DNA of 64,000 bases from positions 77,512 to 141,511 of the forward strand of contig CAKOLI010000001.1 in assembly GCA_934096265.1 (NCBI GenBank). Direction: 5' to 3'. Below, piece after piece: positions 1-64,000 of this stretch; position 1 is the stretch's first letter, and every line of letters begins with the position of its first letter. The translations under genes were made by a program, and so were the position numbers. The DNA comes from an uncultured Bacilli bacterium. Lineage in GTDB: Bacteria; Bacillota_I; Bacilli_A; RF39; UBA660. The notes under the pieces are model-generated. The model was not told the DNA's origin, ran no database searches, and saw only the letters and a list, made by a program, of their open reading frames with translations.

Positions 1-395
1 TCCTTAAAAGCCTTAGGAGCATACTTCAAACTACTTAAAACATCTAACTTTTCCCCCTTAAACTTCAAATACTTAAACGCAGGAGCCGCTAAAACTAATT
101 TCTTAACCTCACTATACTTAGAAGCAATATGACTAGCAATAACTCCTCCCATACTATGCCCCATAAGATAAATAGACTTATAACCATGCTTAATAAGTTT
201 TTCTACTTCTACCTCTACAGACCTTATCCAATCATCCTTACTAACACTAGTAATAATACTCTTATCATGACCAGGTAAAATAACATTATATACATCAAAA
301 TAAGGAACAAACTCTAAAGCATTAGCGAGATCTATATGATCCCAAACACCACCTGCAAAACCATGTATTAACAAAACAGCTCTTCTAAATAACAT
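1..395 (-). CDS. alpha/beta-fold hydrolase (esterase/lipase type); C-terminus runs off the window edge
   Basis: Reverse translation from the ATG at 395 reads MLFRRAVLLIHGFAGG...SIYLMGHSMGGVIASHIA. This gives an HG oxyanion motif and a GxSxG nucleophile elbow. Confidence 0.7.
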   Translation of the reverse strand, partial: MLFRRAVLLIHGFAGGVWDHIDLANALEFVPYFDVYNVILPGHDKSIITSVSKDDWIRSVEVEVEKLIKHGYKSIYLMGHSMGGVIASHIASKYSEVKKLVLAAPAFKYLKFKGEKLDVLSSLKYAPKAFK

Positions 396-398
396 ATA

Positions 399-1487
399 TT
401 ATCTCTCCTTAACCTTCTTCTTAATCTTAACAATCTCTTTCTTATTTATAATATCAGATATTGACTCATGACAACTAAGCCTATCTATAAGATAAGCTAA
501 ATCATAAGAAAAATCCACCTCATTAAACCAATCCCTCTTCTTAACATCATCACTTACATACGTTAAATTAGTAGTATATAATGCATCAAAATAATTATTA
601 GAATATGCATAATCAAACATAGAAACTCCCATCGTAAATAAAGAAAAAGTAACTATCAAATAAACCTTATTTGCCCCCTTATCCTTAAGATAAGAAGCAA
701 CCTCCAAAATAGAACTACCAGAAGCAATCATATCATCTACAACAATAATATCCTTCCCACATACATCTTTACCAATATACTTATGCTCTATAATAGGATG
801 CTTACCATCAACAATCCTAGAGTAATCCCTTCTCTTATCAAAAAATCCAATATCACGAACCTTAAGCATATCAGCATAAACTCTAGCCCTCTTAGTAGCC
901 CCAGCATCAGGACTAACTACCATAAGATTCTCATAACTATCAATATCTTCATTACTTACAAAATTATTTAACATCGTATTCGTAGGAAATATATTCTCAA
1001 ACCCCATATGCCTAACCGCCATCGAAGCCCTAGGATCATGTACATCAAAAGTAATCACTGTCCTAACCCCAAGTTCCTCTAAATCCCTAAGAGCCATCGC
1101 ACAATCCAGTGACTCTCTACCATTTCTCTGATGTTGCCTAGAAGCATATAACATTGGTTCAATAACATGAATACTATTAGCCTTACAATTAATTGCACTA
1201 ATAACCCTCTTAATATCTTGAAAATGATCATCAGGACTCATATGATTAACATAATTATACATATTATATGTAATAGTATGATTTTGAGTATCAGAAATAA
1301 TATACACATCCTTATCCCTAACAGTATCATTAATAGTAATCTTACCCTCTCCATTATTAAACCTAACCTCTGATATAGGTACTATAAAACCACTATCACT
1401 ACCACGTAAATCCATAATATGCCTATTAACCATATCACCTAAACAACTACAATTATTAAGAACAATAAGCCTCAAATTATCCTTCAT
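399..1487 (-). CDS. prs: ribose-phosphate pyrophosphokinase (PRPP synthetase)
   Basis: Track ORF 399..1499. Motifs DVHDPR, VVSPDAGATKRA and VVDDMIASGSS. Start moved to the ATG at 1487, which follows GGAGG. Confidence 0.9.
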   Translation of the reverse strand: MKDNLRLIVLNNCSCLGDMVNRHIMDLRGSDSGFIVPISEVRFNNGEGKITINDTVRDKDVYIISDTQNHTITYNMYNYVNHMSPDDHFQDIKRVISAINCKANSIHVIEPMLYASRQHQRNGRESLDCAMALRDLEELGVRTVITFDVHDPRASMAVRHMGFENIFPTNTMLNNFVSNEDIDSYENLMVVSPDAGATKRARVYADMLKVRDIGFFDKRRDYSRIVDGKHPIIEHKYIGKDVCGKDIIVVDDMIASGSSILEVASYLKDKGANKVYLIVTFSLFTMGVSMFDYAYSNNYFDALYTTNLTYVSDDVKKRDWFNEVDFSYDLAYLIDRLSCHESISDIINKKEIVKIKKKVKER

Positions 1488-1521
1488 AAACACCTCCAAA
1501 AAAAATAAAATAACCTTATGA

Positions 1522-1710
1522 TTATTTTATATAAATAGCTCCTGCAGGACAACCACTAGCTATTTCTTCTATATCTTCTCTATATTCTTCTAAGTTATCT
1601 TCGCATACAACATGTGCAAGTCCTTCATCATTATAACCAAAAACATTATTCAAAGAATCAATACACCTTCCACATCCAATACACTTATCTTGACTTACTT
1701 TAACTTCCAT
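1522..1710 (-). CDS. small 4Fe-4S ferredoxin
   Basis: 62 aa with CIGCGRC and a C-terminal CPAGAI cluster motif. Confidence 0.8.
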   Translation of the reverse strand: MEVKVSQDKCIGCGRCIDSLNNVFGYNDEGLAHVVCEDNLEEYREDIEEIASGCPAGAIYIK

Positions 1711-1820
1711 ATATACCTTCCTTTCATACTAATTATATAGAAATATTTATAAAAATGCAATAAAAATATTTAAATAATTATAAATTTATGCTATCATTAT
1801 TATGATAGGTGGTATAAATT

Positions 1821-2531
1821 ATGCAAAGTAGAATGGATAGATATAAAGAAAAAGATACAATAAATAACACAAGAAGTATAAGAAATAAAAACCTATATAA
1901 AGATATATATGAAGAACTAGATATATATGATAGATTACCTGTATCAGAAAATGTAAACGAAATAGATATAGAAACATTAAGAAAAATAACTACAAGAAGA
2001 GAATATCAAGAACAAAATAAAGAAAAAATAGAAAGAAACATTCATCCACAAAAAAAAGAGCCAGATCGTATTTATGATATCAACAAATTATTAGAACTAG
2101 CCCGTACTAATACATCCCTAAAGAAAATATCTTCTAATACTCTAACTAACTACGATAATCTAACTAAATTAAATGACAATATCAAAAAAGAATCTTTAGA
2201 AGAAGAAATTAAAAAAGAATTAGATAAACTAGATAAAGAAATAGAAAATGTAAAAAAAGAAATAGATCCTTCCCTAGACCTATTAGAAGATTTAAAAGGA
2301 GATGAAAACACCATCGTAACTAAACCCGCAAAAAAAGAAGACACCACAAAAACTAACTTAGAACTACAAAAAGAGTTCTACAGCAGTACCCTAGACTTTA
2401 ATAATGAAGACTTCTCATCTATAGAAGAAGAAGATAGTACCAATAGTGGTATCATATTTAAAATAGTAGTAATAATACTAACCATAACCGCGGTCGCTCT
2501 AGCGGTATTATACGTAATTAAAAATATATGA
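1821..2531 (+). CDS. hypothetical membrane-anchored K/E-rich coiled-coil protein
   Basis: Long ORF with backbone codon usage and a single C-terminal TM (IIFKIVVIILTITAVALAVLYVI). No recognisable catalytic motif. Confidence 0.5.
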   Translation: MQSRMDRYKEKDTINNTRSIRNKNLYKDIYEELDIYDRLPVSENVNEIDIETLRKITTRREYQEQNKEKIERNIHPQKKEPDRIYDINKLLELARTNTSLKKISSNTLTNYDNLTKLNDNIKKESLEEEIKKELDKLDKEIENVKKEIDPSLDLLEDLKGDENTIVTKPAKKEDTTKTNLELQKEFYSSTLDFNNEDFSSIEEEDSTNSGIIFKIVVIILTITAVALAVLYVIKNI

Positions 2532-2610
2532 AGGTAAGCACCTTCTTTTTCTTTTCCCATAGCTTTTACCTTACTTTTATGTTAAAATATTATAAGAAAG
2601 AGTGGTACCT

Positions 2611-3564
2611 ATGCAAAACGTTATACTAATATATGGATTAATTAAAGAACTAATAGATAAACATTTAGAAAATATTAAAACAAATCTTAAAATAGATGAT
2701 ATAAACATAATAAAATATGACTATGATAATAACCTATATGATATTATAGAAGATGCCAATATGCCTAGCTTATTTAAAGGAAATAAACTAATTATTGTAT
2801 ATAACGCTACCTTCTTAAAAGAAGAAAAACAAGATAATAATCTAAATATTATAGAAAATTATCTAAAAAGTCCAAATAAAGATACCTACCTAGTATTCAT
2901 CCTAGAAGAAGAAAAACTAGATACTAGAAGAAAAATAGTAAAATTATTTAATGAAAAAGCCAAAGTATACGAATGTACTAAACTAGATAACCAAACAACA
3001 TCTACCTACATACAAAACTATCTAACTACTAAAAATTATAAAATAGATATAAGTACCATAAATATCTTAATAAATCGCTTAGGAAACAATATAAGTAGTA
3101 TAAAAAACGAATTAGATAAAATAATTATAAATAAAAAAAATTCATCCACTATTACTAAAGAAGATATAAACTATATTAAAGAAACCAACGCGGACGCTAC
3201 TATATTTACTCTAATTGAAGCAATATGTAATAAAGAAACAGAAAAAAGCATAAAACTATATCGTAAATTCATATATGAATCTGTAGAACCAGTAAAAATA
3301 ATAGCCCTACTTGCATCTAAATATAGACTTATATATCAAGTAAAAATACTATATCAAGAAGGTAAAAATAAATATGATATTAGTAAAATACTAAAAGTAC
3401 ATTCATATCCAGTATCACTAGCAATAACCCTAAGTTATAAATATAGTGAAAAAGAATTACTAAAAATACTATCAGAACTATACTATATAGATTTAGACTT
3501 TAAAAAAGGTAAAATAAACATAGAAAATGCTTTAGAACTATTTATACTAAAAAGAAGTAAGTAA
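2611..3564 (+). CDS. holA: DNA polymerase III delta subunit
   Basis: About 318 aa. N-terminus VILIYG...DANMPSLFKGNKLIIV resembles HolA. Start placed at the ATG at 2611 inside track ORF 2602..3564. Confidence 0.65.
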   Translation: MQNVILIYGLIKELIDKHLENIKTNLKIDDINIIKYDYDNNLYDIIEDANMPSLFKGNKLIIVYNATFLKEEKQDNNLNIIENYLKSPNKDTYLVFILEEEKLDTRRKIVKLFNEKAKVYECTKLDNQTTSTYIQNYLTTKNYKIDISTINILINRLGNNISSIKNELDKIIINKKNSSTITKEDINYIKETNADATIFTLIEAICNKETEKSIKLYRKFIYESVEPVKIIALLASKYRLIYQVKILYQEGKNKYDISKILKVHSYPVSLAITLSYKYSEKELLKILSELYYIDLDFKKGKINIENALELFILKRSK

Positions 3565-3572
3565 AACAAATT

Positions 3573-4535
3573 CTACTTACTTAAATTTAATATCCTATTA
3601 GTATTAGAAAAATTAACCTTAGCAATACTCTTAAGCTTCTCCTTACCATATCTTTTAACTATCATAATACCAGCATCATCAACTATAGAAGAAGCCCCCT
3701 TAGGAATAAGTATCTTAATCTCATCCCCAATTCTATTTATCTCCTTTATAAATACATATCTACTAATAATAGAAGATACAGCTACACTCATTACTTTATC
3801 TTCTGCCTTAGTAATAAAAGTAATACCCCTAACAACATTACCCACATCTTTTAAATAATTATAATAATTAACTTCAGGAGTAAATTCATCTACTACAATA
3901 TAATCATAAGGATACATCTTACTAACCAAAGCATTAAGTGCCTTATTATGTAAAATAGCCTTAATCTTATTCATATTCATATCACTACTATAAACTCTAT
4001 TATAATCACTATTATTAAGTATAATAGTACTATGTTTAATCTTATCCTTAATAAGAGGCACAATCTTCAATATCTGTTCATCTTTCAATTTCTTAGAATC
4101 CCTAATACCTAACTCTTGCAAAAAAGGAATATCTTCTTTTCTAACATAACTCGCAGTAACTACAATAGGCCCAAAATAATCTCCAGTACCAACCTCATCA
4201 CTACCAATACTATTAATATTAAAAGGAATACTTATATCATTATCCTCTTTTTTTATATTTTTATTATTATCATCAAACCCATCATCAAGAATCATAGCCA
4301 CTTCCTTATTACCCTTATTAAACTCTTGCCACATCAAAGCATCTTCCTTAGCATTTTCTCCTTGAAACATTACCTTATTAGAATTATATAAAGTAACTAC
4401 CGTACCAGCTTCCTCTGCTTGAAAAACAGAATAAGGAGGATTACTACTCCTAAGCTTATCTTGATAATAACTAATTAATTTCTCTCTAGTATTACTATTT
4501 ACTACAAAGACAATAGTCTCATTTTTCTTCTTCAT
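3573..4535 (-). CDS. rnhC: ribonuclease HIII
   Basis: GSDEVGTGDYFGP catalytic motif after an N-terminal ~90-aa domain. Classical rnhC-cvpA neighbourhood. Confidence 0.85.
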   Translation of the reverse strand: MKKKNETIVFVVNSNTREKLISYYQDKLRSSNPPYSVFQAEEAGTVVTLYNSNKVMFQGENAKEDALMWQEFNKGNKEVAMILDDGFDDNNKNIKKEDNDISIPFNINSIGSDEVGTGDYFGPIVVTASYVRKEDIPFLQELGIRDSKKLKDEQILKIVPLIKDKIKHSTIILNNSDYNRVYSSDMNMNKIKAILHNKALNALVSKMYPYDYIVVDEFTPEVNYYNYLKDVGNVVRGITFITKAEDKVMSVAVSSIISRYVFIKEINRIGDEIKILIPKGASSIVDDAGIMIVKRYGKEKLKSIAKVNFSNTNRILNLSK

Positions 4536-4635
4536 TATAACCACCTAACATAATTGTACCATAAATTTATTAATTTTTCTTTTCTTTTTAAACTTTTTAG
4601 TATATAATTAAAATATAGAGGAGGGAAGAACATAT

Positions 4636-5352
4636 ATGAATATAGTAGATGTTGTAATCTTACTGTTTATTGCCTTAGGAGCCGTAATTGGATTTAAACA
4701 AGGATTTATTCAAAAAACTGCTAGTTTATTAGGATTAATAATAATAACTATAATATCTTTCTTGCTTAAAGATATTATATCAGTAATACTATATGAAAAC
4801 CTACCATTCTTTAACTTTGGAGGACTAATTAAAGGTGTAGAAATGATTAATGTAATTATGTATGAATTAATTGCCTTCTTCATTATCTTTATTCTACTAT
4901 CAGTAATACTAAGAATAATACTAACTATTACAGGAATAGTAGAAAAACTACTTAAAATGACTATTATCCTAGCTATACCATCTAAAATACTAGGTGCTAT
5001 AGTAGGAGCTATAGAATACTACTTATATGCCTTTATCTTATTATTCTTACTAACATTACCAGTATTTAACATAAAAATAATTAATGAATCAAAATTTAAA
5101 GACAATATCTTAAACAAAACACCTATTATATCATCTTTTGCTAAAGAAACATTAGATGTATATAAAGAAGTATATGATGCAATAGATTCTCATAATGGTA
5201 AAAATACAGAAGAAGTAAATGGAAAAGTATTGGATGTCTTACTTAAATATGATATAATTAGCGTTGAATCTACAGAAAAACTAATAAATGCTAACAAAGT
5301 ACATGTTAGTAATAAAGATGAAATACTAAATAAATATAGGGAGGCTAAATAA
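4636..5352 (+). CDS. cvpA: CvpA-family membrane protein
   Basis: N-terminus MNIVDVVILLFIALGAVIGFKQGFI and multiple TM segments. Adjacent to rnhC as in Firmicutes. Confidence 0.7.
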   Translation: MNIVDVVILLFIALGAVIGFKQGFIQKTASLLGLIIITIISFLLKDIISVILYENLPFFNFGGLIKGVEMINVIMYELIAFFIIFILLSVILRIILTITGIVEKLLKMTIILAIPSKILGAIVGAIEYYLYAFILLFLLTLPVFNIKIINESKFKDNILNKTPIISSFAKETLDVYKEVYDAIDSHNGKNTEEVNGKVLDVLLKYDIISVESTEKLINANKVHVSNKDEILNKYREAK

Positions 5353-5651
5353 TGAGCGTTATCCATTTAGAAAATGAAGACTTTAATAACTTAATAGCAA
5401 ACAAGAAAGTAGTTGTAGACTTCTTTGCCACTTGGTGTGGACCTTGTAAAATGTTTGGTCCTATCTTTGAAAAAACAGCTGAAAAAAGTGATATAACTTT
5501 TATCAAAGTAGATACCGATAAACATCCACATATAGCTAAAGAATATGGTATAATGAGTATACCTACTATCTTATTACTAGATAATGGTAAAGTAGTAAAC
5601 AAACATATAGGTTTTTTAAATGAAATAGAATTAGAAAACTTTATAAAATAA
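5352..5651 (+). CDS. trxA: thioredoxin
   Basis: 99 aa with the WCGPCK active site. Confidence 0.9.
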   Translation: MSVIHLENEDFNNLIANKKVVVDFFATWCGPCKMFGPIFEKTAEKSDITFIKVDTDKHPHIAKEYGIMSIPTILLLDNGKVVNKHIGFLNEIELENFIK

Positions 5652-5660
5652 ATTTTAAAA

Positions 5661-5783
5661 GGAGTTGATAGTGATGAGTAGAGTTAATCAAAAGTGTCCT
5701 AAAACCCTTATTTTACTAGGGGGGGGGGCAATTACAAATCCTTATAAATAAAGGGTTTAAGCCTCATTTTAACTATCAAAAAA
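5661..5783 (+). repeat. 123-nt structured intergenic element with G10 tract, copy A
   Basis: Identical to 31801..31923 except 3 mismatches. Nested complementary arms are TTGATAGT(5665-5672)/ACTATCAA(5772-5779), ATGAG/CTCAT and AAACCCTT(5702-5709)/AAGGGTTT(5751-5758). The G10 tract lies at 5719-5728. Confidence 0.85.
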
Positions 5784-5879
5784 ACACATATAAATCTATA
5801 TTAGAGATATAGCTATTTTTAGCTTGTATTTTTAATGTAGATTTTTTTATATTTAAATAAAAGAAGGAGAGTGTTAAAC

Positions 5880-7664
5880 ATGGATAATAATAAAAGAGTA
5901 TACTTAATAATAGGAGTAATAACTATTACAATGTTAGTTATGGGAGTAACAACAGCGTGGTTTACTTGGCATAGTACTACTAATGCAGATGTAACATTTA
6001 ATGTTAATGGATTAGATATTATTAATACTAATGTAGATATAATAGGTAAGAAGTTATATCCTACAAATAATAAAGAAAATGGTATAGTAGAAGAATTTAC
6101 TGTTAAACAAAACAGTGATATATCTACTCCTGTATGTAGTGATTTTACTCTAACATTAACTACATTACCAACTGAGTTACAACATAAGAGTTTTAAGTAT
6201 AAACTATATAATGGAACTAACCTAGTAGGAAGTGGTAACTTTGAAGGCAAGACACAAGGACAAGTAATAACTATTGCAACAAGTCAACCTGTTACAGGTA
6301 ATATTTCTACATATAAGTTATATATCTGGATAGATGGTACTATGGATAATCCATTATCTATGGGAGGAAAAAGCTTTCTATTTAAATTAATTATTAAAGC
6401 AAGTCAACAAGAAAATGCATGTACACCTAGTGTATTACTTGATGACTCTGGTGCAAATATCCCAGTTTTAGCAGAAGGAATGATACCAATAAAGTGGGAT
6501 GGCTCTAAATGGGTAAAGGCATCTACTACCATAGCAGGAGATTGGTATGACTACGATGCTAAGAAATGGGCAAATGCTGTAATGGTTACAAGTGATACAA
6601 GAGATAGTTATATGTCAGATATAACTAAACCAGTAGGTAGTGAAGTATTAGAAAGTGATATCTTAGCTTACTACGTATGGATACCAAGATATAAGTATCA
6701 ACTATTTAATGTGAACTCCGAAAAAATGGACCCAATAGAGATACAAATAGAATTTGAAAGCAAAGATACTACAAAATCAACTGGAAGTACAAATGGAGAG
6801 TGGCTTACCCATCCAGCGTTTACTTTTGGTACTCAAGAACTATCAGGCATCTGGGTAGGTAAGTTTGAAACTAGTGTAGATACCAGTGATACTTGTTATA
6901 TTAATCCATCAAAGACTAACTGTAATAAAGAGTTAAGTAGTCCTAGAATTAAACCAGCTAGAGTTTCCTTAACATATCAAAAAATATCCAATCAATTTTT
7001 AACATCTAAGAAGTTTGGTACTACTAATTATTTAACTACAAATGGAGTAAATCAGGTAGATGCCCATATGATGAAGAATATAGAATGGGGAGCAGTTGCA
7101 TACTTAAAACAAAGTAAATATGGATTAGGTACAACAGATATAGCAAATAATTCATACGATAAAAATTATATTCCATATTATATGACGGGATGTGGACCTA
7201 AGAGTTTAACTGATTATAATAATTCTACTACAACATGTAATGCTTATAATACTGATATTGGTGTTAAGGCTTCTACTACAGGTAATGTATACGGAGTATA
7301 TGATATGGCAGGAGGAGCATGGGAATACGTTATGGGAGTAATGAAAACTAGTGATGGAACCAGATTACTATATGGAGGTTACTCTGGATTTACAACGAGT
7401 ACATTATCTTTAGATAGTAAATATGTAGATGCATATACATATGGAACATCTGGTAGTGATTATACAAGGAGAATCCTAGGAGATGCAACAGGAGAAACAA
7501 GAGGGTGGTATTCAGATGATGCTCGTTTTCCTGTTTCCTCCACTTCGTTCTTCGCACGTGGAGGCTACGGTGGTGGGTCTTACATGGGCGTGTTCTTCTT
7601 CAACGCCTTCGATGGGGATGCGATCAACCTCGGCTCCTTCCGTTCCACCTTGGCAACTCAGTAG
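5880..7664 (+). CDS. secreted surface protein: TasA/SipW-type signal peptide, beta-rich N-domain, C-terminal FGE-sulfatase/C-type-lectin-like domain
   Basis: N-terminus MDNNKRVYLIIGVITITMLVMGVTTAWFTW...ADVTFNVNGLDI resembles TasA (GGTWAAF...DATFASGTLDL). GVYDMAGGAWEYV and the RGG...SFR tail are FGE/CLec hallmarks. The ATG at 5880 follows AAGGAGAG. Confidence 0.75.
   Translation: MDNNKRVYLIIGVITITMLVMGVTTAWFTWHSTTNADVTFNVNGLDIINTNVDIIGKKLYPTNNKENGIVEEFTVKQNSDISTPVCSDFTLTLTTLPTELQHKSFKYKLYNGTNLVGSGNFEGKTQGQVITIATSQPVTGNISTYKLYIWIDGTMDNPLSMGGKSFLFKLIIKASQQENACTPSVLLDDSGANIPVLAEGMIPIKWDGSKWVKASTTIAGDWYDYDAKKWANAVMVTSDTRDSYMSDITKPVGSEVLESDILAYYVWIPRYKYQLFNVNSEKMDPIEIQIEFESKDTTKSTGSTNGEWLTHPAFTFGTQELSGIWVGKFETSVDTSDTCYINPSKTNCNKELSSPRIKPARVSLTYQKISNQFLTSKKFGTTNYLTTNGVNQVDAHMMKNIEWGAVAYLKQSKYGLGTTDIANNSYDKNYIPYYMTGCGPKSLTDYNNSTTTCNAYNTDIGVKASTTGNVYGVYDMAGGAWEYVMGVMKTSDGTRLLYGGYSGFTTSTLSLDSKYVDAYTYGTSGSDYTRRILGDATGETRGWYSDDARFPVSSTSFFARGGYGGGSYMGVFFFNAFDGDAINLGSFRSTLATQ
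7521..7661 (+). other. adenine-poor, NNC-codon-rich segment (DGR variable-region-like)
   Basis: Abrupt switch to TTC/AAC/GCC/ATC/CTC/GGC/TCC codons, with about 17 A in 141 nt by hand count. The stop codon sits in the hairpin TAGGAG-TTA-CTCCTA at 7662-7676. Confidence 0.55.
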
Positions 7665-7674
7665 GAGTTACTCC

Positions 7675-7705
7675 TAAACTTAACACACTTAAAAAATAAA
7701 TATAA
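7675..7705 (+). repeat. imperfect direct repeat, left copy (TAAACTTAACACACT...AAATAAATATA)
   Basis: Matches 9242..9269 (TAAACCTAACACACT..AAATAAATATA). The pair brackets the ISAs1-fragment segment. Confidence 0.55.
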
Positions 7706-8090
7706 ACTTATTTCAATTGATGGTAAAGCAATTAAAAGTGCTACTGATAAAATTAATGGAGGGAATATTCCTTATATAGTTTCAGCTTTTCCATCTGATT
7801 TAGGTATATCAATAGGACAAGTAAAAGTTGATGATAAATCTAATGAAATTACTGCAATACCCGAGTTACTAGATTTAATTGACATAGAAAATTGTATTAT
7901 TACTATAGATGCAATAGGTTGTCAAAAAGATATTGCAAAAAAGATTGTTGATAAGAATGGGCATTATTGTTTTGCAGTTAAAGAAAATAAAAAGAATTTT
8001 TATCGAGATATAAAAGATTATTTTGATTATATTTTAAATAATAATACTGAAAAGCAAAACATAATCAATTATAAGAAAAATCTGTTATAA
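7701..8090 (+). pseudogene. ISAs1-family transposase internal fragment
   Basis: Open frame without a start codon reads ...LISIDGKAIKSATD...VSAFPSDLGISIGQVKVDDKSNEITAIPELLDLIDIENCIITIDAIGCQKDIAKKIV.... This matches the conserved ISAs1 DDE core (SNEITAIPELL, TIDAMGCQ). It spans only ~125 codons. Confidence 0.75.
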
Positions 8091-8295
8091 CTTAACTAAA
8101 TTAGATACAATCAATACTAAATTAGGTTTTAAAAAAAAATTAACATTGTATAATCATAATTTGGGCAATATAAAAAGATTAATATTTAATGTTATCCCTA
8201 AAGAATATTAATCTTCATATTTTTTATGCGTTTGACTGATTATTATTAAAAAATTATTTTTTTATGGTAAAATTAGATAGTAAGGAGAGAAAAAA

Positions 8296-8832
8296 ATGAA
8301 AACAAATCTTATATACTTTGTTCATGGAACAACTTATGATAACGCCAGTAAAAAATGTTCTGGTTGGAAACAAGTCGAACTTAATGACTTAGGTAAAGAA
8401 CAAGCAGCAAATTTAGGGAAGGTTAATGCAAATATTAAATTTGATGTGATATTTACATCAGATTTAATTAGAACAATAGATAGTGCAAATATTGCTTTTC
8501 CAAATGTACCAAAAATTCAAGATAAAAGATTGAGAGAATGTAATTATGGGGATTTAGATGGGGAAGATAAACATCTTATAGTATATGAAGAACATGTTGA
8601 TACACCATTTCCTAATGGAGAATCTTTAAAAGATGTTGAAAAAAGAATTAAAAGTTTTATTGATGATATTTTAAAGGATTATAAAGGAAAAACTATAGGT
8701 ATCGTTGCACATAGAGCTCCACAATTAGCATTTGAAGTTATAACTAAAAATATCAGTTGGGAAGAAGCGAATAAATGCGATTGGAGAAAAACTGGAGATT
8801 GGCAACCTGGTTGGAAGTACAATATAGATTAA
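8296..8832 (+). CDS. histidine phosphatase (phosphoglycerate-mutase-like) family protein
   Basis: 178 aa. N-terminal IYFVHGTTYDN (RHG-like motif with V for R) and a later VAHRAP His motif. Island-type codon usage. Confidence 0.55.
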   Translation: MKTNLIYFVHGTTYDNASKKCSGWKQVELNDLGKEQAANLGKVNANIKFDVIFTSDLIRTIDSANIAFPNVPKIQDKRLRECNYGDLDGEDKHLIVYEEHVDTPFPNGESLKDVEKRIKSFIDDILKDYKGKTIGIVAHRAPQLAFEVITKNISWEEANKCDWRKTGDWQPGWKYNID

Positions 8833-8940
8833 TGAGGGTAAAATAGCAAAAAAACTTCAATGTATCCCACATTTTAATGAAATTTATTGACTTATTAAGG
8901 TAAATAATGCAAAATCTCGAGTTTGACAGTTTCAAAAGAG

Positions 8941-8989
8941 AAAAAACTCTCCAGCCCTTATTTTATGGGGCTTGTGAGAGTTTTTTTTT
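8941..8989. terminator. bidirectional intrinsic terminator
   Basis: AAAAAACTCTCCAGCCC-loop-GGGGCTTGTGAGAGTTTTTTTTT, a long stem flanked by A and T runs. Confidence 0.7.
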
Positions 8990-9241
8990 GATTGCTAAAA
9001 AATGCGTACGTTTTAATTTGTTATTTTGCCTTTAAAATTTTTTTGTTTTTTATAATTTACTATTTCCATATCTGTGCTCAAGTTAAATAAATCGCGTAAA
9101 GCATCTGTTATACTAGTTCTTTCGTATTCAGGCTCAAATTCTAAACCTTTTTGTTCTAACATTATCATTTTTCCCATCTCCTTTTAACAATTTTTAATAT
9201 CTCATTAATATTGCCAATTAAATTTGTGGTTAAACCATTCT

Positions 9242-9269
9242 TAAACCTAACACACTACAAATAAATATA
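9242..9269 (+). repeat. imperfect direct repeat, right copy
   Basis: See 7675..7705. Confidence 0.55.
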
Positions 9270-9274
9270 TCTAT

Positions 9275-9304
9275 AAAGAGGCTTATCTAAGCTTCTTTTA
9301 TTTA
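9275..9304 (+). terminator. intrinsic terminator, probably the original terminator of the 5880..7664 gene
   Basis: AAAGAGGCTTA-TC-TAAGCTTCTTT followed by a T-rich run, immediately after the right direct repeat. Confidence 0.5.
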
Positions 9305-9384
9305 GAAAACTTTATCTATATCTATTTACAAAAAAGATAAAAAAATATATAATTATGTATATAGTAGATAGGAGGATCTTTCAT

Positions 9385-9603
9385 ATGCACTTAAACTTAA
9401 ATAGAAAAGGACAAACCTTAGTAGAATATGTTTTAATTATTTCACTAGTAACTGTATTAGCAATAGGACTAGTAAAATATTTTGGAGGCTATCTTAAAGA
9501 TTCCGTTACTAAAATGAGTTGTAATATGTCTGGCAAAGAGTATGTAGAAGGCAAAAAAGTTGGCGAAGCCTACTGTAGGGGAGACGAAGACCGTATCTCT
9601 TAG
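9385..9603 (+). CDS. flp: Flp/Fap-type pilin
   Basis: MHLNLNRKGQTLVEYVLIISLVTVLAIGLV carries the G/xxxxEY Flp prepilin motif. The ATG at 9385 follows GGAGG. It is the first gene of the tad locus. Confidence 0.75.
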   Translation: MHLNLNRKGQTLVEYVLIISLVTVLAIGLVKYFGGYLKDSVTKMSCNMSGKEYVEGKKVGEAYCRGDEDRIS

Positions 9604-9625
9604 ACTATTAAGGATGTGATTAGTT

Positions 9626-9958
9626 ATGAATAATAAAGGACAAGCATTAATAGAATTTGTTCTTATATTACCTGTTTTTATTATGATGTTATTTCTAGTT
9701 ATAGATTTTGGTAATATATATAGTAAAAAAGCTAATTTAGAAAATGATACTAATGACATTGTATCTTTACTTAAAAATGGTAAAGATTTTAATGAGATAA
9801 AAGAAATATATAAAAATTATATGATTAATATTAGTTATATAGATGATTATGAAAAAGTAACTGTAGTAAATTATGTAGATTTAATTACTCCAGGACTATC
9901 TAAAATAATAAGTAGTCCATATGAAGTAAAAATAGAAAGATATATATATTATGAATAA
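9626..9958 (+). CDS. TadE-like pseudopilin
   Basis: N-terminus NNKGQALIEFVLILPVFIMMLFLVIDFG is the TadE-like motif. Confidence 0.7.
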   Translation: MNNKGQALIEFVLILPVFIMMLFLVIDFGNIYSKKANLENDTNDIVSLLKNGKDFNEIKEIYKNYMINISYIDDYEKVTVVNYVDLITPGLSKIISSPYEVKIERYIYYE

Positions 9959-10325
9959 ACTAAATAATAAAGGACAAGTACTTGTTACTTTTATATGTAT
10001 GTTACCTATACTTATTGCTATTATAGGTGTAGTAGTGGATACTAATAACATGGTATATGAAAAAAGCAAATTAGAAAGTATAAATGTTCTGGCTACTACT
10101 TATTATAAAGAACATATAACAGATATAGACGTAACTAATAAAACAGTTGCTTTAATTAAGAAAAATGATAGTAATATTATTAATATAAATATAGATAAAA
10201 TTAATAAAAAAATATTATTAGATAAGAAAATAGATAGTATTTTTGGTAAAATTATAGGTATTAAAGAATATGAAATTGTAAGTATTTATACCTATCAAGA
10301 TGATATAATTAAAAGAGTAAAGTAG
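9951..10325 (+). CDS. TadE/TadG-like pilus assembly protein
   Basis: N-terminus [27 protein letters not shown]. Overlaps the upstream gene. Confidence 0.6.
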
Positions 10326-10333
10326 GTGTTAAT

Positions 10334-11098
10334 ATGGCTAGTAATTTAGGTAGAGTTATATCTATATCCTCAGTAAAAGGAGGAGTAGGTAAAACAACTT
10401 TTTGTATCAATTTAGCGGGTATACTTCACCTAATGAAAAAGAAAGTATTACTTATAGACTTAGATCTTCACAGTGGAGGACTTGCTACTATCTTAGATAT
10501 CAAAAATAAAAAAGATATCTTCATGCTAGTAGATAGCATTAATAATAATCGTTTTACTACCCTAGGAGACTATGTTACTAAATATAATGATAACATTGAT
10601 GTTTTAGCATGTCCTAAAGATCCTCGTGTTGCAAGTAAGGTAGAATCTAAATACTTACCTCTTATCTTTGATATGGCAAAACATAACTACGATATCATCT
10701 TAGTAGATACCTCTCATATCCTAGATTACATTAATCTAACTATTATGGATTATAGCTACTTAAGCCTATTTATTATTACTAATGATATAGTAGATTTAAA
10801 AAACATGAAAAGCTTAGTAAGTATCTTTAATGATGCATCTAAAACAAACTACTTAACTATATTAAATAACTCAAGAGATACAGGTAAAGACTACTTAACT
10901 AACTATGATATACGTAATATTATTAAATGCAACATAGATTATACTATCTCTAAGAACTTATATATTAAAAATATAGATAAATACATCTTAAATGGAGAAA
11001 TACCCTTAATAAATAAAAATATTATGCGTTTTCATTCTAAAGATGTAGATATAATGAAAAAAATAGCTAATCGCTTATTAGAAGGAGGCATCAAATAA
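10334..11098 (+). CDS. CpaE/TadZ-like ParA/MinD-family ATPase
   Basis: Deviant Walker [11 protein letters not shown]. Position is between the pseudopilins and cpaF. Confidence 0.7.
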
Positions 11099-12423
11099 TG
11101 GCAAAAAAAAGCTTAGTAGAAATATTTGATATAACTCCTAATCAACAAGAATATAAAATTATTAAAGATTATGATATTATACCAGATAAAAAACTACTTG
11201 ATAATCTGAGAAATAAAATTATAACTAACTTAATAGATAATAATATCCCAGATGATAAATTATTAGAACAATATATAAATGATGAAATAGATGAGACCCT
11301 AGTAGGCTATGATTTAGGTACCATAGAAAGAAACCATATCTTTAATTTAATTCAAAATGAAATAAATGGCTATGGTCCTATTACAGAACTATTATCAGAT
11401 GACTCTGTTACCGAAATAATGGTAAATGGACCTGATGAAATATATGTAGAAATAGATGGACGTATTATTAAAGATGATAGTGTATCTTTTATAAATGATA
11501 ACCATATCATAAGAACTATTCAAAGAATAGTACAACCCCTAGGCAGAACAATAGACGCTTCTACCCCCATGGTGGATGCTAGATTAAAAGATGGTTCAAG
11601 ATTAAATGCAATTATTCCACCACTATCTTTAAAAGGACCAGTTCTAACAATAAGAAAATTCTCTAAAAATCTTGCAAACATAGAAGACGTCTTAAGAAAA
11701 GGAACCATGACAATAGACATGGCCAAATTCTTAGAAGCGTCTGTAAAAGCTAAATTAAATATCATTATATGTGGAGGTACTGGTACAGGTAAAACCTCAC
11801 TATTAAATATTCTATCTAGCTTTATAGACGATAGCGAAAGAATAATTACTATAGAAGATGCCGCGGAATTAAGATTACACCAAAACCATGTAATATCCCT
11901 AGAAACTAGATTAGTAGGCTATGAAGGAACTGGTGAAATAACAATACGTGATTTAGTTAGAAACTCCCTTAGAATGAGACCAGATCGTATAATAGTAGGA
12001 GAAGTAAGAGGTAAAGAAGCCTTTGATATGCTACAAGCCATGAATACAGGACACGAAGGCTCATTAAGCACCCTACATGCTAACTCCCCAGAAGATGCCT
12101 TAAATAGACTAGAAACCATGCTACTTATGAATGATATGGAAATACCAGTATCTGCAGCAAGAGGCTACATTGAAAAAGCTATTAACCTAATAGTAAACGT
12201 AGAAAGATTATCTGATGGAAGAAGAAAAGTAACTAGCATAAGCGAAGTAGTAGGCATGGTAGATGGAAATATCAAAATAAAAGAAATATTTGCCTTCAAA
12301 CAAAAAGGCCTAACTAGTAATAATGAAGTAATAGGAGAATTTTTAACATATAAAAGAGTACCTAAAGTATATGACAAAATCAAAAGAGCGGGCATTACCA
12401 CTCTAAAAGACCTATTTGGTTAA
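11098..12423 (+). CDS. cpaF: CpaF/TadA secretion ATPase
   Basis: Walker [10 protein letters not shown], the IIVGEVRG box and a [11 protein letters not shown] His box. Confidence 0.9.
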
Positions 12424-12447
12424 ATATAAATAAAGGAGTTGATAACA

Positions 12448-13452
12448 ATGGATAATAATATTAAATTACTTATATTTCAGGTAATCATTATACTAGTTCT
12501 ATCTATTGTTATCATATACCTAATAAGACAAAACATATCTATTCGTTTTGAAAGAAGAATAGGTAGATACAGCATCTCTCCATTAAAAAGCAAAGATAAA
12601 TCAGTAATGGAAATAATTACCTCAAAATATCATAACCTAATAATTAAATTACGTAAATACATCTCTCGCATATTCCTATTTAGAATTATCTCTAAAAAGT
12701 ATGATAAATATATAACCTATGGAGAAGCAGATAATATATCTGCGATAGACTTTGTAACCCAAAAATTATTTATTGCTACCTCCTTTGTCTTACTAACAAT
12801 ATTCTCTCAAGTACTCCAAACAAGAGTAGTAACTATAATAGAACTAATAATAAACTTTTGCATTGGCTATTATATCTTAGATATATATATGTATTATCAT
12901 CATAAAATGAAATTAAAGAAAATGGAATCTCAAATCTTAAAAGCGGTCATTATTATGAATAATGCTTTTAAAGCGGGCAAATCTACCATTCAAGCCGTAG
13001 AAATAGCTAAAAACAAACTAGAATATCCCTTAAACGTAGAATTTAAAAAAATATATAATGATATAAAATATGGCCTTTCAATAGAAGTAGTATTCCAAAG
13101 ATTTGCCAAAAGAGTAGATATAAAAGAAGTAAAATACTTATCATCTTCACTAACTATCCTAAACAAAACAGGAGGAAACATCGTAGAAGTATTCTCTTCC
13201 ATAGAAAAGTCTTTATTTGATAACAAAAAACTAAAAGAAGAACTAAGAAACTTAACCGTAAGTACCAACCTAGTAGTAAGAATACTCATGTTTTTACCGT
13301 TTATCTTAGTCATGCTAATATATATATTAAACAAAGATTATTTCAACCCACTATTTACATCTATCTTAGGTTATGTTGTATTAGTATTAATATTTACTAT
13401 CTTAATAATGTATATATATTTCTTAGAAAAGATAATGAAAGTTAAGGTGTAA
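12448..13452 (+). CDS. tadB: TadB-like type II secretion F-domain membrane protein
   Basis: Polytopic membrane protein directly after cpaF. The ATG at 12448 follows AAAGGAG. Confidence 0.7.
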   Translation: MDNNIKLLIFQVIIILVLSIVIIYLIRQNISIRFERRIGRYSISPLKSKDKSVMEIITSKYHNLIIKLRKYISRIFLFRIISKKYDKYITYGEADNISAIDFVTQKLFIATSFVLLTIFSQVLQTRVVTIIELIINFCIGYYILDIYMYYHHKMKLKKMESQILKAVIIMNNAFKAGKSTIQAVEIAKNKLEYPLNVEFKKIYNDIKYGLSIEVVFQRFAKRVDIKEVKYLSSSLTILNKTGGNIVEVFSSIEKSLFDNKKLKEELRNLTVSTNLVVRILMFLPFILVMLIYILNKDYFNPLFTSILGYVVLVLIFTILIMYIYFLEKIMKVKV

Positions 13453-13454
13453 CT

Positions 13455-14153
13455 ATGAAGAAAAATGAATTATCTAAAAAAATTTATAACGAAAAAACCA
13501 TCAAAAAAACAGAAAAAAAAATAAAACTACTAGGTTTAAATAACAAAATAGATACTATCGAATTTCTAAATATAAGACTATTTACATCTATAATATTATT
13601 CTTTGTAATCATGTATATAACTTCCTTTGGATATGTCTTAGCTCCAACTATAACATGTGCATATTATCTTTTATGTGATAAAATACTTCTTGATAACAAG
13701 ATTAAAAAAAGAAGAAAAAGCCTAGAAGATGAAGCAATGCATTTCTTTGAAGTATTAACTCTCTCATTACAAACAGGAAGAAACCTAGAAGAAGCCTTTG
13801 TTATAACTACTAATACCGTAGACTCTTCCTTGTCACTAGAATTTAAAGAAGCTCTAAGAGAAGTAAAATACGGTAAAAGTCTAACAGAAGCATTACTATC
13901 TGTCCAAGAAAAAATCCCTTCTGAAACTATAAATAACATTATTCTAACTCTCACTCAAGCGGATTTATACGGAAGTAGCATTATAGATACTATGAATAAT
14001 CAAATAGATTATATTAGAGAAAAAAGAAAACTAGAAATTAAAGCAATGATTTCTAAAGTACCAATAAAAGTTAGTATTATATCAGTATTATTCTTTGTAC
14101 CCTTAATACTATTAATAATACTATCCCCAGTAATATTAACATATATAAGTTAA
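13455..14153 (+). CDS. tadC: TadC-like type II secretion F-domain membrane protein
   Basis: Second F-domain paralogue, with a GKSLTEAL motif region and a C-terminal TM. Confidence 0.7.
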   Translation: MKKNELSKKIYNEKTIKKTEKKIKLLGLNNKIDTIEFLNIRLFTSIILFFVIMYITSFGYVLAPTITCAYYLLCDKILLDNKIKKRRKSLEDEAMHFFEVLTLSLQTGRNLEEAFVITTNTVDSSLSLEFKEALREVKYGKSLTEALLSVQEKIPSETINNIILTLTQADLYGSSIIDTMNNQIDYIREKRKLEIKAMISKVPIKVSIISVLFFVPLILLIILSPVILTYIS

Positions 14154-14248
14154 ATTACATAAAAAAGAAAAAAGTTAGTTGTTTTTTTCACATTTTTATG
14201 ATAAAATTATCATTAGAATAGTAAAGTAGATTAAAGGAGAGATTTTAT

Positions 14249-14638
14249 ATGGCTTTTAATAAAATAAAAAATATGTTTAACATAGAAGAAGAAAGCAAGA
14301 ATAATGAGGATGAATACTATAGTGCAACAGATATGACAATTCCATCTAACGGAGGGAAAATGATTCTTTTAGAACCACGTGCGTTTTCTGAAAGCCAACA
14401 AATCGCAGACCACTTAAAGAAAAGAAACACAGTAGTAGTTAATATGAAAAGAATTACTCCTGATGGAGCAAAAAGAATTGTCGACTTCTTAAGTGGCACA
14501 GTATATGCCATCGGAGGAGACCTACAAAAAATAGGCTCTGGTATCTTTTTATGTACCCCTAAAAATATTAACGTAGAAGGAAAAATAACTGAAGATGATG
14601 GCAAAAAAAAAGATGATGATTTAGAAATCGAATGGTAA
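14249..14638 (+). CDS. sepF: cell division protein SepF
   Basis: The core [28 protein letters not shown]...[23 protein letters not shown] is typical of SepF. sepF-divIVA-ileS synteny. Confidence 0.85.
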
Positions 14639-14669
14639 AAGTATTTCAGTATTAAGTGAGGTGATTCAT

Positions 14670-15119
14670 ATGAAAAATTTTAGTATAACTTCTTCTGGAT
14701 ATAGTCAAACAGAAGTAAATCAATTCGTTGATATAGTTATTGCTAGATTAGAAAAGTTAGTTAAAGATAATAATACTCTTCTTGCACAAAATAAAAAACT
14801 AACTAAAGAAATAGAAACACTAAAAGAACAAAACAAAGAATCATATGACCTAGAAGCCAAACTAAATAAAGCTATTATCGCCGTTCAAGAAACAAGTGAC
14901 AGAATGAAAGAACTAGCAAGAAGAGAAAGTGCTATGATAATAGAAGATGCTAAAAGAAATGCTAATGCTATTGTCCATGAAGCTCTAATAAATGCAGAAA
15001 AAACCGAAAACCAAACTCAAATGCTAAGAAAAAATATTAAAGTATATAAAAATAGGGTAAAAAGTCTATTGCAATCCCAATTAGAAATCGCAGAAGAATT
15101 AGACAAAACAGAAATTTAA
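14670..15119 (+). CDS. divIVA: DivIVA-domain protein
   Basis: N-terminus FSITSSGYSQTEVNQFVD followed by coiled coil. Confidence 0.8.
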   Translation: MKNFSITSSGYSQTEVNQFVDIVIARLEKLVKDNNTLLAQNKKLTKEIETLKEQNKESYDLEAKLNKAIIAVQETSDRMKELARRESAMIIEDAKRNANAIVHEALINAEKTENQTQMLRKNIKVYKNRVKSLLQSQLEIAEELDKTEI

Positions 15120-15182
15120 AACAAAAACCCCTTGTTTTATTGCTTAATATGTGGTATATTAAGTATCAGTTTATAAAAACAC

Positions 15183-15407
15183 ACGCGGAAGACGTAGTTA
15201 AAACAAATTATTCATAGAGAACTTTCAAATAGGTGAAAAGAAAGTAATAATCTTTAACTAAAATCACTTCCAATGTTTTTAATTGATATGTAAATTAAAA
15301 CGGCAGTACCGTTATAACTATTAAGAGCGTAGATAATTCTATGAATTTAAGGTGGTACCGCGGAAAGTATAGTTCGTCCTTATACATAATTGTATAAGGA
15401 TTTTTTT
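15183..15407 (+). promoter_or_regulatory. T-box riboswitch, Ile specifier
   Basis: AGAGA and GGTGAAAA stem-I motifs. Candidate specifier is AAA-AUC-A at 15263-15265, just before the CUUCC/GGAAG base helix. T-box sequence AATTTAAGGTGGTACCGCGG. Terminator TCCTTATACA/TGTATAAGGA plus T7. Confidence 0.9.
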
Positions 15408-15424
15408 ATGAAAGGATTGATATT

Positions 15425-18400
15425 ATGTTTAAAGAACTAGAAAAGAAAAAAGCATACGAAGTAGAAGAGGGCTATATCAAATATTGGAAAGACCATGATA
15501 TATTAAATAAATCTATAGAAAACAAAGATAAAACCTTTGTCTTTTATGATGGACCAATATACGCTAACGCTAAACCAGGTATTCATCATGTCCTAGCCAA
15601 AACAATAAAAGATGCCTTCTGTAAATACAAATCCATGAATGGTTACAAAGTATTAAGAAAAATAGGCCTAGATACCCATGGATTACCTATTGAAGTAAAC
15701 GTTGAAAAAAAACTAGGCTTCAAAAGCAAATCAGATATAGAAGAGTATGGCATTGAAAACTTCTGTAAAGAATGCAACAAAGCTACTGCCCTAAACATAG
15801 ATGAAGTAAATCTTCTTACTGATAAAATGGGCCAATTTATAGATAGTACTAATCCTTATATAACTTGTAGTAATGAATACATCGAATCTGAATGGTGGTT
15901 ACTAAAACAAATCGCGGACAAAAACTTAATATACCATGGCAATAAAGTATTGCCGTATTGTCCTAGATGTGGTACAGAACTATCCGCTAACGAAGTATCA
16001 CAAGGATACCAAGAAGACAGCGTTAACACCGTAATAGTTCCATTTAAAATAAAAGATGAAGATACATACTTCTTAGTTTGGACTACAACCCCTTGGACCT
16101 TACTTGCTAACGTAGCTCTTTGTGTTAACCCTGATTTAGAATACATAAAAGTATTATCCAAAGGATATAAATTCATACTATCTAAATCCCTTGCGGATAA
16201 AGTATTAAAAGAAGAATACGAAATCCTAGAAACATATAAAGGTAGTGACCTCGCAGGCATTAAATACGAACAACTACTACCATATGTAAAAGTAGAAGGC
16301 AAATCCTTTGAAGTCCTAACAGACCCATATGTTACCGCAGAAGATGGCACAGGTATAGTTCATATAGCCCCTGCTTATGGAGAAGACGACAACAGAGTAT
16401 GCAAACAAAATAACATTGCTACGATTAACCCAGTAGACAAAGAAGGCCGTTACACAACAGGACCTTGGCAAGGACGCCTAGTAACAGATAAAGAATTAGA
16501 AATAGACATAATTAAATACTTAAAAGAACAAGATAAACTATTTCAAAAAATAAAAATAACCCATGATTATCCACATTGTTGGAGATGCCATAGCCCATTA
16601 ATCTACTATTCAAAAGATGCTTGGTACATAAAAACAACAGAATACAAAGATAAAATAATCTCTTGTAATAAACAAATTAACTGGTATCCAGAATACGTAG
16701 GTACTAAAAGATTTAATAATTGGCTAGAAAACATGGTTGACTGGGGAATATCAAGAAATAGATACTGGGGATGCCCTATGCCTATTTGGATATGTAAAGA
16801 TTGTAATCATACCCATGTCATAGGTTCACTAGATGAATTACAACAAATGGTAAAAGAAGAAATAGACGTAAGAAAAATTGAATTACATCGTCCATACATT
16901 GATGAAATCCATCTTAAATGCCCTCATTGCAGTGGCACTATGGAAAGAGTAAAAGACGTCCTAGACGTATGGTTTGACTCAGGAGCAATGCCTTATGCTC
17001 AATACCACTATCCATTTGAAAACAAATCCCTATTTGAAAATCAATTTCCAGCGGACTTCATCGCAGAAGGAATAGACCAAACAAGAGGATGGTTTAACTC
17101 CCTAATATGTATATCTACCATAGTATCAGGAACCTCTAGCTTTAAAAACGTAGTGGTAAACGATATGGTATTAGATGCAAATGGCAAAAAAATGAGCAAA
17201 TCAACAGGTAACATCATAGACCCAATTAAAACTATAGATACCTATGGAGCAGATACCCTAAGATGGTATATGCTATATGCCTCACCAGTATGGACTCCAC
17301 TAAAATTTGATGAGGAAGGATTAAAAGAAGTCCACTCAAAATTCCTAAATCCTCTAAAAAATACATATACCTTTTTCGCAATGTACGCTAATATAGATAA
17401 AATAGATCCAAGAACATACGAAATAGACTATAATGACCTAGAAGAAATAGATAAATGGATGCTATCTAAATTTAACCGTCTAATTAAAAATGTAAATAAT
17501 GCATACACAGAATATGACCTAAATAAAGTAACTAAATACATAACAGAATTTACTTCAGACGATTTATCTAATTGGTACATAAGAAGAAATCGTAAAAGAT
17601 TCTGGGGTAGTACACTAGATAACTCTAAAAAAGGTGTATACTATACTACCTACAAAGTCCTACTTGATTTATCTAAACTAATCGCACCTATAACACCATT
17701 TATATCTGAAGAAATATATCAAAACCTAACAGATAAAGAATCAGTTCATCTAAGCTCTTTCCCAACATACGATGATAATCTAATAAATGAACAACTAGAA
17801 AATAAAATGGACTTAGTAAGAAACATCATCTCATTAGGAAGAAGTGCTAGAGAAGATGCTAAAATAAAAGTAAGACAACCAATCAAAGAAATAATACTAG
17901 ATGGTAAAAATGAAGAAATATTAAAAGATGTAGAAGAACTAATCAAAGAAGAACTGAATGTTAAAAAACTAACATTCACTAAAGATTTATCTGCCTACAT
18001 GAACTTCACTGTTAAACCTAACTTCAAAAATGCAGGCTCAGTACTAGGAAGCAAAATGAAAGATTTCGTAAATTACCTAAATAACCTAGATGAAAATACC
18101 ATCACTGATATAAGAAATAATAAAGATATATACTTTGATAATATTAAAATAGATGCCTCTTTACTAGATATAAAGTTTAATGCTAAAGAAGGCTTTGATG
18201 TTACCATGGAAAACAATAACTTTGTTATCCTAAACACTTACTTGGATGAAGACCTACTAGATGAAGGTTTAGCAAGAGAATTTATAAGTAAAATTCAAAA
18301 CTTAAGAAAAACATCAGGTTTTGATGTAGAAAATAGAATTAATATCTATATTACCGCTAATGAAGAATTTCTAAATAGATTAAATAAAAACATAGAATAT

Positions 18401-18511
18401 GTAAAAAAAGAAACACTATGTATAAACCTAATTAACACTCCTAATAATAAAGAAACACTAGAAATAAACGATTATACTATAACTTGCACCCTAGAAATAG
18501 TAAATAAATAA
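15425..18511 (+). CDS. ileS: isoleucine--tRNA ligase
   Basis: 1028 aa with PYANAKPGIHH (HIGH region), KMSKSTGN and Zn-knuckle cysteines. Preceded by the Ile T-box. Confidence 0.95.
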   Translation: MFKELEKKKAYEVEEGYIKYWKDHDILNKSIENKDKTFVFYDGPIYANAKPGIHHVLAKTIKDAFCKYKSMNGYKVLRKIGLDTHGLPIEVNVEKKLGFKSKSDIEEYGIENFCKECNKATALNIDEVNLLTDKMGQFIDSTNPYITCSNEYIESEWWLLKQIADKNLIYHGNKVLPYCPRCGTELSANEVSQGYQEDSVNTVIVPFKIKDEDTYFLVWTTTPWTLLANVALCVNPDLEYIKVLSKGYKFILSKSLADKVLKEEYEILETYKGSDLAGIKYEQLLPYVKVEGKSFEVLTDPYVTAEDGTGIVHIAPAYGEDDNRVCKQNNIATINPVDKEGRYTTGPWQGRLVTDKELEIDIIKYLKEQDKLFQKIKITHDYPHCWRCHSPLIYYSKDAWYIKTTEYKDKIISCNKQINWYPEYVGTKRFNNWLENMVDWGISRNRYWGCPMPIWICKDCNHTHVIGSLDELQQMVKEEIDVRKIELHRPYIDEIHLKCPHCSGTMERVKDVLDVWFDSGAMPYAQYHYPFENKSLFENQFPADFIAEGIDQTRGWFNSLICISTIVSGTSSFKNVVVNDMVLDANGKKMSKSTGNIIDPIKTIDTYGADTLRWYMLYASPVWTPLKFDEEGLKEVHSKFLNPLKNTYTFFAMYANIDKIDPRTYEIDYNDLEEIDKWMLSKFNRLIKNVNNAYTEYDLNKVTKYITEFTSDDLSNWYIRRNRKRFWGSTLDNSKKGVYYTTYKVLLDLSKLIAPITPFISEEIYQNLTDKESVHLSSFPTYDDNLINEQLENKMDLVRNIISLGRSAREDAKIKVRQPIKEIILDGKNEEILKDVEELIKEELNVKKLTFTKDLSAYMNFTVKPNFKNAGSVLGSKMKDFVNYLNNLDENTITDIRNNKDIYFDNIKIDASLLDIKFNAKEGFDVTMENNNFVILNTYLDEDLLDEGLAREFISKIQNLRKTSGFDVENRINIYITANEEFLNRLNKNIEYVKKETLCINLINTPNNKETLEINDYTITCTLEIVNK

Positions 18512-18514
18512 TAT

Positions 18515-19132
18515 ATGTACTGTGCTAACTGTTGTTATCTAGACTATAATTCCCATGAATGTGGAAGATACTACTGTACTAGAAAATACGACTATCACTA
18601 CGCAGATGAAAAATCATGTACTTACTTTTGTGATAGTAAATATAGTAGTGACCTAGATACCAAATATCGTACTAAAGACCAAATGAATATGGCTATTCAA
18701 AATTCTATACATAGTAGAAATGAAGGATGCTATATCACCACTATTATCGTACATACTCTAGGATTAGGAGATAAACATAAAACTATTACCACTATTAGAA
18801 ATTTTAGAAATAACTATCTACAAAAAAACATAATATATAAAAAATTACTATTAGAATACGACCTATTAGGTCCAACTATCGCAGATTCTATAGAAAAAGA
18901 TAATAATAAAATTAAACTATCAAAAAATATCTATAATAACTATCTTATAAAAATAGAAAACGACATAACTAATAAAAACTACGAAAAAGCTATCGTAAAA
19001 TACTTAAATATGACTGAAATATTAAGACTATATTATGGAATTAACAATGTAGATATAACTAATGAAAATACATCTGATATAACATCATTAGGTCATGGCA
19101 AACCAAAAATTAGATCCTTAAATAAGGACTAA
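18515..19132 (+). CDS. hypothetical Cys-rich protein
   Basis: N-terminal C-rich module (CANCCYLDYNSHECGRYYC...), then CYITTIIVHTLGLGD...TIRNFRNNYL. This motif is also seen in ORF 61210..61515. Confidence 0.5.
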   Translation: MYCANCCYLDYNSHECGRYYCTRKYDYHYADEKSCTYFCDSKYSSDLDTKYRTKDQMNMAIQNSIHSRNEGCYITTIIVHTLGLGDKHKTITTIRNFRNNYLQKNIIYKKLLLEYDLLGPTIADSIEKDNNKIKLSKNIYNNYLIKIENDITNKNYEKAIVKYLNMTEILRLYYGINNVDITNENTSDITSLGHGKPKIRSLNKD

Positions 19133-19201
19133 TTTTTTTTAAATACTACTAATATAGACTAATATTACTAAAAAAATACCATACTATTACTGGTGAGTAA
19201 T

Positions 19202-20680
19202 ATGGAAAATAAAAGTATATGGAAATATAATATTAAAAACAAAAAATACCCATCTCTAAATCAAGACATCCGCTGTGATGTATTAATAATAGGAGGAGGA
19301 ATTACTGGTCTAACCACTGCCTATTTCTTAAAAGATATAAATACACTAAACACAGTTCTAATAGATAAAGATATGTGTGGAATGGGAATAAGTGCTAAAT
19401 CGACAGGTAAACTAACTATCATGCAAAACTTAATATATGATAAAATATCTAAATGTTATGATACAAAAACTTCCCTAAAATACCTAAATAGTCAAAAAGA
19501 AGCCATCAAAATAGTAAGAGATATTATCCTGAAAAACGATATATCTTGTAACTATGATAAAACCCCATCATACGTATTTACTAACGATATAAATAAAATA
19601 AAAAACTTTGATAATGAAATATCCTTCTACAAAAAAGCCAATATCAAATATAAAGTAAAAAACTACATTCCATTAGACTATCCATCTATATATAGCTTAA
19701 AAATAAACACAGGAGGCGTCTTCAATCCAGTAAAATATCTTCTATCATTAAGAGAGATAATTAATAAAAACATAAAAATATATGAAGATACCAAAGCTAT
19801 AAAAATATATAAAAGAAATAACACATACCTAGTTCATACCGATAAAAACTACATCATCTACACCAAAACCCTAGTAGTATCTACCCATTATCCAATATTT
19901 ATCTTAAAAGGCCTTATCCCTTTTAAAACCCATGTAGAAAAATCCTACCTCCTATGTGCTTCTTCAAATAGCAACAAAGGTATCCAACTACTGTCAAACA
20001 CATCCCCAAAAGTAACAATAAGATATCATACTGATAAACAAAAAAACTATATTATTTATGGAGGATATACCCATAATATAAACAACATAGTAGATACAAG
20101 AGATATTTATAAAAACTTAATTTCTTCATATAAAGAAAACTTCTCTGGTAAAATAAAATGCTATTGGTCTAATCATGATATTATGAGTTATGATAATCTT
20201 CCGTATATTGGTAAGATAGATGAAAATCTCTATATAGCAACTGCTTATAACAAATGGGGAAATACTAATGGTACTATCGCTGGTAAAATAATAACAGACC
20301 TAATCCTAAATAAAAATAATCCCTATATAAACCTATTTAATCCAACAAGAAAATTATCCAAAGACAAAATAAAAAACCTAATTATCTATAACTATAAAAC
20401 TATTAAAAGATACATTCTAAATAAACTATCTAAAAAGATGACCTACTATGATAACACCGTTAAAATAAAGAAAATTAACAATATACTATGTGGTATCTAC
20501 ATAGATAAAGAAGGTATACACCACATAGTCAAAAACACCTGTCCTCATATGAAATGTAACCTTATATTTAACTACAAAGATAAAACATGGGATTGCCCTT
20601 GCCATGGCTCCAGATTTGACATAGATGGCAACGTCTTATTTGGGCCATCTGTATACAACATAAAAATAGATAATAACTAA
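19202..20680 (+). CDS. FAD-dependent oxidoreductase fused to a C-terminal Rieske 2Fe-2S domain
   Basis: DVLIIGGGITGLTTA dinucleotide fold. C-terminal CPHMKC...CPCHGSRFD Rieske motif. Confidence 0.75.
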   Translation: MENKSIWKYNIKNKKYPSLNQDIRCDVLIIGGGITGLTTAYFLKDINTLNTVLIDKDMCGMGISAKSTGKLTIMQNLIYDKISKCYDTKTSLKYLNSQKEAIKIVRDIILKNDISCNYDKTPSYVFTNDINKIKNFDNEISFYKKANIKYKVKNYIPLDYPSIYSLKINTGGVFNPVKYLLSLREIINKNIKIYEDTKAIKIYKRNNTYLVHTDKNYIIYTKTLVVSTHYPIFILKGLIPFKTHVEKSYLLCASSNSNKGIQLLSNTSPKVTIRYHTDKQKNYIIYGGYTHNINNIVDTRDIYKNLISSYKENFSGKIKCYWSNHDIMSYDNLPYIGKIDENLYIATAYNKWGNTNGTIAGKIITDLILNKNNPYINLFNPTRKLSKDKIKNLIIYNYKTIKRYILNKLSKKMTYYDNTVKIKKINNILCGIYIDKEGIHHIVKNTCPHMKCNLIFNYKDKTWDCPCHGSRFDIDGNVLFGPSVYNIKIDNN

Positions 20681-20701
20681 CATTATAAAAAATTAAAAAA
20701 A

Positions 20702-20775
20702 TTAGCACTTATCTCTTGACAATGCTAATTAATAGTTATATAATTGTATTAGCACTCATAAATTAATAGTGCTAG
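20702..20775 (+). promoter_or_regulatory. sigma-A promoter flanked by two CIRCE operators
   Basis: CIRCE1 TTAGCACTT-N9-CAATGCTAA (20702-20728). TTGACA (20716-20721), 17 nt, TATAAT (20739-20744). CIRCE2 TTAGCACTC-N9-TAGTGCTAG (20749-20775). Confidence 0.9.
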
Positions 20776-20793
20776 TATTAAGGAAGTGATAGC

Positions 20794-21786
20794 TTGCTAA
20801 ATAATAGAAGAAATGAAGTATTAAAAATAATAGTAGAAGAATACATCAAAACAGCACGTCCCGTTGGCAGTGACTATGTCTGTAAAATACTTGATTGTTC
20901 CTCTGCAACTATTCGTAATGAAATGATGTATCTAGAAGAAGTTGGCTATCTTGAAAAAACTCATACCTCTTCTGGACGTATCCCCAGTGAAAGTGGCTAT
21001 CGTTACTACGTAGATAATCTAATGAAACCAAAAGATATTACTGGAGAAGATATGCTAAAACTTCAAACTATCTTTAAAAACAACTCACTAGTAATAAGTG
21101 ATGCAATTAAAAAAAGCTTAGAAATAATATCAGAAATAACTAACTATACAACCATTGCTCTTGGTAATAATGCTATTGAAAACCGTCTTAAAAAAGTAGA
21201 AATTATTCCTCTAGAAGAAAGCAAAATACTAACCATGTTAATCACGGATAAAGGATATGTTGAATATAAGAATATGTTACTACCTAGTGATATATCTCCT
21301 AGTGAAGTAAAACAAACAGTTGACTTAATAAATAAATTACTAACAGGTACTCCTATTAGTGAAATAAGCAGTAAACTAGAGTTTGAAATCAAACCAATTA
21401 TCCCTAAATACGTTAAACAGCATGAAGTATTATATGATGCTTTCTATAGTGCATTTTCTGAATTTAAAGAAAAAGCAAACGAAGTACATTTCGTTGGTAA
21501 AAGTAACTTTCTAATGCAGCCAGAGTTTAGTAGTATTGATAAAATAAAAGATATTATGAATAAGTTTGATAATATAGAAAATGTCAGTGAGTTAAAAGAA
21601 GATAGCAGTGGAATTAACATATACATAGGTAAGGAAAATGAGTTAGATAATGATGTTTCTATCATAAAAACCAAATATAACTATAATGGAGAAGAAGGAA
21701 CTATTGCTATAATAGGACCTAAACGCATGGAATACGACAAAGTAGTAGGTATTCTTGATTATATTAAAAACAATCTAAATAGTTAA
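20794..21786 (+). CDS. hrcA: heat-inducible repressor HrcA
   Basis: TTG start. N-terminus RRNEVLKIIVEEYIKTARPVGS. Sits upstream of grpE-dnaK. Confidence 0.9.
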   Translation: MLNNRRNEVLKIIVEEYIKTARPVGSDYVCKILDCSSATIRNEMMYLEEVGYLEKTHTSSGRIPSESGYRYYVDNLMKPKDITGEDMLKLQTIFKNNSLVISDAIKKSLEIISEITNYTTIALGNNAIENRLKKVEIIPLEESKILTMLITDKGYVEYKNMLLPSDISPSEVKQTVDLINKLLTGTPISEISSKLEFEIKPIIPKYVKQHEVLYDAFYSAFSEFKEKANEVHFVGKSNFLMQPEFSSIDKIKDIMNKFDNIENVSELKEDSSGINIYIGKENELDNDVSIIKTKYNYNGEEGTIAIIGPKRMEYDKVVGILDYIKNNLNS

Positions 21787-21818
21787 ATATCATTATAAAA
21801 TGTAGAAAGGAAACGTTT

Positions 21819-22334
21819 ATGAGTAAAAAGAAAAAAGAAGTAAAAGAAGAAACAAAAGAACAGATACATCCTGAAGAAAACAATGTAGAAGAAACAGAAC
21901 TTCTTGGTAATAGAATTAAAGACTTAGAAGAAAAATTAGTTCGTAATCAAGCAGACTTAATCAACTACAAAAGAAGAAAAGAAGAAGAAACTAGCAGATT
22001 ACTAAAATACGCTAATGAAGATATCATCAAAGATTTATTACCAGTTATGGATAATTTTGAAAGAGCTATAGAAAGTGCTTCTTCAAATGATGATACTAAA
22101 AGTGTATTAGAAGGTATTAAAATGATATATAACAGTATGGTAAACATTCTAAATAAAATAGAAGTTAAAGAAATAACTTCCCAAGATCAAGAATTTGATC
22201 CTACTTATCATCAGGCAGTATTAACTGGTAAAGATGAAAGTAAGAAATCAGGAATTATCCTAGAAGTATTACAAAAAGGTTATATGTATAAAGATAGAGT
22301 CATCAGACCATCAATGGTGAAAGTAAATGAGTAA
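21819..22334 (+). CDS. grpE: nucleotide exchange factor GrpE
   Basis: ADLINYKRRKEEE...LPVMDNFERA motifs. Confidence 0.9.
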   Translation: MSKKKKEVKEETKEQIHPEENNVEETELLGNRIKDLEEKLVRNQADLINYKRRKEEETSRLLKYANEDIIKDLLPVMDNFERAIESASSNDDTKSVLEGIKMIYNSMVNILNKIEVKEITSQDQEFDPTYHQAVLTGKDESKKSGIILEVLQKGYMYKDRVIRPSMVKVNE

Positions 22335-22414
22335 AATTATATTAGGACTTATTTACCTAGCTGTTATTGCAATAACTATCACTATGATGATAGTACTATA
22401 AATTAAATAAATAA

Positions 22415-24262
<1,848 letters not shown>

Positions 24263-24273
24263 AAATACTAATA

Positions 24274-24301
24274 AGAAGTTCTAGGCTAAACTAGAACTTC
24301 T
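24274..24301 (+). terminator. stem-loop after dnaK (weak or partial terminator)
   Basis: AGAAGTTCTAG-GCTAAA-CTAGAACTTCT, an 11-bp perfect stem with no clear U-tract. Confidence 0.45.
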
Positions 24302-24329
24302 ATTAAAGTATATACAAAGGAGAATAATT

Positions 24330-26099
24330 TTGAATAAATATAAATGGGATATCCAAAAAATGATTAAAGATAAAGAAGAATTTAATAGCAATATTAATAA
24401 AATTAAAGATAGTATTACCAAAATAACCAAAATGAAAAATCATATACTAGATAACGAATATACCCTAGAAGAATATCTAAAAGAAAGTGAAACCCTAGAT
24501 CGTACTTTAGAACTAGTATACACTTATGCTTCTATGGTATGTGATACAGATACAACAAACAATGAATATCAAGTATTAAAATCACAAGCAGAAAAAATAT
24601 ATGACGAAGTTCAAGACAAACTATCATTCATAAGACCAGAAATACTATCTAAAAACAAAGAAGATGTAGACATATTATTAGATAAAACACCATATTTAAA
24701 ACAATATAAACTATCATTTGAAAAATTCTTTAGATATAAAAAATATACTCTAAGCGATAAAGAAGAAATCCTTCTATCTAAGATATGCAATGTATTAGGA
24801 AGTAGCAGTGAAGCATTCTATAACCTAAATAATGCTGATATCAAACTAGGTACTATTAGAGATGATAAAGGAAAAAGAGTAGAATTAACTAGCAGTAATT
24901 ACAGTAAATACGTAAGCAGTAATATACAAGAAGTAAGAAAAAGTGCTTATAATACTCTATATAAATATTATAAGAACCATAAAAATACTATTACCGCATT
25001 ACTAAAAAGCAAAATAAAAGAAAACGTTACTTTATCTAACATAAGAGGTTTTAATAGTCCTCTAGAACAAAGCATGTATCAAGATAATATAGATCCTAAA
25101 GTATATCTATCCCTAATAGAAAAAGTACATGCTAACTTAGATACTATGTATGAATATATGGAACTAAGAAAAGAAATACTTTCCCTACCTAAATTAAATA
25201 TGTATGATATATATGTAAACTTATCAAAACAATCAAACAGAACTATTTCCTATGATGAAGCCAAAGATATAATTATATCTTCCTTATCACCTCTAGGAGA
25301 AGATTATATAGAAAATCTAAAGAAATCCTTTGAAGAACGCTGGATTGATGTATATCCTAAAAAAGGTAAAAAATCAGGAGCATACAGCTGGGGATGTTAC
25401 GATAGCTATCCATACTTATTATTAAATTATGAAAATGACCTAGATTCTTTATCAACACTAGCTCACGAATTAGGCCATTCCATGCACAGCTATTACTCTA
25501 AACAAAACCAAATATATGAATATGCAAACTATCCCATCTTTCTAGCGGAAATAGCTTCTACCGTAAATGAAATTCTTCTAAATGAATATCTCTATAGAAA
25601 TGCTAAAAATAGTGATGATAAAATACTCTACCTAAATGAATTTTTAGATAAAGTAAGAACAACAATATATAGACAAACTATGTTCGCAGAGTTTGAAAAA
25701 ATAATGCATGATAAAGAACAACAAAACATTCCTCTAACCGAACAAGAATTTTCAAATACATACTATGAATTAAATAAATTATATTACGGAGATAATGTTA
25801 TCAGTGATGATTTAATTAGATATGAATGGATGAGAATCCCACATTTCTATACCTCATTTTATGTCTACAAATATGCAACAGGTCTATCTTGTGCTATTTA
25901 TATTGCTTATTCTATTTTAAATAATAATACCAAATTAAGAGATAATTACTTAAAATTCTTATCATCAGGAGGAAATGGTTACCCACTTGACATTTTAAAA
26001 ATAGTAGGTATAGACCTAACAACAGGAGAAGTTATAGATAAATCCCTAGATATATTTAAAGAAAAATTAATTGAATTTAAAAACCTAATTAGAAAGTAG
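24330..26099 (+). CDS. pepF: oligoendopeptidase F (M3B)
   Basis: 589 aa with the HELGHSMHS zinc motif. TTG start. Confidence 0.85.
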
Positions 26100-26107
26100 T
26101 GAATTTT

Positions 26108-27220
26108 ATGAATAAACGAGATTATTATGAAGTCCTAGGAGTCCCTAAAACTGCGACTGAACAAGAAATAAAAAGTGCTTTTAGACGCCTAGCTAAAAAG
26201 TATCATCCCGATGTCTCAAAAGAAAAAGATGCCGCTGAAAAATTTAAAGAAGCTCAAGAAGCATATGCCGTATTATCAGATGAAAATAAAAGAAGAAAAT
26301 ATGACCAATATGGCCATTCAGCATTCACTGATGATAGAGGAGGCTTCTCTGGCTTTGAAGGCTTTGACTTTGGTAGCATGAATGACATTTTTGATGATAT
26401 CCTATCTGGTTTTGGTTTCTCCTCATCATTTGGAGGAAGAACTTCAAAAAGTACCCGCAAAAATGGCAATGACGTCTTATACAAAATGAACATTACTTTT
26501 ACCGAAGCAGCCTTTGGCTGTGAAAAAGATATCAAACTAGATGTCATCGATGTATGTAGTGAATGCAATGGAGCAGGTGGCTTCAATGAACATACATGTA
26601 CCTCATGCCACGGCTCTGGAATGGTAACATCAGAACAAAGAAGCCTCTTTGGAACATTTCTAACCAAAACGCCTTGCCCTACATGTGGAGGAAAAGGCAA
26701 AACATACGAAAGAAAATGCCCTAAATGTAAAGGTACAGGAAAAGTAAAAGAAAACAAAACAATATCTGTAAAAGTACCTGCAGGCGTAGATACAGGTAAT
26801 AGACTAAGACTAAAAGAAAAAGGAGAAGCGGGCCTAAACGGAGGTATAAATGGAGATTTATATATCGAATTTAACGTCCTAGAACATGAAATATTCGAAA
26901 GAAACGAAGACGATATTTACCTAAACCTACCAATAACCATAACCGAAGCCGTCTTAGGATGCAAAAAAGAAGTACCAACCATATATGGTAACGTAACAAT
27001 GTCCATCCCTGCGGGAATACAAAACAACGACAAACTAAGATTAAGAGGCAAAGGAATAGAAAACGTCCATACTGGTAAAAAAGGAGATATGTACGCCGTT
27101 ATTGATATCATCATCCCAGAAAAACTAACCAAAGAACAAAAAACATTATTTGAACAACTAGATAAAACACCACTAGACAATCATAGCGCATTCAAAAAAT
27201 ACAAAAATTATGTCAAATAG
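26108..27220 (+). CDS. dnaJ: chaperone DnaJ
   Basis: J domain (RDYYEVLGV...KKYHPD), G/F region and four CxxCxGxG zinc motifs. Confidence 0.95.
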
Positions 27221-27280
27221 GCATAATTTTCTTTTATATTTTATATTAATATGTTATATTAAAAATAGAGGTGACTATAT

Positions 27281-27553
27281 ATGACAAAAGAAGATATAAT
27301 AAAAATACCAAAACAAAATTTAGAACAATTCCTAACAAACCTAACTGAAGAAGAACTATTAAAACTAAAAAAAGAAATAGAAGAATATTTAGAACCCCTA
27401 ACCATGGGAGATATTTCTTCTAAAGAAGCATCACAATATATTCAAGCAAGCCTAATTATAGGTAAAATAATAAGACAAAGAAAAGAAAAAAATAATTTAG
27501 ATAAACTAGACATGACATTTGTAAATATAGCTAATAAAAATAGAAAAAGATAG
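27281..27553 (+). CDS. hypothetical protein
   Basis: 90-aa ORF with backbone codon usage and a good RBS. No motif recognised. Confidence 0.4.
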   Translation: MTKEDIIKIPKQNLEQFLTNLTEEELLKLKKEIEEYLEPLTMGDISSKEASQYIQASLIIGKIIRQRKEKNNLDKLDMTFVNIANKNRKR

Positions 27554-27563
27554 GAAGTATATT

Positions 27564-27956
27564 ATGGATAAAGATAAAGAATTAATATTTGATAATGCTA
27601 TAAATGAAAAAATAAAACAAAATAAACGCCAAGAATTATTTAAAAACGCTTGCATTAAAACAACCAGAATAAACCCAGGTAAAGTAATAAATAAAGAGCA
27701 AGCAAAAAACGAAAATAAAGCAAAAGAAAAAAGAAAAAATGCTATTAGATGTATATGTACAATTCTAGTTCTATATCATCTAACTGCTTCAGCGGCTCTA
27801 ATAGAATCAAATGACACCATCGTAAAAGACTTTATCAAAAACGTAACACACCCTATAACAACCGCTAGTAAAGTAATAGAAAAATTTACAGATACCTGCA
27901 AAATATTCATAGATGATGATACTATAGAAGATACATTCCAAAAAGGAGGTAGATAA
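27564..27956 (+). CDS. hypothetical membrane-anchored protein
   Basis: 130 aa with one central TM (CICTILVLYHLTASAALI). Confidence 0.4.
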   Translation: MDKDKELIFDNAINEKIKQNKRQELFKNACIKTTRINPGKVINKEQAKNENKAKEKRKNAIRCICTILVLYHLTASAALIESNDTIVKDFIKNVTHPITTASKVIEKFTDTCKIFIDDDTIEDTFQKGGR

Positions 27957-27959
27957 TCT

Positions 27960-28232
27960 ATGTATAATAAAAATGATATTATAACCCTAGAAGATAACAA
28001 GAAATACCTAGTAGTAGAAAACATAAACATAGATAATAACAACTATCTCTTACTAACAGATTATGAAGATGATAAATCTGATATTGCTATAGTAAAAGTA
28101 ATAAACACTACCGATAATACTTACCTAGATAATATAGATGATGAAGAAGAATATACTAAAGTACTAAACAAGATGACATTAATGTATAAAGATGAAATCA
28201 ACTTACTTCTAAATAACATTAACAAGGACTAA
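27960..28232 (+). CDS. hypothetical acidic protein (possibly DUF1292-like)
   Basis: 90 aa. The pattern ITLEDNKKYLVVENI...LLLTDYEDD resembles DUF1292, but the similarity is weak. Confidence 0.35.
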   Translation: MYNKNDIITLEDNKKYLVVENINIDNNNYLLLTDYEDDKSDIAIVKVINTTDNTYLDNIDDEEEYTKVLNKMTLMYKDEINLLLNNINKD

Positions 28233-28233
28233 T

Positions 28234-28941
28234 ATGCAACGTTATTTTGCTAAAGATATAATTGATAACATCGTACAATTAGATACAAAAGATATTCATC
28301 ATATTAAAAATGTTATGCGTATGAAACCAAATTCTATTGTAGAAGTAGTACACAATAACAACTTATATAACGCATATATTACTAGTAATTACCAAGTAAA
28401 AATAACATCCACTATAGATAATTACCAAAAGACTAATAAAGAAATAATCTTATCCCCAGCACTAATAAAAGAACAAAAACAAGATTTAATCTTTCAAAAA
28501 GCAACAGAAATAGGTGTATCTAAAATAATTCCTCTATCATTAGAAAGATGTGTAGTAAAAATAGATAAATCTAAAGAACTAAAGAAAAAAGAAAGATGGA
28601 ATACCATCTGTAAAGAAGCAAGTGAACAATCCAAAAGGCTAAATATCCCAACAATAGAAAATATTAGCACATTAGAAGAACTATGTAACACTAAAGCGGA
28701 CCTAAAAATAATCTTAAATACCAAAGAGGATACTAAAACATTAAAAAATGTTTTGAATAATAATCCAAATTGTGATAAAATTATAGTAGTAATTGGCCCT
28801 GAAGGAGGCCTAACTGATAAAGAAGTTAAATACTTAGAAGAAAATGGATACATATCTGTAACCCTAGGTAATAATATCCTTCGTGCAGAAACCGCATGTA
28901 TCAGTGTTCTTAGTATGATTAATTACCATTTTATGAGGTGA
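28234..28941 (+). CDS. rsmE: 16S rRNA (uracil1498-N3)-methyltransferase
   Basis: MQRYF start, GPEGGLTDKEV and LGNNILRAETA motifs. dnaJ...rsmE-mtaB synteny. Confidence 0.85.
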   Translation: MQRYFAKDIIDNIVQLDTKDIHHIKNVMRMKPNSIVEVVHNNNLYNAYITSNYQVKITSTIDNYQKTNKEIILSPALIKEQKQDLIFQKATEIGVSKIIPLSLERCVVKIDKSKELKKKERWNTICKEASEQSKRLNIPTIENISTLEELCNTKADLKIILNTKEDTKTLKNVLNNNPNCDKIIVVIGPEGGLTDKEVKYLEENGYISVTLGNNILRAETACISVLSMINYHFMR

Positions 28942-28945
28942 GATA

Positions 28946-29629
28946 ATGGAAGTAATAAACAAACTTAGTAATATAGAACTTGTATTACTAATAATCAATT
29001 TAATATTAATAATAAGCTTTATAATATCTATAACAACACTTACATCTAAAAATAAAAAACTAAGAAAAATAATAAATAAACTAAACCATGAAGAAAAAAT
29101 TAACATAATTAAAACAAGTGATATCGATTTTAACAAAATAAAACTAGAAAAAAGTAACATAAAAGAAGTATTACAAAAAGAAACTGTAGATAACACACCT
29201 GACTTAAACAATACCTTTTATTCTAAAAATATCCTAAATGAAATGGGTACCAAAAATCAAACATCCCCATTATCATTAGGCAAAGGCAGTGATGTAATAC
29301 CACTTGGAGAAACCCAAAAATTATCTCCTATAGATATAGAAAAAATAGAAACCTATAACAACAAAGAATTAAATAAAGAACTAAAAAAAGAAAACATCAC
29401 TCCATTAGATGACTTAATGGTACGAGAAGCTATAGGCACTGATAATGAAGATAGCCCAATAGAATTTACTTCCTTTGAATCATCACAAGAAGAAGATGCT
29501 ATAATAAGCTATGATGAACTAATTAAAAATACTCATCTAGCAGAAACAAGAGAAAAAAGATACAACGTTGATGTAGAAGACGATAACGAATTTTTAAAAG
29601 AACTAAAAACATTTAGAAATAATATGTAA
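28946..29629 (+). CDS. hypothetical N-terminally anchored protein
   Basis: TM at residues ~10-32, then a polar, acidic tail. Confidence 0.4.
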   Translation: MEVINKLSNIELVLLIINLILIISFIISITTLTSKNKKLRKIINKLNHEEKINIIKTSDIDFNKIKLEKSNIKEVLQKETVDNTPDLNNTFYSKNILNEMGTKNQTSPLSLGKGSDVIPLGETQKLSPIDIEKIETYNNKELNKELKKENITPLDDLMVREAIGTDNEDSPIEFTSFESSQEEDAIISYDELIKNTHLAETREKRYNVDVEDDNEFLKELKTFRNNM

Positions 29630-29671
29630 TAAAGCACCTATCATTAGGTGCTATTTAGATAGGGGATAATT

Positions 29672-30946
29672 ATGAAAGTAGGAATATGCAGCTTAGGATG
29701 CAAAGTAAATATATATGAAAGTGAATATATAACTAATATATTAAAAGATAATGGTTATGAAATAGTACCATTCTCTTCATATGCAGATATCTATATAATT
29801 AACACATGTACCGTTACTAACACATCAGATAGCAAATCAGAAAAAATGATAAATAGAGCAAGAAAGCAAAACAAAGATGCTATCGTAATTGCAATGGGAT
29901 GCCATAGTCAAATAAAAGGAAATATAGACTCTGCAGACATCACAATAGGTAACAAAGATAAAAGCAAAATAATAGAACTAATAGAAGAATATATCAAAAA
30001 CAAACAAAAAATAACAAGAATATACAACCTAGAAAACGTTCCATTTGAGGATATGACTATAACCAAATTTAACAGCCATACAAGAGCATTTGTCAAAATA
30101 GAAGATGGATGTGATGCCTACTGTTCTTACTGCATCATACCATACGCAAGAGGCTGTATAAGAAGCAAAGATAAAAATAAAGTCATAGAAGAAATAACTT
30201 CACTAGTTAAATCAGGATATAAAGAAATAGTCTTAACAGGTATTCATACTGGTAAATATGGCAAAAATACAAACTATAACTTAGAAAACCTATTAAACGA
30301 TATAATAAAAATACCTAATTTATACAGAATAAGAATATCCTCTATTGAAATAAACGAAATAACCGATGGCATCATAAAACTAATAAAAGAAAATAGCAAA
30401 ATAGCAAAACATCTGCATATCCCTATCCAATCAGGAAGCAACAAAATACTAAAACTAATGAACCGTAAATATAATATAGAATACTTTAAACAAAGAATAG
30501 ACCTAATTAGATCTTCTATTAAAGATATATCTATAACAACAGACCTAATCGTAGGATTTCCTAATGAAAACGAAGAAGACTTCGAAGAAACCCTAAATAC
30601 ACTAAAACAAATTAAATTTACCAAAATACATACATTTCCATATTCTAACAGAAAAAATACACCTGCAAGCACCATGCCAAATCAAGTAGACAGTAAAACA
30701 AAAAAAGAAAGAACTAAAAAAGTTATAGCTTTATCTGATGAATTAGAAAACTCCTTCTATACTAAAAACCTAAATAAAGAATATGAAGTCTTAATAGAAC
30801 AAAATAAATCTAACAAAAGTTATGGTTATACTACTAACTATATTCCTATTGTTATTGAAGAAAATATTCCAAGTAATAAAATAGTATTAGTAAAATTAAC
30901 TAAAATTGATAATAAAAAAGTAATTAGTACAATACAATTAATATAG
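29672..30946 (+). CDS. mtaB: radical-SAM methylthiotransferase, MtaB type
   Basis: N-terminal LGCKVNIYESE, radical-SAM CDAYCSYC and a TRAM-like C-terminus. Lies downstream of rsmE. Confidence 0.8.
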   Translation: MKVGICSLGCKVNIYESEYITNILKDNGYEIVPFSSYADIYIINTCTVTNTSDSKSEKMINRARKQNKDAIVIAMGCHSQIKGNIDSADITIGNKDKSKIIELIEEYIKNKQKITRIYNLENVPFEDMTITKFNSHTRAFVKIEDGCDAYCSYCIIPYARGCIRSKDKNKVIEEITSLVKSGYKEIVLTGIHTGKYGKNTNYNLENLLNDIIKIPNLYRIRISSIEINEITDGIIKLIKENSKIAKHLHIPIQSGSNKILKLMNRKYNIEYFKQRIDLIRSSIKDISITTDLIVGFPNENEEDFEETLNTLKQIKFTKIHTFPYSNRKNTPASTMPNQVDSKTKKERTKKVIALSDELENSFYTKNLNKEYEVLIEQNKSNKSYGYTTNYIPIVIEENIPSNKIVLVKLTKIDNKKVISTIQLI

Positions 30947-30954
30947 GTGATTAT

Positions 30955-31680
30955 ATGAAAATAGGTATATTTGACTCTGGCTCAGGAGGTCTAACTATCC
31001 TAAAAAAATTAATAGAAAACAACAAGTATCATGACTATATCTATGTAGGTGATACTAAAAACTTTCCATACGGAGAAAAAACAACAGAAGAATTAAAAAC
31101 ATATGCAGATAAAATAATAAACTTCTTTATAGAACAAAGATGTAAAACAATCATAATAGCATGTGGAACTTTATCTATAAGCATATATCCATATCTAAAA
31201 GAAAAATACAAAAACTTAAACATAATAGATGTAATAACTCCTATGCTAGAATACATAAAAGAAAATAACTATCAAAACATAGGCATAGTAGGTACTAACA
31301 CTATGATAAATAACTTAAAAAATATAAATCTAAATAACCTAAACATAATACCTAATAGTTCTAAAACTCTAGCTACATTAATAGAAGAAGATAACCAAAG
31401 TAAAATAAAAAGCACTATAAAAACTCTAATCAATCCATATCTAAATAAAGACCTAGACTTATTTATCTTAGGATGTACTCACTATCCATTAGCAATTAAC
31501 TACTTCAAAGAATATTTAAATACTAAAATACTAGATCTAAGTACACTAATACCTAAGTATATAGATAATGGAAGTATCCTAAAAATAACTATCTACTTTA
31601 CATCTATTCATAATAAAGATATTAAAAACGTTCTTAAAACAATTAACTCTAAATATACAGTAAGTAAACTAAATATATAA
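30955..31680 (+). CDS. murI: glutamate racemase
   Basis: IGIFDSGSGGLT, ACGTLS and LGCTHYPL catalytic Cys motifs. Confidence 0.9.
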   Translation: MKIGIFDSGSGGLTILKKLIENNKYHDYIYVGDTKNFPYGEKTTEELKTYADKIINFFIEQRCKTIIIACGTLSISIYPYLKEKYKNLNIIDVITPMLEYIKENNYQNIGIVGTNTMINNLKNINLNNLNIIPNSSKTLATLIEEDNQSKIKSTIKTLINPYLNKDLDLFILGCTHYPLAINYFKEYLNTKILDLSTLIPKYIDNGSILKITIYFTSIHNKDIKNVLKTINSKYTVSKLNI

Positions 31681-31800
31681 ATATTTTATTAAAAATACTT
31701 GCATATAAATAAAATTTATGCTATGATTAATTCATAAAATATGTAAATTAAAAAATACCAAAAAATTCACAAATTTATAATAAAAATTAATAAGATTTTA

Positions 31801-31923
31801 GGAGTTGATAGTGATGAGTAGAGTTAACCAAAAATGTCCTAAAACCCTTATTTTACTAGGGGGGGGGGCAATTACAAAACCTTATAAATAAAGGGTTTAA
31901 GCCTCATTTTAACTATCAAAAAA
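31801..31923 (+). repeat. 123-nt structured intergenic element with G10 tract, copy B
   Basis: 3 mismatches against 5661..5783. G10 at 31859-31868. Confidence 0.85.
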
Positions 31924-32024
31924 TATATAAAAAATATATAAATCTATATTAGGGATATAGCAATTTTGCTATATTCTTTGATATAGATTTTTTATGTTTA
32001 TTAAAAGAAGGAGAGTATCATAAT

Positions 32025-32422
32025 ATGGATAATAATAAAAGAGTATACTTAATAATAGGAGTAATAACTATCACTATGCTAATAATGGGAGTAACCACTG
32101 CGTGGTTTACTTGGAATAGTAGCATTAATACAGATGTAACATTTAATGTAGAAGGGTTAGATATTACTTATACAGGAGATGAAAATGTTCTAAATAAAAA
32201 GCTATATCCTACAGCATCTATGACTAATACAGATAATGTAATACATAAATTTAGTTTAGTAACTACATCTAATCTAGTTTAGTACAAATAACAACTAATA
32301 TTAATCAACTTGATTTACTTTGCTTTAAAGGAAAAATAAAAAATAAGTTATTTAATTTAAATCTAACTGGAAAAGAAAATATTGATTATAATCTAAATGT
32401 TATAATATCAATTAATATATAA
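32025..32422 (+). pseudogene. short frameshifted paralogue of the 5880..7664 gene (TasA-signal N-domain only)
   Basis: The first ~35 codons are nearly identical to 5880... (MDNNKRVYLIIGVITITMLIMGVTTAWFTW). TAG at 32280. The reading frame continues after a 1-nt shift as ...QITTNINQLDLLCFKGKIKNKLFNLNLTGKENI... to a TAA at 32420-32422. There is no FGE-like domain. Confidence 0.6.
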
Positions 32423-32502
32423 TATAAGTAGTGTCCTCGGTTTGGTATTGTAACGGCAAGTAATTTTTTTAAGTATTTTTAATTAAAGGTTATGAAATTA
32501 GT

Positions 32503-32528
32503 AAAGATATGTTTAGTTGCATATCTTT
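32503..32528 (+). other. 9-bp inverted repeat just upstream of the mob gene (candidate oriT hairpin)
   Basis: AAAGATATG-TTTAGTTG-CATATCTTT, 35 nt upstream of the relaxase start codon. Confidence 0.3.
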
Positions 32529-32563
32529 TTCGCTATGCATATTAAGAAAGAGAGAAATGGTAA

Positions 32564-33849
32564 ATGAATTTAAATTATGCAATATTTAGAAGTCAACCAA
32601 TCATGACTATAAATAATTTGGCTGGAATAGGTTCTCATAACAAAAGAGAAAAACAGTCATATAAATCTAATCCAGATATTAAAAAAGAAATATCTAGTAA
32701 TAATATGGAATTAGTACCTCTAACATAAAAATATGTTAGAGGTTTTTATAATAAGACAATCGACTATAAAAAAGAATTTGAAGAAAGAATGAAAACAGAG
32801 AGGGAAGATGGGAAAAGAACATTTAGAGAAATGTTAGATAAAAGCAAAAATGTAGTTGCGGATGAACTTTTATTTACTGCAACTAATACTTTCTTTAAAG
32901 ATATGACAAGAGAAGATATAAAAGTTTGGGCTGATACTTGTATAGACTTTGTCTATAATGATTTAGGTTATACGAAATATCAGATATTACATGCAACAAT
33001 ATACTTGGATGAGAAAACTCCACATATTCATTGTGTATTAATCCCAATTGCAAAAAAGTTAGATAAAAGGAGTAATTCTGAAAGATATGCTATTTCAAAG
33101 AAACAATATATTAAAGACAAAAATCATTTATCCGAGTTGCAAGATAAGTATCATAAGAGATTAATTGGTAAAGGATATGATTTAGAAAGAGGAATTAAAA
33201 ATTCTGATAATGAAAATATTAATATAAAAGAGTTCAAAAAGATAACTAGAAAATTAAATAATGAACTAAATGTTAAAAATGAAAGATTAAATAAATCGCT
33301 CGAGGCTTTTAATGAGAAAATGAAAACACTTGTTAAATAAAGAGTATGTAAAAATAAAGAAAGATACTTTTGATAGTATGAACAATGTTATCAAAGAGTC
33401 TAAAAAAGTTATGGATATGCAACCTAAGTTAAATTATAGTTATAAAGAAATAGATTATTGCTCTTATAGTTATAGAAGTATAGAAAGACAGAAAAATAAT
33501 TTAGAAAATGAGATAGAATATTTGCAGTATAAGAATGAAAAGTTGGAAAATGAAAATAGAACTTTAAAAAACAAAAAAAAGCTATTTTAAAGGCAATAAA
33601 AACGTTTTTTAGACAGATACTATTATATTTGGTAATGATAAGGCAAAAGAAGCAACTACTAACGAAATAATAGCACATTATGATAATAAAAACTTTACTA
33701 GAAAAGATGTAGTTAATATATCATTAGATACTACAAAGGAAGATGAGTTATTTAATTATGTTGGAGTTGAAAAAGAATATGTTCGAATGAAACATTCGGA
33801 ATTAGATTATGATAGTAAGGGAAAAGATGATTTTGAATTAAGTAGATAA
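32564..33849 (+). pseudogene. MobV (Mob_Pre, pMV158 MobM-like) relaxase, decayed
   Basis: N-terminus MNLNYAIFRSQPIMTINNLAGIGSHNKRE. In-frame TAA at 32726-32728. Metal motif HATIYLDEKTPHIHCVLIP (HxDE...PHxH). Frame changes near 33330 and 33590 (track ORFs 32789..33340 and 33330..33590). Confidence 0.7.
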
Positions 33850-33884
33850 ATGTTAAAATAGTCAACATTTATTTAAAAAATCTA

Positions 33885-33912
33885 TTGACAAATATTAAAA
33901 GTATGCTAAAAT
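33885..33912 (+). promoter_or_regulatory. strong sigma-A promoter of the island operon
   Basis: TTGACA (33885-33890), 16 nt, TGCTAAAAT extended -10 (33904-33912). Confidence 0.7.
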
Positions 33913-33942
33913 ATAATTTAATTAATTTGAGGAGGAGACCGC

Positions 33943-34089
33943 ATGAAAAAAGATTCTGTAATGGAATTATTAGATTTAATCAAAAAAATCAGTGCTAGGA
34001 ATAAATATTATACTAACATTATTTACTCATGTTCTCTTTTAGACATAATTAGTAATAAGATAATAACGGTGACCAAAATTACATTATAA
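33943..34089 (+). CDS. 48-codon leader or small ORF
   Basis: GAGGAGG SD 7 nt before the ATG. Reads MKKDSVMELLDLIKKISARNKYYTNIIYSCSLLDIISNKIITVTKITL. Its stop codon lies inside the loop of the downstream terminator hairpin. Confidence 0.4.
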   Translation: MKKDSVMELLDLIKKISARNKYYTNIIYSCSLLDIISNKIITVTKITL

Positions 34090-34120
34090 TATAGTGTTTT
34101 TTGGCACCGATTATTTTTTT
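34067..34120 (+). terminator. intrinsic terminator/attenuator between the promoter and the RSH gene
   Basis: CGGTGACCAAAA (34067-34078) pairs with TTTTTTGGCACCG (34097-34109), giving 11 bp with one bulge. ATTATTTTTTT follows. Confidence 0.6.
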
Positions 34121-34137
34121 ATTTAGGAGGTGTTTTA

Positions 34138-35577
34138 GTGAATAATATTACGTTACAAGATTTACTAGAAAAATTAAAGGAATACAATCCAGATGAAATA
34201 GAGATTGTAAAAAAAGCTTATAATTATGCTGATAATTTACATTCTGGGCAAATGAGACAAAGTGGCGAACCATATATTAGTCATCCATTAAATGTTGCAT
34301 ATATTTTGGCAGATATGCATGCAGATAGAGATACAATATGTGCTGGTCTTTTACATGATACATTAGAAGATACTAACATCACAAAAGAGGATATCGCTCA
34401 TGATTTTAATCAAAATGTTGCCAATTTAGTTGATGGTGTAACAAAATTATCAAAAATGAATTTTTCTTCTAAACAAGATCAAAATTATGCAAATACAAGA
34501 AAAATAATAACAGGTATAACGGAAGATGTAAGAATAATTATAATTAAATTGGCTGATAGACTTCATAACATGAGAACATTACAATTTAAATCGGAATTTA
34601 AGCAAAAAGAAAATGCACTTGAAACTATGGAAATATTTGTTCCACTTGCTTATTATATAGGTGCTTATAGAATAAAATCAGAGTTAGAGGATTTATCATT
34701 ACAATATCTTAAACCGGATATGTATAAAAAAATAACTGAGAGAAAAATGAGATTGGAAGAATCAAGTGATGAGTGTTTAAAAGAAATGCTATATAAGATT
34801 GAAGCATTGCTAAATGCTAAAAATATACCAAATGAGATAAAGATAAGGACAAAGAATATTTATGGCATATACAAAAGACTAAATGAAGGTCATAAATTAT
34901 CTGATATTCATGATTTGTTAGCACTTAAAATAATGGTTGATGAAGTGGCGAATTGCTATTATACATTGGGGATGATTCATAAAGAATATCATCCAATAAA
35001 TGATAAATTCAAAGATTATATCTGTAATCCAAAAACAAACATGTATCAAAGCTTACATACAACTGTATTTGGACCTGATGATAGATTAGTTCAAACTCAA
35101 ATAAGAACATTTGATATGGATAAAGTAGCATCATTTGGATTGACAGCATATTGGGATGAACAAAAAGGAAAAGCAAGGGATGTAATGCAAGAGGATTTGA
35201 AACAAAAATTTCAATTCTTTAAATCACTAACTGAAATAAATTCTATGTTTGGTGATAACCAACAATTTGTTAATCAAGTAAAGACTGAACTATTTGCTGA
35301 TAGAGTTTACGTTTATACGACAAAAGGTGACATAATAGAATTACCTAAAGGAGCTACACCAATAGATTTTGCATATAAGATACATACTGATATAGGAAAT
35401 ACAATGGTTGGAGTATTTGTAAATGACGAATTTGTGCCAATTGATTATGTGTTGAAAAATAAGGATAGAGTTAGAATTGTTACTGATGAATTATCTTTTG
35501 GCCCTAGAGAAGATTGGATAGATAAAGCTCAAACGAGCTTAGCTAAAAGAAAAATAAGGGATTTTAATAAAAAGTAA
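34138..35577 (+). CDS. truncated long RelA/SpoT homologue (HD hydrolase + synthetase-like + TGS; no C-terminal regulatory domains)
   Basis: HD motifs GQMRQSGEPYISHP, LHDTLEDT and KLADRLHNMRT are intact. The synthetase region has RTKNIYGIYKRL, DLLALKIMV, NPKTNMYQSLHTTV and VQTQIRT (Gln where canonical ExQIRT has Glu). TGS segment VYVYTTKGDIIELPKGATPIDFAY. GTG start after AGGAGG. Confidence 0.85.
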   Translation: MNNITLQDLLEKLKEYNPDEIEIVKKAYNYADNLHSGQMRQSGEPYISHPLNVAYILADMHADRDTICAGLLHDTLEDTNITKEDIAHDFNQNVANLVDGVTKLSKMNFSSKQDQNYANTRKIITGITEDVRIIIIKLADRLHNMRTLQFKSEFKQKENALETMEIFVPLAYYIGAYRIKSELEDLSLQYLKPDMYKKITERKMRLEESSDECLKEMLYKIEALLNAKNIPNEIKIRTKNIYGIYKRLNEGHKLSDIHDLLALKIMVDEVANCYYTLGMIHKEYHPINDKFKDYICNPKTNMYQSLHTTVFGPDDRLVQTQIRTFDMDKVASFGLTAYWDEQKGKARDVMQEDLKQKFQFFKSLTEINSMFGDNQQFVNQVKTELFADRVYVYTTKGDIIELPKGATPIDFAYKIHTDIGNTMVGVFVNDEFVPIDYVLKNKDRVRIVTDELSFGPREDWIDKAQTSLAKRKIRDFNKK

Positions 35578-35586
35578 GGAGGAAGT

Positions 35587-36447
35587 ATGAATAATAATAT
35601 TATAATGGCTATTGCTGAAGAAATTTCTGCATTAATTCCAGATTGTTGTGGAGTTACTTTGGGTGGCTCTAGAATGAATGAATTAGAAGATGAAAAATCA
35701 GATGTAGAAATGTATTTTTATACACATAAAGGAGCACCTTCAGTAGATAGCATAACAAAAGCGTTATCAAAATTTAATGCACAACATAAAAGAACTGATA
35801 CTTTTTTATGGGAAAATGATATGCCATGGGGACCACATTCTTTCTTTGTAATTGACGGTTTATATTTTGAAATTGGATATAGGAACATTGATAATATTAA
35901 AAATAGAATTATTTTTTACGAAGAAGGAAATGTTGCTCCTATTCAAGATTGCCATGACTTAGGATTAGGTTATATGCCTAGTGGATTAGCAGCGTCAGTA
36001 GCTTCTGAAAAAATTTTAATTAAAGAGTCAAGGGAATTGTTAGAATTAAAAGAAGTGGCTATGTCATTTTCAAAAAAATTGTTTTTTGATTTAAAAGAAG
36101 AATATTTTGAAACAGCAAGATCATTGATAGATGGTAAACTTTTATCAGCGACTGAAAGAGCAGATATTTTCTTATATGAATCAATATCTGGAAGAATAAT
36201 TAGATGCTTGATGGTAATGGCTTTTGCAATGGGAAATAAACACTTTCCAGGGGATAAGTGGAATGAGGTGCTATTATTAAGAACCGATTGGAAAAATAAA
36301 GAAGAATTTTTAAATTTGTTAAAAGAACATTTACTATTTAAAGCAACAACAAAAGAAGAATTTATTAATAAAAGAAATATTTTGTATAAAGCATTTAAAT
36401 TAATTGAAATGGATACAGCTGAGGTGGATAATGGGGAAATTATATAA
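35587..36447 (+). CDS. Pol-beta-superfamily nucleotidyltransferase (DUF4037-like architecture)
   Basis: LGGSRMNELEDEKSDVEMYFY fits the hG[GS]x9-13Dh[DE]h NTase signature. A helical C-terminal domain follows. Confidence 0.65.
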   Translation: MNNNIIMAIAEEISALIPDCCGVTLGGSRMNELEDEKSDVEMYFYTHKGAPSVDSITKALSKFNAQHKRTDTFLWENDMPWGPHSFFVIDGLYFEIGYRNIDNIKNRIIFYEEGNVAPIQDCHDLGLGYMPSGLAASVASEKILIKESRELLELKEVAMSFSKKLFFDLKEEYFETARSLIDGKLLSATERADIFLYESISGRIIRCLMVMAFAMGNKHFPGDKWNEVLLLRTDWKNKEEFLNLLKEHLLFKATTKEEFINKRNILYKAFKLIEMDTAEVDNGEII

Positions 36448-37447
36448 TAATTCATTGTCTTTTGTAAATGATTGGAAAGAACCAACAAATGACGATATAA
36501 TGAAAAGCAGGTTAGAATCAAAGAAAATTAGTGTGGTAATACCTGTCTATCATCCTAGATATTTAAAAGAAGTATTAATGCATTTGTCTAAATTAGGATT
36601 TATTTATGAAGTAATTACAGTTTTTGATAGTCATGATGATAATTCTAATTTAATTATAGATGATTATAAATTTAAATTACTTATAGTTCAACATGACAAA
36701 AATCGTAATGCACCTGCTGCTAATAATACAGGAGCTACTTATGCTACAGGAGATATTATTTTATTTTTAGATCAGGATATGATTTTATCACCTAAATTTA
36801 TATCTAATGCATTAAATTTATTATATGTAAATCAATATAAAGGTCTGGTAGTTGGCTTTAGGGATACAGTGAATTATGAAAATGTTCCTGATTTATTAAA
36901 TTGGAAAGAATCTTCTTATTCTAATGATTGGAGAATTAAAACACTTATTAGTGATGAATATTTAGATTTAACTGTTTCTAATTGTGGGACTTCATCTAAT
37001 AATTGTAATACAGGAAAAATCTTAGAAATTTATAAGCAAAGTAATAAGTTTAGAAATTTAGGTATAAAAAAAGAATCGACTATTGGATTTTGGGATTTGG
37101 CTTGTATGGTAATATCACATACATTAGCAATTCCAAGACAAGAATTTATTGATATAGGTGGATTCCCAGAATGGATTATTGGTTGGGGTGGAGAAGATAT
37201 TGCACTTGGTTTCTTAGCAGTGTCAAAACATCTCTTTGTCATCCCAGTAGAAGTTGGCTCATATCATATAAAACATGATCCACATAGTGGTAGCGAAGAA
37301 AAAAAATGGCAAGAAATGCGTGAAAACTTAAAAAAATATAAATCTTGGACTTTGTCAATAGATGAATTTCAACCTATAGCTGAAAATGCAATCAAAAAAA
37401 GAGCAAAAATTTTATTTGATTCTTCAAAAAATAAATTTTATGAATAA
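36431..37447 (+). CDS. GT-A fold glycosyltransferase (family 2-like with WGGED C-terminal motif)
   Basis: ISVVIPVYH..., GDIILFLDQDMIL (DxD) and GWGGEDIALGF. The ATG at 36431 after GAGGTGG overlaps the upstream stop. Confidence 0.8.
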   Translation: MGKLYNNSLSFVNDWKEPTNDDIMKSRLESKKISVVIPVYHPRYLKEVLMHLSKLGFIYEVITVFDSHDDNSNLIIDDYKFKLLIVQHDKNRNAPAANNTGATYATGDIILFLDQDMILSPKFISNALNLLYVNQYKGLVVGFRDTVNYENVPDLLNWKESSYSNDWRIKTLISDEYLDLTVSNCGTSSNNCNTGKILEIYKQSNKFRNLGIKKESTIGFWDLACMVISHTLAIPRQEFIDIGGFPEWIIGWGGEDIALGFLAVSKHLFVIPVEVGSYHIKHDPHSGSEEKKWQEMRENLKKYKSWTLSIDEFQPIAENAIKKRAKILFDSSKNKFYE

Positions 37448-37463
37448 AGGAATGATTTAAATT

Positions 37464-38381
37464 ATGGAAAAAGAATTATTATTTCAACATATAATAAATG
37501 ATTATGATATAAAAGGAAAAATATCTTCATCTAAGATAAATTCATTTGAACAATATCCTCATATTTTTAGACTAAAATCCAATAATCGTTCTTTCTTTAT
37601 AAAACAAGTAGAAAAAAATAGAATTAATTGTGAAGATCTTAATGTATTATATTCAGATTTAACAAATATAACTTGTATTGAAAAACCTATTCTTACAAAA
37701 GAAAAAAAATATGTATCACTATTTGCTGATAAAATAATTCTTTTATATGAAGAATTAGAACAAATAGAAAAAAATCCAGATTCAATATGGTGGTCTAAAT
37801 GTTTAAGTAATATTCATAATATATGTGTAAATAACAGATATATGGCTTATTTTCAAAATAATTTTTATAAACAAACAATCGATTTACTGAATAGTGCTAA
37901 AAAATTTATGGAGCCTGAAATAGAAGAAAAAATTATAAAATTACTAATGGAATTAGATGATAAATGTTTAGAACTTAACAAAAATATAGTCTTATGTCAT
38001 AATGATCCTTATGATCTTAATGTAATGGCTATTAATGGTGAATATAGATTAATTGATACAGATGGAATGGGACTATCTCCAAAAGAGTATGATATTCAAA
38101 GATTAATGTGGAATCATTTAATTAATTCAAATGAAGTAGATAATTCGCTTTCTTTTTGGTGTTCATTTAAAGATAATTATGAATTAAATGTAATTGAAAA
38201 AATAGATACTAATTTATTAAAACAATTATATATTTTAGATTTAATAAGAACAACTTCTTGGTTGTACATTGTTTGTAATGATTTAACAAGGAAAGATATA
38301 GAAAGACAAAAAGAACAATTAAACTTATTTGAAAGAAGCTTTTACAATGATAATCACGCAAAAATTCTAAAAAAAATATAA
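37464..38381 (+). CDS. APH/choline-kinase/CotS-family phosphotransferase
   Basis: Brenner motif VLCHNDPYDLNV (HxDxxxxN) followed by LIDTDG. Confidence 0.75.
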   Translation: MEKELLFQHIINDYDIKGKISSSKINSFEQYPHIFRLKSNNRSFFIKQVEKNRINCEDLNVLYSDLTNITCIEKPILTKEKKYVSLFADKIILLYEELEQIEKNPDSIWWSKCLSNIHNICVNNRYMAYFQNNFYKQTIDLLNSAKKFMEPEIEEKIIKLLMELDDKCLELNKNIVLCHNDPYDLNVMAINGEYRLIDTDGMGLSPKEYDIQRLMWNHLINSNEVDNSLSFWCSFKDNYELNVIEKIDTNLLKQLYILDLIRTTSWLYIVCNDLTRKDIERQKEQLNLFERSFYNDNHAKILKKI

Positions 38382-38394
38382 CGGGGTCTTTAGT

Positions 38395-39273
38395 ATGAAA
38401 GGAATAATATTAGCTGGAGGGAAAGGTACACGGCTTTATCCTTCTACAATTGCTGTGTCAAAACAATTATTACCAGTTTATGATAAACCAATGATTTATT
38501 ATCCGTTATCAGTTTTGCTTATGCTTGAAATAAAAGATATTTTAATAATTTCAACAAAAAAAGATATAACTAATTATAGATATTTACTGGGAGACGGGAA
38601 AAAACTCGGTATTAATATCTCATATAGTGTTCAAAAGGAAGCAAGAGGAATAGTTGATGCATTTATTATAGGTAAACAATTTATTGGAAAAGATAATGTG
38701 TGTTTAATCTTGGGGGATAATATATTTTATGGTGATGATTTATCAAAAATTTTAAATAAGGCAAAAATAGAAAATGAAGGAGCAACTATATTTGGTTATC
38801 GTGTAAAAAAACCAGAAAATTTTGGAGTTGTTCAATTAGATGCAAGTGGTAAAGTAGTATCAATAGAGGAAAAACCAAAAAATCCTCAATCAAATTATGC
38901 TATTCCAGGGTTATATTTTTATAATAATGATGTAATAAAAATTTCAAAGCAGATTGAAATGTCTGAAAGAAAAGAACTTGAAATTACATCACTTAATAAT
39001 GAATATTTGAAAAATAATAATTTAAAAATTCAAATATTGGATGAGGATAATTTTTGGATTGATGCTGGAACTTCAAATAATTTATTAGAAGTATCAAATT
39101 TTGTTAAAAATTTTCAATTAAAACAAAAAAAGTATATAGCTTGTATTGAAGAAATCTCGTGGAAAAATGGATTTATAAATAATAAACAACTAAAAAAAGA
39201 AGCGGAGAAATTAAGTTGCACAGATTATGGTAAATATATATTTTCAATTTTGGGAGACGATAGTAGTGAGTAA
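38395..39273 (+). CDS. rfbA: glucose-1-phosphate thymidylyltransferase
   Basis: MKGIILAGGKGTRLYPSTIAVSKQLLPVYDKPMIYYPLS is a near-textbook RmlA N-terminus. Confidence 0.92.
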   Translation: MKGIILAGGKGTRLYPSTIAVSKQLLPVYDKPMIYYPLSVLLMLEIKDILIISTKKDITNYRYLLGDGKKLGINISYSVQKEARGIVDAFIIGKQFIGKDNVCLILGDNIFYGDDLSKILNKAKIENEGATIFGYRVKKPENFGVVQLDASGKVVSIEEKPKNPQSNYAIPGLYFYNNDVIKISKQIEMSERKELEITSLNNEYLKNNNLKIQILDEDNFWIDAGTSNNLLEVSNFVKNFQLKQKKYIACIEEISWKNGFINNKQLKKEAEKLSCTDYGKYIFSILGDDSSE

Positions 39274-40285
39274 ATTTTTAATAACAGGTGGAGCTGGATT
39301 TATAGGAACTAATTTTTTACATTATGCAGTAAATAAATATCCAACAGATTTTTTTGTCTGTGTAGATTCATTAACATATGCTGGAAATTATAATAATATA
39401 AAGGAATTAGAAACAAAAGAAAATTATAAATTTTATAAAATTGATATAAGAAATCAGGAAGATATATTAGAATTATTTATAAGTGAAAAATTTGATTATG
39501 TTATTAATTTCGCAGCTGAATCTCATGTTGATAATTCTATAAAAAATCCTAATATATTTGCTGAAACAAATATATTAGGTACTATGACTTTGCTTAATGC
39601 AACAAGACATATGAATGAAAATACTGAATATCATATTCAAAGATTCCATCAAGTGTCAACAGACGAAGTATATGGTGATTTACCACTTAATAGATTAGAT
39701 TTAAAATTCAATGAAAATAGTAAAATTATAACATCTAGTCCATATTCAGCATCTAAGGCAGGAGCAGATTTACAATTGCTAGCTTATTTTAAAACATATA
39801 ATTTGCCAATAACAATTTCTAGATGTTCAAATAATTACGGTCCATATCAACATCCAGAAAAGTTAATTCCATTAGTAATAAAGAATGCTATCAACAATAA
39901 AAATATACCTGTTTATGGAACAGGTGCTAATATAAGAGATTGGATACATGTGTATGATCATAATGTGGCGATTGATTTAATTGTTAGAAACGGAAAAAAT
40001 GGTGAAATATACAATATAGGTGGTAACACTGAAAAAAACAATTTAGAAGTTGTAAAAACAATTTTAAAATATTTAAATAAAAATGAAAATTTAATTACTT
40101 TTGTTAAAGATAGACCAGGACATGATAAAAGATATGCTATGAATACAACTAAAATTGAAGAAAAACTTGGATGGAAATGCAAATATAATTTTGAAGATGG
40201 TATTAATGAAACAATTGAGTGGTATTGTAATAATCTTAATTGGTTAAATAATTTTAAAATGGAGAAATGCAATGAAGAAAAATAA
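39266..40285 (+). CDS. rfbB: dTDP-glucose 4,6-dehydratase
   Basis: ITGGAGFIGTNF Rossmann motif, SPYSASKAGADL (YxxxK) and STDEVYGD. GTG at 39266 overlaps the rfbA stop. Confidence 0.9.
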   Translation: MSKFLITGGAGFIGTNFLHYAVNKYPTDFFVCVDSLTYAGNYNNIKELETKENYKFYKIDIRNQEDILELFISEKFDYVINFAAESHVDNSIKNPNIFAETNILGTMTLLNATRHMNENTEYHIQRFHQVSTDEVYGDLPLNRLDLKFNENSKIITSSPYSASKAGADLQLLAYFKTYNLPITISRCSNNYGPYQHPEKLIPLVIKNAINNKNIPVYGTGANIRDWIHVYDHNVAIDLIVRNGKNGEIYNIGGNTEKNNLEVVKTILKYLNKNENLITFVKDRPGHDKRYAMNTTKIEEKLGWKCKYNFEDGINETIEWYCNNLNWLNNFKMEKCNEEK

Positions 40286-41381
40286 TAATGATATCATTGT
40301 TAATGTTACTAAATCATATTTGCCACCATTAGAAGAATATGTTAATGAAATATCAATATTGTGGGAAAATCATTATTTAACTAATTATGGACAATTAAAT
40401 AATAAATTAGTTAATGATATTAAGAATTATTTAAAATTAGATAATATACATTATGTTACCAATGGAACAATATCTTTACAATTAGCTATAAATGCACTGA
40501 ATATAGAATCTGGTGAAATAATAACAACACCGTTTACATATATTGCAACATTATCATCAATATTATGGCAGAGATGTACACCTGTTTTTGTAGATATTAA
40601 TGAGAAAGATTTTAATATTGATGTAACAAAGATTGAAAAAAAGATAACTACTAATACGAAAGCTATAATGGCTGTTCATTGTTTTGGGATTCCTTGTAAT
40701 GTGGTAGAAATTGATAATATTGCTAAAAAAAATAATTTAAAAGTAATATATGATGCAGCACATTCTTTTGGTACTATGCTCAATAATAAATCAGTATTAA
40801 GTTATGGCGATATATCATGTTGTAGCTTTCATGCAACTAAAGTTTTTCACACTATTGAAGGTGGACTCTGTGTTGTTAATAATGATAATGTGAATAAAAA
40901 AATGGAAGCAATAAAAAAATTTGGAATGGAAGATGGAAAATTTGCATACATAGGATTAAATGCGAAAAATTCTGAATTACATGCTGCAATGGGACTTTGT
41001 GTGCTAAGGCATATAGACGAGATAATAAAAATGAGAAAAAGTAAATTCGAATTATATAAAAAAAGTATATCAGATAAAATATATATACCTACATTACCAC
41101 AAAATTTTAAATATAATTATATTTATTTTCCAGTAGTATTTTCAAATGAAAGTCAATTGCTTTTAACTCTAAAACTTTTAAATCAAAAAAATATTTTTCC
41201 AAGAAGATATTTTTATCCATGTGTTAATAGTGCTTCATATATTCAGAAAAGTTATGAGACTCCAATAGCTGAAAGTCTTTCAAAAAGAATTATTTGTCTT
41301 CCATTAGATACTTATATTTCGAATGAAAAAATTATTGAAATTTGCAACATTATTAATAGGGTTATAGAATCTGAAAATTAG
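40272..41381 (+). CDS. DegT/DnrJ/EryC1/StrS-family PLP sugar aminotransferase
   Basis: 369 aa with the SFHATK PLP-lysine motif. Overlaps the rfbB stop. Confidence 0.85.
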   Translation: MKKNNNDIIVNVTKSYLPPLEEYVNEISILWENHYLTNYGQLNNKLVNDIKNYLKLDNIHYVTNGTISLQLAINALNIESGEIITTPFTYIATLSSILWQRCTPVFVDINEKDFNIDVTKIEKKITTNTKAIMAVHCFGIPCNVVEIDNIAKKNNLKVIYDAAHSFGTMLNNKSVLSYGDISCCSFHATKVFHTIEGGLCVVNNDNVNKKMEAIKKFGMEDGKFAYIGLNAKNSELHAAMGLCVLRHIDEIIKMRKSKFELYKKSISDKIYIPTLPQNFKYNYIYFPVVFSNESQLLLTLKLLNQKNIFPRRYFYPCVNSASYIQKSYETPIAESLSKRIICLPLDTYISNEKIIEICNIINRVIESEN

Positions 41382-41458
41382 ATATAATTAAAAATAATAA
41401 TAAACTAAATAAAAAATTAAGTTATTTTAACAAAACTGATTAAAATTTAATCAAAAAG

Positions 41459-41486
41459 TTGACAAAACAAGATTTAATGCTATAAT
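41459..41486 (+). promoter_or_regulatory. consensus sigma-A promoter for ValRS copy 1
   Basis: TTGACA (41459-41464), 16 nt, TGCTATAAT (41478-41486). There is no T-box between it and the ATG at 41521. Confidence 0.7.
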
Positions 41487-41520
41487 AAACAGAAATCTAA
41501 AAATTTAAGGGGGAATACTC

Positions 41521-44010
41521 ATGTTAGGCAAAAGATTTAATCTTGAAAATGAAAAGGAAATGCAAAAATTATGGGAAGAAAAAGAAGCCTATAAATTTAA
41601 AGGTGTAGATGAACGACCAGTTTATTCAGTCGATACACCTCCTCCAACAGTAAGCGGTAAGTTACATGTTGGACATATATTTTCATTCACTCAATCTGAA
41701 ATGCTTGTTAGGTATCACAGATTAAAAGGTGAAAATGTATATTATCCATTTGGATTTGATGACAATGGTTTGCCAACAGAAAGATTGGTTGAAAGAGAAG
41801 AGGGTATATTTGCAAAAGATTTACCTAGAAGTGAATTTATTGAAAAATGTACTGCTACAAAAGATAAATATATTAAAGAATTCCAAGATTTATTTAAGCG
41901 TTTAGGAATCAGTGCTGATTGGGATTTGGGATATGATACTATAAATGAATTGTCTAGAAAAGTTTCACAAAGATCATTTATAGATTTAGTAAAAAAAGGA
42001 AAAGCGTATAGAAAGGAAATGCCAGTTTTATGGTGTCCTTGCTGCCAAACTTCTATTGCACAAGCAGAACTTGAAAATAAAGATGTAAAAAGTTATTTCA
42101 ATTATATTAATTTTTCTGTTGATAATAAAGATTTAGAAATAGCTACAACAAGACCTGAGTTTTTAGGTGGATGTGTTGCAATATTTGTAAATCCTAATGA
42201 TGAAAGATATAAAGATTTAATAGGAAAAACTGCTACTGTTCCGTTATATAATAATCAAGTTCCAATCATTGCAGATGAAAAAGTTGCAATAGACAAAGGT
42301 ACTGGCGCTGTTATGTGCTGTACATTTGGAGATCAAACTGATATGGAATGGCAAAAAGAATATAATCTTCCAATTAAGAAAGTAATGCAGGCTGATGGAA
42401 CAATTAATCCAGAAGTTGCTATAATTGGTGGAATGAAAACGCTTGATGCAAGGATGAAGATTGTTGAAAAATTACAAAAACAAGGTCTATTAGTAAAAAG
42501 TGAAAAAATTGAACATTCTGTAAGTACGCATGAGAGATGTGGAAATGAAATAGAAATAATTAATTCTCCACAATGGTACATTGACATTTTAAGTATAAAA
42601 GATGAATTGATTAAAGCAGCAGATGAAATTAATTGGCATCCAGAATCTATGAAAACTAGATATTTAGATTGGGTTAGCAATTTAAAATGGGATTGGTGCA
42701 TATCAAGGCAAAGATATTTTGGAGTACCATTTCCAGTATGGTATTGTAAAGAATGTGGAGATGTAATGATTTCTGAAGATAAAGAATTACCATTAAATCC
42801 ATTAGAACATAACCCACATGGTGCTTGTAAGTGTGGATGTAAGGAATTTATACCTGAAACTGCTGTAATGGATACATGGGCAACATCATCTGTATCACCA
42901 TTCATTAATATGAAATATGGTGAAGATGACGAAAGAAAATTTTTATATCCTATGAGTATGAGAAGCCATGCACATGAAATAATAAGAACGTGGACATTCT
43001 ATTCAATTGTAAAAAGTTTATATCATACTGGACAAGTACCTTGGAAAGATTTAATGATTTCAGGATTTGTACTTGCTAAAAAAGGCGAGAAAATAAGCAA
43101 ATCTAAAAATAATGCTAAGATGTCTCCTAATGACTTATTAGATACTTATGGTGCTGATATGATAAGATATTGGACTGCATCAAATAAATTAGGAACAGAT
43201 ACATGGTTTGATACAAAAGATATAGAAAGTTCAAAGAGATTTATGAACAAATTATGGAATTCTGCTAAATTTGTAGATATACACATCAAGGATGCTGATT
43301 TAAGTGAAGAAGCAGAATTGCAATCTATTGATAAATGGTTAATCTCTAGATGTCACGAAACATTTGAAAAATATCAACAACAAATGGAAAATTATGAAAT
43401 GGGCTTAGCAAGACAAGAAATTGATAAATTTTTCTGGAACGATTTATGTGATAATTATTTAGAAATGGCAAAAGAAAGATTATATAATCCTGATAATAAA
43501 TATGGAGATTCCCAAAAAGCTGCTCAACAAACTTTAGCAACTGTATTCCTTGAAGTATTAAAAATGTATTCACCTTTTGTTCCACATATTACAGAATATA
43601 TTTATCAAGAATTCTATAAATCTAAACTTAAAGATGAACTTCTTTCTACAAGTAAATTCACAGAGTTACCTTATGATAAAAAATATATAGAATTTGGTGA
43701 TGCAATGAAAAAAGTAGTAGGAGATGTTCGTAAATATAAAACTGAACGTAATTTATCAATGAAAAAACCAATTGAAGAATTGAAAATATCAACGACATTG
43801 GATAATATTAGATGTTTAAGAGATTCAATTTTAGATATTCAAAGTTGTACTCGTGCTGAACATATTGACGTTGAGGAAAGTGATGAAACAGAAGTAACAA
43901 TTACTGGAAGAAATATTGAAGATAGTTACGTAGAAGATGCAATAGATGCACCAGTTCAAGAAGAAGCAAAAGTTATGAAACTTGTTAGAAAAGATAAGAA
44001 AAATCAATAA
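41521..44010 (+). CDS. valS: valine--tRNA ligase, copy 1 (PPPTVSG / CTFGDQTD type)
   Basis: 829 aa. DTPPPTVSGKLHVGHIFSF (HIGH), ATTRPE and GTGAVMCCTFGDQTD in CP1/editing, KISKSKNN (KMSKS), Zn cysteines and an acidic C-terminal tail. Confidence 0.85.
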   Translation: MLGKRFNLENEKEMQKLWEEKEAYKFKGVDERPVYSVDTPPPTVSGKLHVGHIFSFTQSEMLVRYHRLKGENVYYPFGFDDNGLPTERLVEREEGIFAKDLPRSEFIEKCTATKDKYIKEFQDLFKRLGISADWDLGYDTINELSRKVSQRSFIDLVKKGKAYRKEMPVLWCPCCQTSIAQAELENKDVKSYFNYINFSVDNKDLEIATTRPEFLGGCVAIFVNPNDERYKDLIGKTATVPLYNNQVPIIADEKVAIDKGTGAVMCCTFGDQTDMEWQKEYNLPIKKVMQADGTINPEVAIIGGMKTLDARMKIVEKLQKQGLLVKSEKIEHSVSTHERCGNEIEIINSPQWYIDILSIKDELIKAADEINWHPESMKTRYLDWVSNLKWDWCISRQRYFGVPFPVWYCKECGDVMISEDKELPLNPLEHNPHGACKCGCKEFIPETAVMDTWATSSVSPFINMKYGEDDERKFLYPMSMRSHAHEIIRTWTFYSIVKSLYHTGQVPWKDLMISGFVLAKKGEKISKSKNNAKMSPNDLLDTYGADMIRYWTASNKLGTDTWFDTKDIESSKRFMNKLWNSAKFVDIHIKDADLSEEAELQSIDKWLISRCHETFEKYQQQMENYEMGLARQEIDKFFWNDLCDNYLEMAKERLYNPDNKYGDSQKAAQQTLATVFLEVLKMYSPFVPHITEYIYQEFYKSKLKDELLSTSKFTELPYDKKYIEFGDAMKKVVGDVRKYKTERNLSMKKPIEELKISTTLDNIRCLRDSILDIQSCTRAEHIDVEESDETEVTITGRNIEDSYVEDAIDAPVQEEAKVMKLVRKDKKNQ

Positions 44011-44083
44011 AACTTATCTTTTTTTCTGCAATTTATCTAATTTTATTGAATATATAAGGAAAATCTGGTATAATATTTGCAAC

Positions 44084-44311
44084 TGCTGAGAACAAGAGGA
44101 GTAGATTACCAATTTATTATAGAGAGCAAATGTTTGGTGTAAATTTGCATAATAGGTAATTGAAGGTAGCTTGGGAGCATATTTTCTGAACTATTAGTAA
44201 GAAATTACGTATCGCTGCGTTAAAGCATTAAGCTGCATATTAATAAAATAATATGAATTAAGGTGGTACCGTGGACTTCAAGTTCATCCTTTGATTAGGA
44301 TGGGCTTTTTT
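44084..44311 (+). promoter_or_regulatory. T-box riboswitch, probable Val (GUA) specifier
   Basis: Promoter TTGAAT-17-TGGTATAAT (44046-44074). AGAGAG and GGTGTAAA stem-I motifs. Specifier loop UGAAG-GUA-G (GUA at 44166-44168) lies before the CUUG/CAAG helix. T-box GAATTAAGGTGGTACCGTGG. Terminator CATCCT/AGGATG plus a T run. Confidence 0.85.
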
Positions 44312-44332
44312 ATATGAAAGGAAGGAATTAAA

Positions 44333-46750
44333 ATGTTAGATAAGAAGTACAATTCACTTGAAAAAGAAGAAAAATGGTTAAATTATTGGAAAGAAAATAA
44401 AATATATGAATTTAAACCAGATCAAAGAAAGGTATATTCAATAGATACACCTCCTCCAACAGTTAATGGTAAAATACATATTGGGCATATATTTTCTTAT
44501 TCACAAGCAGAAATGATTGCAAGATATAAAAGAATAAGCGGATATAATGTGTTTTATCCATTTGGCTTTGATGATAATGGCCTTCCTAGTGAAAGATTAG
44601 TAGAAAAGGAACAAGGTAAAAAAGCACATGAAATTGGTAGAGAAAACTTCTCTAAATTATGCTATGAAACAACAGACAAATATGAAGCTGAATTTCAAGA
44701 TTTATTCTCTAAACTTGGTGTAAGTACAGATTGGAGTATGCACTATAAAACAGTAAGCCCATCAACAATAAAGATAAGTCAAAATTCATTTTTGGATTTA
44801 ATAGAGAAAGGACATTGTTATCATAAAGAAAGCCCTGCATTATGGTGTAATGAATGCTTAACATCCATTGCTCAGGCTGAATTAGAAACAAAGACCATTA
44901 AAACAACATTTAATTATGTAAATTTTGAAACTGTCGAAGACGGTGAAAAGTTTACTATTGCTACAACAAGACCTGAATTGATGCCTGCCATTGTTTGTGT
45001 ATTTGTAAATCCTAATGATGAGAAGAATAAACATTTAATAGGAAAAACTGCACATATTCCAGTAATTAATGTTGATGTTCCAATTATGGGTGATGAAAAA
45101 GTTGCAATTGATAAGGGTACAGGTATTGTTATGTGCTGTACATTTGGAGATCAAACAGATATAGAATGGTGGAAAAAATATAATTTACCACTTAAATATA
45201 TATTTACAAATGATGGAAAAATAATTGATTCTGTGCCAAATTATGGTGGCTTAAAAATAAAAGAAGCAAGAAAGCAAATCGTAAATGATTTACAAGCAGG
45301 TGGATACATTGTTAAAATTGAAGAGTTAGAACATGAAGTACAAACACATGAAAGATGTGGCAGAGAAGTAGAATATACGTTAATGAAACAATGGTTTATT
45401 GATATAATGAGCCATAAAGAAGATTTCTTGAGAATTGGAAATGAAATTAATTGGTATCCGTCACACATGCACAACAGATATGAAGAATGGGTTAATAATG
45501 TTGCATGGGATTGGTGCATATCAAGACAAAGATATTTTGGTGTACCATTTCCAGTATGGTACTGTAAAGAATGTGGTGAACCTATATTTGTATCAAAAGA
45601 ACAATTACCTGTTAATCCGTTAACTGATACTCCACCAGTTGAAAAATGTTCTAAGTGTGGCTGTAAAGAGTTTATACCTGAATCCGATGTTATGGATACG
45701 TGGGCAACTTCATCAGTTACACCACTTATTAATATGAAATATGGCGAAAAAGATAATTACGAATCTATTTTAAAACCTATGAGTTTGCGTAGTAATGCGT
45801 CTGAAATAATAAGAACTTGGGATTTTTATACTATTGTAAAAAGTTATTATCATTTTGGTATTAGACCTTGGGATAATGTTATGATTTCAGGATTCGTAAT
45901 GGCAAACAAAGGTGAAAAAATAAGTAAAAGTAAGGGAAATTCAAAAGTTGAGCCTTTAGATTTAATAAAACGATATTCTGCAGATGTTGTAAGATATTGG
46001 GCTGCATCTGGAAGGTTAGGAACAGACATTACATATAGTGAAGAAACATTACTTCGTGGTAAAAAATTAGTTAATAAAATATGGAATGTTTCTAAATTAA
46101 TTCAAATGCACCTTCAAGATTATCAAGATAAAGACTTTGATGATTTTGAATATGTTGATAAATGGATCTTAGGTAACTTTATTAAGATGGAAAAAGAATA
46201 TATAAAATATTTAGATAATTATGAAATAGGATTAGCTTTAAATATTTTAGAAAAGTTTTTCTGGAATTTCTGTGATAACTATATAGAAATTGTTAAACAT
46301 AGATTGTATAGACCAGAAGAATTCGGTGAAAAGGCAAGATACTCTGGACAAAAAACTGTCTATATGTTACTTTATAAATTATTACAAGATTTTAGCGTTT
46401 TCTTCCCATTCATTACTGAAGAAATATATCAAGACATATATCATGATATGAAATCAATACATATTACTGAAATTAAACCTTTAAATTACTCATTTGATGA
46501 TGAAATGTTGAATGGTGATTTAATGTGTGAAATAATAAGTGCAGTAAGAGGTGAAAAGTCTAGTAACAATTTATCATTAAAAACAACTGTTAAGAAATTA
46601 GATATAGATTGTTCAGCTGGCATAAAAGATGCAATTAAGCAATCTGAGAAAGATTTTAAAGCAACATTATTTATAGAAAAATTAATTTTAAATGACATAG
46701 AAAAAGACTATAAAATTAATAAAGTTGTTTTAGATACTGAAAATTCATAA
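44333..46750 (+). CDS. valS: valine--tRNA ligase, copy 2 (T-box regulated)
   Basis: 805 aa. DTPPPTVNGKIHIGHIFSY, ATTRPE, GTGIVMCCTFGDQTD and KISKSKGN. Roughly 55-60 percent identical to copy 1 by eye. Confidence 0.88.
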   Translation: MLDKKYNSLEKEEKWLNYWKENKIYEFKPDQRKVYSIDTPPPTVNGKIHIGHIFSYSQAEMIARYKRISGYNVFYPFGFDDNGLPSERLVEKEQGKKAHEIGRENFSKLCYETTDKYEAEFQDLFSKLGVSTDWSMHYKTVSPSTIKISQNSFLDLIEKGHCYHKESPALWCNECLTSIAQAELETKTIKTTFNYVNFETVEDGEKFTIATTRPELMPAIVCVFVNPNDEKNKHLIGKTAHIPVINVDVPIMGDEKVAIDKGTGIVMCCTFGDQTDIEWWKKYNLPLKYIFTNDGKIIDSVPNYGGLKIKEARKQIVNDLQAGGYIVKIEELEHEVQTHERCGREVEYTLMKQWFIDIMSHKEDFLRIGNEINWYPSHMHNRYEEWVNNVAWDWCISRQRYFGVPFPVWYCKECGEPIFVSKEQLPVNPLTDTPPVEKCSKCGCKEFIPESDVMDTWATSSVTPLINMKYGEKDNYESILKPMSLRSNASEIIRTWDFYTIVKSYYHFGIRPWDNVMISGFVMANKGEKISKSKGNSKVEPLDLIKRYSADVVRYWAASGRLGTDITYSEETLLRGKKLVNKIWNVSKLIQMHLQDYQDKDFDDFEYVDKWILGNFIKMEKEYIKYLDNYEIGLALNILEKFFWNFCDNYIEIVKHRLYRPEEFGEKARYSGQKTVYMLLYKLLQDFSVFFPFITEEIYQDIYHDMKSIHITEIKPLNYSFDDEMLNGDLMCEIISAVRGEKSSNNLSLKTTVKKLDIDCSAGIKDAIKQSEKDFKATLFIEKLILNDIEKDYKINKVVLDTENS

Positions 46751-46792
46751 TACCTATAAAATTAAATAATTGTAATAAGTTAGGGGATGTTT

Positions 46793-47475
46793 ATGATAAG
46801 CAACAATTCTAATTTTGGATATGATAAGTATCACAGAAAAAAACAATTAAAGAATTTAATTTAAATCAAACTATGTATTCTTTGGTAACAGGTGAAAGTA
46901 AAGATGATTTAGATTTAAAAGCAACAGGCTTTATGGGAAACAATATGAGTTATAATGATTTAATAATATCAGCAGACAAATTAGCCCAAGTCTTCTATAA
47001 TATTGGAATAAAAAATGGAGATAATGTGGCAATATTGACTATAAGTATGCCAATAGTTTAACAGTCATTGTTATCTCTTTCCAAAATTGGGGCTACTATG
47101 TCTTGGATAGACCTGAGATCTAAACCGAAAGATGTAGTAAGATACATTAATAGTAGTAATTGTAAAACAATAATAGTGTTTGAAGATATGCTTCCATTAA
47201 TAGAGCCAATAATAGATGAAAATGATGTCAAAAAAGTTGTGATAAGTTCACCAAAAAGATTATTTATCTCCTGTTGTTAAGATGCTAGCTACATTAAAAG
47301 GTAAGAAAGACGGTGAAAAAGTGGTATTAACAAAAATACGATTCCTATGTTAGAGGGTATTAAAATAGATGGTTATGCTATGATTAGACCAATATTAGCA
47401 CAGGGAAATATTATTGATTCTACTAAAAAAATAAAAAGATTAATATATAATAATAAAAAATCTTTAGATGTTTAA
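46793..47475 (+). pseudogene. adenylate-forming (AMP-binding) enzyme, decayed
   Basis: N-terminal acyl-CoA-ligase-like segments (track ORFs 46873..47061 and 47068..47280) share a frame and are split by a TAA at 47059-47061. A frameshift lies near 47270 (...PVVKMLATLKGKKDG...). The C-terminal tail IPMLEGIKIDGYAM is joined directly, so the central ~300 codons are missing. Confidence 0.6.
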
Positions 47476-47478
47476 GAT

Positions 47479-47910
47479 CTAATGATTTTTTATTATTTCA
47501 TCAACAGAACAATTAAAGTTTTTTGCTAATTTATAAATATAAACTGTTGGTATTAATATTATTCCTAATTCATATTGAGTATAAGCTGATACTGAAATTT
47601 TTAAAATTTTCGCAATCTCTTTTTGAGTTAGATTTACTTTTTTTCTTAATAAACGCAAATTATTTCCAATCACTTTGATAGTTATATTTTTAACTGGATA
47701 TTCAAAATTATTGATTTTTGACAGTCCAGTTATGTAATCAATGCTACATTTATAATAATTACTTAATAAAAATAATTTTCTTAGTGGAATTATATTAGTT
47801 CCTAATTCCCATCCTGTATATGTAGTTCTACTAACTCCCAATATTTTTGCTATTTCTTCTTGAGTTAGGCTGTTTTCTAATCTCAATTTTTTGATATTTT
47901 TGAACTTCAT
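47479..47910 (-). CDS. XRE-family regulator with two tandem HTH domains
   Basis: LTQEEIAKILGVSRTTYTGWELG and LTQKEIAKILKISVSAYTQYELG. Confidence 0.8.
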   Translation of the reverse strand: MKFKNIKKLRLENSLTQEEIAKILGVSRTTYTGWELGTNIIPLRKLFLLSNYYKCSIDYITGLSKINNFEYPVKNITIKVIGNNLRLLRKKVNLTQKEIAKILKISVSAYTQYELGIILIPTVYIYKLAKNFNCSVDEIIKNH

Positions 47911-47920
47911 ATTTTCTCCA

Positions 47921-48367
47921 TTAGTTTAAATCTTTGTCTTTAGTTCTACCAACTATCCAATCCATTGAAATTTTATATTTTTTGCATATAGTGTAGATAG
48001 TTATTGTGTTGACTAAGTAATTACCAGTTTCGTAACCACTATAAGTTGTTTGAGATATGTTACAATCATCTGCTAATTTTTGTTGTGAAATATTTAATTC
48101 TTTTCTTAAATTTTTTAAGTTTTTACCGATTTTATTTTTATCACACTCAATTTTAGGATATTTTTTATTTTTTCTTGTAAGACCGGAAATATAATCTAAT
48201 GAATAACCATATAAATTAGAAAATCTAATAAGTTTATTAAAAGGTATGGTATCACCAGCAGTCTCCCATCCTGAAATTGTTTGTTTTGTTACTCCAAAGA
48301 TGTATCCTAATTCTGTTTGAGTCATTTCTAATTCTTCTCTACAAAATTTTATATTGTTGTTATACAT
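47921..48367 (-). CDS. XRE-family regulator with two tandem HTH domains (paralogue)
   Basis: MTQTELGYIFGVTKQTISGWE and ISQQKLADDCNISQTTYSGYETG. Confidence 0.8.
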   Translation of the reverse strand: MYNNNIKFCREELEMTQTELGYIFGVTKQTISGWETAGDTIPFNKLIRFSNLYGYSLDYISGLTRKNKKYPKIECDKNKIGKNLKNLRKELNISQQKLADDCNISQTTYSGYETGNYLVNTITIYTICKKYKISMDWIVGRTKDKDLN

Positions 48368-48489
48368 ATAACCACCATTCTAATTTTCCCATTTAATTCA
48401 AAATTATTAACAAAAGTACGGGACGCTCGCTTAAAGTGTGATGTAATAGTATTAGCAGTACAAATTTTTAAAAGTTTAGGAGGTGAAAA

Positions 48490-48771
48490 GTGAGATATAG
48501 TTTGGGTGATTATATTAAAACTATAGTAATTAGTTTACTTATATTTTCACTATCATTAATAATTTTTATGATTTTGCAATTCAATTACAATTTAGGAATA
48601 AGTTATTGTAATAAAAATGATATTCCATCGAACTTTGTATTACCAGTTAGTGGGGTTCCTTTTATATTTGGAATGACTTTTATTTTGCTTTTTTTTGAAA
48701 GTATTGGTGTATATTATTTAGGAAAAATATTAAAAAGAATTCCATTCATAAAATTAATTTGTAAATATTAA
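48490..48771 (+). CDS. small hydrophobic membrane protein
   Basis: GTG start after AGGAGGTG. Two to three TM segments. Divergent from the XRE pair. Confidence 0.45.
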   Translation: MRYSLGDYIKTIVISLLIFSLSLIIFMILQFNYNLGISYCNKNDIPSNFVLPVSGVPFIFGMTFILLFFESIGVYYLGKILKRIPFIKLICKY

Positions 48772-48774
48772 AGT

Positions 48775-48960
48775 GTGGTGGTTAATGTGAGAAAAAATGA
48801 TGATGTAAAGTTTTATCTAGTATTGTTAGTGATACAAATAATGCTATCAATTATATATACAATTTATATAATTATAGATGAAAGAAGAAAGTGGAAGAGA
48901 AGGGAAATTTTTAAATATACACTTAGATATTGTATATTTGTAAATGATGTGAAACAATAA
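48775..48960 (+). CDS. small single-TM protein, 3' end replaced by the IS insertion
   Basis: TM YLVLLVIQIMLSIIYTIYIII. The last 5 codons and the stop lie inside the IS left end. Without the IS the frame would continue across 50168 onward. Confidence 0.4.
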   Translation: MVVNVRKNDDVKFYLVLLVIQIMLSIIYTIYIIIDERRKWKRREIFKYTLRYCIFVNDVKQ

Positions 48961-50167
48961 TTTTGATAAAAATGATCCAATTAATATTGGGTTGTTTTTT
49001 CTTTGCTATCACATAAATAATACAGAAATGAATTTAGTCAATGATTAACTTTAGTTAAATTTATTTTGCATTGACTAAAGAAATGAATGTATTATAATTG
49101 TTAAGCAAAGAAATAATTAATTCTTGTCTTTTTTCTAATGGTGTTTTATATCCTAGAACTGCCATTGGTATTTTATTTGTTCTTTCTAAATATTTTTTGC
49201 CTTTTATTCTTAAATCTTCAAGCGAATCAAATTTTAAATTATTATAAAATCTTTCGTTATCATTTCTATAACTTCTTTCAACTTTTCCATTATGTCTTGG
49301 TGTTCTTGGTTTAATTTTGTGATGGTCAATATCTAATTTTAAACACAATTCACCAAGTGGATGCAACTTCTTCATTTTACTTTGATTCCAAGTGAATTCT
49401 GTTCCATTATCTGTTTGAATTTCTATTGTTTTATATCCGTAATAGGAAATACAACTTTTTACAAAATCTACGGTATTAACTGGCGTGTGTTCATCATACC
49501 AAAAAAGAAATCTTTCTCTAGAAGCTTCATCAATGCATGTATATTGGTAAAACTTTTTATCTTCAGGTATTTTGTTGCTATGGCAACAAGTTGGAACAAA
49601 TTTTACATCAATTTGCCATTTAATTCCTAATTGCTTTGGTGTATCATATTTTTAGGCACATATTTAGATGTATTTTTAATATTTATTTCTTTATAAAAAT
49701 CTAATCTTTTTAATACTCTATATAAGCTTCCAATATGCCTTGAATATCCTCGGTTAATTCTTAATTTATACCATAATTCACATAATGTAATATCAGGATT
49801 TCTTCTTATTAGATTTTTAATCCAAGTTATTTCTTCATCAGTATGAGCGTTAGGATGTTTTGATAATGGTCCATGTGACTTATCTTTTAAAGAATCTTTG
49901 GTTCCATCATATTGTTTATTCCAATGATAAAGGGAAGTCCTAGATATATGGTATTTTCTACATACATAACTAGTTGAATTTCCGTTTCTATAAGTTTTAA
50001 CTGCATTTTCTCTAATATGCAATTCATGAGGCAAATATCTTTTGCTTTTTTCGTTATTTTCATTTATAATATTCATTGTGATTCAAGTCCTTTCGTATAA
50101 ATCGTTTGTTCAACTCAATATTATACGACTTGAATCACTTTTTTTCTATAGAAATGTTTCACATCAA
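48944..50167 (-). mobile_element. IS481-family insertion sequence (1224 bp) with 6-bp target-site duplication
   Basis: Terminal inverted repeats TGATGTGAAACA (48945-48956) and TGTTTCACATCA (50155-50166). Perfect direct repeat TTGTAA at 48938-48943 and 50168-50173. Internal HTH plus rve transposase. Confidence 0.85.
49061..50076 (-). CDS. IS481-like DDE (rve) transposase in two frames joined by a -1 shift
   Basis: orfA is 49627..50076 (HTH; DKSHGPLSKHP). The DDE part continues in the -1 frame as ...KYDTPKQLGIKWQIDVKFVP...IQTDNGTEF...RHNGKVERSY down to 49061. The shift site is CCT AAA AAT on the minus strand (T5 run at 49649-49653 on the plus strand). Confidence 0.8.
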
Positions 50168-50210
50168 TTGTAACACAACACATTTTTAAGATAAATTTAA
50201 TCATTTTTTA

Positions 50211-50366
50211 TTGACAAGTACATATATTTATTATATAATCGTAACTGTGAAACGGAAAGTAGATATTTATCTCACCTGATTGCTAGAGCTTTAGGTAAAA
50301 TGCCAACAAAAGATTATTTTAGGTTTTAGGGATAAATGGGTACTTCGTTTTAAGTATTCATTTTTT
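50211..50366 (+). promoter_or_regulatory. sigma-A promoter plus L20-type leader of the infC operon
   Basis: TTGACA (50211-50216), 17 nt, TATAAT (50234-50239). A ~125-nt structured leader ends in GTACTTCGTTTTAAGTAT plus T8, directly before infC. The position matches the Firmicute L20 leader. Confidence 0.55.
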
Positions 50367-50378
50367 TTGGAGGTGTTA

Positions 50379-50903
50379 ATTATCGCAAAATCTAACGAAA
50401 ACATTATTAATGACCAAATACGTTACAAAGAGATGTTAGTAATTGGTCCAAACGGAGAACAACTAGGACTAAAGAGTAAACAAGATGCTCTTACACTAGC
50501 GGGTTATGCTGGCTTTGACTTAGTACTTATGAGTGATAGTGCTAATCCACCAGTATGTAAAATTATGGATTACAACAAGTTTAAGTATGAAAAGAAGAAG
50601 AAAGTTAAAGAACAACAAAAGAAACAAAGAGAAGCTAATGTTAAGACAAAAGAATACCAATTATCTGTATCTATTGATACACATGACTTTGATACAAGAG
50701 TAAGAAATGCTCATAAGTATTTAGAAAAAGGAGCTAAGATAAAAGGTAGTATTCGTTTTAAAGGACGTCAAATGGCACATCCAGAGTTAGGTAAAGAAGT
50801 ATTAGAACGTTTTGCTAATGCTCTTAGTGATGTATCAGATGTTGAATATAGTCCTAAGTTAGAAGGCAAAAACATGATAATCGGATTAATACCGAAGAAG
50901 TAG
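50379..50903 (+). CDS. infC: translation initiation factor IF-3
   Basis: INDQIRYKEMLVIGPNGEQLG... Probable non-canonical ATT start at 50379, 5 nt after GGAGG (the track ORF starts at TTG 50367). Confidence 0.9.
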   Translation: MIAKSNENIINDQIRYKEMLVIGPNGEQLGLKSKQDALTLAGYAGFDLVLMSDSANPPVCKIMDYNKFKYEKKKKVKEQQKKQREANVKTKEYQLSVSIDTHDFDTRVRNAHKYLEKGAKIKGSIRFKGRQMAHPELGKEVLERFANALSDVSDVEYSPKLEGKNMIIGLIPKK

Positions 50904-50918
50904 AAGGAGGAAACAAAC

Positions 50919-51113
50919 ATGGCAAAAAACAAATTAAAAACACATAAGGGAACAAAGAAAGTTTTAAATATTAGACAAAGTGGTTCAATTACAACTGGCC
51001 ATCCAGGATCTAACCATAATACAGGTAAGCATCCAACAAGTAGAAATAGAAAGAAAAGAACAGGTAATACTCTAAGTAATTCTGATTTAAAGAGAATTAA
51101 GAGTATTATATAG
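50919..51113 (+). CDS. rpmI: 50S ribosomal protein L35
   Basis: 64 aa, basic, [14 protein letters not shown]. Lies between infC and rplT. Confidence 0.9.
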
Positions 51114-51133
51114 TCAGTAAGGAGAGTGAAAAT

Positions 51134-51646
51134 ATGCCAAGAGTTAAAGGTGGAACAGTAGCCCGTCAAAGAAGAAAAGCAGTATTAAAAGAAGCTAAGG
51201 GTTACTTTGGAAGTAAACATAGATTATACAAAACAGCTCACGAACAAGTAATGCATTCAGGAGCATATGCTTTTCGCGATAGAAGACAAAATAAAAGAAA
51301 CTTTAGAAAATTATGGATAACAAGAATTAATGCTGCATGTCGTGAAAACGAAATCAGTTATTCTAAGTTTATTAATGGTCTTACCCAAGCGGGTATTACT
51401 ATAAATAGAAAGATGTTATCAGAACTTGCTATTGATAACAAAAATGCATTTAGTGATTTAGTTATAATTGCAAAAGATGCCCTAGCTGGAAAAAGTTACG
51501 TTCCTAAGAAAAAAGAAACTAAAAAAGAAGTAAAGGAAGTAAAAAAAGAAGTTAAGAAAGAAACAAAAACAACTTCTAAAAAAACTTCTACTACTACAAA
51601 AAAAGCCCCTGCCAAAAAAGAAACAGTAAAAAAAGAAACTAAATAA
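51134..51646 (+). CDS. rplT: 50S ribosomal protein L20 with a ~50-aa Lys-rich C-terminal extension
   Basis: [26 protein letters not shown].... The tail is [46 protein letters not shown]. Confidence 0.92.
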
Positions 51647-51655
51647 TTAAAAAGT

Positions 51656-51684
51656 CACTTCATACTTGTATGAGGTGTTTTTTT
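51656..51684 (+). terminator. intrinsic terminator after rplT
   Basis: CACTTCATA-CTTG-TATGAGGTG plus T7. Confidence 0.8.
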
Positions 51685-51765
51685 AAAGCTATATAAAAAT
51701 ATTTTAGTTGCATACAAATATAATCCATGATATAATTTTACTATAGAGAGTAGAGGGTGAAAAGT

Positions 51766-54129
51766 ATGGCTAGTTTATCTACATATTTTGTTAATAATAA
51801 AGAAGATTTACAGGCTAGAAACGATTGCATAATCTTTGGCAGTAATTATCGTATAACAGTTCTTACAGAAAGATTAGTTCGACTAGAATATAGTAAAACT
51901 GGTACTTTTGAAGATAGACCAACTACCTTAGTAGTATCAAGAAAATTCCCCAAACCAGAATTTAGTGCAACTAAAATTAAAGGAGTAGTCCAAATTAAAA
52001 CTAAATATTTTACTCTAAATTACCTAGAAAATAAATCATTTATAGGTAGTAAACTAACTCCAGGTAACACCCTAAATATTAAACTAAATAATACAGAGCG
52101 CTTCTGGTATTATAAAAATAAAGAAGTAAGAAGATTAGAAACTATAAGTACTAGCCTAGATAATAATAATTTTAAGGAAGACAAAGGCCTATTTTCCCTA
52201 GATGGCTTTGCCTCTATAGACGATAGTAACTCTCTTGTTATTGAAAACGATACCTTTATAAAAAGAGATAATAATAATATTGATATCTATGTATTTATAT
52301 ATGGCAAAGACTTTGGAGCTTGTTTAAAAGATTATTTTATCTTAACAGGAAAACCATCTATACCACCTAGATATGCTCTAGGTAACTGGTGGTATAAAAA
52401 TAAACCATATAACGAGGAAGAAATATTATCAGTAGTTAACAAATTTAAAGAAAACCATCTACCTTTATCAGTCTTCCTACTAGGAGACGCTTATCAAGAA
52501 CAAATATATACTAAGAATGAAACACTAATACCTAATCTAACTAACTTAAGTAATACTCTTCTTAGCAATAATATAAAACTAGGTCTAACTATAAATCCTA
52601 ATATGCCTATAACTCCTAGTAACTATCAATATCAAACTATAAAACAAGCCCTAGAATTAAAGAAAGATAAAGATATAAACCTAATTCCCTTTAATCCTAA
52701 AACTCTAGGTATGTACTTTAAACTATATATAAATAATTTAATTAATATGGGTATAGATATATTTAATATAGATTATCTAAATAATAATGATTTAAATGAC
52801 TTATTCTTACTTAACCATTATCACTATGCCATATCTAATACTGAAGCTAAAAGAGGTATGATATTAAGCCGTAATGCCAAAATAGCCCCTCATAGATACC
52901 CAATTATCTTCACAGGTAAAACTAAAGTCAGCTGGGATACATTAAATTATCTACCATCTTATACTTCACAGTCCGCGAATATAGGTGTTTCATTTATATC
53001 ACATGCCATAGGAGGATACTATGATGGTATAGAAGATAATGAACTATACTTAAGATATATAGAACTAGGAACATTTAGCCCTATCCTAATGATATCAAGT
53101 GATAATGGTAAATACTACAAAAGAGAACCATGGAATTATGATATGGGAACACTAAAAATCATCAGTGAATATCTAAACTTAAGAAACAGACTAATTCCAT
53201 ATATCTATAGTGAAAGTTATAACTATTATAAAAATGGTATACCTCTAATTTTACCATTATACTATAGATATCCTAATATATTAGATGAACCCATGTATAA
53301 AAATGAATACTACTTTGGTAGAAACATGCTAGTAGTACCTATTACCAAGAAAAAAGATATAATTATGAATAGAGTAGTACAAAGACTATTTATCCCAGAA
53401 GGTATTTGGTATGACTTCAAAACAGGCAAAAAATTCCCTGGCAATAAATACTACGTAAGCTTTTATAAAGATGAAGACTATCCAGTATTCTGCCAAGCAG
53501 GAAGCATTATCCCGATGTCCCTAAATGAAGGAACATCCACTCCAACAGACCTAGAACTACATATCTTTCCAGGGGCAACTACCAGCTATAATCTATACGA
53601 AGATGATGGAAAAACCAACTTATTTAAAGAAGGATACTTTATAAATACTAGTATAGAATATAACTATCTAGCAAACAACTACACATTAATAATAAGACCT
53701 ATCGAAGGAAAAACTAATATAATAAGTGAATATCGAAATTATAAAATTAGATTTAGAAATATTAAAGAATCTAACCAAGTAATAGTCTATGAAAATGATA
53801 AATTATTAGATAACATAACCTCATATAAAGAAGATAATGACTTTATAGTAACTATAAATCATATTAAAACAACTAGCCAACTAACAATAAACTGTATGGG
53901 TAAAGATATTGAAATAGATGCATCAAGATTAATCAATGAAGAAATAGAAAGTATCCTAATGGACCTTGAAATAGAAACTAAACTAAAAGAAAAAATAGAT
54001 AGCATATTATTTAGCAATTTACCTATTAAAAAGAAAAGAATAGAAATAAGAAAACTAAAGAAATATCACCTAGAAGAAAAATTTATCAAAATGTTTATAA
54101 AACTACTTGAATATATTAATGAAATATAA
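51766..54129 (+). CDS. GH31-family-like protein, cytoplasmic, with atypical catalytic positions
   Basis: GH31-like blocks GNWWYKNKPY, MGIDIFNIDY, RGMILSRNA...IIFTGKTKVSWDTL, SHAIGGYY and FSPILM. No signal peptide. See the finding. Confidence 0.65.
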   Translation: MASLSTYFVNNKEDLQARNDCIIFGSNYRITVLTERLVRLEYSKTGTFEDRPTTLVVSRKFPKPEFSATKIKGVVQIKTKYFTLNYLENKSFIGSKLTPGNTLNIKLNNTERFWYYKNKEVRRLETISTSLDNNNFKEDKGLFSLDGFASIDDSNSLVIENDTFIKRDNNNIDIYVFIYGKDFGACLKDYFILTGKPSIPPRYALGNWWYKNKPYNEEEILSVVNKFKENHLPLSVFLLGDAYQEQIYTKNETLIPNLTNLSNTLLSNNIKLGLTINPNMPITPSNYQYQTIKQALELKKDKDINLIPFNPKTLGMYFKLYINNLINMGIDIFNIDYLNNNDLNDLFLLNHYHYAISNTEAKRGMILSRNAKIAPHRYPIIFTGKTKVSWDTLNYLPSYTSQSANIGVSFISHAIGGYYDGIEDNELYLRYIELGTFSPILMISSDNGKYYKREPWNYDMGTLKIISEYLNLRNRLIPYIYSESYNYYKNGIPLILPLYYRYPNILDEPMYKNEYYFGRNMLVVPITKKKDIIMNRVVQRLFIPEGIWYDFKTGKKFPGNKYYVSFYKDEDYPVFCQAGSIIPMSLNEGTSTPTDLELHIFPGATTSYNLYEDDGKTNLFKEGYFINTSIEYNYLANNYTLIIRPIEGKTNIISEYRNYKIRFRNIKESNQVIVYENDKLLDNITSYKEDNDFIVTINHIKTTSQLTINCMGKDIEIDASRLINEEIESILMDLEIETKLKEKIDSILFSNLPIKKKRIEIRKLKKYHLEEKFIKMFIKLLEYINEI

Positions 54130-54152
54130 TATAATTAACACATATATAAAAA

Positions 54153-54347
54153 AGCACGATTATTAGAAGTAGTAATAATAACTTATTATATAGAAAGTTA
54201 GTGGTAGATGGAAACTAATTAATAATTATTATGAACTTGTCTAATGATTATAATCGGCTAATGGGAATAATCCGTTATCAAAATTAAGAAACAAGGTAGG
54301 ATGGTACCGCGTATATACGCTCCTTATTTAAGGAAGCGTATTTTTTT
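54153..54347 (+). promoter_or_regulatory. T-box riboswitch, Leu (CUU) specifier
   Basis: Specifier loop GAA-CUU-G (CUU at 54236-54238) lies before the UCUAAU/AUUAGA helix. GTGGTAGA distal motif. T-box AACAAGGTAGGATGGTACCGCG. Terminator ACGCTCCTT/AAGGAAGCGT plus T7. Confidence 0.88.
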
Positions 54348-54362
54348 AAAATAGGAGGAAAT

Positions 54363-54716
54363 ATGAATATATTATTAGAATTTATTATAGTCTTTATAAT
54401 ACTCTATATATTAAATTATCTATTCTTTAAAGAACCAAAAACTAAAAAGAAGAAAAAAAACATAAGACCAGAAATAGAATATTTAATAAATCTATATCAA
54501 TTAGACATTAAAAAAATAGGGTATAATAACTTAAAGAAACAATGTATTTTTATGAATGCATTAATAATGAGTAGTATCTATATAATTGTATGCTACTTAG
54601 TAAAAGGCTTTGTCTTTCAAATACTAATAGGCTTTGTCTTATTAATACTATTAATCATCATAGGATATGGCCTATTAGGAAGATACCACAAGAAAAGAGG
54701 AGATAAAAATGTATAA
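54363..54716 (+). CDS. small membrane protein co-transcribed with leuS
   Basis: 117 aa with three TM segments. Its stop overlaps the leuS start (54709). Lies downstream of the Leu T-box. Confidence 0.55.
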
Positions 54717-57099
54717 TTATAAAAAAGTAGAGAAGAAATGGATTAAGTACTGGAAAGAAAACGAAACATTTAAAACAGATATATGGGACTTTAGCAAACC
54801 TAAATACTATGTACTAGATATGTTTCCATACCCATCAGGAGTAGGATTACACGCAGGACATCCAGAAGGATATACCGCTACTGATATAATCGCAAGATTA
54901 AAAAGAATGCAAGGATATAACGTCCTTCACCCAATGGGTTGGGATGCCTTTGGCCTACCTGCAGAACAATATGCTATAACTACAGGTAACCATCCTAGTA
55001 CCTTTACCCAAAAAAACATAGAAACATTTAAAAACCAATTAATTTCACTAGGCCTTTCATACGATTGGACTAAAGAAATATCTACTGCCGACCCTAAATA
55101 TTACAAATGGACCCAATGGATATTTAAACGCTTATACGAAGATAAACTAGCCATCTACAAAGATATGCCTGTTAATTGGTGTGAAGAACTAGGTACAGTA
55201 TTATCTAACGATGAAATAATAGATGGTAAAAGTGAAAGAGGAGGATACCCCGTTGTAAGAAAAAACATGAAACAATGGGTAATAGATATCCCTAAATATG
55301 CTGAAATATTACTAGATGGCCTAAATGATATTGACTGGCCACTTTCAACCAAAGAAATACAACGAAATTGGATTGGCAAAAGTATAGGAGCACAAATTAA
55401 CTTTAAAGTAGAAAATACAGACTACGAATTCACAGTATTTACTACAAGATGTGATACCCTATATGGAGCAACCTACTGTGTACTAGCACCAGAACATCCT
55501 CTTGTAGCAAAAATAACTACTGAAGATAAAAAAGAAGAAGTATCTGCCTATATCGAAAAATGCTCTAGTAAATCAGAACTAGAAAGAACAGATCTAAACA
55601 AAGACAAAACAGGCGTATTTACTGGTGCCTATGCAATAAATCCTATAAACAACAAAAAAATACCTATCTGGATAAGCGACTACGTCCTATTAAGCTATGG
55701 AACAGGTTCCATCATGGCGGTGCCGGCACATGATGAAAGAGACTATGAATTTGCCAAAAAATTCAACCTAGAAATAATTCCAGTAATAGAAGGGGGAGAC
55801 ATCACCAAAAATGCCTATACTCAAGATGGTATTCATATTAACTCAGGATTTTTAAATGGCCTAGATAAACAAGAAGCAATAAATAAAATGATAGAATATC
55901 TAGAAAAAGAAGGAATAGGCAAATTAAAAGTAAACTATCGTATAAGACAGTGGATATTTGCAAGACAAAGATATTGGGGAGAACCAGTGCCAATAATCCA
56001 CCTAGAAAACGGACAAACAATAGCCCTAAAAGATGAAGAACTACCACTTATCTTACCAGTACTAAAAGATTATAAAAGCAAAAATGGTAAATCTCCACTA
56101 GATAATGATGATAAGTTTAAAAATGTAGTAGTAAATGGCATAAAAGGAGAAAGAGAAACCGCTACTATGCCAGGAGCGGCAGGTTCATCATGGTACTATT
56201 TAAGATATATTGACCCAAATAATGATACATGCCTTGCCAACCAAGAATTACTTAAACATTGGATGCCAGTAGACCTATACGTAGGTGGCCCAGAACATGC
56301 AGTAGGACACTTATTATACTCCAGAATGTGGTGTAACTACTTATATCAAAAAGGTATCTCTCCTGTAAAAGAACCATTCAAAAAACTAGTCCATCAAGGC
56401 ATGATACTAGGAGAAAATGGTCTAAAAATGGGTAAACGCTTCCCAGAATATGTTATAAATCCAACAGATATAGTTAATTCCCATGGAGCAGACGCCCTAA
56501 GACTATACGAAATGTTTATGGGCCCTATTCAAGCGGACAAACCATGGAGTAACCAAGGCATCGATGGAGCTAAAAAATTTATAGATAGAATATATCGTAT
56601 CTTTGAAGCAAACAAAGTAACAGAAGATAACAACAAAAAATTAGAAAAAATATATAACCAAACAGTTAAAGGAGTAACAGAAGACTACGAAAGTCTAAAC
56701 TTTAACACCGCTATATCTAAACTAATGATCTTCGTAAACGCAGTATATAAAGAAGATAATCTACCTAAAGAATATGCCGAAGGCTTTGTCAAATTACTAA
56801 GCCCAGTATGTCCTTTCTTAGGAGAAGAACTATGGCAAACGCTAGGAAATAATAACACCATCACATACGAACCATGGCCTACTTATGATGAGACTAAACT
56901 ACAAGAAGATACAACCACTATCGCGGTACAAGTAAATGGCAAACTAAGAGATACCATCAAAATAAAAATAGATGAAGAAGAAAACATAGTAAAAGACCTA
57001 GCCTTAAACTCTCCTAATACCATTCGCCATCTTGAAAACTTACAAGTAATAAAAATAATATACATAAAAAACAAAATAGTTAACATAGTAGCTAAATAA
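54709..57099 (+). CDS. leuS: leucine--tRNA ligase
   Basis: 796 aa. [16 protein letters not shown] (HIGH), the CP1 block [13 protein letters not shown], and KMGKR at the KMSKS position. Confidence 0.95.
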
Positions 57100-57100
57100 A

Positions 57101-57127
57101 AATGTAGACCAAAATCTACATTTTTTT
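57101..57127 (+). terminator. intrinsic terminator after leuS
   Basis: AATGTAGA-CCAAAA-TCTACATT plus a T run. Confidence 0.85.
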
Positions 57128-57192
57128 AAACATCCTTAACAAAACAATTTATTTATTTAAAGATATATGATAAAATACTATCAGGTGATACA

Positions 57193-58173
57193 ATGAAAAA
57201 GATAATTACTTTATTAACAATATCTATTCTATTAATAGGGTGTACTAATAAAGAAGAAGAAATAACTAAAAATATATTTGCAATGGATACATATATACAA
57301 GTAAAACTATATAAAAATACCAATACCAATAAAGATATACTAGAAAATATAAATAATATGTATTTAGAATATGACAAACTATGTGATATGTATAATCAGT
57401 ATGATAATGTAGTAAATGTATATTACTTAAATGAAATATTAGAAAATGATAAAGAAATAACTATTGATAAAAAACTAAGTGAATTAATTAAATACAGCTT
57501 AGAATCTTATAACAAGACAGATGGCTACTTTAACCCTGCAATAGGAAACATTACCCTTATGTGGCATAATTACTTACAAAATTCTAAAGTACCAAAAGAA
57601 GAAGAATTATCTAACTCAGGCAGCACTAATATAGAAGACATAATCCTAACAGATACAACCTACAAAAAGAAAAACAACGTAAAATTAGACCTAGGAGGGA
57701 TATGCAAAGGCTATACTACCCAAGTTGCTGGAGATTACCTAGAATTACTTGGTATAAAATCATATCTAATTAACGCAGGTGGTAACGTCAAAGTGGGATC
57801 TCACTACAATAATGATAAATACACAATAGGTATACAAGACCCAAGTACAAATGACATTCTAACCAAAGTATATGGAGAAAACATCTCTGTAGTTACCAGT
57901 GGAGACTATCAAAGATATTATGAAGTAGAAGGAATTAAATATAATCATATTATAAACCCTAAAACTAATACACCTTCTAATCAAAACACAAGTGTAACTA
58001 TAATAACCCCATCATCTAGTTATGGAGATATCATGTCTACATATCTCTTTATGCAAGATAAAGATACTATCCTAAACATTGTGGATAATACTCCTGATAT
58101 AGAAGCTATAATTGTAGATAATAAAGGCAATATAACAAAATCAAAAGGTTTTACTAACTATGAAGAAAAGTGA
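57193..58173 (+). CDS. apbE: FAD:protein FMN transferase (ApbE) lipoprotein
   Basis: Lipobox LLIGC. AMDTYIQV, LDLGGICKGYT and TSGDYQRYYE...YNHIINPKT motifs. Confidence 0.85.
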   Translation: MKKIITLLTISILLIGCTNKEEEITKNIFAMDTYIQVKLYKNTNTNKDILENINNMYLEYDKLCDMYNQYDNVVNVYYLNEILENDKEITIDKKLSELIKYSLESYNKTDGYFNPAIGNITLMWHNYLQNSKVPKEEELSNSGSTNIEDIILTDTTYKKKNNVKLDLGGICKGYTTQVAGDYLELLGIKSYLINAGGNVKVGSHYNNDKYTIGIQDPSTNDILTKVYGENISVVTSGDYQRYYEVEGIKYNHIINPKTNTPSNQNTSVTIITPSSSYGDIMSTYLFMQDKDTILNIVDNTPDIEAIIVDNKGNITKSKGFTNYEEK

Positions 58174-58519
58174 TATCATACTAATAATCTCCCTCTTAAT
58201 AATAAGCCTAATTGGAATTATATTTATAAATACCTCTTCCAAAGATTCCAAAACTGCATACGTCTATTATGACAACAAAGAAATCCTAAAAATACATCTA
58301 AATACTAAAAAAACATACACCGTAAAAGGATATTTAGATGACGTAGTTATCGAAACTGATATAGGTAAAATAAGAGTAAAACAAGAAACTAGCCCTAGAC
58401 ACTTATGCCAAAAATGGGGCTGGATAAGCAACGAATATACCCCAATTATATGCCTACCTAACAAAATAGTAATAAAAATTAAAACTAATGAATCTAAAAT
58501 AGATACCGTGGTGAGTTAA
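58160..58519 (+). CDS. NusG domain II-containing membrane-anchored protein
   Basis: GKIRVKQETSPRHLCQKWGWISNEYTPIICLPNKIVIKI is the characteristic NusG-II motif. Confidence 0.75.
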   Translation: MKKSDIILIISLLIISLIGIIFINTSSKDSKTAYVYYDNKEILKIHLNTKKTYTVKGYLDDVVIETDIGKIRVKQETSPRHLCQKWGWISNEYTPIICLPNKIVIKIKTNESKIDTVVS

Positions 58520-59029
58520 ATGAATATAAAAAAAATAAGCAGACTATCTATGCTAACAGCCTTATCTGTAGTAATAGGTATAATAGAAAACTATATAATA
58601 GTACTAAATAACATTATTCCAGGACTAAAACTAGGTCTTGCTAATACAGTAATCATCCTAGTATTATATATATATGGCTTTAAAGATGCCCTATGCGTAT
58701 CCATCCTAAGAGTAATACTAGTATCCCTACTTATAAATGGCTTATTTACAGTTCCTTTTTATTTTAGCTTATCAGGAGCCATCCTAAGTATTATCTCCAT
58801 GGCCCTATTCAAAAAACTAAAAATATTCTCCCAAATATCAGTAAGCGTAATAGGCTCTATTGCCCATAGCATAGGCCAAATTCTAGTAGGAATACTTATA
58901 ATAAATAAATCTATAGTATACTACTTACCATACCTATTAATATTCTCTATAATTACAGGCATAATAACAGGAATAATAAGTAAAAAAATACTACAAAACA
59001 TGTCTACTTTACTAAATAATGTTGCATAA
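58520..59029 (+). CDS. Gx transporter family (Hpre_diP_synt_I-like) membrane protein
   Basis: IPGLKLGLANTVIILVLY...LRVILVSLLINGLF...FSLSGAILS. Confidence 0.75.
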   Translation: MNIKKISRLSMLTALSVVIGIIENYIIVLNNIIPGLKLGLANTVIILVLYIYGFKDALCVSILRVILVSLLINGLFTVPFYFSLSGAILSIISMALFKKLKIFSQISVSVIGSIAHSIGQILVGILIINKSIVYYLPYLLIFSIITGIITGIISKKILQNMSTLLNNVA

Positions 59030-59074
59030 AAAATAAAAATATAATATAATTACTATATCATAAGGAGGATTAAT

Positions 59075-59536
59075 ATGAAGAAAATATTTAGTATACTTAG
59101 TGTAATAATGCTATCTTTTGCCCTAGTAGGATGTGGTACAGGCAAATACAAAGAAGGAACATACGAAGGAAGTGTAATAGATACCTACGGTGGAGAAAAT
59201 AACACTGCAAGCGCTAAAGTAGAAGTAGATTCTAAAGGTAAAATTAAATCAGTATACCTAGATACTACATATACTAAAGATGGAGTACAAACAACTAAGA
59301 AAACCCTAAAAGAAGATTATGGTATGAAAACAGCTTCTAAAAACATAGGTAAAATAGAAGGCGGAAAAGAATGGTACGAACAAGTAGAAGCATTAGAAAA
59401 AGAAGTAGTAAAAAATCAAGGCATTGACTTCATCAAATTAGATTCTGATGGTAAAACAGATGCAGTATCAGGATGCACAATGAAAATAGACGCTATGTAT
59501 AAAGCATTAGAAATAGCCCTAAATAAAGCAAAATAA
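59075..59536 (+). CDS. FMN-binding-domain lipoprotein (predicted ApbE flavinylation substrate)
   Basis: Lipobox LVGC. C-terminal DAVSGCTMK resembles the D-x-x-SGA[ST] flavinylation motif, with Cys for Ala. Confidence 0.7.
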   Translation: MKKIFSILSVIMLSFALVGCGTGKYKEGTYEGSVIDTYGGENNTASAKVEVDSKGKIKSVYLDTTYTKDGVQTTKKTLKEDYGMKTASKNIGKIEGGKEWYEQVEALEKEVVKNQGIDFIKLDSDGKTDAVSGCTMKIDAMYKALEIALNKAK

Positions 59537-59568
59537 AGTAACTACCTAAATAAAAGTAGTTACTTTTT
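59536..59568. terminator. bidirectional terminator between convergent genes
   Basis: AAAGTAACTAC-CTAAATAAA-GTAGTTACTTT. Confidence 0.8.
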
Positions 59569-60706
59569 AATTTGTATACCTTAAACTTTGATTTGATATA
59601 TTAAACACTATTCCTACTAAAAACATATAAGAAAGCAAACTAGAACCACCATAACTAATAAAAGGAAGCGTAATACCCATAATAGGCAAAAGACCAACTG
59701 TCATAGATAAACTCCATATCTGTTGAAACAAAAGCATCGCAGTAATCCCAATAACAGTATACTTATCTGTACTATCATATACCTTAGAAGAACAATTAAT
59801 CAAACTAATATCAAAATATGCAAACAAAATAATCAAACTAATAGAACCTATAAAGCCATAATTAGAAGCAAATACCCCATATATAAAATCAGTCTGTAAC
59901 TCAGGAAAATATATAGGAGTATTATTAAATCCATGACCAGTAGCACCCGCACTACCTATTGCAATAAGAGAATTAGTAAGCTGACTCCCACTACCAGTAG
60001 ACCAATTAATAATTCTATCAATCCTATAGAAAAAACTAGTACCAAATATTTTAATAAACAAATCATCATTAATAAAATAAATACCAAATAATACCCCTAA
60101 GAATAAAAGAAGTATTCCTCCTAAAGATATAAACCATCTCCTCCTAAATCCACCTACAAACATCATCACAACCGTTGTAAATAGATAAATAAGCACCGCT
60201 CCAGTATCAGGTTCTACAAACGTAAGAGCAGAAGGAATTAAAACTACTAACATAACCTTTAAAATAAACTTAAGCTCAACATCCACACTAGGATTAGTAT
60301 AAGTATTATTATAATCATTAATCATTCTAGAAAGCGTCAAAATAAGAATTACCTTCATAAACTCAGAAGGCTGTAACAAAAAAAATCCAAAATCAAACCA
60401 ACACCTAGAATTATTAACACTCTTACCAAAAAAAAGCACCAATACTAATAAAATAACATTAATAACATATAAAACATAAGCACTATTATGCAAAATTTTA
60501 TTCCCAATACTCATAATAGCATAAGCAACCCCAAAACCAAGTACATACCAAACAAACTGCTTCAAATACAAATTATGCATATAACTAGGAAGTAGGCTGC
60601 TAGCACTATATATAGTACTAACACTAATTAAAGCAAATAAAATTATAGGAATAATAATACTCATCTCAACCTTATATTTAGAAATATTTTTGATACAAAT
60701 CACCAA
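59567..60706 (-). CDS. SEDS-family peptidoglycan glycosyltransferase (FtsW/RodA/SpoVE)
   Basis: Ten-TM profile with EPDTGAVLIY, TDFIYGVF and GITLPFISYGGSS motifs. Confidence 0.9.
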   Translation of the reverse strand: MVICIKNISKYKVEMSIIIPIILFALISVSTIYSASSLLPSYMHNLYLKQFVWYVLGFGVAYAIMSIGNKILHNSAYVLYVINVILLVLVLFFGKSVNNSRCWFDFGFFLLQPSEFMKVILILTLSRMINDYNNTYTNPSVDVELKFILKVMLVVLIPSALTFVEPDTGAVLIYLFTTVVMMFVGGFRRRWFISLGGILLLFLGVLFGIYFINDDLFIKIFGTSFFYRIDRIINWSTGSGSQLTNSLIAIGSAGATGHGFNNTPIYFPELQTDFIYGVFASNYGFIGSISLIILFAYFDISLINCSSKVYDSTDKYTVIGITAMLLFQQIWSLSMTVGLLPIMGITLPFISYGGSSLLSYMFLVGIVFNISNQSLRYTN

Positions 60707-60792
60707 CTCTCTTTAAATATTATACCAAAAAAAATCAATATTAAATAACATATTTTAAAAAAACAAACATAATTTATATTGGAAGGTGAGTT

Positions 60793-61122
60793 ATGAATAA
60801 AAATATACCTAAAATGTATAAAAATAAAATAGATAAAAAACTAAATAATAGCCAGTTAGTATATTCTACTTTAAATAACAATAGTAATAATATAAATATT
60901 AACCCTAAAAGCAAAGAAGATAAAATACTAGATAAATTTACTCTCAATCAAAAAATATACAATATCTTTCATAGCAAAAACTACATCTATAAAGCGGATG
61001 TTACCATCGTAACTAAAAATAATACTTACAAAAAAAGAATAATAGCAAGAAGTGGTAACAATCTAATTACATTAGATAATGAATATATAAATATAGATGA
61101 TATCATAGATATCTACGAATAA
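60793..61122 (+). CDS. hypothetical protein
   Basis: 109-aa N/K-rich ORF followed by the hairpin AAATACAA...TTGTATTT plus a T run. Confidence 0.4.
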   Translation: MNKNIPKMYKNKIDKKLNNSQLVYSTLNNNSNNININPKSKEDKILDKFTLNQKIYNIFHSKNYIYKADVTIVTKNNTYKKRIIARSGNNLITLDNEYINIDDIIDIYE

Positions 61123-61209
61123 AAATACAAGTTAAATAATTTGTATTTTTTTAATTCTTGATGTACAATGAAAAGTAAAAAAGGAGAATTATGAAAGAAA
61201 GCGATAAAA

Positions 61210-61515
61210 ATGGCGGATGATAAACCAATAATAAAAGCAACTACTCCAAACAGTAATAAATATGATACTAAAATAGATGTGTATACTAAGGATCCTAAGG
61301 GTCCTCATGAATCAATTCATATTGTAATTGATAGTGATTCAAAATCCACACATATTATAGATACAACAAATGGTAGCACAGAACATACAGATATTAAATG
61401 TTATTTTAATTCGGCTTGCATGAAGTATTTCCAAGAAAATTTTGATGATAATTGTTATGAATTAACTGTATTAAGATGGTTTAGAGATAATTTTGTATCA
61501 AAAAAAGATAAATAA
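61210..61515 (+). CDS. hypothetical protein ending in a CxxxxC...DDNCYELTVLRWFRD motif
   Basis: 101 aa. The C-terminal motif is shared with ORF 18515..19132. Island-like codon usage. Confidence 0.4.
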   Translation: MADDKPIIKATTPNSNKYDTKIDVYTKDPKGPHESIHIVIDSDSKSTHIIDTTNGSTEHTDIKCYFNSACMKYFQENFDDNCYELTVLRWFRDNFVSKKDK

Positions 61516-61582
61516 GTAAAAATTTTACCTATTCATCAACAATCTGATATAGCCTATATAATCGAGAGTAGGCTATATTTCC

Positions 61583-62440
61583 TTATTTATATAACTCTCT
61601 TTTTAAAAGATCAATATTATCATTCATAATGGTTAAATAATTCTCATTAGAATTAGTAACCCCTCCATCGACAGAAAACATATCATTTACCTTAACCAAA
61701 GTGGCTTTCTTACTATCAAGTAACTTCTTAACAGTATCATTAGTATCATTATCCTTAGTATATATATACTTAATACTACCATTATTAATAAGTCTTCTAA
61801 CATCTTCTATCGTCTTTTGTGTCAAATTCTCATCTTCTTCTAAAGAAATAACCTTCAAATCATACTTCTCTAAAAACTTAAACACATGATTATCAACTAC
61901 AATAGTATCATAAGAAGAACTCTTAACCGCAGTCTTAATCTTAGCATCAAGAGAAGATAACTTCAACTTCAAACTCTCATAATTATCATCAACCTCTTTT
62001 ATCAAATAAGGATTACTTATATATTCATTAAGACCATTCTTAAGATTCTGTGCCATCATTAAATAATTATAAGGATTTAACCACAACTCCTCAATAGAAT
62101 TATTTATCTCCATCCCTAAAGCAACATCTATAATCTTCAAATTACTATTTTGATTAATCATCTTAACAGCATAATCCCTATCCCTATCAAGACTATTAAA
62201 AACAAACAAATCATTACTACTATAATCAGCTATCTGCTTACTAGTAAGCTCATAAGTAGTAACATCAACCCCATTAGGATATATACTATTAATCTTAGCA
62301 TTATTACCATATAAATAAGTAGTAATATAATTAATAGGATATATAGTAGTATAAATAACTATATCCTCCATATTATCCCTCTTAAAACATCCACATAAAG
62401 ATAAACATACCACTATTAACAAAATAAATTTCTTTTTCAT
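61583..62440 (-). CDS. TroA/ZnuA-fold solute-binding lipoprotein lacking the usual His ligands
   Basis: Internal start [18 protein letters not shown] (lipobox). The fold pattern [15 protein letters not shown]...[10 protein letters not shown]...DLFVFNS resembles cluster A-I SBPs, but the PHDYE-type His is VTTYE. Confidence 0.6.
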
Positions 62441-62668
62441 ACTTAATTTACCCCTTTCTAACCTAGGCACAGGATCATATCCACCTTTACTAAAAGGATT
62501 ACATCTAAGTATCCTAAAAATACTTAAACATCCTCCTTTAAATATTCCATAAGTACTAATAGCTTCTTTAGAATAATCAGAACAAGTAGGGTAATACTTA
62601 CAATATAAATGGAACCTTCCTGGTATCCTTTGATATAAATTAATCAAACCTAAAAGTATACGCTTCAT
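62441..62668 (-). CDS. yidD: membrane protein insertion efficiency factor YidD, reading in frame into the downstream lipoprotein gene with no stop
   Basis: [68 protein letters not shown] is a complete YidD domain. The frame stays open into 62440. Confidence 0.8.
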
Positions 62669-62756
62669 ACTAATCACATATCCATTTTATCAAAAAAAAC
62701 AATCTTTGTCTATAAAAACAAAATTGTTTATACTAATTTAACATTTAACATACTAA

Positions 62757-63950
62757 TTATTTTAGTACATAATTCCTATTATCATGTACCATATCTTTAG
62801 ATAAAACTAACTTCTTATATTTACCCCTATTACTTTGTACCTCAAACCTAGCTTCTTTAGTTAAATTAAACATAATCTCAAACAAACTTCTAGCTCCTGT
62901 TTTAAGAAGTTGTGCTTGCTTTGCAATCGCAAGAATTACCTCATCATCATAAACCAAATCAACCCCATACAAACTAAATAACTCCTTAGTAAGCAACATT
63001 GGGCTATTAGAAGAATTATTAAGTATATCAGTTAAAATATCTATAGTCATAGGATTCATAATAATCTTATTATTACACCTCCCAATAAACTCAGGAAGTA
63101 ACCCATACTTATTAAAATTATCAGTAGAGTAGGGATTAGTCCTCTTACTTACATAATCTTTATTAAAACCAACAGGTTCCTTAGATATAACTTGTTCTCT
63201 AAGCCCAGAAAAAGCCCCCATTGCCACAAAAGTCATATTAGTAGTATTAAGAGAAATATCCCTCTTCTTATATTCAAAACAATAACTACCACCCTCCATA
63301 AGCTTAAGCAAAGACTCTAACACTCCAGCAGTAGCAACCTTCTCATTAGCCCCCATACTAGCTTTCTTATCAATCTCATCCACAACCAGTATTCCTCTTT
63401 CTGCAAGCCCAATATCATCAGAAGCACTAGCTAACAAATGAGCAAGCATCTCATCAACAGACTTACCAACATAACCCGCCATCGTATACTGAGTAGCATC
63501 TTCTACTACCATAGGAATATTTAAATCCTTAGATAAAAGCCTAAACAACTCTGTCTTTCCAACACCAGTATCTCCACATATCAAAATATTTTGCTTAAGC
63601 CTAGGATTATTAATCCTCTGATTAATATCAATCGCAGATATAACATCCTTAACCTGATCATTTTGCCCTCTTAAAGAATTAGTAACACGACTATATAAAC
63701 TACTAACATCAATATCTACACTTGAATTAATATTTGTACTAACCTTCTTACTAACATCCTTCTTAGAATCTAAAGAAACAACTTCTTGATATAATAAATT
63801 ATCATTATCGCTATAAATATCATTCTCACATAACATTTGAATAATATATTCACCAACTTCTCTAGCTTCTCCACATATAGCTTCCCCAACAGCCCTATAA
63901 GAAGATACTCCAAGATCTACTGCCTCCATCTCCTTAACCTGTTTATTCAC
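62757..63950 (-). CDS. ClpX-like AAA+ ATPase without the N-terminal zinc-binding domain
   Basis: Walker A GDTGVGKTE, pore loop TMAGYVG, Walker B ILVVDEIDK, sensor/arginine GARSL. No CxxC pairs at the N-terminus. GTG start is uncertain. Confidence 0.65.
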   Translation of the reverse strand: MNKQVKEMEAVDLGVSSYRAVGEAICGEAREVGEYIIQMLCENDIYSDNDNLLYQEVVSLDSKKDVSKKVSTNINSSVDIDVSSLYSRVTNSLRGQNDQVKDVISAIDINQRINNPRLKQNILICGDTGVGKTELFRLLSKDLNIPMVVEDATQYTMAGYVGKSVDEMLAHLLASASDDIGLAERGILVVDEIDKKASMGANEKVATAGVLESLLKLMEGGSYCFEYKKRDISLNTTNMTFVAMGAFSGLREQVISKEPVGFNKDYVSKRTNPYSTDNFNKYGLLPEFIGRCNNKIIMNPMTIDILTDILNNSSNSPMLLTKELFSLYGVDLVYDDEVILAIAKQAQLLKTGARSLFEIMFNLTKEARFEVQSNRGKYKKLVLSKDMVHDNRNYVLK

Positions 63951-64000
63951 AGTATAAGTACGAATATTATTATTTATTATTTTTTGATAATATAAATACT

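What the first reader, a model, noticed from the sequence alone, without database searches (positions are those of the whole stretch)
7521..7676. Probable DGR variable region at the 3' end of a TasA-signal / FGE-like surface protein gene, with no template repeat or reverse transcriptase in the window
Seen: the last ~47 codons of ORF 5880..7664 drop the gene's A/T-ending codon usage. They read GCT CGT TTT CCT GTT TCC TCC ACT TCG TTC TTC GCA CGT GGA GGC TAC GGT GGT GGG TCT TAC ATG GGC GTG TTC TTC TTC AAC GCC TTC GAT GGG GAT GCG ATC AAC CTC GGC TCC TTC CGT TCC ACC TTG GCA ACT CAG. By hand count only about 17 of 141 nt are A, whereas A is the commonest base in the preceding 1.6 kb of the same ORF. 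The patch is GC-rich enough to create a spurious alternative-frame ORF (7483..7677). It encodes the RGG...G.F.F...SFR tail after GVYDMAGGAWEYV, the C-terminal part of an FGE-sulfatase/C-type-lectin fold. The TAG stop sits in the hairpin TAGGAG-TTA-CTCCTA (7662-7676). Established: DGR variable regions are ~100-150 bp and lie at the extreme 3' end of CLec/FGE-fold target genes. They vary only where the template repeat has A (typically AAC codons giving NNC), avoid A at invariant positions, and are followed by a short hairpin that aids retrohoming. Inference: this is a DGR VR. TR, Avd and RT are absent from the 64 kb, and the DNA immediately downstream is a secondary insertion. The cassette may therefore have been displaced, lost, or may act in trans.
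Basis: partly seen in the sequence, partly recalled or inferred. Interest (0 to 1): 0.8.

Follow-up and report, generated by a model that had tools for sequence, protein, structure and literature searches.

The report
Frozen DGR variable region, cassette unseen
The odd GC-rich, adenine-poor tail of this surface-protein gene carries the marks of a diversity-generating retroelement (a reverse-transcriptase system that rewrites a protein's binding site), but this copy no longer varies between strains, lacks the downstream hairpin such systems use, and its template and enzyme are nowhere in the window, so it is a fairly ordinary, probably stranded, example of a known mechanism.

Summary
Window 7521-7661 has 17 A in 141 nt and 56% GC, the most extreme 141-nt stretch in the 64 kb. 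GC3 is 64% there against 17% in the gene body.

DGR origin is well supported. Eight same-species paralog tails share an invariant scaffold with no A in 45 invariant columns, interrupted by NNC/NNT codons. TRs from related DGRs mismatch this VR about 70% at their A sites and about 27% elsewhere. Homologous targets in Clostridia MAGs have canonical VR/TR + RT + bAvd + MutS-like cassettes.

No TR, RT or Avd lies in the window or within 10 kb of ten related loci. The cognate TR was not found in any searchable collection.

The window copy is static. Window, L001 and L028 have identical VR DNA, L026/L027 differ by 2 nt, and five protein variants share the tail, while the gene body differs by about 40 nt.

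Sibling alleles carry a GRNA-loop hairpin about 29 nt after the stop. The window lacks it and has a truncated transposase fragment there instead.

Verdict: a DGR-written remote VR, now probably stranded. New member of a known kind, modest interest.

The parts
5655..5879 (+). Conserved leader shared by all paralog loci. It includes a 25-codon small ORF with an RBS (5674-5751, MSRVNQKCPKTLILLGGGAITNPYK*) whose Gly codons form a G10 run (5719-5728).
   Evidence: Alignment of upstream regions from nine copies; small-ORF translations; G-run survey; no Rfam match.
5880..7664 (+). Target gene, 594 aa. It has an N-terminal hydrophobic helix, a beta-sandwich domain (about residues 39-176), and a C-terminal FGE-sulfatase/C-type-lectin-like domain ending in the VR.
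   Evidence: ORF and translation; identical to database protein P0121. Pfam FGE-sulfatase E = 0.0025, below the curated cut-off. Family profile hits PDB 5VF4, the TaqVP DGR variable protein, at E = 0.006. 30-35% identity over residues ~195-592 to targets of canonical DGRs. The AF2 model is confident only for the N-terminal domain.
7518..7637 (+). Variable region proper: NNC/NNT codons set in an A-free invariant scaffold (TTT..TCG TTC TTC..CGT GG. GGC..GGG TCT..GCG GGC GTG TTC..TTC..GGG..GCG).
   Evidence: Composition; 8-VR codon alignment with 0 A in 45 invariant columns; mismatch enrichment at A sites of heterologous TRs.
7638..7664 (+). Invariant 3' block TTC CGT TCC ACC TTG GCA ACT CAG TAG. 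It is IMH-like: it contains A residues that never vary.
   Evidence: From TCC ACC to ACT (window 7644-7658) it is identical in all eight GC-rich same-species tails. Upstream, TTC/TTT, CGT/CGC and L024a CAC vary; L024a also ends TAC TAG and L002 stops with TAA.
7653..7676 (+).
   Evidence: DNA folds. In the intact siblings the first repeat is the one predicted. The window fold has z = -1.23.
7665..7689 (+). Remnant (about 25 nt) of the ~95-nt downstream element that loci A and B conserve. Similarity ends near 7690, before the position of the GRNA-loop hairpin.
   Evidence: Alignments. The hairpin sequence is absent from the whole window at up to 3 mismatches and present in L002, L003, L004 and L013.
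7716..8088 (+). Internal fragment of a DDE transposase gene with no start codon. It occupies the place where sibling alleles carry the hairpin.
   Evidence: Translation; Pfam DDE_Tnp_1 E = 7e-8, profile positions 39-125 of 200; present in all strain variants examined.

Best explanation
Window 7518-7637 is a variable region written by mutagenic retrohoming from a diversity-generating retroelement, and the cassette (template repeat, reverse transcriptase, Avd) lies outside this window. The gene is one of at least eight scattered paralogous cassettes in one low-GC gut Firmicute species. Each cassette has a conserved leader with a 25-codon ORF, a secreted two-domain protein and a VR. In intact copies an invariant 3' block and a GRNA-loop hairpin follow about 29 nt after the stop.

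A single TR would serve all copies in trans. It would keep A only where variation is wanted, which would explain a scaffold without A and the GC-rich codons in a 28% GC genome.

In the window copy a rearrangement linked to a now-truncated transposase removed the downstream hairpin. The VR has not changed among sampled strains. It is therefore most likely a recently stranded VR whose composition has not yet drifted back to the genome's AT-richness.

Shown: the composition, the scaffold and variable-codon pattern, homology to bona fide DGR targets, absence of the cassette from the window, absence of the hairpin, and stasis between strains.

Inferred: that one trans-acting TR wrote it, and that hairpin loss (or loss of the cassette) is why it is static.
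For: 1. The composition and codon switch is the most extreme in the window.
2. About 8000 homologs share ...RILGDATGE..GWY.D...F..S..[SW]F.RGG......AGVF.F.....G.......[SA]FRS, with unrelated residues at the intervening positions.
3. In eight tails from loci of the same species, the 45 invariant VR columns are T19, C13, G13 and A0, although the gene body is 39% A. Variable codons are NNC/NNT.
4. TRs of four other DGRs aligned to this VR mismatch at 68-76% of their A sites against 26-29% of other sites (Fisher p = 9e-6 and 9e-7 for the two tested, L006 and L017).
5. Homologous targets in L006 and L009 sit in canonical DGRs. These have a VR/TR pair differing mainly at TR adenines, plus RVT_1 RT, bAvd and a MutS_I accessory protein.
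6. The family profile hits the TaqVP DGR variable protein 5VF4.
7. Alleles L002, L003 and L013 carry GGCAAAATGGCT-GACA-AGCCACTTTTGCC 29 nt after the stop (fold z = -2.5 to -3.6). Its 4-nt GRNA loop and its distance (4-34 bp) match what Guo et al. 2011 (PMC3240598) report. The stem is longer and less GC-rich than the 7-10 bp GC-rich stems they describe.
8. A decay series is visible. There are intact copies, then copies with a GC-rich VR but no hairpin (window, L014, L029, L031). L024a is partly decayed, and L024b, L023 and L003b have AT-normal tails.
9. The paralogs stand alone at unrelated chromosomal sites. This fits known remote-target DGRs (PMC5758913).
Against: - The cognate TR and RT were not found in the window, within 10 kb of ten related loci, or in IMG/VR.
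- They were also not found in GTDB genomes, JGI metagenomes, as a called TR-ORF, or among the top 120 relatives of a related RT. The direct A-to-N test is therefore missing.
- Stasis is not specific to hairpin-less copies. The hairpin-bearing allele cluster P0006 is equally static, so hairpin loss is not shown to be the cause.
- Locus M alleles lack the hairpin yet carry different VRs.
- Synonymous-codon identity between paralogs is only slightly higher in the tail than in the body, so recent overwriting by a common TR is not proven.
- The gene bodies are mosaic between strains. Recombination among paralogs could therefore also move VR segments.
Confidence: 0.7

Rival explanations
1. Live remote target. 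The VR is still served in trans by a DGR cassette elsewhere in the same genome. It looks static because homing is rare, regulated, or the current binding site is under purifying selection. The short inverted repeats at the stop codon would suffice for target recognition.
For: - The VR keeps the full scaffold and the invariant 3' block.
- The two nucleotide differences seen in strains L026/L027 (7626 A>G, 7630 T>G) both fall at positions 1-2 of NNC codons predicted to derive from TR adenines.
- At locus A, alleles L002 and L003 of the same species (flanks 98.6-99.6% identical) are nearly identical for 200 nt upstream. They share the 5' third of the VR and differ at NNC codons in the 3' two thirds, as partial homing would give.
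- Remote targets more than 100 kb from the RT are documented (PMC5758913).
- Hairpin-bearing alleles are just as static.
Against: - Window, L001 and L028 have identical VR DNA and L026/L027 differ by 2 nt. Five protein variants from several human samples share the tail, apart from the N583D/L584R pair, while the body differs by 39-41 nt.
- The GRNA-loop hairpin, whose removal reduced BPP-1 homing to undetectable levels (PMC3240598), is absent.
- No cassette was found anywhere that could be searched.
- Two differences at variable positions have a chance probability of about 0.08, by my own estimate of (40/141) squared.
Confidence: 0.22
2. No retroelement was involved at this copy. The tail is a mosaic patch brought in by recombination or gene conversion from a paralog or a foreign GC-richer homolog, and the family-wide pattern reflects shuffling of old alleles.
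For: Strain comparisons show patchy divergence in this gene family. 34 of 39 differences between two strains lie in 5951-6248. L002 and L003 differ by 20-28% in some 100-nt bins and 0% in others. Whole alleles of different length (594, 600, 712 aa) occupy one locus in one species.
Against: - Gene conversion may have moved the patch, but it does not explain its properties: zero A at 45 invariant columns, variation limited to NNC/NNT codons, and mismatches concentrated at A sites of independent TRs.
- No GC-rich donor with near-identical nucleotides appeared in any scan.
- Related proteins sit in canonical DGRs.
Confidence: 0.06
3. The composition is a by-product of the amino-acid content (Gly, Phe, Ser, Arg) or of a structural constraint on the lectin-fold tail.
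For: The tail is rich in G, F and S. The scaffold residues are conserved across about 8000 homologs.
Against: Synonymous choices flip for the same amino acids: TTT to TTC, AGA to CGT, GGA to GGC/GGG. Paralog tails L024b, L023 and L003b encode homologous tails, with partly conserved scaffold residues, using AT-rich codons.
Confidence: 0.02

Closest known systems
Treponema denticola DGR (TvpA plus remote targets) and other 'Lineage 4' chromosomal DGRs with remote targets (Wu et al. 2018, PMC5758913)
   Same: Chromosomal, not phage-borne. Several paralogous FGE-sulfatase/C-type-lectin targets are scattered far from the RT, with the VR at the extreme C-terminus. One TR is presumed to serve all copies in trans.
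   Different: Here the RT/TR was not located at all. At least five GC-rich and three AT-normal tails were seen in one species, against seven non-adjacent targets reported as the maximum. Each copy carries a conserved leader with a G10-containing small ORF. This copy lacks the target hairpin.
Bordetella phage BPP-1 DGR target architecture (mtd VR, IMH, hairpin/cruciform; Guo et al. 2011, PMC3240598)
   Same: The VR ends in an invariant block. In sibling alleles it is followed, at 29 nt, by an inverted repeat with a 4-nt GRNA loop (GACA), inside the reported 4-34 bp range.
   Different: The sibling stem is longer (12-13 bp with a bulge) and less GC-rich than the 7-10 bp GC-rich stems described. 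In the window the hairpin is gone. The target is a cellular secreted protein, not a phage tail fibre.
Gut Clostridia DGRs found here (L006 on CAKNIZ010000001.1; L009 on CANRFX010000039.1), with MutS-like (MSL) + bAvd + RT
   Same: Their target C-terminal domains are 30-32% identical to residues ~195-592 of the window protein. Their TR/VR share the motifs FF.RGG...AGVF...FR. Their TRs predict the variable codons of the window VR.
   Different: Their cassette is adjacent (TR about 300 nt after the VR). Their 3' blocks differ (FRVVLGG...), so they are not the cognate element.
TaqVP, Thermus aquaticus DGR variable protein (PDB 5VF4; PMC6328139)
   Same: It is the only solved structure hit by the family profile (E = 0.006), over the conserved core of the C-type-lectin/FGE-like domain (profile positions 371-468).
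   Different: The match is weak and partial. The fold of the window protein's C-terminal domain could not be modelled with confidence (pLDDT below 50).

Membership tests
DGR variable region / target gene | VR of about 100-150 bp at the 3' end of an ORF, in a C-type-lectin/FGE-sulfatase-fold domain | tested here: met
   The VR at 7518-7637 ends 27 nt before the stop. Pfam FGE-sulfatase E = 0.0025, below the cut-off. Profile hit to DGR protein 5VF4. 30-35% identity to targets of canonical DGRs. The fold itself was not confirmed because the AF2 model is poor.
DGR variable region / target gene | A cognate template repeat that differs from the VR only, or nearly only, at TR adenines | tested here: inconclusive
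   No TR in the window, in ten related loci, or in any scanned collection. Indirect tests are positive: invariant VR columns contain no A, and heterologous TRs mismatch preferentially at A.
DGR variable region / target gene | Variation confined to codons that are AAY in the template (NNC/NNT), with an invariant scaffold between them | tested here: met
   Eight same-species VRs; 120 homolog tails.
DGR variable region / target gene | Invariant IMH-like 3' end followed within 4-34 bp by a hairpin/cruciform with a 4-nt GRNA loop | tested here: not met
   The invariant 3' block is present (7638-7664). The GRNA-loop hairpin is absent from the whole window. It is present in sibling alleles L002, L003, L004 and L013. 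Criteria from PMC3240598.
DGR variable region / target gene | Hypervariation of the VR between closely related strains or within populations | tested here: not met
   0-2 nt differences in the VR against 39-41 in the gene body. 0-2 aa against up to 43 in 9 of 11 protein clusters. Read-level variation could not be tested.
Complete DGR cassette | DGR-clade reverse transcriptase (RVT_1) near the TR | tested here: not met
   No RVT_1 in the Pfam scans of 56 window ORFs. No tblastn match to two DGR RTs in the window or in L001-L004. The rest of the genome could not be searched.
Complete DGR cassette | Accessory protein (Avd/bAvd, HRDC, MSL or CH1) | tested here: not met
   No bAvd or MutS_I small protein in the window. 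The 125-aa ORF after locus A alleles is not Avd.
SipW/TasA-type secreted protein | SipW-cognate signal peptide and TasA/camelysin-like domain | tested here: inconclusive
   No NCBIfam family at E <= 1 and no Pfam TasA hit. The AF2 N-terminal beta-sandwich (pLDDT 75-88) has as its best PDB match an archaeal bundling pilin, 7ueg, at TM 0.35. I recall that pilin being described as TasA-like, which is from memory and not tested.

The most novel reading that the evidence does not exclude
One uncultured low-GC gut Firmicute species carries eight or more dispersed copies of a complete 'variation cassette'. Each has a conserved leader whose 25-codon ORF contains a G10 slippage-prone run, a secreted protein joining a pilin-like or carbohydrate-binding-like domain to a lectin-fold domain, a DGR variable region and a GRNA-loop target hairpin.

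A single unseen trans-acting DGR would diversify the binding sites. The poly-G leader would switch individual copies on and off, and recombination would shuffle bodies between loci. The copies would show the whole life cycle of a VR: live, then hairpin lost (the window copy), then drifted to AT-rich codons.
Probability: 0.3. Interest if true: 0.55.

Novelty: new member of a known kind. Interest (0 to 1): 0.33.

Why it matters
DGRs are the only known prokaryotic system for targeted protein hypervariation, and gut microbes carry many of them. This locus adds a clear case of a remote DGR-type variable region recognisable from composition alone, in a genome where the cassette is far away or gone.

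The set of sibling copies also gives a natural series. It runs from intact targets to hairpin-less copies to fully AT-normalised tails. That series could be used to ask how long a VR keeps its template-imposed composition after homing stops, and whether hairpin loss is the usual first step.

In practical terms, scans based on an A-poor 3' tail can find DGR targets that cassette-centred tools (which need RT and TR nearby) would miss. The mechanism itself is not new.

Tried and rejected
Searches for the template repeat:
- A TR in the window, by blastn with word size 7 and by an ungapped scan that allows any mismatch at candidate-TR adenines. Nothing was found on either strand.
- A TR in related loci. 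Only the VRs themselves matched.
- Four pattern scans of IMG/VR (scaffold, predicted TR, 3' block, hairpin), all empty.
- A GTDB genome scan with the scaffold pattern. It found related DGRs but no genome of this clade.
- A JGI metagenome scan with an AAY-rich predicted TR. It found TRs of other DGR lineages only.
- A protein search with the predicted TR translation, in case the TR had been called as an ORF. It returned TR-ORFs of other lineages; the closest ends ...NSFRSILATM.
- Phage collection searches by DNA and by protein. The only hits were generic TR similarity in Pseudoalteromonas phages.

Searches for the RT and Avd:
- A profile search with the L006/L009 RTs gave 3463 relatives. None of the 120 listed sits on a contig whose length matches a contig of this species.
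- Twelve contig look-ups around paralogs found no cassette within 10 kb.
- The idea that the 125-aa ORF after locus A is Avd was rejected.

Other tests:
- Structure prediction of the whole protein gave a C-terminal domain with pLDDT below 50. The lectin fold could therefore not be tested by fold search.
- Concerted evolution was tested through synonymous-codon identity, tail against body. The difference is too small to claim.
- Attributing VR stasis to hairpin loss alone was weakened, because hairpin-bearing alleles are also static.
Full report
**Observation.**
- Window 7521-7661 contains 17 A, 43 C, 36 G and 45 T. It has the lowest A fraction (12.1%) and the highest GC (56.0%) of all 141-nt windows in the 64 kb.
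- The preceding 1641 nt of the same ORF are 38.7% A and 32.1% GC.
- The shift is at the level of synonymous codons. GC3 is 64% in the last 47 codons against 17% in the body (p = 1.5e-11). Phe is TTT 16/16 in the body and TTC 7/8 in the tail, and Arg goes from AGR 9/9 to CGT 3/3.
- The alternative-frame ORF 7483..7677 and the inverted repeat at 7662-7676 are present. The repeat's folding energy is unremarkable (z = -1.23).

**The gene.**
- ORF 5880-7664 encodes 594 aa, identical to database protein P0121.
- Pfam gives only a sub-threshold FGE-sulfatase match (E = 0.0025). NCBIfam gives nothing.
- A profile of 37 homologs hits one solved structure, 5VF4 (E = 0.006). This is the Thermus aquaticus DGR variable protein TaqVP (PMC6328139).
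- An AlphaFold model is confident only for an N-terminal beta-sandwich. Its best PDB match is an archaeal bundling pilin, and the match is weak. The C-terminal domain was not modelled usefully.

**Marks of a DGR variable region.**
- About 8000 homologs exist. Their tails share an invariant scaffold, with unrelated residues at fixed intervening positions.
- I collected eight GC-rich tails from paralogous or allelic loci. Their flanks are 96.5-99.6% identical where comparable.
- One of these loci, L031, comes from the same sample at the same coverage (6.6x) as a strain of the window locus, L028. I therefore treat them as one species.
- In the VR core of these eight tails, the 45 invariant nucleotide columns are T19, C13, G13 and A0. 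The variable codons are NNC/NNT.
- TRs from four other DGRs, aligned to the window VR, mismatch at 68-76% of their A sites and 26-29% of other sites (Fisher p = 9e-6 and 9e-7 for the two tested).
- The GTDB scan found homologous targets (30-32% identity over residues ~195-592) inside canonical DGRs. In L006 and L009 a VR is followed about 300 nt later by a TR that differs mainly at TR adenines (L009 has one T/C exception). Next to it are an RVT_1 reverse transcriptase, a bAvd protein and a MutS-domain-I accessory protein. The last is the MSL class of Wu et al. 2018 (PMC5758913).

**Where is the cassette?** It is not in the window.
- There is no TR-like copy on either strand.
- There is no tblastn match to two DGR RTs or Avds.
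- No RVT_1 or bAvd turned up among the 56 window ORFs scanned with Pfam, which cover nearly all non-overlapping ORFs of at least 100 aa.
- It is also not within 10 kb of any related locus examined.
- The cognate TR was not found in IMG/VR, GTDB genomes, JGI metagenomes, as a called ORF, among relatives of a related RT, or in phage records.
- The clade's genomes appear to be missing from the collections that can be scanned by DNA pattern. This absence therefore says little about the organism itself.

**A family of dispersed cassettes.** The same species carries copies at these sites:
- the window locus (between a thioredoxin gene and a histidine phosphatase/Tad pilus operon);
- locus A (PriA/ABC/HAD side);
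- locus B (next to BipA);
- locus M (before mraZ);
- locus S (before sspI);
- further copies with AT-normal tails.

Alleles L002, L003 and L013 keep about 95 conserved nucleotides after the stop. These include GGCAAAATGGCT-GACA-AGCCACTTTTGCC at 29 nt (fold z = -2.5 to -3.6).

Guo et al. 2011 (PMC3240598) report 7-10 bp GC-rich stems, 4-nt GRNA loops and distances of 4-34 bp. They also report that removing the structure abolishes detectable homing in BPP-1. The sibling hairpin matches in loop and distance, but its stem is longer and less GC-rich.

The window keeps only about 25 nt of this element. Similarity ends near 7690, the hairpin is absent from the whole window, and an internal DDE transposase fragment follows at 7716-8088. 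Allele L031 lost the same hairpin through a clean 33-nt deletion. The copies thus form a series:
- intact: L002, L003, L013;
- GC-rich VR but no hairpin: window, L031, L014, L029;
- partly decayed: L024a;
- AT-normal: L024b, L023, L003b.

**Is it varying now?** No.
- Five protein variants of the window gene differ at 1-13 residues outside the tail and at 0-2 inside it.
- At the DNA level, strain L028 differs from the window at 39 sites in the gene body and 0 in the VR. Strains L026 and L027 differ at 41 sites in the body and 2 in the VR (7626 A>G, 7630 T>G, both at positions 1-2 of NNC codons).
- The transposase fragment is present in all of these strains.
- Nine of eleven homolog clusters show the same stasis, including the hairpin-bearing allele cluster P0006. 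Hairpin loss alone is therefore not shown to be the cause.
- At locus A, L002 and L003 have near-identical DNA for 200 nt upstream. The 5' third of the VR is identical, and there are about 20 mismatches at NNC codons in the 3' two thirds. This fits partial homing. However, these genes are also recombination mosaics, which could give the same picture.

**Most likely mechanism.** A chromosomal DGR acting in trans wrote this VR and its siblings.
- The TR keeps adenines only at positions meant to vary. This would impose an A-free, C/G/T scaffold on every VR it overwrites.
- The window copy has since lost its downstream recognition structure to a transposase-associated rearrangement. It has stayed fixed in the population.
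- Its composition has not yet relaxed, so the loss is recent relative to mutational drift.
- Whether the cassette still exists in this genome is unknown.
- I put 0.7 on this reading. I put 0.22 on a still-live remote target, and under 0.1 on non-DGR explanations.

**Comparison and novelty.** Remote, multi-copy FGE/lectin-fold DGR targets are known. Examples are Treponema denticola and the Lineage 4 chromosomal DGRs, where seven non-adjacent targets is the reported maximum (PMC5758913). Functionally this is the same kind of object.
- As a member of 'DGR target', it meets the position, domain, scaffold and variable-codon criteria.
- It fails the hairpin and strain-variation criteria.
- It cannot be tested for the cognate TR.
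- I therefore file it as a new member of a known kind: a probably stranded remote VR.
- Interest is modest (0.33). The side observations below raise the ceiling somewhat if they hold.

**Limits.**
- No read data and no whole genome were available.
- The same-species assignment rests on flank identity and on shared sample and coverage.
- The inferred TR is my reconstruction, not an observed sequence.

Noticed in passing
window 5655-5879 (small ORF 5674-5751, G10 at 5719-5728); second copy 31814-31891 (G10 at 31859-31868); also L002, L003, L013, L014, L024, L029, L031 upstream of each paralog: Every paralog is preceded by a roughly 230-nt conserved leader. It contains a 25-codon ORF with an RBS (MSKVNQKCPKTLILLGGGAITKPYK*) whose Gly codons form a G10 run. 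These two runs are the only G/C homopolymers of 8 or more in the 64 kb. L013 has G11 plus a compensating 1-nt deletion that restores the ...PYK* ending, which suggests the ORF is read. This could be a phase-variation or leader-peptide control. There is no Rfam match.
   Followed up: partly
window 5951-6248: 34 of the 39 nucleotide differences between the window strain and strain L028 in this gene fall in about 300 nt encoding the N-terminal beta-sandwich (about 11% divergence). Most flanking 500-nt bins differ by 0-1.4%. This looks like a recombination or gene-conversion patch, or diversifying selection, in the non-DGR end of the protein. Locus A alleles show the same mosaic pattern.
   Followed up: partly
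window 32025-32276 and 32789-33340: There is a fragment 61% identical to residues 1-81 of the target protein, preceded by its own copy of the leader small ORF. A partial Mob_Pre plasmid-recombination-enzyme ORF follows. This looks like a truncated paralog next to a mobile-element remnant.
   Followed up: partly
L002 2014-3627, L003 44-1393, L031 2239-3636: A protein with the same leader and a homologous N-terminal domain (47-49% identity to target residues 1-183) carries an LRR_5 C-terminal domain instead of the lectin-fold/VR domain. The N-terminal module is therefore shared by different binding domains.
   Followed up: no
window 9355-14153: A Tad/Flp-type pilus operon (Flp-like pilin, TadE-like proteins, CpaE-like ATPase, CpaF, TadB/TadC) starts about 1.7 kb downstream of the target gene. 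Other paralogs are not next to such operons, so the adjacency is probably coincidental.
   Followed up: partly
window 41521-44010, 44333-46750, 54709-57099; T-box leaders 15174-15384 and 44079-44294: Two class I aminoacyl-tRNA synthetase paralogs (829 and 805 aa) sit in tandem. The second has its own T-box leader. A separate LeuRS with a full editing domain lies at 54709-57099, and IleS has a T-box at 15174. The tandem pair looks like a duplicated synthetase.
   Followed up: no
window 49061-50076 (- strand): Split insertion-sequence remnants (rve_3 integrase core and HTH_Tnp_1 ORFs) lie next to two double-HTH regulators (47479-48367). Together with the DDE fragment at 7716-8088, this indicates past IS activity in the region.
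   Followed up: no
L006 4487-6560 and L009 2898-5140: In the related canonical DGRs the TR lies on the strand opposite to the MSL-bAvd-RT operon, converging on it. It is on the same strand as the target gene, about 300 nt after the VR.
   Followed up: no

Follow-up and report, generated by a model that had tools for sequence, protein, structure and literature searches.

In textbooks, amino-acid starvation is sensed by long RSH enzymes, and their C-terminal domains are thought to couple the enzyme to the ribosome. The DNA analysed here, a stretch of 64,000 nucleotides from an uncultured Bacilli bacterium that is referred to in full as the window, encodes an RSH protein that ends soon after its TGS domain and has a glutamine at the position of the glutamate in the ExQIRT motif of the synthetase site. 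This raises the question of which activity such a protein has kept, and by what means its output could be regulated.

Domains and active sites of the window RSH

34138..35577, + strand: RSH coding sequence (479 aa), GTG start with AGGAGG ahead of it, stop codon TAA at 35575-35577
34216..34653, + strand: HD (p)ppGpp pyrophosphohydrolase domain, residues 27-172 (Pfam HD_4, E = 5e-42)
34846..35157, + strand: predicted pseudo-synthetase (RelA_SpoT) domain, residues 237-340 (Pfam, alignment to B. subtilis Rel)
35305..35484, + strand: TGS domain, residues 390-449, followed by a helical tail of 30 residues (Pfam TGS, E = 3e-21)

Based on the Pfam matches, the protein has the layout of a long RSH, with HD_4 (27-172) followed by RelA_SpoT (237-340, E = 5e-29) and TGS (390-449). 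The TIGR00691 (spoT_relA) profile scored 531.6 bits against a cut-off of 499.2, with the match spanning only profile positions 1-451 of 687, and the SpoT equivalog NF008303 remained below its cut-off of 947 with 431.6 bits. The AlphaFold model (pLDDT 82) was superposed on the catalytic domains of S. aureus Rel with a target-normalised TM-score of 0.94 and an rmsd of 1.8 Å, and the nearest relatives among solved structures and in the databases were Firmicutes Rel proteins. Judged by its sequence, the window protein is a naturally truncated long RSH that consists of the HD domain, a pseudo-synthetase, a linker (Core) and TGS.

All HD catalytic residues are present (R40, H49, H73-D74, E77-D78, D140 and N144), corresponding to R44, H53, H77-D78, E81-D82, D144 and N148 of RelSeq. 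A preliminary description of this DNA had reported intact hydrolase signatures, and each motif that it quoted was found in place (RQSGEPYISHP at 40-50, LHDTLEDT at 72-79 and ADRLHNMRT at 139-147). The catalytic residues were invariant across 36 diverse short members of the family, and also in the close family. The window RSH should thus still degrade (p)ppGpp.

The synthetase domain gave a different picture. Alignment with B. subtilis Rel (PDB 6yxa) by phmmer had no gaps across the synthetase-motif region and placed Q319 (codon CAA, 35092-35094) on E324, so that the Glu-to-Gln change at ExQIRT, first aligned by eye, was upheld. This residue, E323 in RelSeq and E324 in B. subtilis, is the catalytic Glu that coordinates Mg. 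Of the other motifs, DLLALK (259-264) has K264 (codon 34927-34929) on the Arg of DxxAxR, and DKFKDY (289-294) has D289-K290 in the place of G-R of GRFKDY, both as originally described; they are joined by NPKTNMYQSLHTTV (297-310) and LVQTQIRT (317-324). The earlier statement that the nucleotide-binding residues are largely kept also held, as the G-loop residues K299, N301, Y303 and H307 are retained, and the full set of other ATP and GDP contacts (R237, K239, D259, K292, K299, N301, Y303, H307, Q321 and R323) is kept and invariant in the close family.

These changes were followed in the best 150 cluster representatives (50% identity) of the window RSH, in which proteins ending at most 30 aa from the query end were counted as short and proteins continuing more than 150 aa beyond it as long. 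The Glu was missing in 40 of 44 short proteins (34 Q, 4 K, 1 L and 1 H) and kept in 97 of 98 long ones. Lys replaced the Arg of DxxAxR in 32/44 short representatives versus 0/98 long ones, all 98 of which have R, and in gene copies from GTDB species genomes Q319 and K264 were invariant (80/80). The alignment columns that discriminate short from long proteins lie in the synthetase site and in the AHWxYK motif that follows it, which is conserved in long RSH and lost in the short clade; none lie in the HD domain. The link of truncation with loss of the Glu is far beyond chance. The synthetase domain of the window RSH probably cannot make (p)ppGpp, and the proposal of a hydrolase-only RSH is consistent with all of the sequence evidence, namely an intact HD site together with clade-wide replacement of the Glu and of the DxxAxR Arg.

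Docking of Rel on the ribosome depends on its helical, Zn-finger and RRM domains, which are required for its activation there by deacylated A-site tRNA. The C-terminal helical, ZFD (RIS/CC) and RRM (ACT) domains are absent from the window RSH. Its Pfam TGS match ends at residue 449 and the protein itself 30 residues later, at 479, which corresponds to about B. subtilis Rel residue 483; the end point had previously been put at about 70 aa after TGS, which is too far. The model has a helix at 467-478. ZFD and RRM are missing in every member of the short clade, whereas the long relatives bear RelA_RIS and ACT_4. No Rel-like domain was found in the ORF after the RSH gene, nor any coding remnant of a Rel C-terminus downstream, and DNA homology between loci ends at the RSH stop codon. 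The clade-wide absence of ZFD and RRM and this end of homology bear out the claim that a ribosome-sensing C-terminus is lacking, and the window RSH is probably unable to sense ribosomes.

Within TGS, a His (H420 in B. subtilis Rel, H416 in the query) reads the CCA end of tRNA. This His was kept in 97/97 long Rel proteins, in 18/40 short representatives and in 59/80 close relatives, with the window copy itself among those that retain it. This pattern looks like relaxed tRNA recognition in the short clade, and such partial conservation speaks against the suggested action on tRNA through TGS.

It appears improbable that the protein is still bifunctional, with Gln319 and Lys264 supporting a weak or differently regulated synthetase that would be the cell's (p)ppGpp source. 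The retained and invariant contact residues and the conservative size of the substitutions are in its favour, as is selection on the pseudo-synthetase that is as strong as on the HD domain (dN/dS of 0.089 and 0.076, respectively, compared to 0.11 for TGS and 0.11 overall). Gln is able to ligate Mg2+ and the other nucleotide-binding residues are conserved, so that the domain may retain some transferase chemistry, have an altered one or only sense nucleotides. However, other subclades carry K, L or H at this position, none of which is a carboxylate ligand, and the AHWxYK motif is also lost. In B. subtilis Rel, a substitution of the same Glu (E324V) is in experimental use as an inactive-synthetase allele (PMC7098656), and synthesis was compromised once ZFD and RRM were removed (PMC7797070).

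Conservation and distribution of the short clade

Among more than 120 clusters with at least 92% identity to the window RSH, all proteins are 478-482 aa long except one of 475 aa. The same stop position was shared by hundreds of clusters, with a length of 476-483 aa in nearly all. In a neighbour-joining tree without support values, the long sequences and the short sequences that lack the Glu lie on opposite sides of a single split, and the apparent unity of the short clade could be inflated by long-branch attraction. A profile search built from distant short members returned the window's own subfamily again. The short RSH proteins form a large and diverse clade in uncultured low-GC gut Bacilli and apparently an undescribed family. 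Gut metagenomes of humans and animals are rich in its members.

A decaying rel remnant, cut by a nonsense mutation and drifting, might be suspected from the reduced length, the changed catalytic residue and the adjoining mobile-element debris. What is known of selection and conservation effectively refutes this: the overall dN/dS, the shared stop position and the missing downstream remnant all stand against it, and truly decayed copies among the loci (L045 and L082) are split and frameshifted, unlike the window gene. The window gene is neither a pseudogene nor a one-off.

Two RSH copies were present in 6 of 74 assemblies, among them a closed genome of 1.54 Mb. When synthetase and HD HMMs were run over all ORFs of 84 loci and the window (about 1.4 Mb) in search of a second RSH or a synthetase, only the short RSH itself was returned. 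The nearest full-length Rel proteins, P0288 and P0140, lie in the canonical secDF-rel-hisS-aspS context and were considered as the rel genes of these lineages; the AspRS proteins there are only 50% identical to those of the short-RSH loci, so they come from other lineages.

A mobile-element or defence origin of the RSH gene was also considered and rejected. IMG/VR viral contigs contained no relatives, the best match in plasmid records had 46% identity with such matches being ordinary Rel genes, and PADLOC gave only weak domain-level matches, with no defence system beyond one weak domain match.

Leader and neighbouring genes

32789..33590, + strand: Mob_Pre (MobV-type) relaxase gene in fragments, close ahead of the promoter (Pfam)
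33885..33912, + strand: sigma-70-type promoter (TTGACA, 16-nt spacer, TG-TAAAAT) with an extended -10 TG, score 11/12
33943..34089, + strand: 48-codon leader ORF, MKKDSVMELLDLIKKISARNKYYTNIIYSCSLLDIISNKIITVTKITL, that has an SD of its own (GAGGAGGAG); seen in the sequence and a called gene on public contigs
34062..34123, + strand: intrinsic-terminator-like hairpin with a U tract, immediately ahead of the ribosome-binding site of RSH (sequence and fold)
35587..41381, + strand: co-directional cargo genes, starting 9 nt past the RSH stop (TAAGGAGGAAGTATG)
46873..47475, + strand: gene relics, with AMP-binding enzyme gene fragments and a thiE 3' end (broken ORFs; ThiE by Pfam)

The promoter is the best site in the region, and its TTGAC and TAAAAT boxes are conserved in an alignment of 78 leaders, 75 of which have an equivalent leader ORF. 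The leader peptides contain 7.6% Cys compared to a background of 1.3%, a six-fold enrichment, with Cys in 62 of 65 unique peptides, and TGY codons numbered 190 in frame versus 135 in the other two frames together. In the window the leader has one Cys codon only (TGT, 34030-34032), and its stop codon TAA (34087-34089) is located inside the terminator loop, between the 5' arm CGGTGACCAAAA (34067-34078) and the 3' arm TTTTGGCACCG (34099-34109), which is followed by ATTATTTTTTTATTT. A hairpin with dG of at most -10 kcal/mol and a U run was detected in 50/78 leaders versus 2/78 shuffles, and the terminator arms vary between loci yet remain complementary. At 47 of 48 loci the leader stop falls in the terminator loop, in the 5' arm or no more than 15 nt ahead of that arm, and the Cys codons lie at a median of 24 nt upstream of the hairpin. 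Between the leaders of the window and of locus L006 there is a frameshift, and the in-frame Cys codon and the stop position are still preserved. Two features of a leader attenuator are present, a promoter-proximal, Cys-enriched ORF that has its own SD and an intrinsic terminator before RSH. The RSH gene is always the first gene of the leader-RSH operon; the median gap is 310 nt upstream of it and 41 nt downstream, and the downstream gene is co-directional in 73/74 cases. Of the more distant short members, L088 carries a comparable short leader that includes a single Cys codon and L091 has no leader, which makes the leader a trait of the window's subfamily.

The stop-in-terminator geometry suggests that the ribosome itself could serve as antiterminator, and the direction in which the attenuator would work is read from this geometry only. 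If the ribosome moves along the leader without delay, it would melt the terminator and allow RNA polymerase to read into RSH and the cargo, whereas a ribosome stalled at the Cys codons would leave the terminator free to form. No antiterminator was evident in folds of the RNA ending at the terminator 5' arm. A long-range helix between the leader SD/AUG and the Cys-codon block occurred in minimum-free-energy folds, but with 12.7 pairs versus 8.2 in shuffled sequences, and was rejected. In Rfam there was no match to the leader (33300-34250, E ≤ 1); the rest of the window gave two T-boxes only. The Cys-rich peptide as precursor of a modified peptide, an idea suggested by the YcaO and C39-peptidase genes that follow RSH in one module, was likewise rejected: each RSH gene has the leader ahead of it regardless of the cargo, the peptides are not conserved in sequence and a frameshift is tolerated.

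The cargo genes of the window encode a 286-aa protein without family match, a GT2 glycosyltransferase, a 305-aa protein without significant family match, an RmlA-like protein, a dehydratase/epimerase and a DesI-like aminotransferase. This set was found behind RSH in only two other genome loci (L006 and L013), with different genes elsewhere. Further downstream, window positions 47321-47500 match the end of a YcaO/ThiE module that lies behind RSH in L010, L014, L017, L036, L039 and L078, and the AMP-binding and thiE relics are what is left of an earlier, now replaced cargo. On the upstream side, the Mob_Pre match of the window covers profile positions 74-196 of 196 only, and longer copies of 352-431 aa are located upstream of RSH in L006, L014 and L047. 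Recombination inside the RSH gene was examined as the cause of the cargo swaps and dismissed, as its 5' and 3' thirds had no clear mosaic signal. RSH identity tracks the upstream neighbour (0.86 vs 0.78) and hardly the downstream neighbour, which together with the lack of a mosaic signal places the breakpoints at or after the stop codon. The variable gene region thus has RSH at its upstream edge.

As the leader-plus-RSH unit is constant while the cargo varies, it could itself be the selected unit, with RSH as a regulatory pseudoenzyme that binds nucleotides or tRNA and controls its own operon. The position of RSH as first gene behind a conserved leader, the two copies per genome and the conserved pseudo-synthetase pocket agree with this, to which we nevertheless give a low probability. 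That the HD catalytic residues have stayed invariant over deep divergence points to catalysis as the function under selection, and the protein has no DNA- or RNA-binding domain besides TGS. In addition, L028 carries a copy of the leader without RSH (16565-16795), indicating that the leader is independent of the RSH protein in cis.

The variable and partly mobile surroundings, with Mob_Pre remnants and replaced cargo, also bear on the substrate. Small alarmone hydrolases neutralise toxic synthetases (PMC7229694), and the window RSH might similarly act on (pp)pApp, or on tRNA pyrophosphorylated at its CCA end, made by toxic small alarmone synthetases, in an immunity or repair role. The lack of a synthetase partner among the ORFs searched, the presence of two copies per genome and the retained TGS domain would fit such a role. 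We consider it unlikely, since the HD residues equal those of bona fide (p)ppGpp hydrolases and no toxin-like synthetase adjoins RSH in the 84 loci; the viral, plasmid and PADLOC results and the poor conservation of the TGS His point the same way.

Comparison with known systems and proposed function

In SpoT[Hs] of Moraxellaceae, for example SpoT of Acinetobacter baumannii (PDB 7QPR), an active HD domain is combined with a retained but inactive pseudo-synthetase domain, and the sequence pattern of the window RSH fits such a state. In the Acinetobacter protein, the hydrolase site has Core and TGS as its scaffold, and the pseudo-synthetase plays a regulatory part (PMC9974481). Unlike the window RSH, SpoT[Hs] has its full length, including helical, ZFD and RRM domains by which hydrolysis is fine-tuned, and a synthetase pocket that has undergone extensive remodelling; the pocket of the window RSH is almost intact, apart from one E to Q and two R to K changes. 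The window RSH falls outside the beta- and gamma-proteobacterial SpoT lineage, which has a full C-terminal region (NF008303 below its cut-off); its origin is independent of SpoT[Hs], with Firmicutes-type Rel as the nearest sequence relatives.

The truncation itself resembles RshC[HS] of Bacillus, an extra copy that is cut within the helical domain, with most of this domain and the CC (ZFD) and ACT (RRM) domains absent and TGS kept; RshC is classed [HS], has intact synthetase motifs and was found in six Bacillus strains only (Atkinson et al. 2011, PMC3153485). Compared by description, the two proteins share the truncation point within the helical domain and the retained TGS, and differ in that the window RSH has lost the synthetase Glu and belongs to uncultured low-GC gut Bacilli.

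In B. subtilis Rel, deletion of RRM and ZFD raised hydrolysis, as did the synthetase-dead D264G change, and removal of the whole C-terminal region including TGS nearly abolished it, so that hydrolysis requires TGS and the linker (PMC7797070). The window RSH unites both engineered changes, loss of ZFD/RRM and a dead synthetase, in a natural protein, although it ends at about B. subtilis residue 483 and the engineered construct, derived from a bifunctional enzyme, at 583.

The leader is similar to classical leader-peptide attenuators and to mycobacterial polycysteine short-ORF attenuators; in the latter, ribosome progress on an upstream ORF with Cys codons reports the cysteine supply (10.1101/834739). 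The mycobacterial elements are leaderless and translational, unmasking a ribosome-binding site, and turn on Cys-metabolism genes when Cys is scarce. In contrast, the window leader has its own SD, its ORF ends inside an intrinsic terminator and the first regulated gene is RSH, a geometry that suggests the opposite sign, on when translation is unimpeded.

On balance, we lean slightly towards the window RSH being a dedicated, ribosome-independent alarmone hydrolase, a (p)ppGpp 3'-pyrophosphohydrolase, with its output set by attenuation at the Cys-codon leader. The dead synthetase and TGS are under strong purifying selection and would have been retained as scaffold and allosteric parts that keep the hydrolase competent, because such parts have this role in Acinetobacter SpoT and in the experiments with truncated and synthetase-dead B. 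subtilis Rel. Control would have shifted to the transcript, with a strong promoter and a Cys-enriched leader ORF that ends in or just before the terminator hairpin, so that hydrolase output would go up with plentiful charged tRNA(Cys) and translation capacity and go down on starvation. A plain housekeeping hydrolase leaves the two copies per genome and the variable downstream cargo unexplained.

The best reading is that the window RSH joins the known hydrolase-only state of Acinetobacter SpoT with the known truncation of Bacillus RshC. New are the two copies in 6/74 assemblies, the locus-specific downstream genes, and the promoter, Cys-rich leader and terminator on nearly every copy. As a more speculative picture, to which we assign little probability, reduced-genome gut Bacilli would have alarmone control without a ribosome-bound RSH: the ribosome on the Cys leader would sense starvation in cis and set the level of a synthetase-dead but constitutively active hydrolase, and several such units per genome would tie cargo operons to one signal. 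In a stronger form, these genomes may be without any (p)ppGpp synthetase and the hydrolase may have a different substrate.

The short clade has dropped the synthetase chemistry and the ribosome-binding half and has kept the hydrolase, the pseudo-synthetase and TGS. Since the parts kept are the minimal hydrolysis set from the SpoT and Rel experiments, nature supplies in this clade a test of that model. Should the leader function in the way that its geometry implies, starvation sensing would have moved from the protein to the mRNA, and the leader would offer a concrete handle on alarmone physiology in uncultured RF39-like Bacilli.

The truncated RSH and its short relatives

Based on profile searches and an alignment with Rel of solved structure, the preliminary description of a truncated RelA/SpoT homologue (RSH) with an altered synthetase was confirmed, in its domains, its alignment and a pattern that runs through the family. 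The gene and its Pfam domains are:

34138-35577 (+), RSH coding sequence, GTG start with AGGAGG ahead of it, 479 aa
residues 27-172, HD_4
residues 237-340, RelA_SpoT
residues 390-449, TGS

The NCBIfam RelA/SpoT model scored above its cut-off, with only profile positions 1-451 of 687 covered, and the protein terminates 30 residues past the TGS domain, not about 70 as first estimated. All the hydrolase motifs quoted earlier were found. The top match among solved structures was Bacillus subtilis Rel (6yxa; query 4-479 on chain 7-483), and the alignment was gap-free around the synthetase motif. The proposed Glu-to-Gln change in ExQIRT proved correct, as Q319 (codon CAA, 35092-35094) aligns with E324, of which E324V is an 'inactive synthetase' allele (PMC7098656). 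K264 aligns with the Arg of DxxAxR and D289-K290 with the G-R of GRFKDY. The fold is predicted to be ordinary, since the AlphaFold model (pLDDT 82) superposes on the catalytic domains of S. aureus Rel (target-normalised TM-score 0.94, rmsd 1.8 A).

The 150 nearest relatives among 1.84 billion cluster representatives were aligned and sorted by their continuation past the end of the query, the short class ending at most 30 aa from it and the long class continuing more than 150 aa further.

Residues at two synthetase positions in short and long relatives
Short (n=44): catalytic Glu position, 34 Q, 4 K, 1 L, 1 H, 4 E; DxxAxR Arg position, 32 K, 7 R, 5 other
Long (n=98): catalytic Glu position, 97 E, 1 K; DxxAxR Arg position, 98 R

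In a neighbour-joining tree a single split parted all short sequences lacking the Glu from all long ones; the unity of this clade is provisional, because the tree carries no support values. The four short sequences with the Glu were placed among the long ones and are probably fragments. The best discriminating columns (R264K, E319Q, S243G, H338Y and loss of Y341 and K342 of the AHWxYK motif) all lie within or directly after the synthetase domain, and the only differing HD column is a conservative V-to-I at position 133. The HD catalytic residues were invariant in 36 diverse short members with about 40% mutual identity. The short RSH is thus a family and not an accident.

Closer relatives were sought in one genome per species of the Genome Taxonomy Database (GTDB) with exact 8-residue words, and 80 of 117 confirmed matches were kept. 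These 80 loci, with 73-99% identity to the RSH, are spread over 74 assemblies with titles such as 'uncultured Bacilli bacterium', 'Tenericutes', 'Mycoplasma sp. CAG:472', 'CAG:611' and 'Candidatus Aphodocola' and a mean GC of about 26%; a further cluster carries the name Clostridium sp. CAG:710. Q319 and K264 were invariant and the HD motifs retained in all 80 genes. Nei-Gojobori dN/dS was 0.11 over the full gene and, by domain, 0.076 (HD), 0.089 (pseudo-synthetase) and 0.11 (TGS), so the dead synthetase domain is constrained as much as the live HD domain. Real pseudogenes in this family look different: locus L045 of another genome has, 4 kb upstream of an intact copy, a decayed second one (4580-6054; ORFs of 215 and 178 aa) preceded by a leader of its own, and in locus L082 the RSH (9989-11431) is broken by a frameshift (173 + 294 aa).

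A hydrolase-only reading of the retained domains

The suggestion that the protein is hydrolase-only is the reading best supported by sequence, with invariant HD residues, replacement of the Glu and the DxxAxR Arg, and precedents in Rel and SpoT. When RRM and ZFD are deleted step by step from B. subtilis Rel, hydrolysis goes up and synthesis is impaired; hydrolysis is also elevated in the synthetase-dead D264G, and it is almost lost once only the N-terminal domains are left (PMC7797070). For SpoT of Acinetobacter, a hydrolase-only enzyme, the HD active site is scaffolded by Core and TGS, with a regulatory role for the pseudo-synthetase (PMC9974481). Exactly these parts (HD, pseudo-synthetase, Core and TGS) remain in the short RSH. 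In TGS, the tRNA CCA end is read by a His (H420 in B. subtilis, H416 in the query) that all 97 long Rel have but that is found in no more than 18 of the 40 short representatives and 59 of the 80 close relatives, and this poor retention argues that TGS may serve as a scaffold rather than as a tRNA reader. No (p)ppGpp synthetase, small or long, was found besides the RSH in the 1.4 Mb of loci searched. Support for a mobile-element role and for a defence role was also sought, and none was found.

Both features of the protein are known separately, the hydrolase-only state from the long SpoT of Moraxellaceae and truncation inside the helical domain from RshC of six Bacillus strains, although RshC is described as keeping the synthetase motifs. 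A limited literature search gave no account of a clade with both features, of its copy number or of its leader. Jimmy et al. (2020) distinguish 13 long-RSH subfamilies, unnamed in the main text, and the short clade may already be classified among them.

A cysteine-rich leader ahead of the gene

Upstream of the RSH and its own SD lie, in this order:

33885-33912, near-consensus promoter
33943-34089, leader ORF of 48 codons with its own SD
34067-34078 and 34099-34109, arms of a hairpin followed by a U tract

The same arrangement was repeated at other RSH loci. A hairpin of -10 kcal/mol or below with a U run was found in 50 of 78 leaders compared to 2 of 78 shuffled controls, and its arms vary in sequence by locus with complementarity kept. 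The leader peptides are unconserved overall and rich in Cys (7.6%, background 1.3%): of the 65 unique peptides 62 carry one or more and 46 carry two or more, often as CSC, CAC, CC or longer runs, and TGY triplets number 190 in frame against 135 in the other two frames together. A frameshift in the first third separates the leader of the window from that of L006, a related locus, yet the two share a Cys codon in frame and the place of the stop, the mark of selection acting on translation and not on the peptide.

At 47 of 48 strong-hairpin loci the leader stop codon falls in the loop, in the 5' arm or no more than 15 nt ahead of that arm, and the median distance from the last Cys codon downstream to the arm is 24 nt. 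From these positions we infer that ribosomes may control termination. On reaching the leader end a ribosome would cover the terminator, whereas stalling at the Cys codons would leave it free, which is the sign that we infer for the response to stalling. Short ORFs with Cys codons act as attenuators in mycobacteria (10.1101/834739), but the mechanics differ. No antiterminator was found in folds of the leader, a predicted helix from SD/AUG to the Cys block was not clearly above the shuffle control, and Rfam gave no match to the leader.

In one subgroup (the window and loci L006, L010, L011, L014, L015, L017, L018, L021, L025 and L065) the middle of the peptide is conserved, roughly as S-[AV]-[RK]-N-x-Y-x-T-N-x-I-Y-S-C. 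This could be a ribosome-arrest motif, instead of or besides a Cys-codon sensor, and is here inseparable from nucleotide conservation. Leader-profile matches occurred only ahead of RSH genes or decayed copies, with a single exception at locus L028 (16565-16795). There, 5 kb 3' of the RSH, the leader of that locus occurs a second time, its peptide MAKVFKEINFIISKNINVKYNCGFNFGCACLNIENSWR identical, ahead of genes for 219-aa and 227-aa proteins and with no RSH after it. Among more distant short members, L088 has a similar short leader and L091 has none.

Variable cargo and copy number

DNA similarity among loci extends from about 24 nt ahead of the start codon to the stop codon, and the flanking genes vary. 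The RSH is typically first in an operon (median gaps of 310 nt upstream and 41 nt downstream), and of 74 genes that follow it 73 are co-directional; in the window its stop codon overlaps the SD of the following gene (TAAGGAGG). RSH identity tracks the upstream neighbour (0.86 in pairs sharing it, compared to 0.78) and hardly the downstream one. The cargo downstream is highly diverse, and recurrent modules include:

C39-like peptidase, YcaO and ThiE
radical SAM enzymes, cysteine desulfurase and U32 peptidase
CysD and a CysN-APS kinase fusion
PLP enzymes and MetRS
ArgRS and SDR (short-chain dehydrogenase/reductase)
TyrRS-like and AsnA-like proteins (judged by eye)

The window has sugar-nucleotide/glycosyltransferase genes and then two valS genes. 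Relics of an AMP-binding gene and of the 3' end of thiE follow (46873-47475). Since the thiE relic corresponds to the end of the YcaO/ThiE module that comes after the RSH at other loci, the present cargo has replaced an older one.

Other features were observed in the window. The stretch 32000-47000, with a GC skew of about +0.23 (near 0 over the preceding 28 kb), has Mob_Pre fragments at its left border and gene relics, two XRE-type regulator genes and an insertion-sequence remnant at its right, and resembles a rearranged island of distinct composition that includes the RSH. Features within it and elsewhere in the window are:

5871-7664, 597-aa ORF without Pfam or NCBIfam match
15174-15384, T-box leader (105.3 bits) ahead of ileS (15425-18511)
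32025-32282, 85-aa ORF of the same cluster as the 597-aa ORF, apparently a truncated copy of it at the island's left edge
41521-44010, 44079-44294, 44333-46750, two complete valS (valine-tRNA ligase) genes in tandem, about 69% identical in DNA, both above the NF009687 cut-off, with a T-box leader (146.7 bits, Rfam) only at the second
47479-48367 (-) and 49061-50076 (-), adjacent genes, each a double helix-turn-helix (XRE-like) regulator by eye, followed by two ORFs resembling, by eye, a broken transposase (integrase-core-like C-terminus; helix-turn-helix N-terminus)

Nucleotidyltransferase-like G-S...D-x-D proteins without a good family match recur immediately 3' of the RSH in otherwise unrelated cargo (window 35587-36447; L069 9932-10867; L020 10464-12290; L045 16780-17424), and PADLOC gave only weak matches to minimal nucleotidyltransferase models.

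Two RSH copies, 76-93% identical to one another, were present in at least six assemblies, and in the closed 1.54-Mb genome OZ007038.1 they lie about 340 kb apart; copy numbers are lower bounds, because of the exact-word requirement of the scan and because 80 of the 117 matches were kept. A simple housekeeping hydrolase does not account for two or more copies in a 1.5-Mb genome, each heading different, replaceable cargo. The interest of the clade beyond the known hydrolase-only RSH lies in the size of the family, the number of copies per genome and the leader.

Follow-up and report, generated by a model that had tools for sequence, protein, structure and literature searches.

Paired valyl-tRNA synthetase genes with predicted split control beside an exchangeable enzyme cassette in an uncultured lineage of gut Bacilli

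Introduction

Pairs of aminoacyl-tRNA synthetases (aaRS) with the same specificity are known from Bacillus subtilis, which possesses thrS/thrZ and tyrS/tyrZ, and from Bacilli carrying ileS1/ileS2. In these pairs the reserve gene is induced through a T-box as charging of the tRNA drops, and a second copy of ileS or tyrS also confers tolerance to mupirocin or D-Tyr. Synthetases for self-resistance are found within biosynthetic clusters, such as AgnB2 (LeuRS, agrocin 84), SerRS2 (albomycin), MupM (IleRS, mupirocin) and BorO (ThrRS, borrelidin). Other relatives are tied to biosynthesis itself; MshC is a CysRS paralogue that ligates Cys to GlcN-Ins, and the biosynthesis of valanimycin and pacidamycin has tRNA-dependent steps. 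For valine, an alternative valyl-tRNA synthetase (ValRS) named alt_ValS occurs in high-GC bacteria and is often borne on large plasmids. To our knowledge neither a natural inhibitor of ValRS nor a ValRS immunity gene has been described, and neither a ValRS inhibitor nor a ValRS self-resistance cluster was found in the literature searched. Few aaRS are duplicated as seldom as ValRS (PMC5388404), and aaRS genes have also been found in the tiarin clusters (10.64898/2025.12.02.691738).

Here we describe a locus in a 64,000-nucleotide stretch of DNA from an uncultured Bacilli bacterium (the whole stretch is called the window below), in which two ValRS genes stand in tandem downstream of a cassette of small-molecule enzyme genes (Table 1). 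The explanation that we favour overall, with a probability of roughly 0.5, is a ValRS pair under split control in which ValRS is coupled to the small-molecule cassette. The two parts of this reading do not have the same strength, and they are discussed separately together with the rival explanations.

Table 1. Genes and regulatory elements of the locus, with their positions in the window
Feature	Position	Strand	Remarks
Truncated long-RSH	34138..35577	+	479 aa; Rel N-terminal half and TGS; usual, non-obligatory 5' neighbour of the cassette
ANT(4')/LinB-like nucleotidyltransferase (gene 1)	35587..36447	+	NTase fold and DUF4037/HEPN-like C-terminal domain
Family-2 glycosyltransferase (GT2; gene 2)	36404..37447	+	Pfam Glycos_transf_2, 2e-17
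APH-family small-molecule kinase (gene 3)	37464..38381	+	HNDPYDLN...IDTD motif; weak Pfam APH/Choline_kinase matches
RmlA, glucose-1-phosphate thymidylyltransferase	38395..39273	+	TIGR01207, 406.5 bits (cut-off 360.65)
RmlB, dTDP-glucose 4,6-dehydratase	39227..40285	+	TIGR01181, 443 bits (cut-off 365)
DegT/DesI-like dTDP-4-keto-6-deoxyhexose aminotransferase	40272..41381	+	Pfam DegT_DnrJ_EryC1, 7.7e-78; last cassette gene
ValRS1 promoter	41459..41486	+	TTGACA-16-TGcTATAAT, 12/12 consensus, extended -10; also 3' cassette breakpoint
ValRS1	41521..44010	+	829 aa; constitutive (predicted), leaderless; invariant 3' partner of the cassette
T-box/ValRS2 promoter-like site	44046..44074	+	TTGAAT-17-TGgTATAAT; 10/12 match with TG
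T-box leader	44079..44307	+	Rfam RF00230; Val (GUA) specifier, intrinsic terminator
ValRS2	44333..46750	+	805 aa; paralogue, T-box-controlled (predicted)
Degraded 5' remnant of AMP-binding (acyl-CoA ligase-like) gene	46790..47328	+	marks 3' end of the conserved module

Two old ValRS lineages

The best profile for both proteins is the NCBIfam valine--tRNA ligase NF009687/PRK13208, which they match over their full length with 1012.6 bits (ValRS1) and 992.4 bits (ValRS2) against a curated cut-off of 738 bits. The HIGH motif (HVGH/HIGH), KMSKS (KISKSKNN/KISKSKGN), the TTRPE and GTGxVMCCTFGDQTD editing blocks and the Cys clusters are kept in the two copies, and they align with the corresponding motifs for catalysis and editing in ValRS of T. 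thermophilus (1GAX). An earlier note on this DNA had judged both enzymes by eye to be competent in catalysis and editing, and the profile scores and motifs point to the same conclusion. Its further suggestion, that the subtype is not the usual one of Firmicutes, is not borne out, because PRK13208-type ValRS is widespread and T-box-controlled in Clostridia, where about 60 of 72 homologues have a T-box motif ~100 nt upstream. The pair shares with alt_ValS (NF000540) the broad PRK13208-like architecture without a C-terminal coiled-coil arm, but both copies fall below the 900-bit cut-off of that family (701.6 bits for ValRS1 and 715 bits for ValRS2) and are only ~35% identical to its member at the non-clade locus L104.

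ValRS1 and ValRS2 are 52% identical to each other (394/765; BLASTP), slightly less than the 55–60% that had been guessed from the letters. In a bootstrap neighbour-joining tree, which was rooted on one distant outgroup and in which long-branch attraction of ValRS2 is possible, ValRS1 groups with clostridial ValRS at 95% and the two copies are sisters at 0%. The identity and the tree together rule out a recent tandem duplication, in agreement with the earlier note, which had also judged the duplication not to be recent. Every clade member examined has an orthologous pair, with clade-wide identities of 74–99% for ValRS1 and 80–98% for ValRS2, and dN/dS is 0.07–0.14 (diverged pairs) and 0.04–0.11, respectively. 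At sites conserved in Clostridia, 51 derived substitutions are found in ValRS2 vs 32 in ValRS1; ValRS1 is the more conservative copy, which with its dN/dS of at most 0.14 rules out that it is degenerate or under relaxed selection. The ValRS1 tree tracks the ValRS2/species tree rather than the type of cassette. The pair is composed of two old lineages fixed on the chromosome of an uncultured low-GC clade of gut Bacilli, and it is highly probable that these are two functional paralogues with split regulation.

ValRS1 possesses a C-terminal extension of 40–45 aa that is missing in ValRS2 and the clostridial homologues. The tail had been described as acidic, which is true of its first part only, since it is acidic and then basic; a role as cassette-specific substrate was considered and rejected, because the tail is independent of the cassette type. 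Genes for MetRS, CysRS, GlyRS, TrpRS, GatCAB, AspRS, IleRS and LeuRS cluster around the locus in the clade. The adjacent class I aaRS in L058 and L061 were considered as canonical ValRS, and with 1037–1044 aa and 25–28% identity they are probably IleRS.

Control of the two genes

The promoter of ValRS1 is the sole 12/12 sigma-70 match in a 14-kb scan and lies ~28 nt from the start codon with no leader RNA, which confirms the strong promoter and leaderless start read earlier from the sequence. The GUA T-box that had been assigned to ValRS2 is likewise well founded. RF00230 matches at 44079-44294 with 146.7 bits against a gathering score of 93 and covers model positions 1-219; the specifier loop (GAA-G-GUA-G) presents the Val GUA codon followed by the conserved purine, the T-box sequence AAGGUGGUACCGUGG is present in the leader, and the terminator with its T-run occupies 44280-44307. 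Within the window's pair the Val T-box precedes ValRS2 only, and orthologous T-boxes are found 5' of ValRS2 in L001, L002, L096, L098 and L109.

Uncharged tRNA-Val(UAC) would pair with the GUA specifier and block the terminator so that ValRS2 is transcribed, and ValRS1, which has lost the T-box still found in its nearest relatives, would be transcribed from its consensus promoter and always be present. Constant ValRS1 and on-demand ValRS2 would therefore provide steady ValRS plus a reserve when tRNA-Val charging falls. We infer this behaviour from what is seen in the sequence, namely the motifs, the T-box, the promoter and the purifying selection.

Such an arrangement resembles the thrS/thrZ type in that two ValRS genes evolve under purifying selection and one is placed behind a T-box of matching specificity. 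It differs in that the amino acid is valine, the genes are in tandem, ValRS1 is fixed beside a swappable cassette and, in contrast to thrS, is entirely without a T-box. The locus can be viewed as a stable system of two ValRS genes whose control is split. This much would also be expected of plain subfunctionalised housekeeping paralogues, with ValRS1 as the basal enzyme and ValRS2 as a starvation-inducible back-up. In that case the cassette would have nothing to do with ValRS; it would be a locus that varies by strain, serving for example a glycan of the spore or surface or a secondary metabolite, and would happen to lie at a recombination hot spot among translation genes. The purifying selection and vertical inheritance of both copies and the clustering of aaRS genes at the locus agree with this alternative, which is a serious one although less probable than the coupled arrangement.

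The cassette and its exchange

The cassette in the window is of type A, and its nucleotidyltransferase belongs to a tiny family (83 clusters among 5.8e9 proteins) with weak Pfam matches to DUF4037 and the MTPAP palm. It has an invariant GGSR...SDVEMYFY motif plus E95, so that the catalytic motif is intact, and its AF2 model (pLDDT 91.8) finds ANT(4') (6un8/1kny) and LinB (3jyy) as best Foldseek matches. The kinase model (pLDDT 90.7) is closest to APH(9)-Ia (3i0o), the amicoumacin kinase AmiN (6sui) and YtaA (2q83). The predicted folds of these two formerly unannotated proteins match aminoglycoside/lincosamide nucleotidyltransferases and antibiotic kinases, which O-modify small molecules, but identity is only 10–17%, and instead of standing alone as resistance genes the two share an operon with GT2 and the genes of an NDP-amino-sugar pathway. 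GT2 has weak NCBIfam matches to EpsD and MftF-like glycosyltransferases, and the best NCBIfam profile of the aminotransferase is PLP_DesI, under its cut-off. As judged from their sequences, the sugar genes encode a dTDP-4-amino-4,6-dideoxyhexose pathway. A transporter, an enzyme recognisably dependent on aa-tRNA and a known scaffold-forming enzyme are all missing from the window cassette.

A cassette lies directly 5' of ValRS1 in all clade contexts seen, with a variable neighbour on its far side (RSH, ValRS2, NUDIX, deaminase or helicase). Three unrelated types fill the slot and are exchanged even within species; type A is the ancestral one, and types B and C are sets of radical-SAM, ATP-grasp and PLP enzymes, all soluble. 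The breakpoints of exchange are the RSH stop codon on the 5' side and the -35 box of ValRS1 on the 3' side, where 98.6% homology to L086 begins at 41459. In a strain whose cassette is of type B, unrelated to the type A of the window, ValRS1 is ~99% identical and the ValRS1-ValRS2 DNA 98.6% identical, and therefore ValRS1 is not tuned to one product. Conversely, type B proteins are 88–98% identical between lineages, each of which has a ValRS1 ~82% identical to that of the window. ValRS1 without a cassette, i.e., an empty site, was not found among ~15 distinct contexts.

The earlier note had linked one ValRS copy to the upstream operon. A physical and evolutionary tie to enzyme genes is indeed found, but ValRS1 is neither gained or lost nor seen to co-vary with the cassette, and the pair is conserved independently of that particular operon, which is part of the pattern by which the note would have refuted its own reading in favour of plain housekeeping paralogues. 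The indifference of ValRS1 to the swap is in line with such paralogues, as is the resemblance of the exchange between conserved flanks to capsule and O-antigen loci, where unrelated gene sets occupy one slot within a species and are replaced by recombination. As at cps/O-antigen loci, cassettes have also passed between related species. There is also a likeness of the kinase to YtaA, a spore-coat kinase, and of the sugar genes to sps genes. Against an unrelated glycan locus stands the lack of any empty site, and a surface glycan would call for a flippase, polymerase or exporter, all of which are absent from the slot cassettes (types A–C), which encode soluble enzymes only and whose types B and C are not glycan genes. 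Even if the cassette is unrelated to ValRS, the locus illustrates the replacement of whole enzyme cassettes within species of a common uncultured lineage of the human gut.

Linkage of ValRS and the cassette outside the clade

A further argument against mere housekeeping paralogues comes from unrelated bacteria. At all six type A nucleotidyltransferase loci outside the clade with enough flanking sequence (GC 33–62%), a ValRS of PRK13208 or alt type is encoded within ~5 kb of the rare ANT-like/GT2/kinase cassette, in differing gene orders and orientations, a pattern very unlikely to arise by chance or inherited synteny. In L104 the ValRS, an alt_ValS member (1325.9 bits), opens the cassette operon, and in L105 two ABC exporter genes are added. 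In L106, L112 and L113 the ValRS linked to the cassette has T-box regulation of its own, and in L105, L112 and L113 it is preceded by a tRNA-Val gene; in these four loci it resembles a housekeeping gene and is perhaps the sole copy. Accessory alt_ValS genes are also found inside enzyme operons of Streptomyces and Variovorax plasmids. A tblastn search with all cassette proteins gave no meaningful matches near 72 clostridial ValRS loci, which indicates that the link is not general to this type of ValRS. Within the clade itself aaRS genes are strongly clustered, and therefore some of the adjacency there could be inherited synteny.

That ValRS and the cassette are functionally linked is, in our estimation, slightly more probable than that they are not. 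Against the link count the constancy of ValRS1 across cassette swaps and its more conservative sequence, the housekeeping-like ValRS of L105, L106, L112 and L113, the enzymes and transporter missing from the window cassette, and the lack of any known natural ValRS inhibitor. Since the type A cassette is linked to ValRS in unrelated bacteria, its product or substrate may act at the ValRS/tRNA-Val step. The cassette would make or detoxify a sugar- or nucleotide-type ValRS inhibitor, and the two-ValRS arrangement would keep tRNA-Val charged despite the inhibitor. The more specific proposal, that the target is protected against a ValRS-directed compound, is a tentative one. Adjacency to the cassette would favour ValRS1 as the insensitive copy, and the substitutions that ValRS2 has acquired close to its active site, together with a ValRS2-like partner in a sister lineage, would favour ValRS2. 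It is rather doubtful that the type A cassette produces a glycosylated or nucleotidylated molecule targeting ValRS, with the linked ValRS as immunity or bypass and cassettes A, B and C as a diversifying arsenal; if true, ValRS would gain its first natural inhibitor, and the arsenal would be aimed at tRNA-Val charging in gut Bacilli.

The likeness to self-resistance synthetases is that ValRS is linked to small-molecule enzymes, that the genome has another aaRS for the same amino acid, and that the association reappears in other taxa with its genes in a different order. The differences are that ValRS1 remains when the cassette is exchanged, that the locus is chromosomal core and not an accessory cluster, and that the linked ValRS in some taxa is T-box-regulated and maybe the sole copy.

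Tight linkage to an amino-sugar pathway in several phyla could also mean that ValRS1 provides the cassette enzymes with activated valine, as Val-tRNA or Val-AMP, for example for acylation of the 4-amino sugar. The tRNA-Val gene within the module of three non-clade loci, the position of ValRS as first operon gene in L104 and the plasmid operons containing alt_ValS are consistent with this. However, no aa-tRNA-utilising enzyme of Fem, MprF, CDPS, PacB or PEARL type was recognised in any cassette, and ValRS1, the more conservative copy, retains full editing and anticodon-binding domains, unlike MshC-type paralogues. Moreover, the linkage would not be needed for biosynthesis, because any cellular ValRS could supply Val-tRNA. 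We therefore regard a biosynthetic ValRS as improbable. The compact and rare gene set (ANT-like, GT2, APH-like kinase and amino-sugar genes) following ValRS across phyla is the kind of signature on which target-directed genome mining relies.

Borders of the module and the Rel homologue

Every relative carries the module RSH-cassette-ValRS1-ValRS2, in some contexts without RSH, and its divergence follows the species. At its 3' end the AMP-binding gene is intact (605 aa) in L086–L094, and in the window it is a remnant with in-frame stops, whose homology to L086/L085 extends to 47328 and then ends. This disruption, the Xre-type regulators downstream and a degraded Mob/Pre relaxase gene upstream (32564-33590) are the features that recall a mobile resistance or immunity island, on which both ValRS genes would have arrived together with RSH and the sugar genes, as the earlier note supposed. 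Such an origin is extremely improbable: the Mob/Pre remnant is strain-specific, lying outside the module and being absent from a 97%-identical strain whose homology begins at 34097, the GC content of the module equals that of the rest of the window, and the pair lies on the chromosome, where it has been inherited vertically and kept throughout the clade. Megablast of the 32–48.5 kb region of the window against plasmids found no relatives, and no viral relatives were found in scans of viral contigs with ValRS1 and nucleotidyltransferase alignments. In a search for anti-phage defence with PADLOC, a single type C gene showed only generic radical-SAM/pVip likeness, and RSH gave a weak match.

The earlier note had also treated RSH and the sugar genes as one operon, which cannot be maintained as a unit, and an obligatory partnership is ruled out, because RSH is missing in five contexts (L008, L095, L096, L100 and L103). 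The protein has the Pfam domains HD_4, RelA_SpoT and TGS and aligns with B. subtilis Rel (6yxa) across residues 4-479 (E = 2e-134). All seven orthologues terminate just past TGS, and in all seven the catalytic Glu of the synthetase (Bsu E324) is replaced by Gln, with the HD/ED hydrolase motifs retained; it does not qualify as a bifunctional long-RSH and is probably hydrolase-only, as far as its motifs indicate. Regardless of any relation between cassette and ValRS, the locus thus offers a Rel homologue with a conserved substitution in the synthetase site.

Two valyl-tRNA synthetases under different control

Two full-length valyl-tRNA synthetase (ValRS) genes, an upstream copy (ValRS1) and a downstream copy behind a T-box (ValRS2), lie side by side in the window. 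Both match NCBIfam model NF009687 (PRK13208 valine--tRNA ligase) over the full length, with 1012.6 bits for ValRS1 and 992.4 bits for ValRS2 against a cut-off of 738 bits, and both keep the HIGH and KMSKS motifs, the editing motifs of CP1 and the Cys clusters, which line up with their counterparts in T. thermophilus ValRS 1GAX. An earlier note had described two enzymes that look competent in catalysis and editing, the first with a promoter and no leader, the second with a T-box and a GUA specifier, and this description is borne out: the ValRS1 promoter is the sole 12/12 match within the 14 kb scanned, no leader RNA was found in the region upstream of ValRS1, and the ValRS2 leader carries GUA followed by a purine and ends in a terminator. 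The copies are indeed diverged, yet their identity is 52% and not the 55–60% estimated by eye; the C-terminal tail ascribed to ValRS1 is confirmed in length (40–45 aa) but is acidic only in its first part and basic after.

Features of the window discussed in the text
Feature	Position	Strand	Remarks
T-box leader, IleRS	15174-15384		105.3 bits; AUC (Ile) specifier
IleRS	15425-18511		1028 aa
Mob/Pre plasmid relaxase remnant	32564-33590		frameshifted; ORFs of 54, 183 and 86 aa; 5' of RSH
Small ORF	33943-34089		48 aa
RSH (Rel-like)	34138-35577	+	479 aa; ends just after TGS
ANT-like nucleotidyltransferase (NTase)	35587-36447		motif GGSR...SDVEMYFY and E95 invariant; DUF4037 matches weak
APH-like kinase	37464-38381		HxDxxxxN...D motif
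ValRS1 promoter	41459-41486	+	TTGACA-16-TGcTATAAT
ValRS1	41521-44010	+	829 aa
T-box leader, ValRS2	44079-44294	+	RF00230, 146.7 bits
T-box terminator, ValRS2	44280-44307	+
ValRS2	44333-46750	+	805 aa; adjacent to ValRS1
AMP-binding gene, 5' fragment	46790-47328		in-frame stops
Two Xre-type regulator genes	47479-48367	-	double HTH

Two lineages of ValRS

Relatives are encoded by about 577 species of the GTDB genome set. Outside the clade, the uncultured low-GC gut Bacilli that carry both copies, these relatives are single-copy, mostly clostridial, and 54–58% identical to ValRS1 and 48–53% to ValRS2. A T-box motif stands about 100 nt upstream in about 60 of 72 clostridial homologues, and thus the subtype is, in many Firmicutes, a regular ValRS under T-box control, not a departure from the usual Firmicute enzyme as first supposed. 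A bootstrapped neighbor-joining tree rooted on one alt_ValS protein, a simple method with the caveat of long-branch attraction, places ValRS1 with the clostridial enzymes at 95%; the two copies are sisters in 0% of bootstraps, and ValRS2 joins the ValRS of three low-GC contigs (L105, L112 and L113) weakly, at 61%. The two copies therefore appear, within that caveat, to belong to separate lineages, and the first impression that the pair is no recent duplication agrees with this phylogeny and with the low identity. Of the 339 alignment columns conserved to at least 90% among the clostridial sequences, 32 carry a fixed change in ValRS1, mostly a conservative one, and 51 do so in ValRS2, including H485S (adjoining the counterpart of Tth D490), K389A, K378H and D510N. 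By these counts ValRS1 is the conservative copy, which lost its T-box, and ValRS2 the derived one, which kept it.

Chromosomal setting

The window is chromosomal. Its GC content is uniform (25–33%), and it carries dnaK, pepF, dnaJ, mtaB, LeuRS and a T-box(AUC)-controlled IleRS. This IleRS is of the long, type-2-like form; its ~900–920 bits with the models for mupirocin resistance, MupA/MupB, fall short of the cut-off of 1900 bits. The nearest genomes, MAGs that bear the label 'uncultured Bacilli bacterium', come from the gut of human, rabbit and deer, and gut metagenomes very commonly contain ValRS1 variants of 98–100% identity, on contigs of up to 1.4 Mb. Orthologues of both copies were found in all relatives examined (74–99% identical to the window's ValRS1, 80–98% to its ValRS2), their gene trees are largely congruent, and neither a plasmid sequence search nor viral contig scans found plasmid or viral relatives; together with the uniform GC, this contradicts the mobile island on which the pair had been placed. 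Both genes are under purifying selection (dN/dS 0.07–0.14 for ValRS1, 0.04–0.11 for ValRS2).

In a 97%-identical strain (L107) the homology of the module begins only at window position 34097, so the Mob/Pre remnant, a scar just outside the conserved module and absent from L107, is strain-specific. On the 3' side, homology to other strains reaches 47328 and ends within the degraded remnant of an AMP-binding (acyl-CoA ligase-like) gene that stands 3' of ValRS2 in relatives; this end, with the Xre-type genes beyond it, indicates an insertion or rearrangement. Between the relaxase remnant and RSH, the stretch 33885-34125 holds a promoter close to consensus (TTGACA-16-TAAAAT) and, with it, a strong RBS that drive the small ORF, which is followed by an imperfect hairpin and a T-run just 5' of the RSH start. 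Relatives do not conserve this stretch, which could be a leader or a piece of the plasmid remnant.

A swappable enzyme cassette upstream of ValRS1

The seven genes 5' of ValRS1 encode RSH, two proteins without significant Pfam match, GT2, RmlA, RmlB and a DegT/DesI-like aminotransferase. Across its HD, synthetase and TGS domains, RSH shares ~50% identity with B. subtilis Rel, and it retains the HD/ED motifs for hydrolysis; in all seven orthologues compared (the window, L001, L002, L005, L006, L007 and L009), Gln replaces the synthetase's catalytic Glu (Bsu E324), without which (p)ppGpp synthesis is abolished. RSH is probably a Rel relative that only hydrolyses (p)ppGpp and has a TGS domain that binds tRNA, and it probably belongs to the surrounding translation-gene cluster.

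In every context recovered, an enzyme cassette lies directly 5' of ValRS1 on the same strand, and these cassettes fall into three unrelated types, A, B and C.

Gene content of cassettes in the clade and of NTase loci outside it
Type or locus	GC	Genes	Occurrence
Type A		two unannotated proteins, GT2, +/- RmlA/RmlB, DegT, +/- PNP_UDP nucleosidase	window, L005, L008, L096/97, L100, L101, L103, L107-L111
Type B		C26 amidotransferase/hydrolase, CapK-like ligase, SufS-like PLP enzyme, U32 protein, MoaA/viperin-like radical-SAM enzyme, uncharacterised 381-aa protein, RimK-type ATP-grasp, +/- SPASM or B12 radical-SAM enzyme and DAHP synthase	L002-4, L006, L007, L009, L085-95, L098
Type C		PanD-like protein, two radical-SAM enzymes	L001
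L104	62%	alt_ValS - kinase - epimerase - NTase - GT2; a single compact operon
L105	33%	tRNA-Val - ValRS - kinase - NTase - GT2 - epimerase - DegT - GT2 - two ABC exporter genes
L112, L113	34-37%	kinase - NTase - GT2 - DegT - tRNA-Val - T-box - ValRS
L106	41%	RmlA, NTase - GT2 - RmlB - kinase - DegT, then convergent T-box-ValRS
L115	61%	ValRS, NTase, GT2 on mixed strands

The window (type A) and locus L086 (type B) belong to one species. A stretch of 98.6% DNA identity begins precisely at 41459, the -35 box, and runs to 47328; the RSH genes share 88% identity, which stops precisely at their stop codon, and no alignable sequence was found between these two points. Type B proteins of L007 and L002 are 88–98% identical despite ValRS1 identities to the window's copy of ~99% and ~82%, respectively, and thus cassettes move between species of the clade. 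The other flank of the cassette may be RSH, ValRS2 (L095, L103), NUDIX (L096), cytidine deaminase (L100) or UvrD helicase (L008), and ValRS2 stands either 3' of ValRS1 or 5' of the cassette, so that the invariant unit is the cassette with ValRS1. RSH is dispensable for this unit; RSH, sugar operon and ValRS pair together are not the conserved entity.

Several loci of the clade have local features of their own. In L108 (type A) an insertion of ~1.6 kb (5980-7617) separates the cassette from the ValRS1 promoter. ValRS2 at times shares its operon with a nucleotide hydrolase, as in L001 (T-box, dUTPase and ValRS2; 12518-15652) and in L103, where an HD-domain protein gene overlaps ValRS2 (435-3561); L085 holds an inverted partial copy of an HD gene with a 290-aa ValRS fragment (20658-22281). 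Just 3' of ValRS1 in L103, a stand-alone 76-aa ORF (12672-12899) matches Pfam Val_tRNA-synt_C (3e-10), the coiled-coil tRNA-binding arm that is present in canonical ValRS and absent from the PRK13208 type. Its product might act in trans; no such ORF was found in the window or the other loci.

The AlphaFold model of the type A NTase (pLDDT 91.8) has its best structural matches in ANT(4')/kanamycin nucleotidyltransferase and LinB, and that of the kinase (pLDDT 90.7) in APH(9)-Ia, the amicoumacin kinase AmiN and YtaA. In aminoglycoside nucleotidyltransferases, DUF4037 forms the C-terminal, HEPN-like domain (PMC3710099). Type A, with NTase, kinase, GT2 and a dTDP-4-amino-4,6-dideoxyhexose pathway, is predicted to consist of soluble enzymes acting on small molecules; the window's cassette contains no transporter or polymerase.

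Linkage of the nucleotidyltransferase to ValRS across phyla

The ANT-like NTase family is tiny, with 83 clusters among 5.8 billion proteins. Its loci were sampled from three of the most distant members and from metagenome contigs scanned with the family alignment, and a PRK13208/alt-type ValRS lies within ~5 kb of the NTase in all loci with enough flank. Six of these loci are outside the clade and show at least four different arrangements. A valS gene is expected within 10 kb of a random gene at well under 1% of positions, and the linkage is therefore not due to chance. It persists through rearrangement and large phylogenetic distance, a pattern that usually marks functional coupling, and we give a probability of roughly 0.55 to the reading that the type A cassette is functionally coupled to ValRS. 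A plain housekeeping pair of ValRS paralogues, with which vertical inheritance and purifying selection would agree, is the less likely reading beside this linkage, though still a serious rival. Cassette genes were found at none of 72 clostridial ValRS loci; judged by these neighbourhoods, the cassette needs ValRS as a neighbour, but ValRS does not need the cassette.

Directly 5' of ValRS and beside a type A-like cassette, the sister lineage, as seen in L105 (6054-6128), L112 (5210-5282) and L113 (6061-6133), carries a tRNA-Val(UAC) gene. The T-box lies between this gene and ValRS in L112 and L113, and L105 has only a T-box-like leader that falls short of Rfam's threshold. ValRS1 of the window's clade, between cassette and T-box-ValRS2, occupies the place of the tRNA-Val gene in L112 and L113.

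Possible mechanism and relation to known systems

ValRS1 probably provides constant ValRS activity, and ValRS2 is probably made when uncharged tRNA-Val(UAC) builds up and stabilises the antiterminator. If the cassette is coupled to ValRS, its product or substrate would bear on the ValRS step. The simplest proposal is a compound of sugar or nucleotide type, directed at ValRS and made or inactivated by the cassette, with two ValRS enzymes then securing charging. The three classical group-transfer chemistries, ANT, APH and GT, serve pro-drug self-protection and resistance alike. The RSH HD domain, NUDIX, dUTPase, HD protein, deaminase and PNP-like nucleosidase recur around the module, and such nucleotide-hydrolysing genes lend circumstantial support to a nucleotide-like compound. 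A simple immunity model is weakened because ValRS1 is unchanged when the cassette swaps, and also because ValRS1 is the more conservative copy and the linked ValRS of L106, L112 and L113 resembles a T-box-regulated housekeeping gene. The insensitive copy could be either ValRS1 or ValRS2.

T-box-induced reserve synthetases (thrS/thrZ, tyrS/tyrZ, ileS1/ileS2) are established, as are synthetase immunity genes in biosynthetic clusters (AgnB2, SerRS2, MupM, BorO and the tiarin clusters). Unlike in these systems, the amino acid here is valine and one copy has a swappable cassette as its fixed neighbour; compared with the paired synthetases, the pair is in tandem and its copies come from two lineages. 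The cross-phylum association of ValRS with a cassette of ANT-like NTase, GT2, APH-like kinase and amino-sugar genes is new and previously undescribed. In the literature searched, neither a ValRS-directed natural product nor a ValRS self-resistance gene was described, in accordance with the earlier note. ValRS has been counted among the most stable synthetases (PMC5388404).

Accessory alt_ValS genes were also found on large plasmids, some within enzyme operons. On a plasmid of Streptomyces sp. NBC_01724 (L118) the operon comprises radical SAM, amidinotransferase-family, valS, hydrolase, methyltransferase and two NUDIX genes, and on plasmid 3 of Variovorax sp. SRS16 (L119) alt_ValS is accompanied by aminotransferases, an amidohydrolase and a VOC protein; both operons may be further ValRS-linked small-molecule clusters.
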